DNA of 62,044 nucleotides, the filler included, from Dugesia japonica (Eukaryota), in NCBI GenBank assembly GCA_001938525.1. It is 5 parts of 5 records of this genome, joined end to end, with 100 filler letters (N's around TTAATTAATTAA, not from the genome) between each part and the next. Parts side by side here need not be neighbours in the genome. Positions count along the whole stretch, not along the records: positions 32,917 to 53,102 come from MQRL01604510.1; 4 more parts are not named here. The stretch is one strand, 5' to 3'. Under the pieces are notes generated by a model. It was not told the DNA's origin. It was given only the letters and a program-made list of their open reading frames with translations, and did no database searches. Positions 1 through 62,044 of this stretch are shown here, piece by piece (within the stretch, counting starts at the first letter, position 1; each line of letters begins with the position of its first letter). The translations under genes were made by a program, and so were the position numbers.

Positions 1-1699
1 ATTGGACAATAGATAAACATTTCGCTACTAATTAAACAAGTGCATGATTGAATTAGATGAGTAGTAAATATTAAATAACTAAACTGCCGAAATTGACTCA
101 AAATCGACTAAATTAAAACACCGTAACCAAATTAATAAAGTTTTAATTAAATCAGATTCAATAACTGAACCATCGCATTTTTTATTAAAATAAAAGCTTC
201 AATCAAAATAATTTTTTGTTTTTGATAATAATTCTTATTTTCGACTTTCTTTATCAAGAATCAACTTATACTCGCATTTTACTCAAATTTCTGATAAATA
301 AAAATGTCACCTAAATTAATCAATAATTAACTTATTCAGATTTCGAGTTATTAACAGTAAAACAACAAATAAATTACTAAACTATCGAAGTCAAATTCGG
401 ATTTTAATTGTAAAACTGTCGTAACAAAATAAAAAGTTCAATGACTAAATGAGGTCTAAATAAATAGTAGATAACTGAACGGTCGAAGTAAAATAAACAA
501 AATTTCGAAATTAACAGCGAATAAATGATTAAATAATATTCAAATTAAATATAATTAAATAATAACACATAATTAACACCCTGGAACAGTTGTAACTAAA
601 GTTGTAATCCATCGTAATCAAGATTCTTCTATCCTCAATAACACTTTCAGTTTATTCATCAAATTTATTCGGTGGTTTTCCAAGATCCTTGTCATTCACA
701 CCAAAATTTCGGTTTTGAATCGTTTAGAATATTTTAATTATTTCAACGAAAGTATGATTGTCATAAGCCGCCTCTACTATCAATTTGTGCTTCGATAGTA
801 CTTTCATTCAAATTGAACCTAAACAGCAATGCACATGTTAACATTGTCACATCATTTAATATTCTCAATTTATTTTAGAATCATACATGGAATGTTTATA
901 GTAAGTTTATGATATTATTAATTTTTTTAATAAATTAAATACATTTGTTATTAATTAAAATATGCTACCAGTAAAGAATAATTAATGTATGTGAAATTGT
1001 TAATTTAATTTTTTTATGTAAATCTTTCTTTACAAAACAGTCTTTTTAATAATCAGATTTTGCTGGGATATGAAAATTGTAAGATATTTTTTATTGTAAA
1101 GTAATTATTAAGAACTGCTTTTAATTGTATATTTATTTAGTTATTTATAATTGTAATAATAGTATTAGTGTAAATTTCTTTATAAAAACATTTTTTTGAT
1201 TTATTTCAGCTTTAAATTTTATCAGAAATAGTTATTATTATCAAATATGGTTGAAGGAAATAAGGATATTAGGTTTGATATTTCTAACACTACCAATTAT
1301 TATTATTGGGGTAAAACACCTTAGAAAAAGAGAAATTAAAATATAAGTGAGTCGATATTATAAAAGTAGTCGCTATATACAAAATCATGATTGTCAAAAA
1401 ATAAATTGGTTTGTAGGTGCACATTTGGGTGCAAAGTTTACACACATACTAACACTCTAAAATATGTATCCAAAAGTGCACCTGCACTTTCAACACACAA
1501 TACCAACGAAACCCACAAAAAATTTTAAAATAAAATTAAAACAAAATTCCCCATGAATTTAAACAATAAATTTTTTTTCGATTTTGATCCCACAAAAATC
1601 TTTAATCAATCAATCACATCTGAAATCAATAATCAATCAAATCGGAAATTAATATTCGATCGGCTAGAGGGATTTGAATTGACCAATCAGATTAGTGGT

Positions 1700-2899
1700 G
1701 TCATACCTGTTCGGACTCTACACTTGTAGTCTTAATCGTCATTAAAAAAAACATAAACTCTTTGCAGATAGTCACCTTTTGTGCCACTACTTTCTAATAA
1801 CGACATATATTTTTGTAGTTTTGATAATGTATTTTCAACTCGTGTTGGCAGGTTTGCTAGCTGAAATAAAATCTTTTTCAATGGCTTGGTTTAATTGCTC
1901 ACTTATAGTCTTCTCATTACAAGTCATATCGCCATTGCTTGATATTNACGATATATCATCAGAGGCATCAGCTGCAGAAGCTCCAACATAAGGTTTTTAG
2001 TATTTGTCTAAAAATTATATCAACCTTTAATTTTAATTAACACATAAACTAAATCTGAAACAACTTTATAATTATATTTTTTACCATTTTTAACGAATCG
2101 TCAATATTGAAGTCAACCAGTGCCTTTTTTATACAACTTTTTAACAAATGAACTCTTTCCAGCATACACAGTAGGCTACTCCATCGTGTTTTGAAATATT
2201 TTCTCGAATAAATGACCATCCTAAAATGTATTTTTACATATTTTTTTAAATTATCGTTTTTCTTGGTGATCTTATAAACATATGATTTATTTTTCTTACT
2301 TTTTCTTTAGCCGGTCCAATCATTTCATGAGGGATTTTTTACATCAGATGTTTGCTGATTCAAATTAATATCAACTTAAAAATACTATTTGTCATAATTA
2401 CAATCACTGTCGCTGTTGTCAGAAAAAGATTTACTATTTTCTTCATCATCTTTTTCATATTCTATATTTTCAGTTTGGTTACTTTGGTTTTTAAATTCAG
2501 AAAATTCAGAATTCTGGCTTGTATAGAACCGAAAGTAGAGACATTTGTATGACGTGTGCAAATTATAATTGTTGATTTTTTGATAAAATGTTTTCTACTT
2601 TATTCATCATGCAAACAATACTATCTTCGAGATCAATTTTGAACCATGGACAGTTTTCAGCTGGTATCAAACCTAAATTTTAGATAAACCCTAATGTCAA
2701 AAATTATTTCCGGCATNNNNNNNNNNNNNNNNNNNNTAGAGACAATTTCTAGATGAGGTCCACTCATAAAACGAAATAAAAAACTTTAAACCATTAATAA
2801 TTTTATCCAACATTTTATTTATAACTTATTTCCCGAAATTTCGATATTTCAGGATGGATAATTACATGGGATTCCAGGATCCCGGGATAGCAAACACTA
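1700..2899 (-). mobile_element. Decayed hAT-family DNA transposon (transposase remnant and one terminus)
   Basis: Minus-strand translation gives KTRWSSLLCMLERV (~2150-2205; hAT TRWNS motif) and MTIKTTSVESEQ (~1710-1745; dimerisation-domain TSxxxER motif). Terminus TAGTGTTTGC at 2899 with CCCG/CGGG subterminal repeats. Confidence 0.75.
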
Positions 2900-4104
2900 A
2901 TATTAACAAATCTTGGACGATGGAGATAAAAGATTTACTGACAATATTCTTATATGATAAAGATAAATAATTGAGATAACTATACACTAGATCAATGAGT
3001 TAAATAGTGATTCTTATGGTGATAACTAGGATTTATTATCATTTCGAGATTTAAAATTATTAAAAGATAGAATCTCTGGTTAGGTGTTCATGACAACAGA
3101 TCACCAAGATGATTTCAACCGCGTAGTTCACTCCAAATAAGTACATTTTAAATTATCAGAGTTCAACAGCGGGAAATTTTCGAGAGTTTTATCTAATAAG
3201 ATAATAATATCGTTACATATAATCTAAAATTTATTTTAATTCTGAAATAGTAATAGATAGTGTAATAATTCAAAATTTAACTTTATATTTTGCTCCCTTG
3301 GATTCAATGCTGCCTGGTAACAATTTCTATCAACTTCGTCTATTTAAAATATCCTACTTTCCTGTTAATAATGTAAAATACTGTTAATTAAAAAAAAAAT
3401 TTTTGTACATAACGTATAGTGATCTCGTGAATTAGAGTAGTCTATAGATCATTTAAAGGTGTATCATTAGTTCTCCTTAATTCCCGGTTAGTAAAGTTAT
3501 ACAATTTGATTTGGTTAACAATTACGACTTATCACGGATTAATAAATTATATCGTTTATAATAAATTATAACATAATTTATTAGAATTTATTTTATTTAG
3601 TTATTTATTTTGAAGCAATCATAACGTATCGCGGTTGTAACCAATTATATCGAATTTTAGATTATTTCGAAGTTAATTAATCCGGCTACGAGTTATCATA
3701 TTTGTTACGATTACATAGAATAATCAGTTACTTTTCCTTTTCCGTAGTGTATATTAGGTAGTATTAATAAATTCATTATTATCATATTTAATTGAAATCG
3801 AAGTTTTTCCTCTTTTATAGCAAATCGTAGTCATTATATTATTTGAGATATTTCGTTCGTTTATATAGTAGTTAATATTGTCTGACCAATAACATACGGT
3901 AGCACGATAGTTCATTACTGTTGGGCTTATGAATAACCTATTTAATATACGGTGAAAAATTACTTTATTTGTAATTTATTTGTTTACAATGCAAGTATAA
4001 TTAATTGCCCATTCTTAGTAATATTAGTAATATAATATTATGGTAATGTAGGTTGTCCTCATCATTGTTAACCTTGATCGTTAGTTTTAGTTTAACAGCA
4101 ACGC

Positions 4105-4920
4105 GTTTCGATTCATATCCGTTCGACTAGTCATTAATGGAATCGTTATAGGCAAAAAAATATTAAACATTTTCTCATATGATACGACCGTGAATTAGTC
4201 GCCTACAAAGAAATGATGGTCATTTAAAAAATTAATTACTGAACGTGTAACTGGATCTGACATTATTCAATCGTATGATTTAGAAATGCTGTGATATATT
4301 TTCATTTAGATTCATGTTTTTTCAACACTCCCGTTTTGATTGATGTGGATACCGAGTCGGGCACTGTGACCACCAAACGAAACGACATCAGCATCAGCTA
4401 CAAACGAAGAATCACATTTTGATTGATGTGGATACCGAGTCGGGCACTGTGACCACCAAACGAAACGACATCAGCATCAGCTACAAACGANNNNNNNNNN
4501 NNNNNNNNNNNNNNNNNNNNNNNNNNNNNNNNNNNNNNNNCTATTTTTAGTAACAGGGGGGGAGGGGGGGGTAGAAAAAGTGGAGGTTCAGTGCGGACAT
4601 GTCTCACTACTGTTTCGATTCATATCCGTTCGACTAGTCATTAATGGAATCGTTATAGGCAAAAAAAATATTAAACATTTTCTCATATGATACGACCGTG
4701 AATTAGTCGCCTACAAAGAAATGATGGTCATTTGAAAATTAATTACTGAACGTGTAACTGGATCTGACATTATTCAATCGTATGATTGAGAAATGCTGTG
4801 ATATATTTTCATTTAGATTCATGTTTTTTCAACACTCCCGTTTTGATTGATGTGGATACCGAGTCGGGCACTGTGACCACCAAACGAAACGACATCAGCA
4901 TCAGCTACAAACGAAGAATC
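4105..4920. repeat. Near-exact ~305-bp direct duplication flanking an N gap (probable assembly artefact)
   Basis: 4105-4410 recurs at ~4613-4920, with an extra partial copy at ~4417-4490 next to the gap. Confidence 0.75.
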
Positions 4921-6139
4921 TCTAGATATGGAAGCGGCAGCAAAGAAATCTAGATTAGGATATTTATAGAATTAGTAGCGCTGTTTCCAAAGTCGATAAA
5001 TGTCTTGATTATCTTAAAATTATATAAGTCTCAAATAGGTGTCGAATTCTAGAAAATAACCTCTGCTTACAGTTTTTTGTTAAATTCAAAAACATAAGGC
5101 ATTGGCAAAAAATCATTTTATACGAATTTAATTGAGATTACTTTTTGAACCTAGTAATTAGGATTAACTCAATAATCAGAAATGTAAGACATATCAATTA
5201 TTTCAATAAATAATTCATATTAATTAATTATATTTTTATATTTCAGCTACAATTATTCCATTACTCAGCATCACTAACATTATTTCTTTCTTGGTTGGCG
5301 TGATTTGCTGTTTAAAATATAAAAGAAATACCAGGCAAAATAATTTGAAGTAATTTATATTTTGGCTACAAATAAGTGAAATTTGTACGATTTACTTGAT
5401 AGGTTTATATTAGACGTTTCTCACATCAACATGAATTTTATATGCGTTTTGACTAGTTATCTACTACAAAATTCTGTTGTGGACTTTTTTAACTCTATAT
5501 ACCTTCGGCATCTAGTCTAATATTTTTACAAAATGGTTTAGTATATTTTTGAAAGAAAGAAAATATTTTTCTATCAAATAAATTTTACTGCTCACCAATC
5601 ACATTTTACACGTTTCTTTTCAAAGATTTATCTTAATTAAAAAATGTAACATTTCTATTATATGCAATCTGGTATTTAATGGGTTGTTAACTTGTCATTT
5701 TGAGCAGCATAATCTATACAAAATATTGGACATAGGTTTCCATAATCCTTTAAAGGAAGTTGAAGCCTTCCACTAAAATCTTTATTACTTTTAACAAACG
5801 CTATTAGATGCTCCGACGTTTGATGATCCTTAGCTCATTAATATTAGCTCCTCACCCGAGGAAAATCATTGTTAATATTTATATGTTCAAGTAACATTAT
5901 TCTTTGTCTTAGTATAATTAATAAAATCAATATATTATTTGTATTCTAAGTAAAATTATTATCTATAATACCATTAAAATTATTTTCATACATTGTTTCA
6001 ATATCAGTTTTGTTTTCATTACATACCATTATATTATCTGCTCCGACATGTACATTCAGACGGAGCGAACCCTTCAAGGTCCGTTAGCATCCAATCGAGT
6101 ACGTTCATGATTGAACTTATCGATCAGCTTGTGTAGTAT

Positions 6140-7970
6140 TAACTAGAATAAGCTCGATTACAGTATGTGCATCTCTGGCGGCATTGTTTCCAACCGTTCA
6201 CATTTGGTATCAAATATACATCGCTACAACTGTATAATCTTGGTAATAAATCTTTAATTAAAACCCTTGATAAAAAGCATCTAAGAACTGGATTTAACAT
6301 AAATATGAAGCGTACTGTTGATTATATTCTTAATGGAAATAATACCTCAGGCACACCTAAATATGACGACATTATTAATAATTTTACTCACCTTGATCCT
6401 ACTTCAAATAATTCGGAAAATATTAGACCATTTNGTAAAACTTCGAACACTTTTCTTCTATTCAAATACTTGCGTATGCTGATGACATAGCTCTAATAGC
6501 AAAAAATACTGATTATCTTTAAACTCTTGTAAATAAAGTCATTGAAGTCGCTAAAGTTATTGATAAGGAATTTCGTCTCGAGAAATTTGCTTACATTCAA
6601 TATCCAAATATTAACATTATGTTATAAGCATTTATGATATAAAAATTAAAAAACTACTTAGTAATGAATTTTATCAGTATCTTGGTGTTCCAATTGGAGA
6701 TCGTAATGATCAAACACCATATGATACTATTCAAAAATTAATAACTGATGCCGAAAAACTGGCAAANNNNNNNNNNNNNNNNNNNNNNNNNNNNNNNNNN
6801 NNNNNNNNNNNNNNNNNNNNNNNNNNNNNNNNTTCCTTTTAGAACTCGTGAAATCAAAACGAGTGCATTATCTATTCGTTTCGGTAACAGCAAATGTAGT
6901 TATAATTTGAATACAACTTCAAAAAATGATGAATCTAACCTGATCATTCTGAAATTGCTTATTTTTATACAGCAACAGAAATGGGGGGGAGCGGGGTGTA
7001 TTGATCTTCTTGATGATTACCATTGCCAAAGTATTGCACAATTCTTTAGATTATTTACTACTGATNNNNNNNNNNNNNNNNNNNNNNNNNNNNNNNNNNN
7101 NNNNNNNNNNNNNNNNNNNNNNNNNNNNNNNNNNNNNNNNNNNNNNNNNNNNNNNNNNNNNNNNNNNNNNNNNNNNNNNNNNNNNNNNNNNNNNNNNTTA
7201 CTGTAAACAGTGACTGCAGAAAACAAGTTGCCTTTCTATTACCTAAAATCATATCTGATTCTTACTCAATAGTATGGCATAAAAGTAATAATAGCAACAT
7301 TTTAGCAACATCTTAGTCCAGATGTCAACAAACTAATCTTTTGCAGTGTTCTAGGTGAATTTGAATGGAATTTCATACACAAAGCACCCACAAATACACT
7401 TTCAATAAATGCTTGACCACATATCATTAATTCCGATGAAAGACTATGTCGACGATGTCATTCTCACAATGAAACAATGTCACATCTTCTACAAAGTTGT
7501 GATATTAACAAATCATTAGGAACAACGCGTCATAATGCATGCATAGAAATAATTGTTCAATATTTAAAATCCCCTGATTTAATAATCGTAATTGATCGTA
7601 CTTGTTCTTTGGTTCCAGACTCATTAGAACGCTTTGATATTATGATTACTGATTTGGAAAGAAAAGGAATATTTCTAGTTGATGTAAAATATCCTATTGA
7701 CTCAATTGAAGGCTTCTTAAAAATAGATCAAGGGAATAAAATGAAATATAATAATTTAAAAAACAAGATAAATTTAGCAAAACCTGGTTACTATATATAA
7801 TTGTACACCTGTGTAATAGTATCATTGGAACTATTCCACCTGAGACCAAGTCATTCAGAAAATTGGTGTACGAAAAAGTTTAATAAATAAATGTTTAACA
7901 AAATGTGCAATCTCCAATATACAGAATTCTGCACGTATTTAGGAGTTTCATATATCAGGAACATACCCGA
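6140..7970 (+). mobile_element. Decayed, internally deleted non-LTR retrotransposon of the restriction-like endonuclease group (R2/NeSL/Utopia-like)
   Basis: RT motifs IQILAYADDIAL (~6460-6495) and YQYLGVPIG (~6672-6698); CCHC knuckle CRRCHSHNETMSHLLQSC followed by RHN; RLE motif (P/F)DIMITD..IFLVDVKYP (7477-7800). Many stops and frameshifts. Confidence 0.88.
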
Positions 7971-8288
7971 ATTTTTTAGATACTATCGTACATTTGTTTT
8001 TACATAATTTTAATTTTCTCATATTTTAATTTTAATTTCTAATACACATTGAAAATTAGAATAGAAAATAAAAAGTATTCTTTTATTTCAAAAAAAAGAA
8101 ATAAAGGATTTAATTTGTTTAAATTATTATCTTAATTNNNNNNNNNNNNNNNNNNNNNNNNNNNNNNNNNNNNNNNNNNNNNNNNNNNNNNNNNNNNNNN
8201 NNNNNNNCAAATTTGATCAATCAAATTGAGAATCTAATGAAAAAAATCATCCCAGATATGATAAAATCTAGATTTTAATTATATTCAG

Positions 8289-8594
8289 AGATTTTGAATG
8301 ATGTTTTCGAAGTAGCTGTTTCCATGCATGCTTATTCTAATGAACAAGTCAATGAAATCCTCAAAGAAATTCAGTCCAATATTAACGATATTTCAAAGCA
8401 AATCAAATCAGAAAAATCGACAATTCCAAGTAGAATTGAGATTTCAAAGAATAAAAAACAAGCTTTATGTCATGAAATAAATCTTTTAGTAGTAGTAGTA
8501 GTAATAATTATAATTATAATAATAATTATATTAATAATAATGTTTAATTCTCATTTAATTTTAGAAATAGAGGAAGAACTTGTAAGCCGGAAAG
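8289..8594 (+). CDS. Internal exons of an unidentified spliced host gene (about 8289-8488 and 8565-8594; further small exons likely near 8760 and 9019)
   Basis: Open, coiled-coil-like frame bounded by ttcag| and |gtagt, then ttttag| and |gtaat, separated by a short AT-rich intron; product not recognised. Confidence 0.45.
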
Positions 8595-9082
8595 GTAATA
8601 GATTTCAATTGGATTTTATTATAGCTGAACTTTAAATACATAGTTTATTTTATACCAGAATTATCAATTTAATCTTTAAATTTAATCTTTTATTCTTTAA
8701 TTTAAATATTGGTCTTGTTTATTTATAAATTGGTTAATAACAAATTTCTTATTTTCAAGGATTTACAAACTTTAATAAAATTCTTAACAAAGTTTATGCG
8801 GAAATCTGAAGCCATTAGTTTCACGAGATTCCAACATTTCTCTGCATNTTGATAATTTTGTGTAAATTATTTTGTGTAAAGTTAAACCTTTTTACTCTTT
8901 CTGAAAAAAAATTTGAAAATAGCTAACTATACATGAAATAAAGATTTTTATTTGCAATGTGCTTTCTTTTAATTACTTTTAATTATTTTGAAAATTTTAA
9001 ATATTTCAAATTTTTCAGGATCAAACCAGAATCAAATTTGACACCAAGTAAATAATAATCATATTATTATAATTATTATTAT

Positions 9083-9182
9083 NNNNNNNNNNNNNNNNNN
9101 NNNNNNNNNNNNNNNNNNNNNNNNNNTTAATTAATTAANNNNNNNNNNNNNNNNNNNNNNNNNNNNNNNNNNNNNNNNNNNN
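9083..9182. other. Artificial contig-joining spacer (44 N + TTAATTAATTAA + 44 N); identical spacers at 24038-24137, 32817-32916 and 53103-53202
   Basis: The same 100-bp structure occurs four times; TTAATTAATTAA gives stops in all six frames, a standard scaffolding linker. Confidence 0.97.
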
Positions 9183-9255
9183 ATTAATAATACAAATAAT
9201 AATAATTAATATTAAAAATAATAAAAAAATAAAAATAATTATAATAATAATAATA

Positions 9256-9291
<36 letters not shown>

Positions 9292-9362
9292 TAATAATAA
9301 TAATAATAATAANNNNNNNNNNNNNNNNNNNNNNNNNNNNNNNNNNNNNNNNNNNNNNNNNN

Positions 9363-9425
<63 letters not shown>
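9183..9425. repeat. (AAT)n microsatellite at a contig end; complementary (ATT)n at 24138-24198
   Basis: Directly visible trinucleotide runs next to gaps. Confidence 0.95.
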
Positions 9426-9428
<3 letters not shown>

Positions 9429-10864
9429 GTAATATTCCAACTACATTATCATAATTATTATAAATTTACTTGTTAAAATAGTTTATCACAAATGTATAGA
9501 AATTTTAAAATTAAGAAATATTCGATCATTTTAAGAATGCTAATCTAACTTTATAACAGTTTTAAGGTCAATGTTGTTTTAGAGAATTGTTAGAAAATTA
9601 CATAAAATAAATTGATTTACGAAAAATTTGATTAATTAATTTCATTATCTTATCTACACGTAATTGATAATTCAAAGAATATTTTGTTGCTATATGGAAA
9701 TTGTTTCGTTAATATTAAATTCTTAATTCCAATTTTTCTTTAATTCCATAGAATGATGTTATAACTAAATCCTATAAATAATATCTTAGATTTTTAAATC
9801 TCCTATGAAATTTGCAATAAAATTAATGTAAATAGTTTTATTTTTTATAATTGATAAATTTGCTATTTGGAAGTTATAATTTAAATTTGGAGTAAACTTT
9901 TGTTAAACATGTTAAAAGTAATCGATTTACAAGAATTATGTAAATTGAAAATGTTTGGAATCAACTGAAATACCTAGTCCAAAAACTAGTAGAAATCTCT
10001 AGTGTTTATGTTAAGCACAAACAGCACTGTGAATGAAATAAGATATGAGCTAACCAGTATAATTATAATTAAAAACCATTAATAATTATGGTATGCAAAC
10101 AATTTCAGTTGATGTTTTAAAAATCTATACAGTATGAATTTAGCAATGTGTTTTATAGTTGAATAAATCTTTTGATAAATGTGAGATAATTGATTTTAAA
10201 TAAGTTATTAACATTAAATGAAGAATTAAATTATTAATAAAATGAATTTCGTATATGACAGGGGTCGGCAACGTTTTGGTAACAATGTGCCGACATACAG
10301 TTCCAAATGATTCGTTGTGCAAATTATATACGAAGTTTTGAACAAGTCGTATCATATTACCTTTCTACAATATATAATTTTGTTACAAGCATAATCCAAT
10401 TAATGATATTGTAATTTTAAAACAGAATTTATGTAAGTCATTGATGATTGCTAATGTAGGTTGCCGACTCCTGATTACGTGAGTAAAAGTGAAATGGATT
10501 CATTTCTTCATACAAAGAAAATTATTTATTTATAATTGCAACATATAAATTAAAATGAAAACAAGTAAAACAAGAACTGCATTGTTGAAGAAGTTAAATA
10601 AATTTCTTTCGTTGGCTAAATATAGTAAGTTATAAATGATACCTATTTAATATGAATATCAGACATTAGAATAGAGCAAATTGTTCATTAAACGACAATC
10701 ATTTGTAACAAAGTATTTTATAACGATATATAACGAGCATTAATAAATTAATTTCTTGTGTTAAATGTTATAAGAGAAAATTTTCCTCTAATGTAAAATA
10801 AAGATTATATTAAAACATAATCAAATTTATATATAAATATAAAATATTACACTTATACTGGGAT

Positions 10865-11389
10865 TAGGGTTTCCATTTTCGGTAAACGGTAAATGGTATT
10901 ACCGATTACCGCATAATTATTTTACTTACAAATTTTATACAGCCAAAAAAAATGTTTTAGAAAAACAAAATTATTAAAAAAGATTTATGTTTTAGTTAGA
11001 TATATAAAATGTAGACTTTATGAATAATTATTTGGGCGATTTTGAAATTGCTAATATATTTTGCTCTAAATTAAGAAATAAGCTAGGGGGCGATTCAATA
11101 GCTGCATTATGCTTCTTAAAAGATTATTTTAAGGAAAAAAATATAAATAAATAATGGTTAATTACTATTGTGGAGCTTGAGATTTTTGTAAGAATAAAAT
11201 TTATTGTTATTGAATTGTTTATTTTTAATCATTTATCATCATTGCTTATATCTAAGAAATATTTTAATTAAGTTTTCTTATTTGTTAAATTTATATATAT
11301 TTATGTCATTTACCGTCGGTAAAAACGGTTTTTTACCGGTTTTTGAGAAATTTTGTATTTTCAAATTACCGGTAAAAATGGAAACCCTA
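10865..11389. mobile_element. Non-autonomous hAT-type MITE (525 bp)
   Basis: TIRs TAGGGTTTCCATTTT / AAAATGGAAACCCTA; 8-bp TSD ACTGGGAT (10857-10864) / GCTGGGAT (11390-11397); CGGTAA/TTACCG subterminal repeats. Confidence 0.92.
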
Positions 11390-13049
11390 GCTGGGATGTA
11401 ACAATTAATAGTTTGTTAATTTTAAGTAGATGAAATCTCTAAAGCTACAAGCTCATTTAACGAAACGGCTGATACAAATCTTAATACTCAACAAAACCTG
11501 GAAGAGTGATTTAGATTTTGAAGCTTTTAATTTCAATTGTATAATCTTTACTTTTAATAGAATTCAGCTATTCATATTACTTTCAATAACTAATGTAACA
11601 TTTCGAAGAAAATAATGGAGTAATTTTGCGGAGACAATAATACTGAATCTATTAAACATGCAGCGAAAATCGGATGAAAATCTTTGTAATAAATTCCAGA
11701 TAGAAAATGAAACTAAATGTGTATCTTGTTAATGAGTTGGAAATGATAATTAAATTATTTCATTAGTCAATTTGAAATTATTTATTTATAAATTAAAAAC
11801 TTTCGTAGTAATAAATTAAATGATTAAAATGCCAAGACTTCTTGAGATAATAGATAAAACAATAAAATATCGAATTCCAACGGAATAAATATGAAATTTG
11901 TCGGAAATTTAGGACAAATTGAAATTATCAAAATTATCTGAAATTGTTTATTCTATAAATGTAATAATTCCAGGCATAATTTGATATATTTTGTGTTTAT
12001 TAGCATACAATACTTATTATTATTATTTACTAAGGTTTAGCAAACATTATATACAATACAGAAATGAAATACTTATAATGAAATAAAGCATAATTGTTGA
12101 TAGAAAACTATATAATAAATGAATATTTTATAAAACCAAATTAATTACATAAATCAAATTAAATGTAAACCATAAAAATGGAACAATATATAATATTTTT
12201 TAGTCGAATGCGCTAATTTTTTTTTATTAGAAATCATTGTAGATTAAGTTATTATTTCTAATGTAATTCCTTTAATTTTGAACTTATACACTCAAATCAA
12301 TCAGGTCTGTTTTAGAAATAAATTAAATGCTTTGGATAATTGAGAAAAAAAAATTAAATAACCAGATTTAATCAAAATATAAATCTGTACAGCATATAAA
12401 AGTGGTTTTCAGCATTTTTGGCGACCGGAAAAAAAATTCCACACGACCCACTGTGGAATAAAAATGAAATTTTCCTGTCAAAAAATCTTAATTTTACAAT
12501 TACAATTATTGCAAGAATAATTATTGGACTTATCCATTGATCGTATTTGAGATTTAGTTAAATCAAAAGTTTCCATCAAATACTGTTTTTCTTTTTATTA
12601 TAAATATTTATGGTGACCAAACTGCTGCTCTTTTGTTTTTTTCAATGCGGCTCTGTCCAAAATTGAGTTGAAAAAATTTAATACAATAACTTGAGTTACC
12701 AGTAAATAATGAAAATTTTCTATGAGTATTTTTAATGTACANNNNNNNNNNNNNNNNNNNNNNNNNNNNNNNNNNNNNNNNNNNNNNNNNNNNNNNNNAA
12801 CCCGTTATCTGCCAGATTTTTTCCCGCTTTTTTCACTTCTATAGCAAATTATTTTTGATTTAGTTAAATCAAAAGTTTCCATCAAATATTGTTTTTCCTT
12901 TTATTATAAATATTTATGGTGACCAAACTGCAGCTCTTTTGTTTTTTTCAATGCGGCTCTGTCCAAAATTGAGTTGAAAAAATNNNNNNNNNNNNNNNNN
13001 NNNNNNNNNNNNNNNNNNNNNNNNNNNNNNNNNGAGTATTTTTAATGTA

Positions 13050-14473
13050 CAGGGTGCGTAAGGTATTTGAGAACATATATTTGGTGTTACTTTTGTATAT
13101 TATTTCTTAACCCGTTATCTGCAAGATTTTTTCCCGCTTTTTTCACTTCTATAGCAAATTATTTTTTTGTGAAGATGTCGCTACATACTCTTCTGAACGT
13201 AACTGTGTTGCCAGTTAAAATATTCCAGTAAGAACTACCAACTGCAGAACAATAATAGTCGCGTACCAAAAATGGGGATCATGGCAGGAAACGAGTTAAT
13301 GCATTACTCATAAAATTTGTTTTATTGTAAGTATAGTAAACAGACTAATGAAGGACATTCAAATTACTAAAAAAAATGAAAGGCAAGTTTTAATTGTGGC
13401 TTTACAAGCTGATCATATCCAATTAGATTTTTAAAAGTCGTCAGATATTTTGTTTTTAATATTCGTAAAGTGTTAGAAAACAAAAGTGAAAATATCATAG
13501 CAAACGCTCTGATATCGTCAGAAAGTTGATTTCTAAGAAAGTTAAGCCAAAGAAGTTTAATCCAAGAAGTTAAGCAGAACATTGCTGAAAATCCCAGAAT
13601 ATCCATGAGATCACTTGCTAAAAATTATTTCAAGGTCTCAGAAGAAATTATCAGAAAAATTGTCAATGTAAACATCGGATAAAAGTCTTACGTACTGAGG
13701 ACAGAACAATTACTGTCTGAAAAAACAAAAGAAAATTGATTAATCAGATCAAAAAGTCAAAATCAACAAACCAGTAGAAAAAGATGCAATTTGGTTTTTC
13801 TCAGAAGAAAAAAACTTTGACCAAGATCATAAGGTTAATAAGAAAAATGATCGTTGGTTATGTAGAGACTCTAGTAAAGTTCTGAGAGTAATGCACAACA
13901 AATTTCCTGCAATTATCATGGTTTTAGCGGTAGTCATCACTTCTTTCAACCAGGTATTAAAGTGAACTTTGCTGTCAATATTGAGATCCTGCAAAATGTT
14001 GTTAAGCCTTGGATAGATTTGGTGCGAAATGAAAGACCTTATATTTTTCAAAAAGACTCCGCACCATCACATAAGGCTAACTTAACGTAGAAATAGATGG
14101 CTGAAAAGTTTTATGGCCAGATCACTCCTAATATTTGACCTTTTAACTCCCCAGACCTTAATCCAATGGATTACTACATATGGAATGTAATTGATAAACA
14201 GATCAATGAGCATTCTCACAACACTATAGATTGTTTGAAAGCGATCATAATATCGAATATGAAACAAGCCTATTTAAGTAAAAATTATAAAAGATTTCAA
14301 TCTCGTGTAGAAGCAGTTATTGAAACTGATGGTGACTTCTTTGAATAAAACTATTAAGCAGTTAATAAATGTTTATCCTTGTAGAATTTTCCATTAATAA
14401 AGTTATTATGTGTCGGTATAAATCTGGTTTCCTATAGACATCAAATATGTTCTCGAATACCACACGCTCCATG
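13050..14473 (+). mobile_element. maT (DD37D) Tc1/mariner-superfamily transposon with both TIRs; transposase pseudogenised
   Basis: TA-flanked imperfect TIRs CAGGGTGCGTAAGGTATTTGAGAACATAT / ATATGTTCTCGAATACCACACGCTCCATG; catalytic region FQKD-(37 aa)-D ending SPDLNPMDY; several in-frame stops. Confidence 0.9.
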
Positions 14474-16039
14474 TATATAACATTTTATATTGTGTAAATA
14501 TGTAGTTATTTTATTTAAATTAAATTATAAAAGTGAATTTTAAATATTAAACAATTAAAACATTTCTCTAATTGCGGCTCTCGAAATTCTATGTTCTTGT
14601 CGGTTACAACCCGTGTTATATATTTGATTTATTTTAGTTCTTGATAGTATTTCTTGAGAGGTTATTATCATTATTAAAGGTTATATTAATACAATTCTTG
14701 TTGGACGATTAACCATTGATCCATGGTCGGAATAAGAATGTGAGAAGTGCGCAAAACTTACAAAATTGGATGCTCTCATTACAAAATCAATAAATTAAGT
14801 TGTATTTTGTCAATTAATAATATTAATTTGATATATTTAAACATATAACAAGCACACAAGGGAAAAATATTTAATGTTTCACGGCTCTAAATCAATAGTT
14901 AATGTGTAAAAACAGTGAAATACTACTCCAATAGCTCATAGGATGAATAGATGGTGTTCCCCATTGTTTTATGCGCTTAGTACGTGTTTATATCGCTAAC
15001 AAGTTAATCCATTCCTGTGTTGATCGCATTTTTAAAGTGTTTTAATAAGTTAGAAATTTCTGATCAAAATGAATCTATTGTAAATATTTCAAAGAAACTT
15101 GATTAGAACTTAATAAAACAAGGCACAAAACGGATGGAGAACGAAGAAAAATTACAAAAAACTTAGCAAAACGAAATAATTTCGGCGGATTATGAGAACA
15201 ACTGTAATAAATGAGCACAAAATGTTATCAATAAATATCAAACTGTAAATAATAAAATAATAGAATGTTAATAAATTAAATTTTAAAAGTTAAGCGCTGC
15301 AAAATTTTTAAAGTTACAAAGCAAAATCAAATTTGTTAATTTTATTAAACGTTACAATTAATTTTAAAAGGCAAAAAAATGTAAAAGATTTTAAAAAAAT
15401 GTTGATAATAAAAATAAACACTATTAAAACCATAAAACTATATAAAGTATTTTAAAAGATAACTAATATACAGTTAATTAAAGTAAATAATTTATGTAGA
15501 AATGTTTCAATTATGAATAGAAAATATTTAGAAACATCAAACAAGTTAATTTCTTTACTTGTTAATAATAAAACTTTTCAATCTTAAATGTCTTTTAAAA
15601 TCTAAATAGAACAATAACAATTAAGCAATTTAATTTAATTATATCATTATTAAATACAAATACAATAAATTTATTCTACAATAAATATATTACAAATTAA
15701 CATACTTGAAATTGAATTTTCCATTTGGTAGACAAATACACATAATATTAAAAGTACCCAACCTTAAAATATAATACAGTTATAAGTTATCGCTATAAAT
15801 TGTTAAATTTCAATATTTTGCATTAAATAATCAAAGAAATATTTTAAATTATTATTTAACATTTAATAAAACTATATTTAAATCAAAAAACTATAAAAAT
15901 GACATACACGTTAAATAAATAATAAAATTACTTAAGAAATAATAATTTCTAAAATTAAATTTTCGTTACTCAAAAAATTTAAAATAAAACGCATTTGAAA
16001 AATTAAATTAAAATAAATAAACAAATAAAATATTTTATA

Positions 16040-16240
16040 ATTACAATTATTGTGAGAATAATTGTTGGACTTAACCATTAATCGCGTTTGAGATTTCATT
16101 AAAATAAAGAAAAGGCTTCGATCAAAATTAAAATTTACTTGTATAAAAATTGAATAATAAAATTTACTTGTATAGAAATTGAATTTCTATTCAAGTAAAT
16201 TTTATTTTTGATCGAAGCCTTTTCTTTATTTTAATGAAAT
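16040..16240. repeat. Dispersed AT-rich repeat with an AAGCTTCGATCAAAA core, often palindromic (MITE-like); copies near 190, 12495, 20110, 24909-25080, 27228, 28110, 29895
   Basis: Recurring motifs TAAAAGCTTCGATCAAAA and AATTACAATTATTGTGAGAATAATTGTTGGACTTAACCATT on both strands; inverted pairs at ~16095-16240 and ~24909-25022. Confidence 0.75.
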
Positions 16241-16849
16241 AAAATATTTTCCAAATATATTTGATTACAAAATTGAAAATTTATTTTAACACTTTAAAGA
16301 AGCATAAACAATAATTTTTACCAAGTTACATTAAATTAAAAGCTTTGATCAAAATATTACAAAATTAGTTGAAACATTTTACCAAATTTTGCAATTTCTA
16401 ATAAATTTAAAACGAAATAATCTTGAGTATTTTATGAAGTCTTCATTATAATAATCATCAATATTACATACCTTCTCATAAAATCATCACAAATTTCACA
16501 AAATAGAAAAATGAAAAATAAAGTTTTGTATTTAATACGTATTCTAAATTTCTTTAAATTATTATACTCACAACGTTCACATAAAAAATACTGAAAAAAT
16601 ATTAAAAATACTGAAGAATACCGTATAGTAAATCTATTTTGTACATAAAATACATTATTTGATAATTGTTGGGCTAGAACACAAAAACGGGTGAAATAAT
16701 AAAAGATGTAAAGATTGGGAAAGATTTACGAAACTAGAGAAGATTAGACACAAAATTGATGAACTGGACCAGAAAATATTATCAAGAAATCATTATTCTT
16801 ATTANNNNNNNNNNNATTATTATTATGTAATTATTATTATTATAATTAT

Positions 16850-18886
16850 TATGGGAATATCGTAAAATAACGGAAAATAAAAATTGGGCGTGGAAGACCC
16901 AAATGTTGTGCACAAAATTTAAAATTGTATGTGAAGAAAGGAAAAGAAGAAATTAACAATAAAAATAAAATACGATAATATAATAATTTATTAAAGGGGT
17001 CTCTACGACCCAATTTCATTACTATAATAACGCTATTCAGCGTTTAATATTATTTATTATTTCTTAATTAAGAAATAATTTGGTACAGTCATTGTCTGGT
17101 TAGGGTGAATTAAGTCCAAATTTAATCACAACATCCGGGAATCACCCTAAACCAGACAAGGAATATCGGTGGTAACTAAAATCAGTCATCAGAGGTCATA
17201 CGAGGTGACTGATGACAGGAGAGTATTAGTGAGTTGGTGTGCGCAAAACTTCTCACCAAACCAAAAATGAAGAGGTTCACACCAGAGGAGAACCACGCAT
17301 CAACCAATCAGAAAGCCGGATTTGACTTAAATTGAAAATGATAGGCGAACAAATAGTGGAATGGAAGTTGTGGTGCAAACGAGAAATAAACTCATTTTGT
17401 ACCGAGAAAATAGTCAGAAATTCTAATCAAATTTTTTTTTAAAATATATTAGTGATCACAGCAAATTACGTTTAATTTATCCACTATTGCTATCTCGACA
17501 TCGTCAAATTAATACAGATATTTTAGCAATCATTATTGGAGCACGGAAATCTATCAGAAGTATTTAAATTTATTATTTACCAGTATTCATTGTTGTAATA
17601 TCATTATTTACACGTAAACTCCGAGTGTCCTAAGTCGAGGTCGCGTTCCCGAGCAGAAATTTTGAGAAATGAAAATATGAAAACGAGTAAAAATGACGAT
17701 CAGAGATTATCAGAAATGAAACTATAGAAACGGGTAAAATGTCAATCCAAGCTTATGAGAAATAAAACTATAAAAATAAGAAAATGTCGATCCGAGATGA
17801 GGGGAAACGAAACTATGGAAAGAGGCAAATCACCGATAGAAAATAGTTCTGCGGGATCAATGTGAAAAAGTCCAATTAGTGAATCAGAATTAATAGGATT
17901 CCTCGCAGAAATTGAAGCGGGAATACCCAGAAATTTTGTGACCAACATTCCTACAGAATTGATTAGCAGTTAGGATTAGAGTAATCTGGAAGCGAATAAA
18001 AGGAGTTGATGAATTGCTATAGTGATCGGGAATTGAGTTTCAGTCGGAATGGTAGCATCGAATGGGAGCTCGGCGACTAAAATAAATTGTCTAAGTAATT
18101 ATCGGCTGTTTAATTTTTGTCTAATTTTTGTTAATTATTCTTTGTATCATTGACCTCAGTTATTAATACAAAATACTTTTTTATTGTCGTTATTGCATTT
18201 TAATTAGTTAAAATTAATTATTTTTATAAGTCGTCAATTGCCAAATATCGTTGATTATTGTAGTGCCATTATTTTAATTAAATTGATAATCATCGTTACA
18301 AACGAAATTCTCTAAATTTTAATCAACAATTCCCGGTCAAAGGCGAAATTGTTTTGTTTATCACTTAATACTTAATGCTCTTATCACAGCATGATTGAAG
18401 CGTAGGAAATTTATAATAGGGGCATCATCTGAGAATTCTGGAAGATGGTGAACGAGAGAAGATGGTGGTTTACCACTGACATCTTCTCTGGTTCGCTCTC
18501 TAGGAACGGGGAACCAGAGCAGATAGGCCTCAGGTTGAAGAAACGTTTTATTAATTAAATCTAATGTTTTTTATTTATGAATCTCATTTAATAGTGTTAT
18601 AACAAATTTTGTTAAATTTTATTTGTCGATGCAAAATTACCATAATGAATTTTTAACTGAGCATAGAGACAGTTATTACTGTCAGGGTTCACAGATTTAA
18701 TGAATAAGATGCGATACCGCAAAGTCGCGCTGAACCCGTGGAAAAAGAGGCATGTCACAGAGGTGACATAAATACTTGTGGTTTTTAGGTATGCCACTAG
18801 ACATGTAAATGAATTAGTGATTATTAAAAGCGAAATCAGTGAATTCAAAGAGAAATTTAAAAACATCAAATACTAAAAACCCAACA
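16850..18886 (+). repeat. Fragments of LTR-like repeats ending in CCAACA (ends at 17947 and 18886), with a ~45-bp x4 degenerate tandem array at ~17665-17835
   Basis: Terminal CC(C)AACA shared with the copies ending at 47883 and 50848; CCAAT-like promoter region at ~17300; left boundary approximate. Confidence 0.45.
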
Positions 18887-19924
18887 TAATTTTATTATTT
18901 ATACCTGTTGTCGCATAATCCAACCAAATTTTCATTAAATGGAATTTAGTGAATAATATGGACAACGGTTCAGTATTTGGAGATGCATTTGGTCCAAATT
19001 TCTTCTGTACTTATTCATTCTGCCTCAGTAAAAATCTTAAGTAACAGTCAACAAAATTAACAGTTATTACTTTTAATATATTGATTGCACTCTGTATTAT
19101 TAGTTATTATGCATTGAAACAACAAATTATTTTCAATACTGTTGGGTATTTATACTCAACAAAATATTTTATTGTTAATTTTAAGATAAGGTTATTCTAT
19201 ATTGTAAAGTTGATGTGTTAGAGGTTTGTAAATACACTAAATAGTGGATCCGATTTCATTTACATTACTCTTTTTAATTTACAAAGAGGTCTGATTTCCT
19301 TGTGGAAAATGATCCGTAATTAAAATTAATAAACGCTATACAATAATATATATTTGGTACGAATGAAACATTTTAGAAGAAATCATTCCTAATTCTAAAT
19401 ATTCACAATATGGTTTAATTATAATATCCAATCTATTTATATTAAACATATTAAGTTATAGGATCTCTTTTATAACTCTACATAAATCCATTAACATACG
19501 GATTATCAAAATATTTAAACTACTATAACACACACAACGGTTGATTTGGTTTTGCTATAATCCCGAAATCATCTCAACAAAGGGAAACACATATTATTTT
19601 GGAGTTACTTAGGTTTACATAAGTGTTTATTCTGAATGTTTATTCTCGGCGTTCAATACGTGTTGTTCTCTTATTTAAAAAAGTTATTTTAAAAATTATT
19701 TTTATTAATTTATATTGCAAAAAAATAAATGTAAATTTTTTTACATTACCAATAAAAATATGAATAATTTTTGAAAAAAGTGTGATTCAATTAATTNNNN
19801 NNNNNNNNNNNNNNNNNNNNNNNNNNNNNNNNNNNNNNNNNNNNNNAATGTAAATTTTTTTACATTACCAATAAAAATATGAATAATTTTTGAAAAAAGT
19901 GTGATTCAATTAATTTTTTTTGAA

Positions 19925-20012
19925 TACCGGTTTTATTACGGGTATACCAGTATTATAATTCTTTAATACCGAAATACCGGTATTGATTTTTCGTCCGGTA
20001 TAAGATTCCCTA
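19925..20012. mobile_element. Terminus of a second hAT-type element
   Basis: Ends in ...GATTCCCTA (reverse complement TAGGGAATC) with TACCG/CGGTA subterminal repeats like the 10865 MITE; partner end not found. Confidence 0.5.
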
Positions 20013-20275
20013 GTTTTTGGTATTATTTCACTATCTAAGAATTACCAATGATAATTAATGAGAGTATATATTAAAAACAATTGAGTGTATTTTTTCACGC
20101 TAAGTCGAAATATCGAATTGTTATCAAATATCAATAAAAAAAACAAAAATTTTGACCGAAGCTTTTATTTTAAATGAATTATTATTATCATTATTATTAT
20201 TAATTTACAAAAAATTGTTTTATATTTTTTCATTTATTTATACAAATTTTCACACGATAAAAATTATATAATTAA

Positions 20276-23200
20276 CTAAGAATTGTCGAATGATTTTCTT
20301 GATGATGGTGGTAATGGTTTCGTTGGATTGATTGGATCATCATGTAATGGGGATCCTGGCAGAGGAGTTAATTTTTGAAAAGATTTCAGTTTATCATTAT
20401 TTATTTTTTTTGTCTAAATAAATATTTATGATAAAAATAAATAAACATAAATGATAATTAAAAAATCCTTTCAAAAAAATTAAAATTATTTCAATTATAT
20501 CCATCTATCTATATATATCATAATAATAATTATCCAATTAACACACTGATTAACTTTGAAATCTTAATTTATATGCTTAAAATTTTCTAGTAATCTTGGC
20601 ACTCTCTATGACCATTAATAAGGCCCAAGGCCAATAATTTGATAAAGTTTTCGTGCGTTTGCTTAAACTAGCTATCGCTTATAGCTAAGTCCATGTTGCA
20701 CTTACTCGCCACAGAAAGCATGAAAACCTTAGAATGATTATCAACAAATCGCTTTTCGAGGAAAAACGTTTAATGACCGTCACTTTTACGAAAATAATTT
20801 GAATTATAAACATCAAATTCACTCATTGACTGACTCTGAAATGCTTATATTTAAGTTGATGTATTTTAGATAAACTAAATATTTACTCATTGACTCACTT
20901 TGGAACGCTCACACACGCGTCAAAAACTCCGATGTGTTCGAATTGGCAAACATATTTACCATAACGGCTAACGGGTATTTGAATTAGTTTTGGATGAAGT
21001 AGATTCGATTAACCATTGGTTTTTGTGTGAATTACGATAACCGTTGCAAAATGATGTAAGAAAATTTGCTCGCAATGTTTTGTTTACCGAAAAAATTCAG
21101 CAAATAAATACTAACCCTTCATTGTATGAACTTTAAATTTTACTCCATTTTTAATTCAAACAAAAAAAATTTGCAAAATTATCTCATTTCAGATTGAAAA
21201 TAAAAAAAATTCAAAAATTACGGGCGCCACAGGAAAAAACAATATATTCTGATTCGAAATTGATCCACTAATTACTATGNCAGTTTTCTTTTATTTATTT
21301 TCATAGTCTTATTGTAAATATAAAATTATTAATACACACTAATTCAGTACAACTTCAAAATTTATGTTAAATTTATATTGGCGTAATTGTTATTTGTGTG
21401 TAAAATAGATAAATATAAAAAATTGTAAAAACTGAGCGGAAGTCAGAAGTCTAAATTTCTAATCTAAAAATTTATAATAAAACAATTTTATAAGTGTTTG
21501 AATTATTACTTTGATTACCTTAATTGCAGTTTGAGTAGGATTCAATATTCCCACATTTGGTGATGTGTTAAAGATTTTGTTAAAATTTGTTTCTCTATTA
21601 ACCAATTCTAGTTGGAAAAATCTTTTCTCTTCCTAAATATATTAAAACAATTAAAATTACATCTTAGATAGAACTAAATAATTATATTACATTAAATTAA
21701 GCTGAGAATGAAAATCATAAATGTCTTTGAAATTATAACTAGGGACATTATCTAGTAAAGCTTTGATTATTGATTAATTCATTAATGCCTAAGTTGCATT
21801 CAATAGATAAAAATGATAGTGTTGTACATAAAATTAATGTAAATAACAAATATTAAAAATTAAACTGTATTGCAGTGCAAAGTTTTGTTTACATAAAATG
21901 TTTGTAAACGATCGAATAACTCACCTAATGACCTACTTGAGATCCTCTAATACAAATAAAAATAAATTATAAAAGACAAATTCAATTTATATATTGATTT
22001 ATAACGGTCAGATAATTAATATGATCGTAATTTTATCGGTTTCAAACACAAAACAACGTTCTTTCTAGGTTCTAATATAGCTGATTGTTACCAAGAAAAT
22101 AGTAAACATAATAATGACGTAACCATATACATGCAATCATTCTGTAAATTTACGGATAATTACTTACCATAGAAAAAATACGGTTTATTAGTTTAAACTC
22201 ATTTTGTATAACCAGAATTCTATATTAAATCTGGTATTTATCTAAAATCACAACGTTACAGTCAACGTTCAAAACTTTGAACTGACTCCTGTCTTCAAAA
22301 ATCAAATTTTAAAATTAAAATCCGGGATCTATTGCAACAAAAAGTAAATCTACCATGTCTCTTTAAACTTGGTGGCAAAACCAAAAATTTTACAGTTAGA
22401 CTCTTTGAGATTTGTATACATTCCGTTATCTAAAACTTAAATAATAAGTCTAATTAAATTGTGTAGACTCTATTATGTAGACTCTATTACTCAATCAATT
22501 CAGTTGCTGGGACTATTTAAACTCTTTTAGTTTAAAATTTTGATAAATTGTGTTTTATTTTTACTCTTTAATTTTGTGTTGTATTCCACGGACGCTGTAT
22601 TCTAAGGGTTTGAATTTTGTGCTTCGGCACATGTAAAAATTTAAAGGTTAAATATATATTAGTAAAGTTGTACCAATCACTGGGGTCAAGTGGCAGCCTT
22701 GTGAAAACGTGAGGATGGGAACTCTAAACGCTTGTAGCTAATTGGCGGTTGTATTACTTCGACACTTGGTGAAATAACATGTTTTCAGGTGGCATATCGA
22801 TACTACTGTACAAGGCTGGCGACGGTAGATGGATTACGAGGAGTACGAAAACTTGCGTGTATATAGGCCCCATAAGAATTACAATAGGGTGGCAGAGATG
22901 GTAAAGGCTAGACGTGTTATGCTCCACCAATGCTTGTATATACTATTGTATGCTGAGACGGTATTATGGAATGCTGTTGTCTTACTTAATGTAGTCAATA
23001 CTGTAGATGAACCTTAATAAACCTTTTAACACTTATAGTGTGGATTATATTTCTTTGGGATGATTAATGAATATAACTATAAACATAACTGAACTTACTA
23101 ATTTACTAATCACTATTACAACAGTAATGCTGATGTTACTAAATGGTAGCCATGGAAGTGAAAGATCCGTAGAGCGAGTATCATAGAGAGAAGAACCAGA

Positions 23201-23839
23201 ACCAAAGAAATATGAACATGCAATAGAACTACGGATTGCGAGTCACCGGTTCTATTCCAAAAATCTAGAACCGGAAATCTAGATCAAATTCTTCGCGGGG
23301 TTTTACTAGACCATGTTACCCTATATATAAATTTAAAACTGAGCTGCTTATATGGAACCTCAACATATATATGTAAGTGTTAAGTATTATTAATTTTAAT
23401 AATTTTTAAGTATTATTCTTGAGGAGCTTCGCTTAAAAGCTTGATTGCCTACATCACGCCAAATGCATGAAAATTTTACTAGTATATTTGTAGAGTGCAG
23501 CCAATAGGTTAACAAATTAAATAATCTTATTAAAACTGAATGTAACGATAATCCCTAAAATAAATAAATCTAACATTTAATCTTTCAATTTCTTTTTCAT
23601 AAAGTCTCATTTGAGCATTAATAGTCTGAATGATTTCAAGATCTTCATCTCGAGATGGCCGATTAATAAATTGTTCTTCAAGTTCGATTACTTTATTATT
23701 TAATTCTCGTATTTTATCTTTGTATAAATTTTGAGCTTTATTAAAATCATTCAAAGCTTGCTTGGTTTCCTCTTCGTATTTATTCTTAATATTTAATGAC
23801 ATCTGATCATAATTGCGTTTCAGTTCTAACTCTTGATTT
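20276..23839 (-). CDS. FAM184A: FAM184A-like coiled-coil protein, last three coding exons (23839-23575, 21632-21519, 20413-20276); 5' part lies beyond the contig end
   Basis: Canonical AG/GT junctions join in phase 0 to give ...NRPSRDEDLEIIQTINAQMRLYEKEIERLN|EEKRFFQLELVNRETNFNKIFNTSPNVGILNP..|..LTPLPGSPLHDDPINPTKPLPP..stop, matching the FAM184A C-terminal signature QLELVNRETNFNK.FN.SP.VG..NP. Confidence 0.88.
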
Positions 23840-24137
23840 CTAAAAATTAAAGTTAAATATTTAAATAAAATTTTAAACTAAACACCAAAATCTTTCCGAT
23901 TGTAATGTTAAAAATAAATTGCTCAAATAGATTAAAATTTTGAATTTCTTTAATATTAAAAGTTCAACATTATATTTGTAACCGTTTGACCATATTGGAC
24001 AAAAATTAGGCTTTTACTTAATAATAAAAAATCACTANNNNNNNNNNNNNNNNNNNNNNNNNNNNNNNNNNNNNNNNNNNNTTAATTAATTAANNNNNNN
24101 NNNNNNNNNNNNNNNNNNNNNNNNNNNNNNNNNNNNN

Positions 24138-24200
<63 letters not shown>

Positions 24201-25588
24201 AATATTATTTTATTATATAGTGAACTGACACAAGGAAAATAATGGGAGTGGTGATAAATTAAAGTGGAGTATAATTATATAAATTAACCGAATCAATATT
24301 TTTTCGAGAAATTGAACAAAAAATAATTTGATTGTCAGTATTAATTATTTTATCTCGTTGAATCCAAATATTTATACCAGATTGTTGCAGATTGAATTTT
24401 CATGAATTTTTGTTAAATTACTATTTTTTTCAAAAATAACTTCTTTAAAGAATTTTGCTTTAGTAATTTATAAAAATTTCATCTGAATAATGAAATTGAA
24501 AAAGAAGGATCGTGATTTAATTTTTTATTTCTAAAGTAGGAGAGAAATCAAACGATAAATTAAATTAAATTTTGGCAGCTGTTGATAATCGAGCTTATAA
24601 ATCTTTTAAATAAATATCGGCATAGACTACTTTATTTCTCCAGTGTGATTTTGTTAAACACTTCAAATCAGCGTTAAAATTAATCATAATATTATTATAT
24701 AATTGATGATTTCACGAAATTTACATTGTTTAATCTATTTTTATTTACTAATCAAACAACATCTTATTTTTTTCACATGAAATCAATAAATTATTAACTC
24801 TGCCAAACTCAAAAATTTTTTTTTGAAACTTCAACTTTTAACTTTCTTCATAATTATTTTAATTGTCTTTACAACATTTCCGTTTTAAATAATTTCTATA
24901 TACTTTTAGAATTCATTTAAAATAAAAGCTTCGATCAAAAATTTTTTTTTTATTGAAATTTGATAACAATTCAATAAAAAAAAACAAAAATTTTGATCGA
25001 AGCCTTTATTTTAAATGAATTCTATAAAACAATCAATGGTTATGTCCAACAATTATTCTCGAAATAATTGCAATTGTAAAAATACTTTTAGAAGTATAGA
25101 AAGATTTTAATTTTTGTCTAATATAAAAAATATGCAGTTTTAAACAAAAGATGAAAAAAGCTGTATATGTTACCTTTAACAATACAAAACTATACAGTAT
25201 GTATTGTTTCAAAAGTTAATGAGAAAATTTAACTGAAAGTTGTAATGTTACTTTATGTGATAAAATATTTTATTTATGAATTATTTTTATCAAGTTTAAT
25301 CGAATAAATTTGTGCTATATTTTATATTAATGGAAGTCAATATTTTGAAAATTAACAATCAGGAAACAAAGTGAAAATGAAATTAGTTTAATCAATATTC
25401 GGGCTTTGATTAATTGGATTTTTTTGAATATTAAATATACAACAATTTGTAAATTTAATTCTATGTATCTTGTTTCGGTTACAAAATAATATTAAATTTT
25501 AAATTCAATTTTGCGCTTCACATGTTTATTGTAATACATTTTTAATAATTTTACTCTCATTAATTTTAATTACAAAGTTTTCATATAT

Positions 25589-25836
25589 ATAAAACATTTG
25601 TTCCATAAATATAAAAAATTTGTTTCATAAATATATAAAATTTGTTTCATGAATATAAAACATTTGTTTCATGAATATAAAACATTTGTTTCATGAATAT
25701 ATAAAATTTGTTTCATGAATATAAAACATTTGTTTCATGAATATAAAACATTTGTTTCATAAATATAAAACATTTGTTTCATAAATATAAAACATTTGTT
25801 TCATAAATATAAAACATTTGTTTCAAAAGTATAAAA
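25589..25836. repeat. 22-bp minisatellite (ATAAAACATTTGTTTCATRAAT, about 11 copies)
   Basis: Directly visible tandem copies. Confidence 0.92.
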
Positions 25837-25842
25837 CTAATA

Positions 25843-26520
25843 CTTCCTCCGTTCCAAAATAAGTGTCCGATTTAGGAATTTTATTTGTTCCAATTTCATA
25901 AAAAAATATCCAATAAGATATACAAAGGGTATATTCACAATTCGAATCAGTATTTCTTCGTCAGAAGCAACATGAAAGTTAGTTTTCACTTTCGTTAAGT
26001 AAAACCATTTTTATCTACATGAATGTACTCCAACATTTCTTTAAATTCATTGAATGAGTCGGACAACATATTGAGAGAATAGTTTAATATACACTTATTG
26101 TTCTTATCTTGCAAGAAAAGGTACTGAAAACCTTAAAAAAGGTTTTAAGGTACTGAAAATTCTCCTCCTTTTAAGATGCGATGCATAGTTCCTAGCGATT
26201 CACCAGGTTTGGTACACAGATCACAAAGTGTTGATCTTTGTGATAGTAAAATTTCCCGCACTTTATTAAGCATTAATTCACGATTTTTACGTTTTCTTCC
26301 CGAATTTCCTTTTTTCTTCGAGTCCACATTAGCTACTGAAGATCCGAAATCATAACATCTTTTTGCCCTATTCTAAATACGATTAATGATTTTGGAGGAA
26401 ATGTGAACATCGACACTGATGCGCTTAATGAGACCGTATTCTAGTTTTGAACGAAGTGAGTATAATATAAGAAGTGAAAGATATGCATTATGTACACATT
26501 TTCATTATGAAACTCTAGAT
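25843..26520 (-). mobile_element. Plant-type (DD39D / Stowaway-related) mariner remnant
   Basis: TA + CTTCCTCCGTTCCAAAATAAGTGTC terminus (Stowaway-like CTCCCTCCGT); minus-strand SKKKGNSGRKRK..RSTL..TMHRILKGG and, across a frameshift, IHVD.KWFYLTK. The second and third catalytic residues are deleted, so the spacing cannot be counted. Confidence 0.75.
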
Positions 26521-28360
26521 CCGCGATTTATATAAGATGTACCTTATCGATAAGGAAATACGGTAATTAAGTTAAATAAAGTTTCAACTATTAAACATAT
26601 TTCATGCTCTTTCTTTGTACTCTTCCATTAAAAAAAAATTCCTTGGGCCTGAAAACAAAAATCAATGTATTTAACAAGCATTTAAGTTTGAACTGAAAAC
26701 TATGATTTCATTTTACAACATGTGAGAGTTCTGACACAAATTTATCAGTGATATCATTGTAAATCAAAGCTTTTATTTCATAACTTTTGATTTTTCATTT
26801 TTGTCGTGGATGGGAATTAATTGTAATTTTACATAATCGATTTGGAATATTAAAAATTCGATTGTGTTAGTTTATTAATAAAATTCACGTGAACTTATCA
26901 GTTTACAACCATATTATTTCTAGCTGATAATAAGTTTTTTGTTAAAATAAAATTATATTTATTGCTATTGAAATTGTCGGTGAAAATTAAAAAAATTGCC
27001 GGTGTGATTCTTATAAAAGTTTAATTATTTATTTCCTATCTAAGAGAAAGAAAAAGATTTAAATTCTCTTAAAAATTATAAATCAACAATCGAATTGATT
27101 TATTATGTAGGAAATTTTTAAAAAGAGTTTTCGGGAAAACTTTGATATTGTAATTGGAAATGAAATTTTTTCAGTAATGAATATTCAAACTAATTCTTTT
27201 TTCCTTATTAACAATAAAAATTATTTAAAATAAAAGCTTCGATCAAAATTTTTGTTTTTTTTATTGAAATTTGATAATGCGCTCGATAATGGGGGNTGAT
27301 AAAATTGGCGATAAAATTCATATGGTGATATGCGCCACTATCTACCTATTACTATCGATATTTATTACTGATTTGCATTGAATATTATGTTCTACAATAT
27401 TACTACGATTATCTAATCGACTATCTTCCTGAATCATTTTACAGAGATGACAAGAAGTCTCTCCGATGTATGTGACATTACACCCATTCACTTAAATTTA
27501 TAAATAAGATTAGAAACTAATACATTAGTAGACTTTGACTTTTTACTAAACGCATTTATAATTTTAAAAGACCGAGACACAATTTTTAAATTTGGAAGAT
27601 TTACTGAATATTTTAGCAAACCTTTTAAGTATTTAAAGCTCTTAGAATAAGGAATATTTTAAACATAACAAATTTTATCGGTTTTATTAGATTTATCTGG
27701 ATCTTTAATAATGTTTTCATTTAAATCATTCATGTTCAGAACAATATTTTTTAATTTTTCTACAATTGATTTAGAATATCCACTTTTATTTAACATAGAC
27801 CTCATAGTTTGAATATTTGGACTCTTTCTTCTTTTTATTCGAAGTCATGTTCAAATATTTTGTTATTAAATTAAACTTTGATTCAATATTCAGTAAATAT
27901 TTTGTGTGAGATTATTTTTTTTAATTGAAATTTTGTGTCTAATTTTATTGTTTTCCAGTAAAACAATTAATTTGTTAACTAATAATTACGTTGTTAGCAC
28001 GCCCGAAACCAAACCATTGGAAAACATGAATTTAAATTCAAGGGGTATTTTTTAAAATGCCACATAATTTTCGTAACGCTTATTTTTTATTTAAATAAAT
28101 AAAACTTTATTTTAATGAAATAATCTCAAATGCGATCAATGGTTAAGTCCAACAATTATTCTCACAATAATTGTAATTATAAAACTTTATATAAACAACA
28201 AAACTTGAAGTTTTCGAAAAGCAATAATGGCATCCGATATTAAAAAAATTTTTTTTCAAAGGAAGGTTGTGTTTCATTGTGACAGTCATATTCTCTTGAA
28301 AATCACAAGCCATACATTATTTACAAGGGCGATGAGAACAGATTGTCTACAAGAATTTTA

Positions 28361-29471
28361 CAGGGTTATTCATTTATATAGATCCTTTTATTCAATTCTT
28401 TAGATCCATCTTTAAAAATTGACTTAAACTTGAAACATTACAATTTAAATTTTCAACATTTTTTATTCATTGCAAATACATAAACTACTAAATTACTACT
28501 AAACAAATTTCAATAGTCTTGTTGCGATATTCATGAAATCTTGACACAATCATATAAAAAATTCTTCAATGGGATTAAGTTTTGGAGAGTAAGGCGTGAG
28601 AAACTTGTAGATAATATTTTTAGAGCGTAATAGATTCAAAAAATTNTCTGCTTTATGTATGCATACATTGTCCATTACCAAATTATTCGAATTTGATACA
28701 AAATAAGGAACAAGTTTTATTTCAATAAATTCCATTAAGATTATAGAATTATATGCCCTAAGCTATTATACCTTCAAGTCCAATCGTACAAATAAGAGTC
28801 TTATTCATATAACTATTTGCAGGCACTGCGAGATATGCTCTGGTATTTAATGTTGAATAGCCATAGGTACGTTGATCATGCTCATTAAAGCATGTTTCGT
28901 CAAGAAATTCCGAATTTTGATCATTAAATCTTGACATTTCTGAGTAGTTAATGGCTCTAGTCGCTATTTTCCCACACTTTTAAGCTCCTGTGGAATAAGA
29001 GTTAATCTTTTTCTACCAAAATTCATTTTTTAAAAATTTTCTTGATATTGTAGGTTGTGAAATCATGTTCTCTGACGATTTCTTTCATCTCTCTTTGAAT
29101 TAGAGAGTTATTACATTCAATGGAGTTGTATATTGTTTGCTTAATTTCATTAAAAATTGTGTTACGTTCTTTACATGCATTTTTGCAATACTTAGATGCT
29201 GGAATTAAACTCTTGCCGCTCTCAAATCGTTAATGGATGCTGCCAATAGCTTTATTTTCAATCCTCAACGTTTCACCTATATGAATAGGTGTATAATTAC
29301 CGGGCTGCGACATTGATATTAACAAGTCATTTAATTCTTTTGTAATATATTTTCTTTGTTTGCGTTAATTTTTCATTTAAGGATTAAAAATATGGAATAA
29401 ATGGATCTATAAAATTGAATAAATGGAACTTTAGAAGTGAATAAATATATCTATAGAATTGAATAACCTTA
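28361..29471 (-). mobile_element. Tc1/IS630-like (DD34E) transposon, decayed
   Basis: TA-flanked TIRs CAGGGTTATTCA / TGAATAACCTT; FLDETCF, then VMDN-(34 aa spacing)-E in FLTPYSPKLNPIEEFF. Confidence 0.85.
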
Positions 29472-31310
29472 TAATTAAAATTATTTTCAACTTACCTTAA
29501 TAATTATTTTAAAGAAAATTTTCAGCTGAGATGTAAAAAAATTAACTTTGCTTTAAACCAATTTCCAATGAATAATTTTCTGTATTAAATGATACATTAA
29601 ATTCTATAATACCAATTGATTTAATNTTTTCAAACAACTTTCATTATTAAAACTCCAAGTTGAAAATATAAAAATAGTTTGTATCATAGTCATAATGATT
29701 AAGTAAAGAAGGCTCAGAGAAATATTTAAAAATTTTATTAAAGTTTTTGAAATATGATATGTAAAGTTTATTAATTTTTTTTACTTTCAAACTTTTGTTT
29801 TAGTAATAAAATATCTTTAATTTTCAATATTTTCGTGACACGTTAAGTAAAAATTTTAAGCTTTTTTTTAAAAATAAATAATATAATAAGTTTATAATTA
29901 CAATTATTGTGAGATTAATTGTTGGACTTAACCATTGATCGGATTTGAGATTTCATTAAAATAAGTTTAGGTTTCAAATTTTTAAATAAAAATTAAAATC
30001 GTACCATATAATAGAAATCAAATATTTAATGATTTTGATTATTTCAGATACTTATTTTCATCAAAGTGGCAAGTAGAAAGCCTTTTTCTAGTCATTATCA
30101 CGATTTTGTATTGATTATTAAACTTATAAATTCTATAAATTAACTATTGATTATAATTATTAATTTTTATGAAGATTTTTATATTGAAAATGCGTGTTCA
30201 TGCGATGTTTTTAAGATACAAAAACTAATTAAATTCTTAAATAAACACAAGTCAAATCAGTTATTATCATTTAAAAATTCAATGTCAACTTTATTCTATA
30301 CATAAAATCAGATTATTGTAATTTATTTTCAAAAGCATATTGTGAAAGTTGCTTTGATCTAAATAAAATACAAAAGCGCATTTTTTTAAAATTTTCATTT
30401 TTAAAGCATGTATCAGATTAATATGTGTCCATCTGTCGTAAATCAAGAGTTGAAACTGTATATAAAACCCGTTGCGTAATCAATCCAATAATATAAGATT
30501 AAAATAAAATAAAAAGTGAATGCGTATTAAGTTTCAGATTATGCGACCAAATTCAAAGGTTTCGCACGCAATTCTTTCAAAATAATAACTATAATCACTG
30601 TTCAAAACTACACCAAGCAATGCTTATTTTGCCTTTTCTATTTTCTATTCTAGCTGTTTAGAAAATTAAATTTTTCAAAATCCAAATTTATGGTTTTCGA
30701 GTTCATAATTATTCATAATTATATCCACTTTTAAATTGAAATTAAAATATTAAATTAAAAAGCAATAAATATATAAAAAAACAAAATCTAATATGTATAA
30801 TAAAGTATAAAGGTAGAAATATTTTTTAATAATAAATAAAATTAAAAGAAAATATACAAAATATTAACCGGATAAGAAGAGAACAAATGAGAAAAATGGA
30901 AGATATTGAAAATTGGGTTGAAGCAACAAAAGAAAATAATGTTTATTGTACGTTTTTCTAAAAAAAATGTTAATTTGTATTTTGTTTTCTTTTGTCTTAT
31001 TTAATTAAATAAATAACAAAGACTTTTTTTTCAATAAGAAAAATATATTGTTAATAATAAATAATAATTTTAATAAATCAAATTAGAAGAGAATAGACAT
31101 AAAATATTAACATATGAATAAAACAAGAATTACATGTTAATAAATATCAATAATACATAATTTAAACCTATGGTTAATTGGAAATTCTTATTTAGCCATA
31201 ATAAAAANNNNNNNNNNNNNNNNNNNNNNNNNNNNNNNNNNNNNNNNNNNNNNNNNNNNNNNNNNNNNNNNNNNNNNNNNNNNNNNNNNNNNNNNNNNNN
31301 NNNNNNNNNN

Positions 31311-31900
31311 CTTTTTGAGGATGAATGCTGGGCGTGTTCTATCCACTGAAACGCTGTTCAGTTTACCTTTTATAAGGTATTTCGTGTTCTTTGTCATCTT
31401 TGGAGTAGATAACGATGTCATCAATATAAGCAGAAGCAAAAGCTTGACAACTGTTTAGACACTTGTTCATNTGTCTTTGAAATATTTGTGATGCAAAAGG
31501 CCAAACGGTATGATTATTGCTGTTTTGTGCTTGTCTGAATCTTGGATTGCAATTTGGTAATAGGCTTTCCTTAGATCCAATGTGAAGAAAATATTTCATC
31601 ATTGATTCTGTCTAGTATGTCACTCATTCTGGGAAGTGGATATCTGCCTGGGTTTGATTTGCTTCATAATTAATGGTCCCAATCTTTGAGCACGTTGATG
31701 AACTTGTGGACCGTTGATGTATATTCGCAGCACCGTTAGGTATTCCGAGTTTAAAATTTCATTACTGTGCTGTCGTCTTTGAAAGATTCAATTGCTATGA
31801 CAATCTATTAAAAGGCGATGTTTTGACAAAAAAATCTGATCCCATTATTGGACGCTTGACATCTGCTACTGTAAACGTCCATTGAAATGTGGCTGTGGTA
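31311..31900 (-). mobile_element. Heavily deleted Ty3/gypsy pol remnant
   Basis: RT fragments LDLRKAYYQI and SQIFQR..SAYIDDIVIYS; integrase-tail motif VSVDRTRPAF. Confidence 0.75.
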
Positions 31901-32129
31901 TGTGAAGTGAGATTGTCTTTTCACCATAAACTATAATTTCGCTTCCATTTGCAGTTAATAATGAATATTTGAACAAAAGATAAGAGTGTTGATTTTAAAA
32001 GAAAAATTTGAAATAATTCTACGTATGAAACAACATAATGTTAAAATTGAAGATATTTCGGTGGCAACAAATATTGAAAAATCAGCCAGAAGTGCATTAT
32101 CGTGTTGCAGAACAACGGGTTATCTATTG

Positions 32130-32720
32130 ACATTCACTGGACACTTTTCAATTAAATATTTATTTACTCGATCCAATTGTTCTTAGTAAAGGTCCTGCAT
32201 TCACAATTTATCCAGGTTTCATAACTTCAAAATGAAATATTTCTCGAATACTCCGCCAAACACACAAAAACACCTTGAAATAATTTAAATCTGGCTTAGC
32301 TGTACTTCGTGGTGACTCATTCGGATAGATTCACTGCTATTTGCATTGTGGATTATCATAGAGGCGCCATTTTTCATCTCCAGTGGTCAAGCGATCAAAA
32401 AGCGCTTCTGTATTGCACCAATGAAGCAATAAGTTGCATGTGACGGATTGGTTAGCTTTGTTTTCATCGGACAGATTATGTGGCATCCAAAAACCAACTC
32501 TAATTAGGTGTTACTAATCTGCTGCAAATATTCTTGGATGGTCGACTAAGGTTTGTTAAGAGAATTTGACAAATCATCGATTGTCTGACACGGATTTGTT
32601 TTCACTTCCGTCTTTAACAAGTGAATAAAAAACCGTGAAAACTTGTTTGAAAGACGATATTGAAAGATAATAATTGCTTATTTTGTTTTACCGTGATGAC
32701 TGAAAAATGAAGAATATCAA
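32130..32720 (-). mobile_element. mariner transposase remnant
   Basis: Minus-strand WMPHNL (WVPHEL motif), TGDEKWRLYDN and PRSTAKPDL. Confidence 0.75.
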
Positions 32721-32916
32721 CATAAATCAATTTGAGTTTTTAATGATAAAAAGTGAATTTGTTGAAACGGAATCAATAAAATAAAATCAATTAAATTTTT
32801 TTTACAATTGCAATTANNNNNNNNNNNNNNNNNNNNNNNNNNNNNNNNNNNNNNNNNNNNTTAATTAATTAANNNNNNNNNNNNNNNNNNNNNNNNNNNN
32901 NNNNNNNNNNNNNNNN

Positions 32917-33490
32917 GAAGATGGTAAGTTTTTCTTACTGATAAATCTTAATGACCCTTGCTGTTTTCTTCTTAAATTTTCTTAACCGGATTCTCTCCGA
33001 CTTTTCTGACCGGAATTATTCACATAAAACAGATTTTACCTCAATTTTAATTAATTTTTTTGTTTAAGTAATTATTATTTTCATGCATTTATTTCTTCAT
33101 TTGATTTTTATTTTCTTTAATAATTCTAATAAATTTGTGATTACTATAATTAATCACATTGAATTTGATCTTCTAGGTTTCTTATTTAATATTATTATCT
33201 GGATTTTCCATTCTGGCTTTCTTCTGGTTCTTTAATTTGGTAATGTTTATTCGTGACCTCTTTTAACCTTGATAATCGTTCCTTTGGGTGTTTTGCCCCA
33301 ACAAATCGCTCTCCGTCTTGTTTAAATTCCGTCCCGGAATTTGCCATAGCTCCTCCCCNTTGCAGAAAATTCCTTATTAATAAAACTGACAGAGCAAGGT
33401 GAAATTTAAGGTCATTACATGCTATCTCATACCACATACATAAAAATTTCTACGTTATACATTCAAATACAATATACATTAAAGTTTACA
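32917..33490 (-). repeat. 3' LTR (partial) of the giant element
   Basis: Starts TGTAAAC on the minus strand immediately after a purine-rich tract; runs into the contig end. Confidence 0.65.
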
Positions 33491-33505
33491 GTTCATCCCC
33501 TTCAT
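33491..33505 (-). promoter_or_regulatory. Polypurine tract (ATGAAGGGGATGAAC)
   Basis: Purine-rich 15-mer directly before TG, ~50 bp after the last ORF. Confidence 0.65.
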
Positions 33506-33555
33506 TGATTTCCGATGGATAAATTACAGTTTATTTACATCGCGCTCAACTTGTT

Positions 33556-34710
33556 CTAATCGACTTCCTCTAGTAGACCGTCCTGGTCGCTAGCTCGTGG
33601 TTTGGAACCATATTTTCGTAATATTTCCGTTACGATTGACTGGGACAGGTTTCTCTTAAATTGGTTATGATTCCACACTGAGGTTCTACTGTGTGTTCGG
33701 CTGGGTGTTGCAGAACCGAGTTGTTTACTTTGGGGTTCTTGTATCACTAAAGGAACTGGCTTTCTGGGTTGATTAGGTGCTGAGATTATGTGCGGGACTT
33801 GATCAATTATTTTGTTTATCCATTCTGGTATTTTGGATTTAACTGGAGCTGACNTGGGTTCCTGGATTATTAACGGTGTGTATTGTCTTGGTAGACTGGA
33901 GATTATTGGTTGCCATTCTGAAGAGTCAGGGTTTAGTGTTGATTTGGGTAGATTAAGACTGATTAGATTCCTTGGGTGTGGTAGGATCGGTAGTGCTAAT
34001 GGATGAAAAATTGGTTGCTGAGCTATGTGCGCTTGCTGTAGTTCCTTAATGGTGGCAAATTGCTCGACTAACTGTTGTTGTTTTTGTTTCATCTCATCTT
34101 CTTTTCCATGGTAGAGGTTTCGCAACTCAATGATTTCCTGCTCCAGGGCTTCGATGTATTGCTGTAAGAATTCGTTCTTTTGCTGGTAATCTTGCATTAT
34201 GCTCTCGAATTCCAAGGACAATTTATTGATACCAGCTTGTACCCCTTCTCGATTGGCTAGGCTGGTTAGGAGTTGATTTTCGGTAGCCAGATGATTTCTC
34301 TCAAACTGCGTGTTAAACAGTTCCTATCTAAAACTGTGGTTATTTTCTTGTTCGACTATTAGTTGATTCTCGAGTAACTTTATTTTAGGTTTGACTTTCT
34401 CATATTTACCCTTCCAGCTTTGGGCTTGTTTGATAGCATTTATTTTCGCTCTATTGGCGTCGATATTGCTTTTTATGTATTTTTGGTGGGTTTTGCACGA
34501 TCGCTTCTTTATTTCTAATTCGTGACGTGCTTTTTCTATTTAACTCTCCAACTCGCTAATATATTTTTGCAATTGTAAATTGGATAGTACATCGATTTTG
34601 GATTCCAATTTCCATTTAAGGACTTCAGGTACGGTGGTGAGGGTTTGAGTTTGTATTTGTAAGATTTGAATCTCATTGCTGAGATGGTTTATTAGGTTTT
34701 CCACGTTCAT
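33556..34710 (-). pseudogene. Accessory ORF3: ~385-codon long coiled-coil protein with a Pro-rich C-terminal half
   Basis: ATG at 34710 is in frame with ORF 33556..34221 across two point stops; heptad-rich E/Q/K/L N-half; repeated PL(I/V)IQEP motif in the C-half. Confidence 0.75.
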
Positions 34711-34825
34711 TTCTAAAATAGGAGAGAGTGATTATTTTTAGTATAATAACATTTTGACAAATATAAGTATATATAATCATACATTATTTACATATTTAAC
34801 TTTATTTATTAATGAAATTTTATTG

Positions 34826-36050
34826 CTAATGCCCTTCGTTCCGACACATAGGGCATTCATTTAAGTTTGTAGCACAATTATAGCATGTTTTAAAATGCCC
34901 ACATGGCAGAAATACGACCTTGATGGTTTCTACAAGTCAGATCACGCAATCGTGATCTAGTAATATCCATTCTTGTTCATATTTTGCCCATGGTTTTACC
35001 GATTTGACTGAGTTTTGATATAACTCATATGGAGTGACTTTTTCAGACCCTTTTTCTGTGAACGTTTGTTTTATTAACTGTTTGGTATTCGTCCTATTTA
35101 ACTTTAAGATATTAGACAACCGGTTAATCTGTAAGTCAATTGCCATTTCTATTTGACTAAGCGACATATTTCATTCGATTCTGTATGCTGTTGTTTGTAT
35201 TTCTTCCTCGTTGATTGGTGTTAGTCTTGAATAATTTGGTTGATGGAATACTTTCTTTGGTAATTTCTCTATTCCTTGTAGTAGTAGAGTTTCTCGTTTG
35301 CAAGTGGCGCATTTGATAACTTTATCTCTGGTTTGCTGGACGAGATATAATCCTTCCATTGCTTTTCCTTCGAGATTTGGTATTTTCTGGAAGGTTTTTT
35401 CTTTTTCTTCGATATCCCATTCCAGATCCTCTAACAAGGCTACTTCTGCTAGGTTCTTTATGATTTTACAATATAGCTTCTTTGGTTCTATTGCTGTTTT
35501 CTCGGTTTCGGGTTTTCTTCCTTTAGTTAGTTGGGATTTGTTGTTTACATTTACATTTAGCAGGAATGGAGAGGTAGGAAACCTTTCCCTATGTGCTTTA
35601 TTGGGTTGTTCATTCATGCCCCATTTGTGTAGGATGCCTTGACAATATATACATTTTACTCCATCTGGTCGTTCTTGGGTGCAGAAGTAATAAAATCCGG
35701 ATTTGGCCATAGCCTCAATAAGTCCAGATAGATAGTTGGGCAATTTGNNNNNNNNNNNNNNNNNNNNNNNNNNNNNNNNNNNNNNNNNNNNNNNNNNGTT
35801 GGGCAATTTGGCGAGAGATTGCTTTCTTGCGTGTTCGTCCCGGTACTTCTCATCAAACACTTTCATTGTGCGGTAACACACCCTTTTACTGATGAAATTT
35901 TCCGGTGCCACAAATACGTTACGGTATGTTTTGTGTTATTGCGGTTTGCTTGATTTCCTCTCGTCCTCTGCTCATGACAAATGATTCGATATCGGAATCT
36001 TCCATCAGTAATCTAGCTTCCTGTATTGATACTTCGAAATTGAATTCCAT
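34826..36050 (-). pseudogene. Accessory ORF2: inhibitor of apoptosis protein (BIR, degenerate BIR, C3HC4 RING)
   Basis: BIR AMAKSGFYY..DGVKCIYCQGILHKW..P.KAH...P.SPF (35564-35827); second BIR-like unit EKTFQKIP..EGLYL..DKVIKCATC..H; after two in-frame TGA stops, CVI*LVETIKVVFLPCGHFKTCYNCATNLNECPMCR (34841-34948), an IAP-type RING. Confidence 0.92.
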
Positions 36051-36279
36051 TTTCTACAAGAGGTATATTATATAGCATTGTTATAGTATTTCTTGATTTT
36101 ATCCTTATGAAACATACTATATTACATAGAATACATATTTATTTGTGGGCTTTCTTATTTTAGATAGCATATATATGTATATATAACCGTATTATTTATT
36201 TATTTTATTCATTTATTTAGTTTATATATATATATATTATGATTATTAGTTTTTTTTAACTTCCTCTATCTCTTAGATT

Positions 36280-36840
36280 TCAGACAAAACTGACTTGGTT
36301 GTGGACACTCCGGGTCTTGAGTGTCTCGATTTCCCTCCTTTGTGAATTTACTACTTTTTTAAGATATTTTAGTTCTCTTGATTGATCAGAGATCAGATCG
36401 TGTTGTTTGGCTACTAATTCCATAGTATAATTTTGTTTTTCTGTGGTGATTTCCAGCATTTGTCGATTTTCTATTATTTGTTGTCGACACATAAGGGTTT
36501 CTGCGTAGAGATTTTCATTCTGGATTTGTAAGATTTTATTTTTGAATTCCAATTCGCACCAATCTACGGGTTTCGTTGTTATTAGGGTTTGTATTAATTG
36601 ATTTTGGTTGAGCTCCAGTTCTTCCAATCGTTGTTGGGTCCATTAAGTTTGGGTTCTAGCACTATTCCATAGTTCTTTAAATTCCTCGTTATGATTTTGC
36701 CAGATTTCATTTAACGTTGCTTGTGGGGGTGTATTGCTTTTAAGATTATTTAATAGAGAGAAATTTCTAGTGCATGACGGACTTACATCAGTTTGAGAGT
36801 CCATAACTTCATTTCCGATTGTTGCTTCTTTTTGGTTCAT
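36280..36840 (-). pseudogene. Accessory ORF1: ~186-codon coiled-coil protein of unknown function
   Basis: ORFs 36643..36840 and 36280..36627 are in frame across a single TAA; heptad-like C-half. Confidence 0.7.
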
Positions 36841-36942
36841 TTCTGAATGTGAAACATTGATTAACTTCGCCGTTGTTTTTGTCTATATACATATTGATAA
36901 GTATTTTACAATTTACATTATTTACAGGTAATTTTTCCTTAT

Positions 36943-38985
36943 TTAACATACCAATATACCCGGTGCCTGGTAGTATCCGGGCCCGTACATTGGTAATTCG
37001 TGAGGTGCGTTTCCTAGTGAAATTCCATAATAACTTGGTGGGGCGAATGGTAATTGTCGCTCCCGTCTGCTGCGGTGATGTTTCTTTTTCTTTGGTTTCG
37101 AAACACATAGACAAATAATGCTTATTATTAACACCGTAATAATAACTCCTCCAATACCTATCACATATCCTAATTCCTGACCTCTTGTTGATTGTACTGT
37201 GATAGTAGTTCTCCTAGGTTCTGTAGTGATTCTTCCTATGCTTTCTAGGTGATTCTTTCTTGGCTCAAATTTGCGTATATTTGACATCCAATTTTTCAGA
37301 AACTCCGCCCTTCTTACTTCCTTCTCATGGTTTTTTGTGGTGGTGGTTATCTGAGTTCCAATGGTAGTTGATAATTTAGGCGTGTGTGTGGACATTTTGG
37401 TGGTCTCCTTTTGTTTTCCTTTTGTTTTTGTTTTGATTACTATATATTGATTGATCACTGTGATGAATTCAAATCCCCATAATTCTTTGTCGAATTCCCC
37501 AATGCCCATTTCTTGGTACCTTTCCCCTCTCCAATATTTTTTACTTCCGAACTTCCATCCCCACTCGTAGAGATCTTTGATCGTATGTATTACCATTTGT
37601 TCCACCTTCTCCACAACCCGTATATAATACCTACGCTTAACTTTTTTCACTTGTAGTGGATATGGCCCCGGTTGCCAATATGGTTTCCATCCCTCCATTT
37701 CCTGATTTGTTATGGAATGTACTTCTCGACCTTGAGTGACTGTTATGCTTTTTTGACCTATTTCTTTTCCTTTTTTATTCCACACATCCGATTTGTATCG
37801 CATGTGCTGCCATATCATAGTATGGTAAAGGTATTCGTTTTTTGAACATATTTTCGGAATCTCATCTCTTGTATTCCTGGTTATCCATTTTTTGTACTTG
37901 AGGTTATTTTCCGAATAATATAGTACGAAGTTCATTTCTTGCTGGGGTTCAGATTCGTTACTTGCTTCGTAGACTAATGGATTCTTTTCATTTTTTAACG
38001 TTACGTCCCAGGTTTTTTCTATCTGCCACTTATTGATATCAAATGTCAATAGTTTTCCTACTATTGGTTCTTGGCTTAGGAATTGTATAATAATCCTCCC
38101 TTTTACTTGATGCAGTTTAATCGTAGTGCTTTTTTGGCTTTTGATTACTGGTGTTAGAATTAATTTTCCGTAACTATACAGTGCCTGGGTTCTCTGTTCC
38201 CTTCGCAGCCTTATATGACTTATTTTTATGACGTGTATTTTCCTTTCCCTGAGGAATATTCTGTGTTCTGTTAGGACTGGTTCGTTTACCTGGCATTCTT
38301 GTCCTCTGATTCCCTTTAGGATCATTATTATAGTTGTTAGTACGATTTGCCCACTGGGAATCTCGTTCTGAGTGGTTACTTGTACTTGCCGTATTGCCAA
38401 TGCCAGTAACGCGAGCCCAACCAGAATTATTCCGGTTAACCCATACAACATTAGTGACATAGGAAGTCCTCTTCCCATGTTTCCGTTTATTCTCATTGTC
38501 AGCCACGTTAATATACCATAATCCCAATTTGTGTTGATTACTGCCCATAACAACAGAGATATTTTAACTATTAATTCCATTTTATTCCTCTTCTCGCTTC
38601 TTTGCAATAGTTCCTTTTTTGATTTACCTGGTTCTGTTTGTTCCCCCTCATCCTGTATCCATATCATTTTCCTTTTCTTCGCCCTTCTGTGCGTTGTTTG
38701 GACTAATTGTCTTTCTCTTTCTTCCATTCCATCCCCTTGGCCCTGTAATTTTTCTCTCGTTGGTTTCCCTTGTTTTTTACACTCTTCGAGGGGATTTGCG
38801 ATAATGCTTGGTTCCGATTTTTTCCAAGTTACATTGCTTTGGATAGTTGGCATGACCATGCTTCCTGGCAATCGGGCTTCTAACGGTTCATATACTCTAA
38901 TCCAGTTCCATCGTACTAGCGTATGGTGAAATAGATGAATGGATTTTAACAATTCTTTGCTGTATACTTCGCACAAGATAAACAC
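36943..38985 (-). CDS. 680-aa membrane protein: three N-proximal hydrophobic segments, ~380-aa ectodomain with Thr-rich stalk, C-terminal TM, basic tail with PPSY
   Basis: Intact ORF; hydrophobic runs LIVKISLLLWAVI, LMLYGLTGIILVGLALLALAI, IVLTTIIMILKGIRG|Q; TM LGYVIGIGGVIITVLIISIICLCV followed by SKPKKKK; no recognised homolog. Confidence 0.8.
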   Translation of the reverse strand: MFILCEVYSKELLKSIHLFHHTLVRWNWIRVYEPLEARLPGSMVMPTIQSNVTWKKSEPSIIANPLEECKKQGKPTREKLQGQGDGMEERERQLVQTTHRRAKKRKMIWIQDEGEQTEPGKSKKELLQRSEKRNKMELIVKISLLLWAVINTNWDYGILTWLTMRINGNMGRGLPMSLMLYGLTGIILVGLALLALAIRQVQVTTQNEIPSGQIVLTTIIMILKGIRGQECQVNEPVLTEHRIFLRERKIHVIKISHIRLRREQRTQALYSYGKLILTPVIKSQKSTTIKLHQVKGRIIIQFLSQEPIVGKLLTFDINKWQIEKTWDVTLKNEKNPLVYEASNESEPQQEMNFVLYYSENNLKYKKWITRNTRDEIPKICSKNEYLYHTMIWQHMRYKSDVWNKKGKEIGQKSITVTQGREVHSITNQEMEGWKPYWQPGPYPLQVKKVKRRYYIRVVEKVEQMVIHTIKDLYEWGWKFGSKKYWRGERYQEMGIGEFDKELWGFEFITVINQYIVIKTKTKGKQKETTKMSTHTPKLSTTIGTQITTTTKNHEKEVRRAEFLKNWMSNIRKFEPRKNHLESIGRITTEPRRTTITVQSTRGQELGYVIGIGGVIITVLIISIICLCVSKPKKKKHHRSRRERQLPFAPPSYYGISLGNAPHELPMYGPGYYQAPGILVC

Positions 38986-39431
38986 AACTTTTTTAGGGTG
39001 GATTGCCGGATAAGTGCTTCAATTGGTAGTTCGATCCGTGACCCTTCACAATCTTTTTTGAACCAATGTTTTCGTCTCGATAACCATGCTTTCTGATCGT
39101 AAATAGCCTTCCACGTAATTTTTAGTATAATTTGTGTTTTCTTCACACATTGTGAACAGTTTCTTTCTAATTGCATTACTGACAGTTGGCATGTTACTTT
39201 TCTGATATGGGCACCATTCTCCTCTGTTCTAGGTGTTTGCATTCCTTGATATGTAATTGGATAGATTGTAGTAGCGCTCATAGCTTCTATCATAAGTGGT
39301 CTACGCATTTGGTTACCTGAATTGAAAGACAATGTATTAGCCCTTTGATTCATAACAATTTCTTTATTATTAGTTAACGACGCACTTTGCCGTATCTGCT
39401 GGGATTGGATATTACTTGATGTATGTTTGAT
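38946..39431 (-). pseudogene. Post-integrase linker region with Cys pairs (CSQC, CLSC)
   Basis: In frame with the integrase tail across one TGA at 39432; overlaps the 680-aa ORF in another frame. Confidence 0.55.
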
Positions 39432-41324
39432 TCAACCTCTTTTACCAGTTTGTTTTATCCCAGAAATACTCGGTGAGGTATTTATGATTGTACTACCTTC
39501 CTTAGTTTTTCCTTGGTTGATGGTTTGTCTACAAACATTCATCTTTAATACCTTAGTTATCTTTTGTAATTCTGTTTCCGTTCTTACTGTATTTGTAGCA
39601 GGTAGACTCGTTTCTTGTTTTACTTTTTTCTCTTTTCCCGTTAATAATCCTTCCCCGTTTTCTTCAAACTCAGCGTCCTTGCTGAGACTGTTTTTCTTTA
39701 CCACTGTTTCCCTACTCCATGGTGAAGGATTTATTAGTAGTTTACTATTTACCGCCATGGCTTTTTGTGACCGTAATGGATAACTGTGTGATATATTTGC
39801 TTCCATTCCTTTCGACTTCCGTGGCCGCCCTGGCCTTCTACGGTCCGTCGTAGTGGGCTCGATGCTTGTGGTTGGTGCGGCTTCTTCTGTCATCGCCGCC
39901 TTTTTACACAAGTTGGCGTGGTATATCTTGGGCTTCTCTAGTAGGTTCCCTTTTTTCCGAACATTGAGGTTAGTTTCTGTTACTTCGATTACTTCATACG
40001 GTTCTTGCCATAGTCTTTTTAATTTTGATGTCGTACCGACAAAAATATCTGGTAAATTGATAATTACCATATAGCCTTTTTTTAAAGGAATGTTGCGCCG
40101 CTGATTTGTCATGTAGTTCCTTGTAGCTTTCCTGGTAGAAACCTACATTTTCTTTGGCTTGTTTCCATATTTTCTGCATGGTCTCATTTAAATTTGCAAC
40201 AAAACCCGTTTCATCTTGATATTGTGTTATCGTTGGTTGGAATTCCAAATCAATAGGCATGTTGCGTTCCCTGCCATACATAAGACCGAATGGAGTGTAT
40301 TTAGTTGCTGGGTGCACACTCATCCGATATGCAAATAGGCATAATTGAATATGCTTATCCAAGTTGTTTTGTTCCTTCTGCGCGTAACTATACAACGTAT
40401 TGATCAGGGTTTTGTTAAACCTCTCCGTTAATCCATCCGTTTGCGGATGATATGGTGATGTCCGTAGTTGGTGTATTTTGAGAAAGTTCGATATTTCTGC
40501 TAATATATTGCTCATGAAATTTTTTCCTTGGTCGGTCAATATTTTCTTCGGAGTGCCGTATCTGCTGAAGAATTTTCGTACCAAAATGTCTGCTTTTGTG
40601 GTCGCTTTCTGATTCTTCATCGGAAGTGCCTCTGGGAATTTGGACAGATAATCCATTATGGTGAGTATGTAGATATTTCCGCTTAGGGTTGGTGGTAATG
40701 GTCCAACTACATCCATAGCGATGATTTCCATTGGCGCCGCTGGTACCGCAATGGGTTTTAATAACGCTTTTACTTTTTTCCTGTTCCTCGTCTGGCAGCA
40801 CATATCTGACATTTAGCAATCCATTCCTTCACTGATTCTGTCATGTGAGGCCAGTAATATTTCTGTCTTAATTTGGATTCAGTTTTNNNNNNNNNNNNNN
40901 NNNNNNNNNNNNNNNNNNNNNNNNNNNNNNNNNNNNNNNNNNNNNNNNNNNNNNNNNNNNNNNNNNNNNNNNNNNNNAACCATCCTTTGGTAAGTGCATA
41001 ACGACCGCCATTCTTCTTTAGGTGTTCCTTCATCTTGGGTTCACATTCTAACTTTTCCAAATTATAACTTTCCATATATTTTATAATGATCTGGATCTCC
41101 TCGTCGTCAGCCTGCGCTTGTTTTAACCCATCGAAATTTCTATCTTCGGCCAATATAAAATATACCATACCAACTATTTTCTCCAATAACTCCCTGAATG
41201 TAAATGTTTCTGTAACCTCGGGTGCGTTCTCCGTGGCTTCTGGTCCACCGATCCTTGATAGAGAATCCGCATTTGAGTTGGCTTTGCCTGTTTTAAATTT
41301 TAATAGCGGACAATAATCTTGCAT
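39432..41324 (-). pseudogene. Integrase (zinc-binding, DDE core, SH3-like GPY/F region, AT-hook tail)
   Basis: KYYWPHM..CQIC; IAMDVVGP, LTDQGKNF, YHPQTDGLTERFN; LWQEPYEVIEV..HANLCKK; RRRPGRPRK; frameshifts near 40790 and 40080. Confidence 0.95.
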
Positions 41325-41333
41325 TGCTAGTTG

Positions 41334-41819
41334 CTATTTTGCCATTCTGTTCCAACGTAACGGTTTCTGAGCCATAAAAGTGATTGGTAAGTGATCCGTA
41401 TAGATAAGTACTTCGTGCCCATGTATAAGTGATCGAAAATGTTTAGTGGCTTTTACAATAGCCATTATCTCTCGTTCTGTGGTGCTATAATTTAGTTCTG
41501 CTCCTTGGAATTTCTTGCTAAAATATGCGATTACTCTTTCTCTTCCTTGTTCATCTAATTGACTCAACACTGCACCCATCGCGTATCCACTAGCGTCGGT
41601 GGCCAATATAAATGGCTTCTTGAAATCTGGGTGTACCAAAATGGGTGCCGTTAATAATTTATCTCGTAATGTCTTGAATGATTGCTGTTGCTCTGGACCC
41701 TATATGAATGCAGTATCTTGTTTGACCAGTTCTTGCATCGGCTTCGCAATTTTTGCGAAATCCTTGATAAATTTACGATAATAATTTGCGAGTCCTAGAA
41801 ACTCCTGTATTTTGAGTAC
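41334..41819 (-). pseudogene. RT connection and RNase H
   Basis: QEFLGLANYYRKFI; FILATDASGYAMGAVL; NYSTTERE; IYTDHLP. Confidence 0.95.
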
Positions 41820-42700
41820 TTAATTTGGTGGTGCTAGATTTCGTATCTTCTCTGTATTTCGCGGATTCGGTTCTTTGCCTTTATCCGATATTAAATGGCC
41901 TAAATATGTTACTTTATTCTTGGCCCATTCGCATTTGGTGGGTTTCACTTTTAGATTCCATTTACGTAACCGTACAAACACACTACGCAAGTCATTAAGG
42001 TGCCCATCAAAGGTTGGCAAATAGATAAATAGATCATCAATATAGGCAATACATTGAGATATGCCATGGGTTACATAATTCATCATCCGTTGGAAAGAGG
42101 CTGGTGCATTAGTAAGCCCGAATGGCATACGGATAAATTGGTATAAGTCCTTGCCTGTGGAAAAGGCCGTTTTCTGTCTATCTTCTGGTTTGATCTTTAT
42201 TTGCCAATAACCGCTTCGCAAATCTAACGTAGTGAATATTTTAGCATTACACAATAATTGCAATAATTCGTTGATATCTGGCAACGGATAAGTATCCTTT
42301 TTCATTTGAGCATTTAATCTTCGGTAATCAATACAGAATCGTTGTGTCCCATCTTTTTTATCTACTAATATCACTGGTGACTGCCATGGNGAGCAGCTAG
42401 GTTCTATCACACCGATTTTCACTAATTTAGCTGTTTCCTTATTTGCGAATTCCTTTTTCTCCACAGTCATGGCGTATGGTTTCTGTTTACATGGCGTTTC
42501 ATCCGTTAATGGAATTGTGTGCATTTTTGCGAGGCACATACCCAACTCTTCATCCGCCCATGCAAAAATATCTCGGAATTCTTCCAGCAGTTGCAGTATT
42601 GCTTGTTTTTGTTCTTCTGACAAAGTTTCCGTTTCTACTTTGAACGTTCTCTCGATTTCCGGTTCAGCGGCTACTTCTTCCATCACTTCGGGCTCTGATT
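41820..42700 (-). pseudogene. Ty3/gypsy reverse transcriptase
   Basis: RFCIDYRRLN, LDLRSGYWQI, MPFGLTNAPASFQ, YIDD, YLGH. Confidence 0.97.
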
Positions 42701-43384
42701 CGATGAGTTTAGCGTGCCCATTCTGGAGTTTGGTCTAATTGTGATATCTTTTTCTGTAAAATTAACTAAGCTAACTGGTACTTCCCCACTTTTGTTGACC
42801 GTGGTTATTCCTCCTGCCGTTTGTAGCTCGTACTGGTGTGCAAATCCGTCATATGGTTCGAAATAACAATCTCCTTCATAGGCACTTTTTGTACTGACTA
42901 CACAATATACTTGGCATCTACTAGGTACCACAATTTCTTCTTTAGTAAATACCTCGTGATCCTTTACATGGGTATAACCTTCCAATGATTGTAACCGTAA
43001 TGTTGAGAAGTTTAATATGCCATTTTTCATCAGGACGGGAAGAATATCCGTTCCCAATATACACTGTCCCATCATTTCCACTATGATCATATTGTGTTTA
43101 ATTCTGTTATCTTGATATTCGACTTCACAGGCTAATTCTCCAAAAATTTTGAGACTACTACCATTTGATACATCTGCTGTAGTGTTAGTGAGTAAGATAA
43201 TTTTATATTCGGTTATCGCGATTTCATCTATCGACAGCATTGATATGGTTGCTCCGGTGTCCACTAGGGCTGTTATGGGTCGGCCGTTGATTTTATCTAT
43301 AATGGTTAATACTGGTCCGCCATTGAGACTTGTGCATACTACATCTGAAGGGTTATGACTGGAGTTTGTTGGTATTTTGTTTTT
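42683..43384 (-). pseudogene. Aspartic protease 2 followed by a beta-rich spacer
   Basis: KINGRPITALVDTGATISML..CILGTDIL; in frame with the upstream ORF across one TGA at 43385. Confidence 0.9.
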
Positions 43385-44680
43385 TCATCTTGGTTCTCGT
43401 TCTTGAAACCTTATCCAATCGTCCCTTATTAAGGTATTGATATTAGTGATTTTCTGAAGGTCTTGGTTCGAATTGTTTTGTTCATTTCGGGCAGTTGGCT
43501 GCTGTCTCAGCCGGTTGGGCGTTGGCTGATTCCATTGTTGTGGTCGTTTCTGTTGGGTTATCATACGAGTTTTCTGATATCCTACCGGTGCATACTCTTG
43601 ATCATAGTTTTCTCGTATCGTTAGTTTTCTCAAGTCCAATATTCCCTTTGGACAGAGGCGTGGTAAGAGGTCCAATCCAAAGAGACAGTCGAATGTTAAT
43701 TCGTTCATTATTTGAGGTTTATGCCAGAAACGGATTCCATCGCTTTCTATCGCACATATTGCTTCTGCCGCGGGTGAGATTTTTTCTCCAGAGGCCGTGA
43801 TGATAACTCCTTTGATTATTGTTATTCTGAGTAGTCGATAATCTTCTAGTATTCTTTTATGGACTAACGTCGTACTTGCTCCTGTATCAATAATNNNTAT
43901 TACCCATCTTCCGTCGATTTTTATTCTTTTTTGTAGTAATTTTGCTTTCTGGGAAATCATCATACATACGGTCTGGTTTTCTAATTTGTCATCCTCCGTT
44001 ATTTGATTATTCGGGGAGCGCAGATTTTGCTCGGTCACTCTTCTGTCCATGGTTGATACATTGTTCTCTGTTAGTAGCGCCATATTAGGGGCTTGTGGTG
44101 GGCTTATATATGGATTGCTGTACATGGGACATGGTGCCCATACTTGTTGGGGTGGTTGGTTCATGGGATGCCAACCATGTTGCGGATAAGCGTTATAATA
44201 CATTTGTGCTGGTGCTGGCGTGCTTTCTCCTCCTCCGAATTTTAACGCATTTTTCAGTCGTTGCATTTTGCTGATCTTTTCGTATTGCTGCCTTTTGAAT
44301 TCTGCATCGTATTCCATGGCAGTTTTATAACTAGGTACATGAGGCGTTCCACTGCTTTCTCCTCTATCATCGTCGCTGCTACTACTACTTTCATCTTTGT
44401 TTTTAAACCTTTCTTTGAATTGGTTAAAATATGATATTTTCTTTATGCCCATTTCTTCGCATAACAATTGGAGTTGCATTATGACTTCCTTGTCTGATCC
44501 TCTTATTTGTCCGAGCTTCCGAATGAATCTCTTTACCCTGTCAATATCCTTGGAGTGACTATTAAGCACCACAGGCTTGGCTAAAAATGGAAATATTCCC
44601 GTTACCATTTTCCAATTCACCTTCTTCTCTCTTTTGTATATATCAAAACATGCGAACAATTGATTAATTACTACTCGTGT
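43385..44680 (-). CDS. Glycoprotein cytoplasmic region, Pro/Gln-rich linker and aspartic protease 1
   Basis: Same uninterrupted ORF (43385..44761) as the glycoprotein TM; IKIDGRWVIxIIDTGASTTLV..DCLFGLDLL. Confidence 0.88.
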   Translation of the reverse strand, partial: TRVVINQLFACFDIYKREKKVNWKMVTGIFPFLAKPVVLNSHSKDIDRVKRFIRKLGQIRGSDKEVIMQLQLLCEEMGIKKISYFNQFKERFKNKDESSSSSDDDRGESSGTPHVPSYKTAMEYDAEFKRQQYEKISKMQRLKNALKFGGGESTPAPAQMYYNAYPQHGWHPMNQPPQQVWAPCPMYSNPYISPPQAPNMALLTENNVSTMDRRVTEQNLRSPNNQITEDDKLENQTVCMMISQKAKLLQKRIKIDGRWVIXIIDTGASTTLVHKRILEDYRLLRITIIKGVIITASGEKISPAAEAICAIESDGIRFWHKPQIMNELTFDCLFGLDLLPRLCPKGILDLRKLTIRENYDQEYAPVGYQKTRMITQQKRPQQWNQPTPNRLRQQPTARNEQNNSNQDLQKITNINTLIRDDWIRFQEREPR

Positions 44681-46404
44681 TACTGAAATTATCAGCATAA
44701 CTCCCAACAATCCTGCTATTGCTTGTCCAAATATGATGAATCGTCCCCACATTTTCCGCATTACGTTTTCTGTGGCCTTTTGTAAGTGATCTGCTGAAAA
44801 TAACGCATCTTAATTCACTCGTCCATCTATGTTAGTTCCACTGGTTAATTGCACTATGTTGGATAAGATTTGCATCCTTCGGACTGGAAACAGCATGTAT
44901 TCCCTGGCTTTCTCCAGATCTTCCCTGCTGTAAATTCCTCCTTTATTTACGTCAATTGGAGTGAATTGCATACCCCCATTCAATCGTAACATGGAGAATT
45001 TCCGTGGTTCGACTCCCACTGCCATTCGTTGCGGAAATCGTATCCATGGACCATCTATCATTATGTATTGTGGTCCAAATACATTAGAGCAATTTATGAT
45101 ATTTGGCCTATAACCCAGTGGTGATATGATTCGAGTAATTGGTTGCACGTATCGTTTCTCGTTATTATGGATAATTTCTATTTCATTGTAGCAGTTTTTG
45201 GGATACAACTAGAACTCGGCATCTAGGGCCTTGCATTTGTATAGGTACATTACTTCTCCTACTACTCGACCGAATTGTCCTTTTTCCAGAGGAAGTAGTG
45301 GAGTGACCCTATCTGGGTTTGTAACTGCCATTGCTAATTTGGTCTTTAATATTTCTTTATTTAATGTGCAGTCATTTTGAATAAGATCGTGGTACATTCG
45401 TCCGATGGTATCTTGCATTCGGTGAAATATATTGTCCAGTTTATTATTGGTATAAAGATGCAATTTGATATCTTGTGACATTTCTGCTGCCTGTGCCGTC
45501 TTTATCCGATGTTCTGACACGAATATTCCTTTGTAATTTGTTTTATACACTATTTGCCCACACTTGGACATCGAATTTCCCTTAATTAACCGGATGGTCT
45601 CATCCTGCTCTGAGGAATTAACACTGTAGGAGTTGTGTGCCATTGCTGGTCGTATATTCTCGGGCCGGACCGTGTTGTTTCTTTGAGATTATCTATCCTA
45701 TCTTTTAGATTACCCTCCTTTGGGGTTTGATCGATCGGTGTTAAAGCTCGTTGTCCTTGATATTCATTGAACATTGCCTCTTTTAGGTGGGCTAGCTTAC
45801 AGTCCTGGTGATCTACTTTGTATGTCAATGTTGATGTACCTGCATTACAGGATCCATCGGCCGCCTTGCAGTATGACCTCCCTTTCATAGTCAGATCTTG
45901 AGCGTCAAAAAATGCTTCGTATTCCTTAAGCTCCACTGTATACGTTTCAATTGCTACCAAGTATGACCATACCTCTCCCCAGATGGTGTATGTACCATAT
46001 TCGCAGTGGCCTTTATGTGAAGATATGCTTCCTGCTGCTTCTATTGGTTGATCAATCACATGTCCTTTCTTGGCGATGACTTGAGTTCTATGTTTGATGG
46101 TGATCTTTCCTGTAGTAAATCCTTCATCGCATTGTTGTCCGGTTAAATGTACGGGGTGTCTCACTGTTCCTGGATCAATTATTGAAGTGTAGCTGTGGTA
46201 CCCACAATGAAATATAAACGTTTTTACCGCTACCGTACACTCACATACTTGGGCCTTATAATAATCTGACTCCTGATATCAGTGGTACACTGAATTATTA
46301 CGGAGTGAAATTTTCTCCGGATTTGCGTCTGGACATTCCTCGGTATCCACTAATGAGAATACCTCTTTCCTAACTTGCATCCCATCGCAATCATATGCTA
46401 CGAT
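44681..46404 (-). pseudogene. Env: chuvirus/Monjiviricetes-like class III fusion glycoprotein (ectodomain and TM)
   Basis: After a signal-like helix: IVAYDC..FSLVDTEEC..YQ..VCECTV..FHCGYHSYTS..C..G..C; later KCGQIVYKTNY, NKLD, C.LNKEILKTKLA, GEVMYLYKC, CYNEI..YVQP.TRII, C...FGPQY, GGIYSREDLE, then TM FIIFGQAIAGLLGVMLIISV. Three point stops and one frameshift (~45615). Confidence 0.85.
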
Positions 46405-46650
46405 GGCTTCATTTCTGCACATCATTAAGAATAACACGAGTATTGCGGTGATTAATGCTTGCCAAGAATTTCCTCGAGGCCCACGTGTCCAACCATTCTC
46501 GATCTCATTTAATTGTTCTCGAACAATCCTTATTACTCTGGTTGCATTTTCATGTGATGGCTGTGTCTTAGGGCATATGGCCTCAACAAATTTTTTCCAT
46601 CCTCCTTGTTGTTTTATCAACGGTGCGATTTTATTTTGCATTAGATCCAC
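46405..46650 (-). pseudogene. C-terminal fragment of a Bcl-2-like domain (BH2) and hydrophobic anchor/signal peptide
   Basis: IAPLIKQQGGWKKFVE matches the BH2 pattern WIxxxGGWxxFV (L codon TTG is one change from TGG); hydrophobic WQALITAILVLFLMM ~40 aa later. The rest is lost at the 46650 junction. Confidence 0.62.
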
Positions 46651-47883
46651 TATCGGTAATTTACTAAGAATGAAGTTTTTTGACCATAGTGAACTAATAA
46701 TTGGAGAAAGAGAAAATAAATTAAAAGAATTAATTAAATTAATTGATGAAAGAAAAAACGACGAACTTAAATTAATTTCAGATCAGAAAAACAAAGAAAT
46801 GAACATAATTAATATTTAAGAAGAAAATAAAATAAATAATTCATTTAATTAAATAAAATAAATCGTACTAATTAAAATGATTTATTTTTAAAAGAAAACT
46901 AAACATTTTGTGAAATATGGCAAAAACGACGGCTTCCCAAGATGGAAAAATGAGCAATTAAGAAGATTATGGTCAAGAAAAAATCGGAGAGTTTNAAAAT
47001 TTAAGTTAAAAAATCATAACAAGACTCAGAAAGAAGATACAAGGGTTTGAAGATGGACCAATAATTTTGGAATCCTAAAATATCCACCAATAAAATGAAC
47101 TCACGTTCAAGCCAATGGAAACGTCAGAAAGATCGTACAATTCCAAATAACCAATGAAAGAAATGGGGGTGTAAAGAAAAACAGTATAAATACCGTTTCA
47201 ATTTCAGACGAAACGGATTTAAAAAAAATTAATCCTTAAGTGACAATCAATACTCAAACCGAACCTCGACAAAACAAAAAGCAATATTAATCAATCTTAG
47301 TTATTGGAAAATTCACTGAAATCAAGAATCTCAACGGTAATTATTTATCCATATGAAATTTGGGTGCAACAATTTCCGACTGGAAGATGAAAAATTATGG
47401 AGGACCATTAGAATCGTTACTGGCTACCAATATGTTGTCAATTCACGTGCTGTGCTTGCTCCGGATCGGAATTCAGTCTATGTTAGTTATATTGATTGTT
47501 GTAATTATATGCTTAATTATTAATAACTGAAGTTTGTTAATCTCAATATATTTTTCACTTACAAACTCTTTTGTTTTTATGATAATTAATCTCCTAACTA
47601 ATGAAATTAAAAATAACTAAGATTAATCAGATTAATAAACACTCCATAAACTGGAAATTTTATAAGAAAACGATAAATATGGGTCTTAAGTTAAGCCAGT
47701 ATCATGAAGTACGAACTTAAACTACAGGAATGCGAGTCTGTACTCGAACTACGAGTCAACGGCTCCATTCCGAAGATCTGGATTTTTGGGGACTCCAAAT
47801 TAAATTCTTCGCGGGGTTTTATTAGGCTGACCATCCTGGACTTAATTATTAAAACCTCAACCCACCTAGACAAAACCCCAACA
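46651..47883 (+). repeat. Solo-LTR-like element (~1.23 kb) that truncates the giant element
   Basis: Abrupt shift to A-rich non-coding sequence; termini TATCGG..CCCCAACA; CCAAT boxes (~47112, ~47151) and TATAAATA (~47185); 3' 180 bp similar to 50670-50848; no matching TSD. Confidence 0.55.
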
Positions 47884-48395
47884 CCTGTATTGGGGTCTTT
47901 ATTTTCATAATAATATTTTTTATCCGTACATTGTATCCATGATTATCCTCCCTGCCATCGTCATTGCTCTTATTGGCAACAAAATTTATATCAGTCCTAT
48001 CAGCTTCATCATTCTTGTGGTCGTACAAGCTACAAGTTACCGATCCTGTCCTGAATATCTAGCATAGAAATTCTAGATTAAATTTTTAGTGGGGTTTTAC
48101 TAGGCGGCTATACACCTGGTCATAAATTACAACTTTCCAATCTAGCTAGAACCTAAACATATAGATCAAATGAGAAAATATTATGTGATGTCAAGGAGAT
48201 CAGGGAAATTGTTAACAGAGTTTTGCTTTCATTTACTTAATAACGCATTTTATAATTGTGAGTATCGATTTATGGATTTCAAATATCTGAGATTTTTTAA
48301 TTTTTAATTAAAATGATAAAATTGGTTTTTTGAAACTTTTAAAATATAAAAAAGGTTTTTTAAAACACAAATTAATTGAATAAATCCTGTATATT

Positions 48396-48720
48396 ATATT
48401 ATGTTGAATTATAAAACTATAAAAATTATTTTGTAAAATTAGGTTTAAAAATAATTAAATATATATAATAAAGGTATTTTAAAATTAAAGTCAATATTTT
48501 ATATTATGTTAAATTATAAAATTATAAAAATAATTTTATAGAATTAGGTTTCAAAATAATTAAAAATATATGTAAAATAAAGGTATTTTTAAAATTAAAA
48601 TTGATATTTTATATTATGTTAGATTATAAAATTTTAAAAATTATTTTGTAAAATTAGGTTTAAAAATTATTAAACATATAAATAAAATAAAAGTATTTTG
48701 AAATTTAAAAAATCAATATT
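48396..48720. repeat. ~108-bp AT-rich tandem repeat, 3 copies
   Basis: Unit ATATTATGTTRRATTATAAAA..AATTAGGTTT..AAAGGTATTTT starts near 48396, 48501 and 48611. Confidence 0.85.
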
Positions 48721-49699
48721 TCTGAAAAATATTTATTAAGATTTCTCAGATNATTTGTTTGAATATTGTGAATTTTAATAAAAGACTTGTAATAATCAAT
48801 AAACAATTTATGGAGACTTGTGAGACTTTGAATTTAACTAATAATAATAGGTATTTAATGTATTAAAAATTCAGTTTTTCCAGCCCAAAAGAGACTTATT
48901 TAAAATATCTTATTAATGCTATTTCAGGACAGAAACCCGTAACATAACGGGCTGCTGATTCTTCAATTTTAAATCAAGAAAATAATGCGGATGAAGCTTC
49001 TTAAACTAGAATTCATTTTTCAGTTAAATTTCCTAAGATGTAACTATTCTAATTAGGGAGTAAGAAAAAAGGATAAAATGTGCATGTTTTAAATGCAAAG
49101 TTCCACTTTGTATATCTGGCTGCTACGAAAAATTTCATAATAGCGATAGCGATGAGGAATGAAATATCAAAAGTTTACTATACATATTCTCGATATTTTT
49201 ATTTTATTGGGATCTGAAAACAAGTATGTATAACACACATAAACAGCACATACACTATATACAAACATCATACACTCAAACTCATCAATACTCAATCAAT
49301 ATTCGAAACTCTTCAACATTCGATAATAGCCTCAGTATTCAGCATTCAATAATAGCCTTTGAAGACAACATTTGATGTTAATAAACAATACTATTTGTGA
49401 TGAAACATTTGACAATTTATTTTTATTTAACAGTTTATTTTATTAAATGTGATAATTGAAAATTGAACAATATTTTATTAAATTTATTTTTATGATTTGT
49501 GTGAATATTTTATTTTAGTTTAAGGTCATGGTCTAACTGACCTTATTAATAATTGGAAAATTTTCTTTCTATAATATTAGAAAATTTTTATGTAAATAAT
49601 ATTTAACTGGATAGACAATTTTTCTTTAAAAATAATTGATTTGTTTGTGGCGGATTATTTTTCTGAAAATTTTCGCACATTTTAATAATTTCTATAAAT

Positions 49700-50848
49700 A
49701 AATGATTAATTTATTGTGTGCAGAATGATATTACCTGGTATGATGTGTGTAAAAAATCAGTATAAATACTGATCCGTTTTAGTTGATTTCCAGACAATTT
49801 TCTTGGGAAACCAATCTCTCAGANCGGCTTTCCCATTTAAATTTAATTTCTGGCTTATAAGGTCTTAAGTGTAAGCTATATTTGTTATACATCCAAAATA
49901 TTATTTTTTAAAGGTGTGTTTAATTTATTTATATTAGGACATTACATGTATTACGATATCTACAATTTTGCTTAAAATATTACATATAATATTGTATTAT
50001 ATAATATTGTATCACATATATAACATCATCATTTAAAGAATAAAATCAAACACCCTTAATATTAGTTACTTGTATTGTTTGTTATAATAAATACCAATGA
50101 AAATTTCACAAAAAATTCAATCTTTTTAATCTGTTATCGAAAATCCCACAGTTAGACGGAGAATTTTTCAAATATTCACAGAAGGTGGCTATTTTGTACT
50201 AATTGATTACAGTTGCAGCGATTTCCGATTTGATGAATTACAGAAGTTATGAAATCCAAAATAATTGGCGTCATTATGCAGATTTGGATCCAAAGTAAAT
50301 GGTTAAGTTGTATACAATTGGTGATCATGTTAAATCCAATAGCTCATGTGTTTGGTCCAGATCGAGATTGCAGTCCACGTTAGTTTTATTGATTGACCTA
50401 ATTATTAAATTGATGTAAAACAAGTGAAAGTTTTGATAATTGAATATATTATTCACTTGTTAAATTCGTTTGTACTTTACAACTGTAAAAACATAGGGTA
50501 TGGAATTTTAAACTAAAAGTTATAACAGTATAAACTCAGTTAAATATGCATGACCATGAATTAGAAGAGATTATAGCGGATAAAATAAAATCTAATAAAC
50601 GATTTATAACCTGAAATCCAAAAAATTAAGAATTGATAAGTAGCAAGTATGATTCGAAAATCCAGCGAATATTATGAACCCAAACCAAAGGAACGCGAGT
50701 CTGTACTCGGATTCCGAGTCAAAGGCTCCGTTCCAAAGATCTGGTTTTTTGGGGACGCCAGATTAAATTCTTCAGAGGGGTTTAACTAGACCGACAACCC
50801 TAGACTTAATTATTAAAATAATTGACCCCCCTAGATAAAACCCCAACA
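49700..50848 (+). repeat. Related LTR-like repeat ending CCCCAACA
   Basis: CAGTATAAATAC at ~49758 as in the 47185 copy; 50670-50848 aligns by eye with 47700-47883; weaker copies at 23215-23320 and 48050-48150; left boundary uncertain. Confidence 0.5.
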
Positions 50849-52437
50849 AATTAAATATCATGTGATCATAAATTTTTATCTCAGAATCATTATTTTTAGA
50901 AATATTTCAAAATTGAGACCTTGGTTTGCGACCGAATATAATTTCATACGGCGAAAATCTTTGTTGTACTATGAGTAGTGGTTATCAAACCATATTCAAC
51001 GGTCGGTAAAACTTTGCTCCAACCCCGTATATTCCATTCTTTTATTACTGTACTTATCATGCATTTCGCTGTTCTGAATGTTCTCTATCAAATTGTCTAA
51101 TTGAGTATATTAAGGTGAGGTAAATGTATTTTTCATTCTCAATAAAATATAAAAACAAAAATACATAAATGTTGTACAAATTTAAAAAAATGATAAAAGA
51201 AACGCACAAATGCACTTAATGCGCTTGTGTTACGTCTAATAGCCCAAAAATTACGGTACTTGGAACAAAATATAAAACGCAAAACAGCTTTTAATTTGTT
51301 GATCAAACTAAAACCTAAATTACTTTAAAATATCAAAGCAATTACTTGTCTTAGAGAGCAAACTCAATTTCTCTAAATACCTATTTTTACGAAATACTCA
51401 ATTTGTTTTAAATAAATTTGTGCACTTTACTGACTTTGCGGTATTATTTATTTATTTATAAAATTACCTTTTTATAAGCAATACTCAATTAATGAAAATT
51501 ACTAAATTAGGTGTACGACATTTCAACAGAAAATTTTTTTACTATAAACTACTATTACAAAAAATGTGCTTTTTACATAAATTATCTATTTATTACGTCC
51601 GTATTGTAATTTTAATAATATAATTTAATACCTATACAAATTTTTGTAAATTATTTACTATTACCTATTTTCAGAAGTTGTTTAAACAAAATTCTATTAA
51701 GCGGACGTTTCATTTTATTATTCTTATATATTTGTATGATGTTTTGAAATACTAGTCCTGACTGATGTTTTTCGTTTTCTTTCATTAAGTTATCTATTTG
51801 ATTAAAAATTCTAGCTAATTTTTCATTCAAGTCCTGATACTTTTTAATAATACAAATTTCTTTAGTTAACTACATACCACGTTTGATGCTTCACCAGTTT
51901 TTATAAATACACATTTTACTATAATTTTAATTAATCTTTCAATATACAAAGATGATATTTAATAATTTTCGATGAAATGTTGGTAGTTCAATTTTTTAAG
52001 AGTAGGAAATTATTTTCAATTAATCGTAAAAGCTTTCAGTAATTAAAATGATAAAGTAGTTTTTTTGAAGGAAAAAGCAGAATTTTAAGAAACTTATCGA
52101 ATATTAACCAAACTAACTCATTTCAATGAAGTTATTAATTATATTCCAATTTCTACATTTTTTAAAATTGTAATGAAAATCTGCCTTTTTTGATTTTTCT
52201 AATTAGAATTGAAATAGCTATTGAATATGAAGTAGTTTAATAATATTTTGGTAAAATTCAATAAGCCTATGAAAATTTTAGTTAAAGATGTTCCTTTAAA
52301 TTTACAATATCCGTGATTTTTAAAACCTTTTCTTTTGTTTAAAATTTTGACTACCAACAGATGATATTTAAATTTAAAAATTTAGTATTTTTGTAGATTA
52401 AAATTTTCCATTGATGATATAAATTTTAATTTTGAAT

Positions 52438-53073
52438 ATGTCGTCGACTAACTATTATAAACAATCCGTTTTCGATCACGCGTCTTTATCAATTGCAGTT
52501 TCTTTCATGACTGATGAAAATCAAAATTCAAATGCAAACAGTTCTTTATTGAATTACATTCGAAAATCATTTGAATTTGTTAATTTACGAAGCTCTCTTA
52601 ATAATTCAGGTTTTCTTAGTATTCTAAATTTTTAATCTTTTTTTTATAAAGATAATAAATTACGAAAAATATACTTCAATTTTAAGCAAGATTATTCATT
52701 AAAAGAAAAGGAATGGGAGAATTTTCAAGCCCATCATAAACCATTTGGATATTTATGTGTTTCTGAATTTAAAGGTGGAAACGATTTAAAAAGAATTTTA
52801 GATTTTTATACATCAGAAAAGGTGTGTTAATTTTATTTAATACTTGTTACGATCATAATACAATATGTTAAATAGGAAAAACTTGGTACAAGTATTTATG
52901 ATAGTCGATTGGTCTTTATTTTTAATGAAAATACGAAAACAATATGTAATTATATTAAAAAAACTCTTAATTCCAATGCGGAAATCTTATCGTCTGTTGA
53001 TTCTGAAACTGGTGAAGTTGTTCAAACAGATATTTCATGTAAAGATTTTAGCGAAGAACTTGGATATATTCAG
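52438..53073 (+). CDS. TRAPPC9: Trafficking protein particle complex subunit 9 (NIBP/Trs120), first three coding exons (52438-52609, 52652-52821, 52876-53073)
   Basis: GT-AG introns of 42 and 54 bp join in frame to give MSSTNYYKQSVFDHASL..EWENFQAHHKPFG..EKEKLGTSIYDSRLVFIF, matching the TRAPPC9 N-terminal motifs DH..L, EW.DFQ.HRK..G and YDSRL. Confidence 0.88.
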
Positions 53074-53202
53074 GTATTTTTATAAAAATTATGTTTATTA
53101 CTNNNNNNNNNNNNNNNNNNNNNNNNNNNNNNNNNNNNNNNNNNNNTTAATTAATTAANNNNNNNNNNNNNNNNNNNNNNNNNNNNNNNNNNNNNNNNNN
53201 NN

Positions 53203-53817
53203 GATTCAACTTTTGCAAATTTACAATAATTTCCAGTGCTGCAAATATTAATTATTAGCAAATAAAGTTAGTCAATCAAACTTTAGAAATAATACATTAA
53301 TAACGTTTGAAAATCAATCAACTAATTCTAACCTTTTTACTTATAAATCCAGTTATTTTCTAATAAAGATTTACTCGTATTTTATATAATTATATCATCA
53401 ATTTTATACATGCATTATTGACTAGAACAAGTAATATTATCCATAAATTATCCAAAATATCAAATCTATAAAATAATATAAAACATGAAATCTATACATG
53501 TTATTTTAACAACTAAATTTATAAGCATTCTTTGAAATCATTTTACCATTAAAAATTCACTTACTGTTTGCAGGTATTATTTTAGATTTTCGAAACTTTT
53601 ATAAAACACGATCATACTTTAATAGTTTTAAAAAATATCAATTTAATGCTTTGTAATAATTAAATTTATTATAAAGAGCACTATTAAAACAAATTATAGA
53701 GAATTAATTTATTATTTACTAGTTCCAGCTTAACTATTTCTGATGTTTTCATTAATTAATTACATTTTTGGTACAAATTGATTTTATTACAATATATTAA
53801 TTGATTAATTTTTAATA
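53203..53817 (+). repeat. Left arm of a ~615-bp near-perfect inverted repeat (partner 61431-62044)
   Basis: GATTCAACTTTTGCAAATTTAC.. at the contig start is the reverse complement of the last bases of the window; identity continues for ~615 bp. Confidence 0.95.
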
Positions 53818-53896
53818 TGTATTATTCAAAAAGGAAATTTCCATAAAATAGTACGATGAAGAATACAATACAATTTACCGATGAATTTGTCAATTT

Positions 53897-56800
53897 TGTC
53901 GCAGTTTCAAAAGTTCCGTGAAAATATTTAGAAAATTTTTAGAAAAAGCTACAAGTTTTTACAATTTTCATGTGAATTTTTATATTAATGATTCGAGGAG
54001 TTTTCCAAACTCTCCTAACATTGGTGGCAGCAGTAAACACTGATGCAATCTCAGAAAAGTTGTTGCCAAAAATATTTTGCAGAGGCGATGATCTAGAAAA
54101 GTTTATTAAACGGTGTGAAATATACTTTGAGTCAAAGAACATCGCTGTTACGATAATCACGAACGTTGGGTGATATTTATGCTTCATGAAAATTTAATGG
54201 AAGCATACGTGAAGACATTGAAGAAAGCTGATTGATATTGAGAGAGATTGCGATTAGCTTTTAAAAGCAAGAGATGCATAATAAAGGATTTATAGAATCT
54301 TGTAAGCTATCAACATGGTGATGAAGAAATTGAGGTGTATTTTACAAAGTGGAAGATTAAGTCGATGAATTTTTAGCAAATGGAGAGTTGACGAAAAACT
54401 CTTATCAAAAATGCTAATTATTTGTGCAAATAGTAAAAAAGCAAAAGCGCTTATCATGCGAAAATTGGAGAAATTAGAAGATATAAAAGAAACTTTATCA
54501 TTAGATGAAAAAATAGAAAAAAGAGAACCTATTTATGTAGTAAAGAGTTACGCTGGTATAACACGTTGAAAACGTTTCAGAGAAAGGAGGCAAAATACTG
54601 AAAATGTTACAAAATAAAGAGACCTAAATTATTGGACATGCCAGAGTTATGAGCATACAAAAAGAGAGTGTCCAAAAATTTCTCATGTGGAATGTTGTAC
54701 TTTTCACAAGAAAGGGGCATTTAAGTAAAAATTGCATAGACAAGAAACCAACAAGATGTTATGGGTGTGATTAGATTGGTCATATCACAATAATGTGGAC
54801 AGAAATTGTGTGTGGTAGATGTAAAAGACCGGGTCACAGAGCAGAAAAATAATATTCGAACAATAATAAACCTAGACTAGAAGATAGAAGATACAATTTT
54901 AAAAGCGGACAAGAAACAAAAGATTGGAGTCGGACAAAACCAATTCATGCTATTTGAGAAGAATTTGATGATGAGAATGAAGAGAGATTTTCTGAGAGTA
55001 TAATAGAAAATGACAATCCAAGAAGAGAATAACCAAAAAGTAGGGCTACATTAGTAGAGGAGTTGTTCGGAGCTATTCATTAAAACGAGTTACCGTTTGA
55101 ATATCCTCAAGAGACCGAGAAATGGAATGAGACGAGTAAAATTGGAGAAAAAGTTTACAGATTCTTAAAAAGAGAAAGTTTTAATAATGTGGAAATTAAC
55201 AAAGCAGAAGTGATAGGAATAATTGAAGAGAAACAGAAGGTAGAAATTTCGTGTGGAAAAATGCAAAGGAGACCTAGCATTTCAGTGATGATCAAGGGTG
55301 AATAGTTTGATTGTTTGTTGGATACAGGAGCAAGAATAATTGTGATGAGCATGAAAGGATTTAATAGACTCGGAGAAACAATGTTAGAGAAAAGCGATGA
55401 ACGATTGCATTTCTTGAATAACAGCTCTTTGGAGATAATTGGGAAGATGCGTGTCGAAGTTATAGTTTCAAAGGTGTGCAAGGAAGTAACATTTATAATA
55501 GTAGAGAAATTAATACCAAATTTAATTGGTTGAGTAAAATTTCAGAATACTTTTAGATATCATCTTCAAAAAACGTGCAGAGTAGACATCAATAATCATC
55601 GAGAAATATTTNTTTGCAATATTGAGGCAAAATTTGGAAGGCAGATACATACGGTTGAACGATTGAGACATCCATTGAAGATTCTAGAAATTAACAAAGA
55701 TCATATATTGACTGCAATTTTTAAGAATAATGAGAATGTATTTTTGTCGGATAAATGGGAAATTGGATCCACACACTTAACGAAGCATCGAATAATCACT
55801 AAAGAAGGTCCAATCAACATAAAAACGTATTGCCAACCAATGAATCTAGATGAGAAGATTAAAGAGGCCATTAATAATTTATATGATAATGGTATCATTC
55901 GGGAGTGTAATTCTCAATGGAATACGCCATTAATCTGTGTTTGGAAAAAGGAAAAAGAAAAATATAGGATTATGCTTAGACTTTAGACAGCTCAATGCAA
56001 TAACAGAAAGACAAGCTTTTCCTTTATTGAATGTGGACGAAATGCTAGATGCTTTGGAAGGTACGCGGTATTTTAGCTCAACAAACTTGGGAAATGCATA
56101 TTTTTCAGTGGACCTCAGTGAAAATTCTCAGGAAAAGATGGCTTTTACGACTAAAAAAGACAATTTTGTTTCAATAGAATGCCTTTCAGAATTGCAGCAG
56201 CACCAGGTAAGTTCCAGGAAATGATGATTAAAGTAATCGGAAAAATAAAAGGAGCGATAGTTTATCTAGATGATATTCTCGTATTTGCCGAAACAAAAGA
56301 GCAACACTATGAAATAATCAATAAAATATTAATAGAAATTAAGAAGGGTGATCTAAGAGTTAATCCTGAGAAATGTCAATTCATGCAAAAGGAGATCAAC
56401 ATTTTANNNNNNNNNNNNNNNNNNNNNNNNNNNNNNNNNNNNNNNNNNNNNNNNNNNNNNNNNNNNNNNNNNNNNNNNNNNNNNNNNNNNNNNNNNNNNN
56501 NNNNNNNNNNNNNNNNNNNNNNNNNNNNNNNNNNNNNNNNNNNNNNNNNNNNNNNNNNNNNNNNNNNNNNNNNNNNNNNGGCCAAGTAACAAGAAAAATG
56601 AATGGTCAAATGAATTAGAAGAAGTTTTTAATGAAATGAAAGAAGCAATAATGATGTCTTCAATATTATGTTTTCCAGATATAAATATAGGATTTATTTT
56701 TGACACGTATGCGAGTTTCGATACGATGGGGGCAGCATTATCTCAAAAAAACAACAAGGGGCAAGAAAAAGTAATTTCATATGGGTCACACGCAATGGGG

Positions 56801-57442
56801 AGTCATGAGAGAAGTTATTGTAATACACGAAAAAAATTGCTCCCAATTTACTACTTTTGTATTCATTTCAAGCACTACTTATTTGGGAAGAGATTTATCA
56901 TCAGAACAGACCATAAAGCCATCACTTTTATGCTAAATACCAAGAAGCTGATAACATCACAGTTTCAAACTTGTATTAATTATATGAGCAATTTAGATAT
57001 AAAATTGAAATATAGAAAAGGATCGCTTCATAAAAATTCGGATATGTTGTCAAGGAAGGAATGCGGTACATGTGCACAATGTCCAATGTTACATGAAGAA
57101 TCCAAAAGTGGAAAATTAAAAACAAGGATGTTAATTACAGTAGATATTCAAGAGAAACAAGGCAATTTTGGTGAGAATGATGAAGGGACATGGATACATG
57201 ATAATAAAGTAGAAGACGTTATAATGAGGATACACCATCTTTTGTGTCATGCTGGAGCATAAAAAGTTGCAGCGTATTTGAAGCATAAGTATAACGCGAA
57301 TCATTTGTGCAGCAAAGTACAAGAGGTTGTTCGAAGCTCTATAAAAGGCAAGAAAGCTAAAGTGTTTTAAACAAAAACGAAGGAAGAAACAAAAAAGACT
57401 CAGTCATCTGAAATGTTTGAACTGTTATTTATAGATGTGTGT
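53897..57442 (+). mobile_element. Compact Ty3/gypsy element, decayed, truncated in the integrase
   Basis: ..AACA then PBS-like TGGTGGCAGCAG (~54022); gag with about four CCHC-like knuckles (54630-54850); CLLDTGA; LDFRQLN, YLDD; RNase H (RTDHKA); integrase H..L.H and FIDVC, where it stops. Confidence 0.9.
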
Positions 57443-57576
57443 AGTAGTGTATAAATGACGGTTTCCAAGCAAGGTTGTACCTTTGCTTGTAAGTGCATTG
57501 GTTTACTTTCATAAAATAAATAGTAAAAAAGCACAGGGTAAATAACCGCTTGGAAACCGTCTTTTTAAACACTATT
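57443..57576. repeat. Short hairpin element (TAGTGT..GACGGTTTCCAAGC / GCTTGGAAACCGTC..ACACTA)
   Basis: ~26-bp inverted arms with a 14-bp perfect core, at the gypsy/Maverick junction. Confidence 0.75.
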
Positions 57577-57635
57577 TGGGTTAATGGTTTGATTTTTTGA
57601 ATTTTAAAAATATAATAAAATTTAAAAACAATAAA

Positions 57636-59080
57636 ATGAAAGAATATACTTGTAATGATTGTAAAGAAAAATTTGATGGTAAAATTAATTTATATAAACA
57701 TTTAGATTCAAGTGAATGTAGATTTAAAATTGATTTTGAATGGTTATGTGGTTATTGCAATAAAAAATTTAAGACCAGTCAAAATAAATTTAAAGAACAT
57801 AAAAAATTATTTCTTGCTAACAAATTTAAACTTCCTGGTGTAGTTTATACAAAAAAGGAAATTATTTTATCAAAAATATAAAAAATAACTTTTTATTTCC
57901 TTCTCAAATAAATATATGTTGGGATAAAATAGTGTATAGAGAATATACATATATCAGAATAAAACAGTAGTTTATTATTAATATTACAGTATGGTATTAT
58001 AGTATGGATGTATAGTATATAATTACAAATATGAAATTACAAATATAGAATTACAAATCCTCAAATATGAATTTTCAAAAANNNNNNNNNNNNNNNNNNN
58101 NNNNNNNNNNNNNNNNNNNNNNNNNNNNNNNTTTTGCCAAATGTGAAATTACAAATAAAACGGCAAAAAAATATTTAGCTCTTTTAAGGGAAATGTATTT
58201 ACAAGTAGAAAATTATAATGATAGTGATAAGTTTAAAACATTATTAAGTCTTATGGTTTCTAAATTTTGTGAATCGGAATGTAAGAGTAAATTAATAAAT
58301 CAATTTTCTAAACAAGATGCAAGAAATATTGATATTATAAAACAATTAGAAATTGATTACCAAAAAGAAAGGGATGAAAATAATAAATTAAGGGAACAAT
58401 TAAATTTAGCTCTAAAACCAAATATTATTGAACATCCAGGTTTACAACTTACATTGATAAAATACAAATAAGTTGATGATCTAATTATTACAAATGAAGA
58501 TTGTATTAATATTGCTAAAAAAATAAAAGAAAATAGTGATGATTTATGCGAAAGATTAACAAGATTAAAAGTTCCGGAAGAATATGAAGGAGAGATAAAA
58601 ATAGTTTATCCAGCTAAAATCGATTTGGCAAATTATGTAGTAAAAACTTCAAACACAAAATAAGAACCTTTAAGGTAGTTATTTTTTTATACAACCAAAT
58701 TATTTATTTATAAAATAAGAAGCTTTGCAAGTGAAATAAGTTCCTCAAATATGAATTTTCAAAAATCTATGAGGGTTTCAGCGTTAATTTTTAAATGTTC
58801 TGTTTGTAACAAGCCTTTTAAAAATAAAGCGGTGTTGTCATCACATATTCAATCACAAACATGTACAAGAGCGAGAAACATGTTTTATGAATGTAATTTA
58901 TGTTTCAAAAAATTAGCAAGTGAAAAAGGCTTGAGATTACATAAAAACTCCACGAATTATTCTGCAGAGACATGGGTCCTTCGGATTTAGTGTATTTCCA
59001 TTATTTTGTGATATTTGTAACTAGACAAAATCATGCAAAATCACATTTTAATTGTGGAATACACAAAGAGCGTGTTTTAA
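57636..59080 (+). pseudogene. C2H2-like zinc-finger and coiled-coil ORF fragments of a Maverick/adintovirus-like element
   Basis: CNDC..LYKH, CGYC..KEH, CSVC..LSSH, CNLC..LRLH motifs directly upstream of the pPolB remnant. Confidence 0.6.
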
Positions 59081-59299
59081 ATCGAGAGAAGAAGAAAATA
59101 AAAAATTATTTTATGAATTACCTGGAGATGAAGCAATTGATTTTGAAAAGAATGAAACAAGAAAATTATTTAAACATTTAAAAAATATAAAGTATTATAA
59201 ACTTGAATATTTTAAAGAAAGTAAAATTGAATTAACTAGAAATGTAAAAATTAAATTTTAAATTAATAACTTGGTTTAAATAAGAAATTACTAAAATTG

Positions 59300-60771
59300 T
59301 TGATATTTATTTTGATTATTCGAAAAAGTTGATGTTACGATTGAATGTAAATTGTAATTATACTAAAGAAGATGAAGAAAGAGTATTTAATTCATATTCA
59401 AGTAATGAAAGAATTACTATCAAAACCGATGTAAAAATTATTGTCAGAGTTATTAAATCAACTTCAAAGATATATGGAAGATGAAGATCAAAATGAAAGT
59501 GGATGGAATTTGGATTGTAATGTTTATTTTAAATTTGAACTTTCAAAATATCAATCAATTGTTGGTTTTGAGGCCCCCNATCTGGGGCGTATAAAAAACT
59601 ACCATTTATTAAACCAGGTGTAATTAATATTAAAAATAAAGATGATTTTCGTTTTTTATATTCAATTTTAGCTCATAAACATGTATTACGAGATCCAACT
59701 AGGATTACAAATTATACTCCTTATTTAAACGAATTAAAAATAAAATCCAACGGATCACACCAAATGAATTTTCCTGTAAGTATTGATGATGTAAAAGTAT
59801 TTGAAAAATTAAATGATTTTTAAGTGAATGTATTTGAAGTAACTGAGAGAGCTAAAATCTATCCAGTTTATATTTCTCATTATGATAGTAATCCTCTATC
59901 AGAAATAAATAAATGTAATTTATTATTTTACAAAGGACATTGTATTTTATGTAGAAATGTTGGTGTTTATGCAAATACTAATAAAAATAAAAACCATTGG
60001 TGTTTATATTGTACGAATTGTTACCACAGTAAAGATTTATTAATTAATCATNAAAAAGAATGTATTAATCACGATTCATCTAAAGTATATTTTGAAAATA
60101 ATAAATATTTCTCATTTAAAAATGATTATTTCTCAAATGAATTACCCTTTGTAATTTATGCGATTTCGAAAGTTGAACCGATATTAAAACTAAAACACAA
60201 AAACCATTATCTCTAGGAATTTACATCAAAAGTAAATATCAACATTTAATTCAAAATGAATTTAAAGAATTTGATGGAGAAAATATTCATGAANNNNNNN
60301 NNNNNNNNNNNNNNNNNNNNNNNNNNNNNNNNNNNNNNNNNNNNNNNNNNNNNNNNNNNNNNNNNNNNNNNNNNNNNNNNNNNNNNNNNNNNNNNNNNNN
60401 NNNNNNNNNNNNNNNNNNNNNNNNNNNNNNNNNNNNNNNNNNNNNNNNNNNNNNNNNNNNNNNNNNNNNNNNNNNNNNNNNNNNNNNNNNNNNNNNNNNN
60501 NNNNNAATCAATAAAAGAATTATTTATACCATTTTACTTTCACAATGCTTCTGGTTATGACAATCATTTATTTTTCAAAGAATTATTAAGAAAATATCCA
60601 ACAGAAGTAAAAAGAATAATTCCTCATACAGATGAAGTTTACATTTCCTTTGAATTTAGACATATTAGATTTTTAGATTCGGGAAGAATGTGTCCTTTTA
60701 CATCGATCGGCGCATTGGGTAAATCAATCAATCAGAGACTATTTCTAAATAAAAAAGTGTCTTACGCATAA
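59300..60771 (+). pseudogene. Protein-primed family B DNA polymerase (Maverick/Polinton/adintovirus type), N-terminal to exonuclease region
   Basis: ESGW, GVINIKNKDD..FLYSILAH, FPVSIDDVKVFEKLN, VNVF, NLLFYKGH, CLYC..H..EC, PFVIYA, FHNASGYDNHLF, YISF..IRFLDS; polymerase domain absent. Confidence 0.85.
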
Positions 60772-61017
60772 AACTCTTTCTAAATCTAAATTGTAATTTA
60801 ATATAAAATTNNNNNNNNNNNNNNNNNNNNNNNNNNNNNNNNNNNNNNNNNNNNNNNNNNNNNNNNNNNNNNNNNNNNNNNNNNNNNNNNNNNNNNNNNN
60901 NNNNNNNNNNNNNNNNNNNNNNNNNNNNNNNNNNNNNNNNNNNNNNNNNNNNNNNNNNNNNNNNNNNNNNNNNNNNNNNNNNNNNNNNNNNNNNNNNNNN
61001 NNNNNNNNNNNNNNNNN

Positions 61018-61430
61018 TCAGTTAAAGCTTTTTGCTGAAATAAAAAAAACTTATTTTTAATAGTTTCTAATTCATGAATTAAATTTTCTACTTCTTCCTT
61101 TTTGTTTTTATTAAAGATGAATTTAAAGTACCAATTACTGGAATACAAGAAACTACATTAGTTAAAATAATTGGAATTAATCTTACAACACCAAAAGTTC
61201 CTAAAGAAATTAATAAAGTTCCAGTTATTCCAACAATTATTCCAATAAATATTTCTGTTAATCTAATCGAAGTATTTAATCTCCTCCTTCTTTTATAAAT
61301 CTTTTTATAATGATTAATTTTATCATCAATGAAATAAAGATCAGATTCAAATTCTTCAATTCTTCAATTTAATAATTAAGTTTTGAGATATTAAATTTTA
61401 TATTTTTTATCTTTGTAACTATATTTATTA
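61018..61430 (-). pseudogene. Maverick/adintovirus-type small membrane protein remnant
   Basis: Hydrophobic EIFIGIIVGITGTLLISLGTFGVV.. followed, after a frameshift, by ..LETIKNKF....KALT, resembling the TM + KAL.D ORF found in Mavericks/adintoviruses. Confidence 0.45.
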
Positions 61431-62044
61431 TATTAAAATTAATCAATTAATATATTGTAATAAAATCAATTTGTACCAAAAATGTAATTAATTAATGAAA
61501 ACATCAGAAATAGTTAAGCTGGAACTAGTAAATAATAAATTAATTCTCTATAATTTGTTTTAATAGTGCTCTTTATAATAAATTTAATTATTACAAAGCA
61601 TTAAATTGATATTTTTTAAAACTATTAAAGTATGATCGTGTTTTATAAAAGTTTCGAAAATCTAAAATAATACCTGCAAACAGTAAGTGAATTTTTAATG
61701 GTAAAATGATTTCAAAGAATGCTTATAAATTTAGTTGTTAAAATAACATGTATAGATTTCATGTTTTATATTATTTTATAGATTTGATATTTTGGATAAT
61801 TTATGGATAATATTACTTGTTCTAGTCAATAATGCATGTATAAAATTGATGATATAATTATATAAAATACGAGTAAATCTTTATTAGAAAATAACTGGAT
61901 TTATAAGTAAAAAGGTTAGAATTAGTTGATTGATTTTCAAACGTTATTAATGTATTATTTCTAAAGTTTGATTGACTAACTTTATTTGCTAATAATTAAT
62001 ATTTGCAGCACTGGAAATTATTGTAAATTTGCAAAAGTTGAATC
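61431..62044 (-). repeat. Right arm of the ~615-bp inverted repeat
   Basis: Reverse complement of 53203-53817. Confidence 0.95.

What the first reader, a model, noticed from the sequence alone, without database searches (positions are those of the whole stretch)
32917..46650. Giant gypsy element built like an enveloped virus: fusogen, second membrane protein, two proteases and two classes of apoptosis regulator
Seen: one co-oriented minus-strand unit of at least 13.7 kb (gag and 5' LTR missing) holding a BH2-like segment, class III-like glycoprotein, PR, PR, RT, RH, IN, a 680-aa membrane protein, a coiled-coil ORF, BIR-BIR-RING, another coiled-coil ORF, PPT and LTR. Established: ordinary Metaviridae are gag-pol, with env downstream when present, while IAP and Bcl-2 captures are typical of large DNA viruses (baculo-, herpes-, pox-, asfarviruses). 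Inference: an infectious retrovirus-like lineage that suppresses death of the host cell. Giant gypsy elements called Burro are described from planarians and I recall accessory or anti-apoptotic domains being noted in them, so novelty must be checked; the envelope architecture is the part I do not recognise as described.
Basis: partly seen in the sequence, partly recalled or inferred. Interest (0 to 1): 0.93.

Follow-up and report, generated by a model that had tools for sequence, protein, structure and literature searches.

The report
Decayed Burro-type enveloped giant retrotransposon
This is a broken, truncated copy of a giant virus-like jumping gene, likely from a flatworm, whose main layout (cell-death regulators plus a viral fusion protein placed ahead of the copying enzymes) is already published; the extras not found in the papers read are a doubled protease and a second predicted membrane protein, both seen in relatives and untested.

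Summary
The observation largely holds. On the minus strand (about 46,655 to 32,917) lie a Bcl-2 BH2 remnant, a gB-type class III fusion glycoprotein, two aspartic proteases, a dUTPase-like domain, RT, RNase H, integrase, a 691-codon membrane-protein frame, coiled coils and BIR-(degenerate BIR)-RING. The copy is dead: 7 stops and 4 frameshifts in the polyprotein, 5' part lost, 3' end at an assembly gap, so the LTR is unverified. It is not a chimera: intact relatives are collinear in one frame. Not found in the papers read: 2-4 protease domains in 8 of 16 relatives (7 in one further member), and a membrane protein after integrase in 9 of 9 relatives reaching that far. The window's own membrane protein matches none of them. 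The scan noted this family and the second surface protein before on other DNA (e1-8073080, e1-9041064). Verdict: new variant of a known kind, interest 0.35.

The parts
46570..46659 (-). Remnant (BH2 helix with GGW) of a Bcl-2-like domain; the rest is lost at the 5' break
   Evidence: skew flips at about 46.6-46.75 kb
46405..46461 (-). Predicted internal signal sequence of Env
   Evidence: hydropathy 1.98; same position in relatives
44520..46404 (-). gB-type class III fusion glycoprotein with C-terminal membrane anchor (about 44,737-44,681); 3 in-frame stops and 1 frameshift
   Evidence: Pfam PF24664; fold of relative P0025; profile hit to gB E 0.0014
43631..43930 (-). Aspartic protease 1 (DTG kept)
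43007..43303 (-). Aspartic protease 2 (DTG kept); groups with the single protease of the closest relative P0169 (97/89)
42719..42910 (-). dUTPase-like domain (weak)
   Evidence: Pfam PF00692 E 4.6e-4, below cut-off; same position as in Burro
41895..42362 (-). Reverse transcriptase (YIDD)
   Evidence: RVT_1 E 6e-35
41340..41696 (-). RNase H
   Evidence: RT_RNaseH_2 E 3e-38
39880..40889 (-). Integrase (zinc-binding part next to an assembly gap, core, C-terminal part); 2 frameshifts
36943..39018 (-). 691-codon open frame: predicted signal-like segments, about 375-aa ectodomain of unknown fold, membrane anchor (about 37,164-37,108), short tail with a PPSY motif
   Evidence: no homolog or family found
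36280..36882 (-). Coiled-coil-type ORF 1, one internal stop (coiled-coil call by eye)
   Evidence: no Pfam match above chance
34826..35935 (-). IAP-like gene: BIR, degenerate second BIR, RING; 2 internal stops and a 50-N gap
   Evidence: homolog P0172 32% over 98% of the query
33556..34731 (-). Coiled-coil and proline-rich ORF 2, two internal stops (coiled-coil call by eye)
33350..33361 (-). Candidate polypurine tract (unverified)
32917..33349 (-). 3' non-coding stretch with the element's base skew, possible start of the 3' LTR; cut by a scaffold gap
   Evidence: no second copy

Best explanation
This is a dead, 5'-truncated genomic copy of a GAG-ENV-POL gypsy retroelement of the Burro type, likely from a planarian, whose intact relatives encode Gag, a Bcl-2-like domain, a gB-type fusogen, one to seven proteases, RT, RNase H, integrase and a further predicted membrane protein in one reading frame. 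Shown: the domain order, its collinearity with intact relatives, the gB fold on a relative, the Bcl-2 and IAP homology, and the decay of this copy. Inferred mechanism for the active form: the polyprotein is threaded through the ER membrane; signal peptidase at the internal signal sequences would free Gag-(Ubl)-Bcl-2 in the cytosol and leave Pol hanging on the cytoplasmic tail of Env; the protease domains would cut Pol loose, a tandem pair plausibly acting as a built-in dimer; the fusogen plus the fast-evolving second surface protein (likely attachment) would let particles enter neighbouring cells such as stem or germ cells; Bcl-2-like and IAP proteins would delay death of the producing cell.
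For: Collinear tblastn of 9 of 9 relatives tested over the domains they hold; P0169 runs from Bcl-2 to integrase and is RT sister to the window, 55% identity, support 100/99. Single-frame intact relatives P0003, P0169, L001, L003, P0176, P0178; P0178 also has ankyrin repeats and L002 a ubiquitin-like domain, as Burro does. Published layout. By eye the window's Env N-half resembles Smed_errantivirus_5 and _6 most among the 6 flatworm rows. Uniform A-rich skew over pol and accessory genes, A 39.5% against 39.7% in L001. AT-rich repeat-laden flanks fit an animal host.
Against: No Burro sequence could be compared directly, so membership rests on architecture. Gag, LTR pair, PBS and target-site duplication are absent or untestable. 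No relative was seen with a BIR gene: none in polyproteins over 1000 aa by a motif scan, and L001 has an exonuclease and coiled-coil ORFs after the polyprotein instead; P0172 has no genomic context. No ankyrin match in the 16 window frames scanned. The closest relative has one protease, so tandem proteases are not required. The 691-codon frame matches 0 of 9 relatives' ectodomains and 2 more only weakly or not at all (5 and 29 of 200 shuffles). The BH1 motif is degenerate in relatives, so anti-apoptotic activity is not given. Host and expression were not determined.
Confidence: 0.85

Rival explanations
1. The Bcl2-Env-Pol core is one element, but the IAP and coiled-coil genes (33.5-36.9 kb) belong to a different element or captured host DNA lying next to it.
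For: No fetched relative shows a BIR next to this pol; 0 of 22 accessory-region frames hit loci L001-L003; no second copy or LTR pair to bound the unit.
Against: Same strand, no introns apparent, same skew (-0.30 to -0.35 against -0.22 in pol) and GC 35-39% against a mostly 20-30% flank; similar decay; BIR is a published Burro cargo; no gap or repeat junction between 39.9 and 35.8 kb.
Confidence: 0.08
2. The element moves only inside cells; Env and the second membrane protein are vestigial or serve immune or signalling roles, and extra proteases are neutral duplications of a sloppy polyprotein.
For: Protease number varies from 1 to 7 and post-integrase ectodomains are not alignable between lineages. 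No particle evidence turned up in the listing. Reverse-transcriptase inhibitors or BURRO1 RNAi did not rescue smedwi-2 animals (PMC8532177 passages), which says little for a host-level role.
Against: Env cysteines and fold are conserved across 91 aligned sequences; all detected protease copies keep D[TS]G (partly by construction of the profile); a post-integrase membrane protein is present in 9 of 9 relatives reaching that far.
Confidence: 0.25
3. The 691-codon frame has been domesticated by the host, which is why it alone is still open.
For: No stop over 2.07 kb, while the polyprotein has 11 lesions in about 6.7 kb; about 3 would be expected (my arithmetic, P near 0.03-0.07).
Against: The frame was picked after the fact; a 474-codon open stretch also survives inside the dead polyprotein; no homolog in 5.8 billion clusters; no expression data.
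Confidence: 0.05

Closest known systems
Burro-1 to -4 / GYPSM1 giant gypsy-like LTR retrotransposons of planarians (PMC6431247, section 7 read whole; Grohme et al. 2018 and Jurka 2007 not held, known only through it)
   Same: BCL2-like domain, then mononegavirus-like Env, PR, dUTPase-like, RT, RH, IN in one polyprotein; BIR cargo; accessory ORFs; decayed fragments with stops and frameshifts reported for Dugesia japonica.
   Different: The text read names one PR and no membrane protein after integrase; here two PRs and a 691-codon membrane frame. No ankyrin found in the window; Gag, MATH and Ubl would lie in the lost 5' part. Figure 2A and the Burro sequences could not be seen.
Platyhelminthes GAG-ENV-POL HSV/gB-type errantiviruses, Smed_errantivirus_1-6 (PMC13524379; abstract, passages, section 5 part 1, supplement rows)
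   Same: Env before Pol; gB-type class III fusogen; Env domain visibly alike, most to Smed_5 and _6 (by eye).
   Different: Word searches of the main text found 0 'Bcl', 0 'accessory', 1 'protease': no Bcl-2, IAP, extra proteases or second membrane protein discussed in the passages seen.
Chuvirus/mononegavirus glycoproteins and herpesvirus gB
   Same: Pfam PF24664; best predicted-structure matches are chu-like virus glycoproteins (E 4e-44) and best solved matches are gB.
   Different: Here the fusogen is an internal domain of a retroelement polyprotein.
Cellular and baculoviral IAPs (cIAP1/BIRC2, XIAP, NAIP) and Bcl-xL
   Same: BIR and C-terminal RING; BH1-BH2 region similarity.
   Different: Second BIR degenerate, gene broken; Bcl-2 domain fused ahead of Env and lacking a canonical BH1 in relatives.

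Membership tests
Ty3/gypsy (Metaviridae) LTR retroelement | Pol order PR-RT-RH-IN | tested here: met
Ty3/gypsy (Metaviridae) LTR retroelement | Gag, paired LTRs, PBS, target-site duplication | tested here: inconclusive
   5' part lost at a break near 46,655, 3' end at a gap; relatives have Gag
GAG-ENV-POL HSV/gB-type errantivirus (PMC13524379) | Env upstream of Pol | tested here: met
GAG-ENV-POL HSV/gB-type errantivirus (PMC13524379) | Env of gB (class III) type | tested here: met
   profile containing the window's N-half hits gB E 0.0014; fold of relative P0025 matches gB E 2e-13
GAG-ENV-POL HSV/gB-type errantivirus (PMC13524379) | RT placed in the Platyhelminthes clade | not testable with these tools
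Burro/GYPSM1 | BCL2-Env-PR-dUTPase-RT-RH-IN in one polyprotein | tested here: met
   collinear, now broken; in one frame in P0169 and L001
Burro/GYPSM1 | BIR cargo | tested here: met
Burro/GYPSM1 | Ankyrin, MATH, Ubl, Smc-like cargo | tested here: inconclusive
   no such Pfam match in 16 window frames; 5' part missing; ankyrin in relative P0178 and ubiquitin-like in L002
Burro/GYPSM1 | Giant size (internal region up to 25 kb, over 30 kb with LTRs) | not testable with these tools
   13.7 kb remain; no whole genome is held
Burro/GYPSM1 | Sequence kinship with Burro-1 to -4 and planarian host | not testable with these tools
   Burro sequences not available; host inferred only
FN3-like post-integrase surface proteins of relatives | FN3-like repeat in the window's 691-codon frame | tested here: not met
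   150 of 200 and 243 of 300 shuffles score as high, while the same profile finds P0176 and P0178 tails at 0 of 300

The most novel reading that the evidence does not exclude
These elements are complex enveloped retrovirus-like agents that split entry between a class III fusogen and one or more separate, rapidly replaced surface proteins cut from the same membrane-threaded polyprotein, with repeated active-site-intact aspartic proteases (up to seven) that process each cytosolic segment or work as built-in dimers: a polyprotein strategy not described for Ortervirales in the papers read.
Probability: 0.35. Interest if true: 0.65.

Novelty: new variant of a known kind. Interest (0 to 1): 0.35.

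Why it matters
The headline features are in print, so this copy adds little by itself, and it is dead. The residual value is at family level: repeated proteases and a second surface protein after integrase recur across distant relatives and were not found in the two papers read or in searches. If real and functional, they would show a retroelement processing a multi-membrane polyprotein like an RNA virus and using a separate attachment protein, and they give concrete tests of how Burro-type elements spread among planarian stem cells. Figure 2A of PMC6431247, Grohme et al. 2018 with its extended data, and Repbase entries were not visible and may already show these features.

Tried and rejected
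No whole genome is held, so copies, LTR pairs and target-site duplications could not be collected. Grohme et al. 2018 is not held. Expression was not tested. The 691-codon frame: no homolog among 7136 candidates; no Pfam match under E 0.07; no BLASTP match to P0003 or P0169; single-sequence AlphaFold pLDDT 33.8, not used for a fold search; no look-alike in the scan's notes; the ESM Atlas did not complete (7 tries). FN3 identity of that frame rejected. FN3 identity of relatives' domains is only suggestive: best PDB profile hits fibronectin E 0.2, IFNAR2 0.24, no fn3 Pfam match in 5 of 5. No LTR-like repeats in L001 or L003. Weak dUTPase hits on the Env N-half (E 0.001) rejected as chance, since the region is PF24664. 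The protease tree is mostly unresolved (7 of 28 branches starred); no order of duplications is claimed. The protease profile was seeded on D[TS]G motifs, so motif retention is partly circular; Pfam independently shows several protease stretches in P0003, P0018, P0023, P0029, L001, P0176, P0178. A second structural search of the P0025 model was not obtained.
Full report
Observation. The window is AT-rich, gap-laden, repeat-rich DNA of animal type. From about 46,655 down to 32,917 the minus strand is a distinct unit: GC 31-41%, and an A-rich sense strand in 27 of 27 500-bp windows, a level reached by 6 of 95 windows outside. Pfam on 16 minus-strand frames gives, in order, a Monjiviricetes fusion glycoprotein in five pieces, two aspartic proteases, a weak dUTPase-like domain, RT, RNase H, integrase and BIR; a RING follows. 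The 691-codon frame at 36,943-39,018 has four hydrophobic segments, the last a strong membrane anchor. The copy is dead: 7 in-frame stops and 4 frameshifts between the Bcl-2 remnant and the integrase tail, 2 stops in the IAP, and stops in both coiled-coil frames. The 5' end is a sequence break, not a gap. The 3' end runs into a scaffold gap about 430 bp after a candidate polypurine tract, and no second LTR copy exists in the window, so 'PPT and LTR' is unverified.

Domain identities. A profile of 91 Env sequences, the window's N-half among them, hits herpesvirus gB at E 0.0014. A model of the intact relative P0025 (39% identical to the window's Env C-half) has mean pLDDT 84.6 and matches gB in the PDB at E 2e-13 and chu-like virus glycoproteins in BFVD at E 4e-44. 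The window keeps only the last helix of the Bcl-2-like domain; 6 relatives carry the longer domain in the same place, P0025 has a sub-threshold Pfam Bcl-2 match, and the 7-row profile matches Bcl-xL over BH1-BH2 at E 2e-4 (rows were anchored on GGW). The IAP matches cIAP, XIAP and NAIP structures and one full-length homolog, P0172 (32% over 98%), which has the same degenerate second BIR and no genomic context.

Relatives. Searches with the Env-PR-PR stretch gave P0003 and 873 proteins at E up to 0.001, 150 listed; I scanned 18 of the best and longest and looked up cluster members of 18 proteins. A profile scan of metagenomes gave 3 loci. Nine relatives were laid on the window and all nine are collinear over the domains they hold. 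P0169 (4,099 aa) is the RT sister of the window (55%, 100/99, 10-row tree) and has Bcl-2-like, Env, one PR, dUTPase-like region, RT, RH, IN and two membrane proteins in one frame. So the core is not a chimera. Protease domains: 8 of 16 relatives have 2-4, 8 have one, several of those being partial sequences; two further members of already counted clusters have 2 and 7. After integrase, 9 of 9 relatives that extend that far (P0003, P0018, P0020, P0034, P0169, P0176, P0178, L001, L003) have a signal-like segment, an ectodomain and a membrane anchor in frame (hydropathy for four; by eye for five); P0051 ends within integrase and was left out. In one sub-lineage these ectodomains share an FN3-like repeat: a 7-segment profile finds it in P0176 and P0178 at 0 of 300 shuffles, though the FN3 label itself is weak (E 0.2). 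The window's ectodomain does not have it and matches 0 of 9 ectodomains pairwise; its fold is unknown. No relative was seen with a BIR; L001 carries an exonuclease instead. That the IAP belongs to this element rests on strand, composition, shared decay and the Burro literature.

Mechanism. Shown: order, homology, decay. Inferred from topology and general knowledge of signal peptidase and retropepsins: the intact polyprotein crosses the ER membrane several times; signal peptidase would separate Gag-Bcl-2 from Env and Pol from the second membrane protein; Pol would be tethered to Env's tail at the budding membrane and released by the element's proteases. Retropepsins work as dimers (established knowledge), so tandem copies could form a built-in dimer or serve separate cytosolic segments; the closest relative manages with one, so this is optional. 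The gB-type protein would fuse, the variable second protein would likely bind receptors, and Bcl-2-like and IAP proteins would likely delay death of the producer cell. None of this was tested.

Comparison with print. PMC6431247 section 7 (read whole) describes Burro/GYPSM1: BCL2-like, Env with hits to mononegavirus fusion glycoproteins between BCL2 and PR, dUTPase between PR and RT, BIR, ankyrin, the integrated-provirus hypothesis, meddling with apoptosis, and decaying copies in Dugesia japonica. PMC13524379 (abstract, passages, section 5 part 1, supplement rows), a lead from note e1-8073080, reports GAG-ENV-POL gB-type errantiviruses in flatworms; by eye the window's Env is closest to Smed_errantivirus_5 and _6. 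PMC8532177 (passages) shows BURRO1 is transcribed when SMEDWI-2 is lost. Repeated proteases and the post-integrase membrane protein were not found in those texts or in the listings of searches; Grohme et al. 2018, Jurka 2007, Sacco et al. 2022 and all figures were not seen and could contain them. The scan itself noted a post-integrase FN3-type surface protein elsewhere in this genome (e1-9041064) and multi-kilobase LTRs with small genes (e1-9268182, not checked here).

Verdict. It works like a Burro element and meets the testable architectural criteria; formal membership awaits an RT tree with named Burro sequences. New variant of a known kind; interest 0.35, carried by the family-level extras and not by this copy.

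Noticed in passing
L001:10617-12107: A related element carries a 496-codon ORF with an RNase_T/DEDDh-type exonuclease domain (E 1.4e-5, above cut-off) after its polyprotein, where the window has an IAP: the 3' cargo differs between lineages.
   Followed up: partly
L001:2-10282: This polyprotein has two membrane proteins with FN3-like repeats, one inserted between protease 2 and protease 3 and one after integrase.
   Followed up: partly
protein P0178: 4,844-aa polyprotein with 7 protease domains (5 before RT, 2 after integrase), ankyrin repeats and C2H2 fingers.
   Followed up: partly
protein P0169: Closest relative has two tandem post-integrase membrane proteins related to each other (0 of 200 shuffles) but not to the window's.
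   Followed up: partly
protein P0020: An NCBI record of a relative is labelled Flavobacteriaceae MAG; likely animal DNA binned into a bacterial genome.
   Followed up: no
window 53203-53812 and 61435-62044: 610-nt perfect inverted duplicate, one arm beside a scaffold gap and one at the window end; likely an assembly artefact or a terminal inverted repeat.
   Followed up: no
window 55670-57060 (+) and 31384-31663 (-): Two further decayed gypsy RT/RNase H fragments unrelated in position to the main element.
   Followed up: partly
window 58049-60770 (+): Broken frames with C2H2 fingers and, by eye and recall, a Polinton/Maverick-like stretch.
   Followed up: no
window 7417-7797 (+) and 32340-32510 (-): Fragments that look like a non-LTR element's zinc knuckle/endonuclease end (zf-RVT E 0.011) and, from recall of the motif, a mariner transposase (no Pfam match).
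   Followed up: no
window 46652-46816 (+): A short coiled-coil-like frame on the opposite strand abuts the 5' break; probably another decayed repeat that replaced the element's 5' part.
   Followed up: partly

Follow-up and report, generated by a model that had tools for sequence, protein, structure and literature searches.

In the 62,044-nucleotide stretch of Dugesia japonica DNA analysed here (GCA_001938525.1; the window), a broken IAP gene was found within the 3′ accessory part of a Ty3/gypsy retroelement that is decayed, truncated at its 5′ end, and likely of the Burro type. We put at roughly 0.8 the probability of this reading, in which intact ancestors of the element used the gene as an anti-apoptotic ubiquitin ligase. 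The copy in the window is a pseudogene, predicted from its sequence to yield no working protein, and as it stands this truncated element with its broken IAP would be unable to protect cells.

Three minus-strand segments (35935–35174, 35170–34940, and 34936–34829) share one reading frame, which is broken by two stops, both TGA (35173–35171 and 34939–34937, minus strand). The translation, with X in place of the stops, was scanned with Pfam, whereby a BIR domain (41.6 bits against a cut-off of 22.9) and a RING of the zf-C3HC4_3 family were recognised (Table 1). The gene thus carries the minimum of one BIR domain (PF00653) by which an IAP is defined, and the top matches of the same translation in a PDB sequence search were IAPs. 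For identification of relatives, a full HMMER search was performed against 1.84 billion representatives; it returned 2383 hits at E ≤ 0.001, the bulk of which match BIR and RING only as separate pieces. Matches over a single long stretch were given by the ENA proteins P0017 (30% identity) and P0021 (28%) and by the shorter P0139 (24%), all of which are colinear with the window gene and without introns, and among which the zinc ligands are invariant. These proteins (P0017, P0021/P0151, and P0139) come from contigs of 1.9–16 kb and form an atypical group of IAPs.

Table 1. Features of the IAP gene and of the retroelement that carries it, in positions of the window
Feature	Position	Strand	Evidence
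IAP pseudogene (BIR, BIR-like, UBA-like, RING)	34829..35926	-	translated frame, Pfam, alignment to relatives
BIR1; ligands 35653, 35644, 35593; fourth is Ser; gap 35748-35797 inside	35560..35842	-	PF00653 E 1.9e-10
Second BIR-like domain, divergent (relatives: CxxC...HxxxC; final ligand missing here)	35231..35407	-	relatives, profile comparison
UBA-like linker (weak)	35012..35104	-	hhalign probability 52%, P 1.5e-4, 31 columns
C3HC4 RING, stop at second ligand position, 5-residue tail	34844..34948	-	PF13920 E 8.1e-11
BH2-like remnant of BCL2 domain, truncated 5′ end	46582..46641	-	Bcl-2-like protein 1 PDB match, E 1.7
Env: mononegavirus-type fusion glycoprotein, stops and frameshift	44633..46455	-	PF24664, E down to 1e-21 over five segments
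Aspartyl protease 1, DTGA at 43888	43661..43924	-	PF13975 E 5.5e-5
Aspartyl protease 2, DTGA at 43261	43040..43294	-	PF13975 E 1.2e-7
dUTPase-like segment between PR and RT	42719..42910	-	PF00692 E 4.6e-4, 20.4 bits vs curated cut-off 22
Reverse transcriptase, YIDD at 42044	41895..42362	-	PF00078 E 6e-35
RNase H	41340..41696	-	PF17919 E 2.9e-38
Integrase (zinc finger, core) in Ty3/gypsy order	40444..40889	-	PF17921 E 2.7e-10, PF00665 E 1.3e-14
691-aa open frame, two hydrophobic segments; accessory gene	36946..39018	-	no Pfam family
Coiled-coil-like accessory frame, one stop	36283..36882	-	visual judgement of coiled coil
Coiled-coil-like / Pro-rich accessory frame 3′ of IAP, two stops	33559..34731	-	frame reading
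Candidate polypurine tract 33361-33350 and 3′ LTR start ~33346, inferred, unpaired	33060..33361	-	purine run, contig ends

An earlier, sequence-only reading of this DNA had described the gene as a complete BIR-BIR-RING IAP without introns, its open reading frames running in frame across TGAs and its RING missed by the ORF track. The RING that it recovered by reading through is real, and the stop at 34939–34937 coincides with the position of the second RING zinc ligand in the relatives. Introns could likewise be excluded, residues 10–341 of P0017 being aligned over 35926–34841 in a single frame (E 4e-30). BIR and RING stand by Pfam, but "complete" does not: besides the two stops, two ligands are lost, the tail is short, and Pfam finds only one BIR. 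The fourth zinc ligand of BIR1 reads Ser (35572–35570), as had been noted, leaving the window copy with no intact CCHC zinc site in a domain whose ligand is kept in P0017 and P0021; the second domain also lacks its fourth ligand (35233–35231). Only five residues follow the last Cys of the RING, against 13 in 119 of the 142 RING-bearing hits and five or fewer in none of them. The combination of C3HC4 RING and C-terminal tail of about 13 residues, typical of RING-type E3 ligases, is therefore not found in the window copy, in which a recognisable RING is broken by a stop and cut short, but is present in the three relatives, whose tails are 13, 27, and 29 residues long. The start of the gene is probably damaged as well, because similarity to the relatives extends 5′ of the first in-frame ATG (35866). 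The 50-N scaffold gap within BIR1, by contrast, is likely an assembly artefact, since it is flanked by an identical 13-mer on both sides and is bridged by one contig.

The second domain was examined by profile comparison. Its CxxC...HxxxC spacing is common to all family members, for none of which (four of four) did Pfam make a BIR call at this place; at 4.6–6.7 bits against the BIR profile, it is not a second canonical BIR of the DIAP1/Op-IAP type. When its profile was aligned to canonical BIRs with hhalign, 61 columns were matched (P 5e-4), and against the family's own BIR1 the probability was 80% (E 1.4e-5); the linker, used as a control, gave P 0.5 and no alignment. On profile comparison alone, the second domain would thus appear to be BIR-derived. 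The sequence-only reading had called it degenerate, and divergent it is; because P0017, P0021, and P0139 have it too, however, its odd form is best read as a conserved, atypical trait of the family and not as decay, only the last ligand having been lost in the window copy. The linker ahead of the RING resembles the UBA of IAPs, BIR-slice controls giving P 0.3–0.4; a UBA-like segment is likely present there, albeit with a weak signal.

Residues of the peptide-binding groove were then compared. Immediately ahead of the zinc-binding His (H-1), 285 of 391 canonical BIRs have Glu, whereas the three BIR1 domains of the family have Ala, Leu, or Ile; in XIAP numbering, this Glu belongs to the groove in which caspase and SMAC peptides are bound. 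At the type II groove positions (W, D/E, E/Q, aromatic), numbered as in XIAP BIR3, the window BIR1 keeps two of four, including W and the acidic position, and the relatives' BIR1 domains keep none of the first three. An AlphaFold model of P0021, built from four sequences, had a mean pLDDT of 39 and was poor except in BIR1, with the second domain unresolved; for its BIR1, Foldseek found solved type I and type II BIRs as near-equal matches (E 1.9e-4 versus 2.3e-4). The missing Glu suggests action as an E3 ligase rather than direct blocking of caspases, and because it is absent throughout the lineage, an E3 or adaptor role may be narrowly preferred. The likeness to Op-IAP and DIAP1 that had been proposed accordingly extends to BIR1 and the RING, but not to the atypical second BIR, the likely UBA-like linker, or the groove Glu, lacking from BIR1 in three of three.

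To place the gene among known IAPs, a quick tree was built from 141 BIR+RING rows of the 151 considered, rows without either domain, including P0139, being left out. The window copy, P0017, and P0021 were grouped with 69% SH-aLRT on long branches, and over BIR and RING the identity to any of the 140 other proteins in the tree is at most 46%. The earlier suggestion of a captured host or viral IAP is borne out insofar as the gene is cargo of a retroelement, but among these 141 rows the tree names no donor of either kind. Word-indexed protein searches with the IAP gave no match. Scans of IMG/VR and of metagenomes gave RING-only matches, in 2 of 105 and 5 of 232 stretches, respectively, none of which shows the IAP family in context; one metagenome sequence, L001, is a canonical BIR-RING gene.

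The IAP is located on the 3′ side of a Ty3/gypsy polyprotein that is decayed and encoded on the same strand. Read in the coding direction, the element consists of a putative BCL2-like remnant, a mononegavirus-type Env, two proteases, a dUTPase, RT, RNase H, and integrase, followed by the IAP region; the PR-RT-RH-IN order is that of Ty3/gypsy LTR retroelements. For the 20-residue BH2-like motif, Bcl-2-like protein 1 was the only PDB match at E ≤ 10, a weak one, and Pfam gave no hit on this stretch before Env. Env has hydrophobic stretches at 46455 and 44743, and its C-terminal half shares a single frame, broken by stops, with both proteases and the dUTPase (45688–42686). The tandem proteases are 29% identical to each other. 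Between integrase and IAP, the 691-aa frame is free of stops amid the decayed element and includes a Thr-rich stretch; it may encode an attachment protein or a further envelope protein. Downstream of the IAP, the sole purine run followed by TG within 33000–33600 is a candidate polypurine tract, and loose contig ends at 33343 and 33367 coincide with a depth peak in the bin of this candidate tract and LTR. No LTR pair was found within the window. About 13.5 kb of the element remains, the 5′ part, including Gag and MATH, being absent. A word-indexed protein search with the Env-PR segment gave no match, and the IMG/VR scan yielded no RT relative.

Several further observations were made in the neighbouring sequence. 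Right where the element is cut off on its 5′ side, strand skew is reversed over a short stretch (46900–47200), which may be an inverted fragment; a plus-strand Pfam scan there gave no hit. Just past the 3′ end, remnants of two further genes lie on the minus strand, one of a mariner-type transposase (32360–32190, PF01359 E 6e-6) and one of an additional RT (31660–31370, PF00078 E 3e-5), and a tandem array of a 22-nt unit spans 25535–25880. A perfect inverted repeat of 610 nt (53203–53812 and 61435–62044), beside a scaffold gap and the window end, encloses a second decayed gypsy element (plus strand, PR-RT-RH at about 55270–56960), a C2H2 finger, and a weak match to DNA polymerase B2 (60250–60771, E 0.04); this region is either a Polinton-like transposon with other elements nested inside it or an artefact of assembly.

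Base composition was used to compare the IAP region with the rest of the element. GC content and strand skew are 0.378 and 0.29 in the IAP region and 0.390 and 0.22 in pol, whereas all 68 flank windows are unlike both (GC mean 0.257, maximum 0.359; skew maximum 0.18). The flank GC of about 25% is compatible with planarians, and no more than that; A/T content is over 70% in S. mediterranea (PMC11410931). In the DNA run X1, 5171 contigs matched over 33000–40000, with 30 of 30 bins covered; 404 were alike at 99% or more, 975 at 95–99%, 2295 at 90–95%, and 1497 at under 90%, and their summed depth is not a copy number. Because these contigs are mostly 90–99% alike across all bins, the IAP is present in several divergent DNA copies. 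No X1 contig joins IAP to pol in another copy. That the IAP is cargo carried by the retroelement is supported by shared strand, shared composition, presence in multiple copies, and a Burro-like layout. Its placement inside a retroelement, as first proposed, thus stands on composition and position, although not on a pair of LTRs.

Decay affects the whole element. The 14 internal stops that were checked are of all three kinds (7 TGA, 3 TAG, and 4 TAA), and several frameshifts are present, with Env, RT-RH, and the accessory frames interrupted. Copy-specific differences, at which almost every contig departs from the window copy, fall at third codon positions in 5 of 29 cases (p 0.08), a weak tally that is not a dN/dS and for which 29 of 40 rows were usable, 11 falling outside the frames used, out of 603 in existence; it is weakly in line with expectation under neutral decay. 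At 35232, within the codon where the second domain has lost its fourth ligand, the window copy differs from every one of the 14 contigs that cover the site. In three RNA runs labelled as the same species, the matching records numbered 0 (among 10.5 million), 21 (among 13.6 million), and 5 (among 11.6 million); all are partial and under 95% alike, and as the runs carry no control that the lineage occurs in them, they are no test of silence. In RNA run X12, three reads, each less than 95% alike, follow BIR1 for part of its length at 35621 and then diverge; a related IAP is transcribed in that sample.

The order of genes corresponds to that of Burro, a giant planarian Ty3/gypsy element. Burro carries a BIR and a BCL2-like motif; its Env is mononegavirus-like and in frame, with BCL2 on one side and PR on the other, and a dUTPase separates PR from RT (PMC6431247). 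Burro1/GYPSM1 of dugesiid planarians goes back to Jurka 2007 and Grohme 2018, as described in the same source, which also reports decaying Burro fragments with stops and frameshifts in D. japonica itself; BURRO1 is PIWI-silenced and active (PMC8532177). The element in the window has a candidate for the BCL2-like motif, the mononegavirus-like Env in frame upstream of PR (PF24664), the dUTPase-like domain at the expected place between PR and RT (PF00692, below its cut-off), RT, RH, and IN, the BIR/RING cargo, and many copies, decayed ones among them. It differs from Burro1 in being 5′-truncated and in lacking an LTR pair, Gag, and MATH, Gag with CCHC knuckles and MATH being Burro hallmarks together with a size of 25–30 kb, and in having two tandem proteases and no ankyrin hit, where the accessible text on Burro describes one protease, although the original accounts may include a second. 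Because its gene order is the published Burro hallmark, the element is likely a Burro-type giant retroelement, an assignment set by gene order and not by sequence comparison with Burro1.

The cargo has a counterpart in B-IAP of Burro1, a BIR+RING protein reported by Lee et al. (2026 Dev Cell), as summarised in PMC13465017, to protect stem cells from caspase-mediated apoptosis. Both are BIR and RING proteins carried by a retroelement; the gene in the window, unlike B-IAP, is a pseudogene. The atypical second BIR and the UBA-like linker are absent from that summary of B-IAP, whereas the original description may have them. Compared with RING-type IAPs generally (cIAP1/2, XIAP, DIAP1/2, and Op-IAP), the family has the BIR1 fold and the C-terminal C3HC4 RING, and shares with cIAP and XIAP the likely UBA ahead of the RING, but differs in its CxxC...HxxxC second BIR and in a BIR1 without the groove Glu. 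The idea that such an IAP keeps carrier cells alive agrees with what is reported for Burro1 (PMC13465017) and is hence not new, and it does not extend to the broken copy studied here. No other description of IAP-bearing retroelements was found in the literature searched.

Because the gene is intronless and broken, and no contig joins IAP and pol in another copy, a processed pseudogene of a host IAP was considered, one whose chance landing in or near an old gypsy element was followed by passive amplification. We regard this as distinctly improbable: the gene has the composition and strand skew of the element, its nearest full-length relatives are intronless-looking atypical IAPs rather than canonical ones, no poly(A) remnant follows the RING, and BIR cargo belongs to the published Burro layout (PMC6431247). 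Slightly less doubtful, though still unlikely, is a non-Burro, env-bearing Ty3/gypsy lineage with its own independent capture of an IAP, possibly from a DNA virus, and a non-planarian host. The duplicated protease, the 691-aa membrane protein, and the atypical second BIR go unmentioned for Burro in the accessible text of PMC6431247 and PMC13465017, and the tree names no donor; the rare BCL2-Env-PR-dUTPase-RT order together with a BIR would, however, have to arise twice, the in-frame Env of Burro is the first known case according to PMC6431247, and the matches obtained from IMG/VR were RING-only, without any RT relative.

A functional gene, maintained by splicing or by recoding of TGA as a residue, deserves mention in that both IAP stops are TGA and one stands at the Cys position of the relatives. 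Recoding was rejected, because internal stops of all three kinds and several frameshifts occur, in Env, RT-RH, and the accessory frames; ordinary Cys codons are moreover used 58 times in 3045 codons, and other zinc ligands are lost by missense. For splicing, the colinear alignment leaves no intron space. Taken together, the chance that this gene is functional is very slight.

The reading of a dead copy of a once-active anti-apoptotic cargo is preferred. RING-type IAPs are E3 ligases, in which the tail supports dimerisation and the BIRs hold substrates or partners. In an intact ancestor, the IAP would have been transcribed separately from the Env-Pol polyprotein; its RING, via the tail, would recruit E2 and ubiquitylate partners held by the BIR domains, which would lower caspase-dependent death of cells with an active element. 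The protein may have acted alongside the element's BCL2-like domain. On this account, the IAP in the window chiefly adds one more example to a known system and brings no new mechanism; a BIR1 without the groove Glu and a duplicated protease are small additions. An extension that we hold to be no better than tentative, and rather unlikely, is a distinct Burro lineage with an IAP subfamily of its own (BIR, CxxC...HxxxC BIR, UBA, and RING) that would serve as a non-caspase-binding E3; the lineage, multi-copy but dead here, would also carry a tandem protease and another membrane glycoprotein. If true, this would amount to an endogenous virus whose accessory genes resemble those of poxviruses, and to a natural loss of the host-transposon mutualism of the Burro1 type.

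Retroelements with anti-apoptotic genes are rare, and B-IAP of Burro1 is reported to support planarian stem cells (PMC13465017). A decayed relative allows comparisons to be drawn on purifying selection on the IAP during spread of the element, on stress resistance of hosts with only dead copies, and on the effect of the atypical second BIR and the missing groove residue on B-IAP action.

Follow-up and report, generated by a model that had tools for sequence, protein, structure and literature searches.

A candidate second surface protein behind the integrase of a decayed, Burro-like Ty3/gypsy-type element in Dugesia japonica

Env-bearing gypsy elements have so far been described with one envelope protein. 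The locus analyzed here raises the question of what is encoded by a long open reading frame (ORF) that follows the integrase (IN) of a fusogen-bearing element in Dugesia japonica. An original prediction, made from the DNA sequence, had read this ORF as a second, element-encoded type I membrane protein and proposed it as a receptor-binding or budding partner of the fusogen. The window comprises 62,044 nucleotides of assembly GCA_001938525.1, in which contigs are joined via N44-TTAATTAATTAA-N44 linkers; the element's contig (MQRL01604510.1) occupies positions 32917-53102. All features of the element described below lie on the minus strand.

The ORF runs from 39018 to 36943 (691 codons from stop to stop) and is the longest of the 18 ORFs of at least 150 aa in the window. 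The span first reported, 36943..38985, does hold the ORF, but 38985 is codon 12 of this longer frame. The plus-strand frame at 36943-38985 is stop-ridden, leaving the minus strand as the coding one, and the other two frames across the ORF contain 62 and 26 stops. In 1000 base shuffles of the region, the longest stop-free run averaged 107 codons and reached 220 at most. With a length far beyond chance in base shuffles, the ORF is coding-derived. Its GC-content of ~38% and its location on the A-rich strand match the rest of the element, compared to 13-35% GC in the flanks. The original prediction also noted that this is the longest intact ORF in the window. However, with 16-20 random breaks assumed over the 12.9-kb element, a gap of at least 2073 nt is expected anyway (P 0.55-0.78). 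Because one surviving 2-kb ORF is expected by chance, we see no sign of domestication.

Pfam searches of 20 window ORFs revealed, from ~46500 downward, a fusogen followed by the Ty3/gypsy-type Pol order of protease (PR), reverse transcriptase (RT), RNase H (RH) and IN. The element, recognisable over ~13 kb, is a decayed Ty3/gypsy-type retrotransposon with the order fusogen-PR-PR-dUTPase-like-RT-RH-IN-target ORF-coiled coil-IAP. A Monjiviricetes-type fusion glycoprotein (PF24664) is preserved in five pieces (44400..46470), with its transmembrane (TM) end and the first protease encoded by one ORF (44809-43385). Pfam places a pair of retropepsin domains at 42683..43933 together with a dUTPase-like segment; the latter lies between PR and RT and matched PF00692 with E 4.6e-4 and 20.4 bits, under the curated cut-off of 22. 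The stop-broken RT and RNase H (41334..42734) are followed by the integrase, whose H2C2 zinc domain, rve core and C-terminal domain (39432..41333) are spread over three frames. The 6.6-kb stretch covering fusogen through IN contains ~11 stops or frame changes by our count.

Downstream of the target ORF lies an accessory ORF (36280..36855) with one internal stop, coiled-coil-like by a crude heptad score only and matching no Pfam family. It is followed by an inhibitor-of-apoptosis (IAP) gene (34829..35935) with BIR (PF00653, E 1e-12) and RING (E 8e-11) domains, interrupted by stops and an N gap, and by a second coiled-coil-like, Pro-rich accessory ORF piece (33556..34323), again assigned by the crude heptad score only. 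The element's 3' end lies ~640 nt from the contig linker at 32817-32916. Neither paired LTRs nor a tRNA were found in the window, and neither BCL2 nor MATH domains in the element. A tblastn search of the whole window (E up to 0.5) with the N-terminal parts of four relatives returned no Gag remnant; the copy looks 5'-truncated.

Membrane topology was assessed from Kyte-Doolittle hydropathy (19 aa) and charge. On this basis, the ORF reads as a type I membrane protein with signal-like segments, an ectodomain, a Thr-rich stalk, a TM helix, a basic stop-transfer signal and a PPSY tail. Hydropathy peaks of 1.22 (aa147-165), 2.45 (aa191-209), 1.33 (aa219-237) and 2.95 (aa619-637) were obtained. The leader (aa1-146, 38581..39018) is hydrophilic and basic and may represent a cytosolic polyprotein linker. 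Three hydrophobic segments follow: a weak one (H1, aa148-163, 38530..38577), a strong one ending in ALA/IRQ (H2, aa186-208, 38395..38463), which is most likely an internal signal peptide or signal anchor, and a short one with the alternative cleavage site IRG/QEC (H3, 38302..38346). The latter site, proposed originally, is present at 38310-38293. However, it is only one of four candidate signal-peptidase sites that passed a simple (-3,-1) filter; ALA/IRQ at aa208 fits equally and stands behind a much stronger hydrophobic segment.

The predicted ectodomain (aa240-530, 37429..38301) is basic and Trp-rich, with 11 Trp in aa239-530, and poor in Cys and sequons (two and one, respectively). A stalk with 26% Ser/Thr (aa531-616, 37171..37428) leads to the C-terminal TM helix (aa617-640, 37099..37170) and a 51-aa tail (36946..37098) with the KPKKKKHHRSRR stop-transfer signal, PPSY (37041-37030), YYGI and LPMY. 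Past the last hydrophobic segment, eight K/R and no D/E residues were counted. By the positive-inside rule such a basic flank marks the cytosolic side, which predicts a cytosolic tail and a luminal ectodomain. The other motifs quoted in the original prediction were likewise located, namely KPKKKK (37098-37081), PFAPPSYY (37050-37027) and the ectodomain motifs IKLHQVKGRIIIQF (38121-38080) and LQVKKVKRRYYIRV (37656-37615), and composition and hydropathy agree with its description of an aromatic ectodomain, Thr-rich stalk, TM and stop-transfer. Its suggestion of two tandem ectodomain units failed: none of six split or matrix alignment tests beat shuffled sequences (741-988 of 1000 scored as high).

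Searches for homologues of the ORF were negative. Pfam returned no family for the whole ORF or six parts of it, only weak TM-type matches. No homologue was retrieved by a word search of 5.8 billion proteins, restricted to near lengths, nor by phmmer of aa147-691 against 1.84 billion representatives. The ESM Atlas held no match to the ORF and none to the ectodomain of the relative P0007 either; PDB sequences and phage records offered nothing usable, and none of the 76 GTDB loci covered, out of 78, matched the ORF. Single-sequence AlphaFold modelling gave a pLDDT of 37, with confidence at the TM helix only. Because this model, built without an alignment, was poor, its Foldseek and VIA-align matches (best Z 4.9) were set aside.

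Relatives of the element were identified through its Pol. An RT search yielded P0003, P0008 and P0009, in which PF24664 is fused ahead of Pol, and P0007, whose Pol continues in frame into a signal, ectodomain, Thr-rich stalk, TM and Pro-rich tail. Ten further proteins (P0121-P0130) were added by a search with P0007 residues 900-1644. In an IN tree of 33 sequences, the window IN fell into a 13-member clade (UFBoot 92), of which the window element is the deepest and longest branch. The same clade was recovered with 58 of 165 sequences (FastTree 0.93), and an RT tree of 56 of 222 sequences placed the window RT in a matching 11-member clade (0.88), sister to P0003 (0.99). The best-scoring other hits served as outgroups in these trees, and the remaining hits were left out.

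A TM segment after IN was present in nine of the 12 clade proteins versus none of the 193 other IN-bearing Pol hits, a comparison to be read with the caveat that the P0007 query included the membrane module and may have enriched for it among the ten added members. Eight of these ten matched over only 39-50% of the query, approximately the length of its IN part, and 132 of the 193 non-clade hits carry tails of at least 150 aa. Two clade members, P0009 and P0125, end without a post-IN TM. A third, P0123, stops early, and in its locus (L001) a stalk and TM follow in that frame beyond a single stop. An IN-based GTDB scan found two short clade loci only, L001 and L002; the latter encodes a signal and one ectodomain unit before the contig ends. 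A fusogen-based GTDB scan found no locus. The same architecture at the same place in nine of 12 relatives bears out the original prediction of a second, element-encoded type I membrane protein after the integrase, and, since the slot is clade-wide, the ORF is not a host fragment unique to this locus. Judged by architecture, the post-integrase slot is conserved in the clade even though the ORF itself has no detectable homologue.

The layout of the relatives also bears on whether the ORF is a gene of its own. In P0126, P0129 and P0130, a single ORF of 2627-2855 aa encodes fusogen, Pol and membrane module alike, and P0129 has a Gag-like start with a weak CCHC match. Several relatives (P0124-P0128) contain an extra retropepsin between IN and signal, and relatives also add ankyrin repeats (P0127, P0128) and C2H2 fingers. 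In the window, the reading from IN to the end of the ORF is interrupted only by a stop (39432-39434) and a change of frame (overlap 39018-38946). The intervening 161-codon frame (38946..39431), with two CxxC pairs, shares its frame with the IN C-terminal ORF, one stop apart, and overlaps the target ORF in a different frame. Both this frame and the 146-codon leader are open beyond chance (7e-6 and 2e-5, respectively), and the first Met of the leader is codon 54. Because of these open linker parts, the late first Met and the layout of the relatives, we favour the reading that the ORF is probably the C-terminal module of one long polyprotein rather than its own gene. A Met at 38580, just before H1 and in good Kozak-like context, is a possible alternative start and makes a separate gene possible. 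Two other candidate features of the linker were rejected: a heptapeptide common to P0007 and the 161-codon frame was at chance level (263 of 300 shuffles), and a clade protease profile, applied to look for a degenerate protease, matched three of 522 window ORFs significantly, none of them after IN.

The ectodomains of the relatives contain one to three homologous units. A profile of the unit was found in nine of 238 proteins, all within the clade, the profile having been built from those same proteins. AlphaFold modelling of an alignment of nine ectodomains gave two beta-sandwiches with a pLDDT of 86. The top Foldseek matches of this model were fibronectin type III (FN3) pairs of fibronectin, Tie2, integrin beta4 and neogenin (probability 1.0, E 7.5e-7), and the profile matched titin (E 5.3e-6), then neogenin, gp130 and fibronectin in the PDB; Pfam fn3 matched three of the nine relatives weakly. 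As modelled, the ectodomains of the relatives are mostly tandem FN3. Such repeats serve adhesion and receptor binding. P0129 carries a different, Cys-rich ectodomain.

In contrast, the window ectodomain was not recognised by the FN3-unit HMM (score -7; hhalign 0.09%). In a glocal FN3 test, z was at most 1.5 in all nine segments of the ectodomain, whereas all 16 true units that had been left out scored above every one of 60 shuffles. Two weak hints of an FN3 relationship were obtained. Pairwise alignment with P0122 was equalled in 2 and 6 of 500 shuffles, in one of 12 targets and not for the close relative P0121; aa391-424 (37848-37747) aligned with the membrane-proximal unit profile at a level reached in 31 of 1000 shuffles, in one of four profiles, and may mark where an FN3 unit ends. 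Neither hint survives the number of tries. The relatives' ectodomains also have 4-12 Cys, 1-14 sequons and less Trp than the window's. Since the window ectodomain lies off the FN3 profile, the slot appears conserved and its cargo either different or diverged past recognition.

Our preferred reading, held with slightly less than even confidence, is that the ORF encodes an element-encoded surface adhesion or attachment protein with an exchangeable ectodomain, the last polyprotein module of a Burro-like element. The identity part of this reading, the last polyprotein module and second surface protein of a Burro-like Ty3/gypsy element, seems very probable; given that identity, the adhesion or attachment job is about an even call. 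The original prediction missed the polyprotein-module reading, the FN3 ectodomains of the relatives and the Burro-type GAG-ENV-POL resemblance.

We infer a sequence of co-translational insertion, signal-peptidase release, Pol release and surface display. The internal signal after IN would move the ectodomain into the lumen during polyprotein synthesis at the ER, signal peptidase would free the ectodomain from the upstream polyprotein, and the module would be anchored by its final helix and the basic residues beside it, leaving the tail in the cytosol. The element protease would free Pol from the two flanking membrane anchors. In this way the element would produce, alongside its fusogen, another surface protein whose ectodomain is a swappable cargo: most relatives have FN3 repeats there, P0129 a Cys-rich domain and the window an orphan domain. 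Before decay, the window copy would have been part of the same polyprotein. Acting as an attachment protein, it could hold particles or the producing cell to the target membrane so that the fusogen can act, and its tail may be used in sorting to the membrane site. A more ambitious version appears rather doubtful: one polyprotein would supply a two-protein entry apparatus, its fusogen conserved and encoded ahead of Pol, its attachment protein swappable, placed after IN and derived from captured host-like modules (FN3 repeats and others), and Pol would be slung between two anchors. In that case the window's orphan ectodomain would add one more attachment domain, unrelated to the others and perhaps with a new fold.

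In its strong form, the original prediction makes the protein an obligate partner within the envelope, binding the fusogen, using PPxY as a late domain for budding, or both. PPSY does lie in the predicted cytosolic part (aa660-663), the only [PL]PxY motif in the 2694 aa of P0129, Gag included, is a PPTY at the like place in its tail, and a Pro-Pro pair occurs within 50 aa past the TM in seven of ten tails. However, PPxY itself is present in only two of the ten tails of the window and relatives, for which reason the late-domain reading is weak, and it arises in 2088 of 20,000 shuffles (10%) of the Pro/Tyr-rich window tail. Five of nine relatives end instead in [ST]-x-V, which we take to be a class I PDZ-type motif; it is found in four of the 193 non-clade proteins and is absent from the window tail. 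Late domains, moreover, normally sit in Gag or matrix proteins. Rather than a fixed late domain, the tails seem to hold a mixture of sorting and adaptor signals. An obligate partner should also be conserved, yet the ectodomain is unrelated among the window, P0129 and the FN3 group, whereas the best piece of the fusogen keeps 38-46% identity. We consider such a partner improbable.

The polyprotein fusion in nine of 12 relatives ties the dose of the module to the structural proteins and therefore suits a structural role. This argues against a host-modulating decoy, in which a captured receptor-like protein on the producing cell would sequester a ligand or drive host surface proteins to degradation and need not be in particles, as does the lack of a host receptor homologue for any ectodomain in sequence searches. 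The tail of a decoy would act via PPxY to NEDD4-type ligases, Yxx-phi and PDZ motifs, with the IAP keeping the cell alive. In its favour, the accessory gene nearby encodes a BIR-RING IAP, relatives carry ankyrin repeats and C2H2 fingers, the ectodomains are highly variable, and FN3 units with a stalk, TM and short tail without a kinase mimic cytokine and adhesion receptors. Burro elements are also rich in apoptosis and ubiquitin-related domains, as far as the text of their report describes them (PMC6431247). A decoy is unlikely, though to be taken seriously. Retention of signal and TM alongside a freely changing ectodomain would fit a membrane tether, which anchors Pol to the budding membrane with the ectodomain as loosely constrained filler; the extra retropepsin of several relatives is placed where it could release Pol. 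However, relatives retain between one and three folded FN3 units with conserved Cys pairs, and in P0121 another FN3 unit with a TM stands ahead of PR. Nothing of the kind is required of a tether, and we regard this reading as quite improbable. Finally, a host gene fragment or domesticated gene unique to the locus could account for the least broken ORF of the element having no homologue among relatives. Against this stand the chance expectation for its intactness, the element-like base composition, the absence of any need for an intron, the lack of a host homologue in our searches and the clade-wide slot, and we regard such an origin as very improbable.

An attachment protein at the end of the polyprotein, as we prefer to read the ORF, would belong to an element most like the planarian Burro elements, compared by their description. 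According to the text of that report (PMC6431247), the env of Burro and GYPSM1 is related to the fusion proteins of mononegaviruses and is read in frame with gag on one side and pol on the other. Between PR and RT, Burro elements hold a dUTPase-like segment; they also carry BIR, Smc and ankyrin motifs, and their internal region measures as much as 25 kb, or more than 30 kb once LTRs are counted. Shared features are Env in frame before PR (44809-43385 in the window; whole in P0126, P0129 and P0130), BIR, and one long polyprotein, probable for the window copy, with accessory ORFs and, in P0127 and P0128, ankyrin repeats. A possible counterpart of the dUTPase-like segment stands at the right place here and scores below the cut-off. 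The present element differs in its BIR, located in a separate downstream BIR-RING ORF, and in its recognisable extent of ~13 kb, with Gag, BCL2, MATH and LTRs not found. The Burro text names neither a post-integrase membrane protein nor FN3 (PMC6431247).

A similar order is found in GAG-ENV-POL errantiviruses, reported with HSV/gB-type env in Nematoda, Bryozoa and Platyhelminthes (PMC13524379). They share the Ty3/gypsy Pol and the fusogen ahead of it, here PF24664 before PR, which we infer to equal the HSV/gB type of that report. Its main text contains no 'fibronectin', 'accessory', 'ankyrin' or 'dUTPase', and the sections consulted describe no second post-IN membrane protein. As described in the texts of their reports, bdelloid rotifer LTR elements carry variable, exchangeable ORF3 cargo (PMC5408684) and MDG1-group elements a small TM protein, sORF2 (PMC11952523). 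Both resemble the present case as exchangeable cargo or a non-Env TM protein on a gypsy-type element. However, they replace Env and are separate, smaller ORFs, whereas the module here accompanies a fusogen and, in the relatives, forms one protein with Pol. Troyka was rejected as a counterpart, as by its report it encodes no envelope (PMC12440569). No second, FN3-type membrane protein after the integrase was described in the literature searched, and figures or supplements of the Burro and GAG-ENV-POL reports may annotate one; the novelty of such a protein is provisional. Our results hint that a second surface protein may have been overlooked in this element group.

Two-component entry is established in viruses, as in the paramyxovirus attachment protein with F and herpesvirus gD/gH-gL with gB. 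No sequence or fold link was found between the ORF and these entry proteins, and their likeness, a separate surface protein beside a fusogen, is a working analogy only. A post-IN module would explain part of the unannotated length of giant polyproteins and offer a testable handle on target-cell choice by invertebrate endogenous viruses. If the reading is true, then, in the manner of large DNA viruses, these elements either keep attachment apart from fusion or bring along a surface decoy.

The A bias and GC content of the Burro-like element set it apart from its flanks. Between positions 33000 and 46000, GC content was about 35-40%, compared with 13-35% in the flanking sequence, and the coding strand was strongly A-biased (AT skew of -0.19 to -0.36 on the plus strand).

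On the minus strand, the element carries two retropepsin domains in tandem before the reverse transcriptase (42683-43933). A 161-codon frame with two CxxC pairs (38946-39431, minus strand) gave no match in the family search; it may encode a zinc ribbon. Also located within the element is a BIR-RING inhibitor-of-apoptosis gene (34829-35935, minus strand), in which a second, degenerate BIR is possible.

Four N44-TTAATTAATTAA-N44 linkers (9083-9182, 24038-24137, 32817-32916 and 53103-53202) join the contigs of the window, and sequences adjoining across them are therefore not true neighbors. A second decayed gypsy-type pol, with protease and RNase H, was found at 55306-57262 on the plus strand, in the orientation opposite to the element. 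An inverted repeat of 616 bp with 99.8% identity occupies 53203-53818 and 61430-62044; one arm begins exactly at the contig linker, while the other reaches the window end. The two arms may delimit an element of 8.8 kb as its terminal inverted repeats, or they may have arisen as an artefact of assembly. Between them, a weak match to DNA polymerase B was obtained at 60250-60771 (E 0.043). Other repeats comprised a dispersed direct repeat with copies 2.96 kb apart and 73-82% alike (47451-47883 and 50347-50848), a 110-nt array in three copies (48372-48696), a minisatellite (25579-25837), and a recurrent MITE-like inverted-repeat family (12489, 16015, 20111, 24904, 27213 and 28080-29996).

Database entries for two relatives from the same integrase clade, P0123 (locus L001) and P0130, are filed under bacterial MAG names; both look like eukaryotic contamination of bacterial MAG assemblies.

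Among the relatives, the number of retropepsin copies reached three, some of them located after the integrase. The polyproteins of clade members P0127 and P0128 contain ankyrin repeats after the integrase, and that of P0126 gave a weak C2H2 finger match between its proteases. Directly before the protease, P0121 bears an additional module at residues 47-232, consisting of a signal, an FN3-like unit and a TM segment, which occupies the slot held in other clade members by the end of the fusogen.

Follow-up and report, generated by a model that had tools for sequence, protein, structure and literature searches.

Among described retroelements, the Burro/GYPSM1 elements of planarians stand close to the locus reported here. 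Their single ORF of about 4,900-5,100 residues encodes Gag, cargo domains, BCL2, env, a protease (PR), a dUTPase-like domain, reverse transcriptase (RT), RNase H (RH), and integrase (IN), and a BIR domain is present in addition (PMC6431247). The Burro env matches mononegavirus fusion proteins and lies in frame between the BCL2-like domain and PR; the accessible text of the description presents this as the first case of an env that has gag before it and pol after it in one frame (PMC6431247). Burro elements occur in many copies, with decaying ones in a third planarian species (PMC6431247, citing Jurka 2007 and Grohme 2018), and their transcripts increase upon smedwi-2 knockdown in planarians (PMC8532177). 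GAG-ENV-POL elements with a gB-type env have been reported from Nematoda, Bryozoa, and Platyhelminthes, for which an ancient acquisition was argued, and the same source reports 114 gypsy elements of arthropods that carry chuvirus-like glycoproteins (PMC13524379).

Here, we analyzed a stretch of 62,044 nucleotides from Dugesia japonica (GCA_001938525.1), in which five parts of the assembly are joined end to end (the window, to which all coordinates refer). A first-pass annotation had placed a chuvirus-like class III fusogen in this stretch, upstream of a gypsy pol and fused in frame to its protease. The region from approximately 46,700 to 33,000 on the minus strand forms a GC-richer, strand-skewed block inside the AT-rich window. 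We identify this block with good confidence as a copy, decayed and truncated at its 5' end, of a giant Ty3/gypsy element of the Burro-like kind. In natural relatives, a single ORF holds Gag, cargo, a class III Env, at least one protease, RT, RNase H, and integrase, and its product likely crosses the ER membrane twice. About 13.8 kb of the element is left, cut at the 5' side and meeting an assembly gap at the other end, and a search within the window turned up neither paired LTRs nor a primer site or gag. With its stops, its frameshifts, and its missing gag, the copy is dead and codes for no working Gag-Env-Pol product.

In the Env part of the copy (all parts of the element lie on the minus strand), five ORF pieces that follow one another between 46782 and 44630 match the Pfam family PF24664 (Monjiviricetes_fusion) in the order of its profile, covering positions 4-50, 63-210, 247-386, 394-514, and 522-579 of 653 with E-values from 6e-5 to 1e-21. 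The cysteine motifs reported earlier (AYDC and those following it) were found at their given place. Stops at 46281, 45211, and 44812 and a frame change near 45600 interrupt the ectodomain (44738..46404), of whose 15 cysteines 14 are conserved in all 11 natural relatives. To examine the fold, we used the env of one relative, P0023, which is 33-39% identical to the env pieces of the window and was modeled by AF2 together with 10 relatives (mean pLDDT 63, pTM 0.43). Among solved structures, Foldseek placed herpesvirus gB first (E 5e-12), with TM-scores of only about 0.3; among viral models, the best matches were chu-like, qin-like, and xinmo-like glycoproteins at 16-21% identity, with an E-value of 6e-37 for a chu-like G. 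A comparison of this kind had been proposed as a check by the first-pass annotation, for the repaired translation of the window env, and the annotation's assignment to a chuvirus/Monjiviricetes-type class III fusogen is upheld by PF24664, by the P0023 fold match, and by language-model features, which agree with the chu-like/gB class III match. A gB/G-type class III fold is thus predicted for P0023 from its model and for the window env from profile and cysteine conservation.

The same annotation had inferred an independent capture of the glycoprotein. The best viral structural matches, being chu-like and other Monjiviricetes G proteins, would suit a recent event in which a gypsy lineage with no relation to Burro acquired its glycoprotein from a chuvirus, but these viral proteins are more distant from the relative's env than the window env is from those of env-pol relatives (26-40% identity) or from Smed_errantivirus_5, a flatworm element (PMC13524379). 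In the part of the Smed_errantivirus_5 env available for alignment, 77 of 175 ungapped positions are identical by hand count (approximately 44%), including a run of 13 identical residues; over the same half of env, the database relatives reach 26-37%. The cargo set of a probable Bcl-2 remnant, a dUTPase-like domain, and a BIR domain is also that of Burro, as far as its published description extends, and the authors of the available errantivirus text read the flatworm, nematode, and bryozoan GAG-ENV-POL elements as products of an ancient acquisition (PMC13524379). We therefore regard a recent, independent capture as very improbable, and the earlier claim of one as unsupported; a copy of a Burro-like element remains our reading.

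Ahead of the AYDC start of env lies a hydrophobic segment (46399..46461), predicted to be an internal signal peptide and first membrane crossing, and a similar segment precedes the (A/G)(Y/F)DC motif in each of the 11 relatives printed. At the other end of the ectodomain, the predicted transmembrane (TM) anchor (about 44681..44737; hydropathy and PF24664 positions 522-579) continues into a stop-free cytoplasmic tail and low-complexity linker (43940..44680) and then into a first retropepsin domain with a DTG motif (about 43655..43939; PF13975, E 5.5e-5). That the TM and this protease lie in one uninterrupted ORF, as first noted, is correct: the frame is open for 474 codons from stop to stop (43385-44809), with an ATG at 44761, the two other frames of this interval contain 43 and 25 stops, and none of 20,000 shuffles of the 230-codon TM-protease linker was free of stops. 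Three N (43895-43897) fall inside the frame just ahead of the protease motif. A second DTG retropepsin domain (43031..43312; PF13975, E 1.2e-7; PF00077, E 1.9e-7) continues this frame beyond the stop at 43387, by which the two proteases are separated. We also considered the linker as a short Gag, giving an ENV-GAG-POL order, and rejected this reading because the linker has neither a gag nor a knuckle match and the relatives carry gag upstream.

Between protease and RT, the copy contains a dUTPase-like domain (42719..42910), which matches PF00692 at E 4.6e-4 without reaching the curated cut-off, and this segment matches six collected related proteins, in five of which it directly precedes RT. 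The RT with a YIDD motif (41823..42650; PF00078, E 6e-35) is of the Ty3/gypsy type and 46-49% identical to those of relatives over 267-290 residues; it is followed by RNase H (41337..41699; PF17919, E 3e-38) and a broken integrase with H2C2, core, and C-terminal parts (39885..41333; PF17921 and PF00665), and breaks are found in all three enzymes. The order PR-RT-RH-IN, with a gypsy-type RNase H and an H2C2 integrase, is that of Ty3/gypsy (Metaviridae-type) elements. The Pfam families thus agree with the original call of a Ty3/gypsy pol, as does a profile of the relatives, for which Ty3 Gag-Pol is the best PDB match (E 1e-38). No BEL-type protease or Pao domain appeared among the Pfam matches of the window.

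The flanks of the env-pol part hold further pieces of the element. At its upstream edge, 46579..46644 aligns to residues 55-76 of P0023 and probably represents the last helix (BH2 motif) of a Bcl-2-like domain; the copy is cut just upstream, and no homology to the gag parts of the relatives was found in the window. Residues 9-80 of P0023 match Bcl-2/Bcl-xL weakly (Pfam E 1e-3; PDB E 0.01), and a three-sequence profile matches 46579..46644 alone within the window (E 0.003), which is weak but position-specific; the BH2-like piece on its own gave no PDB match. Downstream of integrase, an accessory ORF of 691 residues (36943..39018) with no family match contains several predicted hydrophobic segments and a C-terminal TM segment followed by a basic tail. 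Two TM segments also lie behind the integrase in P0010, P0032, L001, and L002, but there in the polyprotein frame. A second accessory ORF (35171..35935) carries a BIR domain at about 35716-35561 (PF00653, E 1.1e-12), and this domain and the probable Bcl-2 remnant would make two apoptosis-related cargo domains in one element. Broken, coiled-coil-like accessory ORFs with weak matches only (33556..34539) precede a stretch (32917..33361) with a candidate polypurine tract (33361-33350) and the putative start of a 3' LTR, which runs into the assembly gap and is repeated in contigs of public runs; a second copy of this LTR was not found in the window.

The fusion could be followed in natural relatives. 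A HMMER search of 1.84 billion representative proteins with the TM-protease ORF gave 28 matches, among which fused relatives are favored because the query held the protease: four align to the protease alone and the other 24 to the env TM. Thirteen of the latter extend more than 110 residues beyond the TM, and every one has an in-frame protease 83-343 residues later; the other 11 end within 105 residues past the TM and are mostly short fragments. Env, PR, and RT form a single ORF in P0007, P0010, P0012, P0032, and P0034, and three of five metagenome loci (L001, L002, and L004) encode env through integrase as one ORF of 3426, 3703, and 2693 residues, respectively. At least eight sequences thus read from env into RT or beyond, and the in-frame fusion that the first-pass annotation had wished to see in intact copies is present in these relatives. 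Two proteins (P0021, of 1963 residues, and P0023) end 30-37 residues after the TM, L003 shows a stop immediately ahead of env and runs out at the end of its contig, and L005 has env with no protease seen; in some relatives, then, the element is broken or env is kept separate.

CCHC knuckles lie upstream of env in L002 and L004, Gag signatures are likewise found upstream in P0006, P0010, P0019, and P0024, and several relatives are single Gag-Env-PR-RT-RH-IN ORFs. The product is thus Gag-(cargo)-Env-Pol: the env-pol polyprotein proposed at first holds for the env-protease fusion but was incomplete, having missed the Gag upstream in the same ORF. Single relatives match the window collinearly from env to integrase (tblastn). 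Word-indexed homolog searches with the window sequence gave no match, and none of 114 pattern matches in IMG/VR was a relative. We also noted that two loci carry, 3' of the polyprotein, a separate ORF that matches RNase_T (DEDD exonuclease) (L001:10617-12104 and L002:12085-13470), and the filing of the P0010 env-pol polyprotein in NCBI under a Flavobacteriaceae MAG, probably as animal contamination.

These relatives also bear on whether the window juxtaposes, by nested insertion, an endogenous RNA-virus glycoprotein and an unrelated gypsy pol. Fossils of Jingchuvirales glycoproteins do often lie beside gypsy fragments in arthropods, according to the accessible part of one survey (PMC10084718). 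Chance juxtaposition is nevertheless refuted by the stop-free junction, the same fusion in 13 database matches, the collinear env-to-integrase matches, and the env-through-integrase ORFs of L001, L002, and L004; we consider it exceedingly unlikely and retain the single fused element.

The relatives differ in the number of their proteases. A single protease is the norm for retroelements. Counted with a profile seeded on the same domains, one to seven intact DTG retropepsin domains are present per polyprotein in the relatives, and two domains in the window copy. Three to seven intact domains each are found in P0034, P0006, P0007, P0011, and L001:2-10279, and Pfam independently finds six protease stretches in P0034 and three in P0006. 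In P0034 (up to seven) and P0007, retropepsin domains also lie behind the integrase. At least two domains are present in six of the nine sequences that reach RT (P0007, P0010, P0012, P0024, P0032, P0034, L001, L002, and L004), which are not all independent of one another. The catalytic motif is kept in 25 of 25 near-complete domains. The protease tree is mostly unresolved, with three of 22 inner branches starred; it supports within-element pairs in P0006 and P0024 and a pre-RT pair of P0034 and P0007, while its resolution is too low to decide whether 'post-env' and 'pre-RT' domains form two old classes. Our literature search found no description of multiple proteases per polyprotein within its reach, outside of which Grohme 2018, Sacco 2022, Repbase, figures, and supplements may note several. 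We suggest, tentatively, that intact arrays might serve specifically to process a Gag-Env-Pol chain anchored in the membrane, for instance through neighbors pairing in cis and activation without assembly of a Gag lattice, or through domains specialized for different junctions or host targets.

Standard polyprotein topology suggests how such a chain might be laid out. Gag and the Bcl-2-like domain would be synthesized on the cytosolic side, the internal signal peptide would direct the Env ectodomain to the lumen, with signal peptidase likely cutting before AYDC, and the Env TM would bring the chain back to the cytosol, so that the proteases and Pol would start as the tail of Env. Once Env trimers cluster, the protease domains would be gathered and could dimerize and free Pol at the assembly membrane, and Gag, Env, and Pol would be made at 1:1:1. 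The two crossings inferred in this way agree with the tethering of Pol to the Env tail envisaged by the first-pass annotation, a tethering that follows from the predicted topology, and they add Gag to the chain. Alternatively, the polyprotein may be only a precursor or minor product. Most Env would then arise free of Pol, by recoding, splicing, or immediate cleavage, and Gag instead of the Env tail would package Pol. Recoding normally limits Pol in gypsy and retroviral elements, and both the early ends of P0021 and P0023 after the TM and the same-frame stop between the two proteases of the window would fit such a scheme. The env-to-RT frames of the natural sequences argue against it, as does the variable length of the TM-protease linker, and the many other stops of the window look like decay. 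We judge this alternative less probable than the tethered chain, though it carries appreciable weight.

Contigs of four public runs cover 30 of 30 bins of 32917-48500, and run X1 alone yields 44,608 contigs on this interval, 34,041 of them less than 95% alike, a figure that gives no copy number; cover and divergence fit an old family with many copies. Elsewhere in the window, a second, unrelated decayed gypsy element with protease, RT, and RNase H (53976-57262, plus strand) is about 25-30% identical to relatives of the first element, and a small RT fragment of another gypsy copy lies at 31366-31642 (minus strand). C2H2 zinc-finger ORFs and a weak match to protein-primed DNA polymerase B (E 0.04) at 57585-61363 suggest a Polinton-like fragment. 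A perfect inverted repeat of 610 nt (53203-53812 and 61435-62044) adjoins assembly gaps and is either a terminal repeat or an assembly artefact. An ORF at 7417-7800 (plus strand) resembles, by eye, the zinc-knuckle/restriction-like endonuclease end of a non-LTR element, and 25535-25880 is a tandem array of a 22-nt repeat.

With this copy, the known but little-studied elements that have Env inside a Gag-Pol polyprotein gain a further, dead member, and their Env is tied to the class III fold. The locus itself offers little; how Pol might be tethered and what the protease arrays do can be tested in the Burro-like family, for which planarians are the best setting.

Chuvirus/Monjiviricetes G and herpesvirus gB have the class III fold and cysteine frame in common with the element's env but, at 16-21% and 9-12% identity to the relative's env, respectively, both are stand-alone viral genes, unlike the env of the element. 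The nematode ERVs of Sacco and co-workers reportedly carry a continuous gag-env-pro-pol ORF. These non-canonical ERVs have env before pol and an RNA-virus-like glycoprotein, as here, in another host phylum (Sacco et al., 2022, via the accessible part of PMC13524379). Anakin elements (PMC7642597) share the glycoprotein family, according to the available text of PMC13524379, but have a BEL/Pao pol instead of a Ty3/gypsy one, and Troyka elements, none of which encodes env as far as their accessible description goes (PMC12440569), differ from the copy in this respect. Closer to it are Smed_errantivirus_1-6, flatworm HSV/gB-type errantiviruses of configuration C1a, which combine a Ty3/gypsy pol with a gB-type env upstream of pol; they are intact whereas the window copy is broken, and the accessible part of their description does not discuss an in-frame fusion or several proteases (PMC13524379).

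Burro1-4/GYPSM1 resemble the copy, by their published domain description, in the mononegavirus-like env in frame upstream of PR, the dUTPase-like domain between PR and RT, and the BIR cargo, which in the window copy lies in a 3' ORF. A Burro-like element would be expected to span about 30 kb with long LTRs, whereas about 13.8 kb and no LTR pair are present in the window. Also missing from the copy are gag and the MATH, SUMO-like, and ankyrin parts of Burro (PMC6431247). The accessible Burro text names one PR, whereas the window copy has two proteases (PMC6431247). The arrangement, taken at first as novel, is therefore not new: the Env-protease layout is already in print for planarian Burro elements (PMC6431247), and an env between gag and pol for GAG-ENV-POL errantiviruses (PMC13524379). 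Since Burro elements already show a fusion gene running in frame into the protease, the window copy is a further member of this known group.
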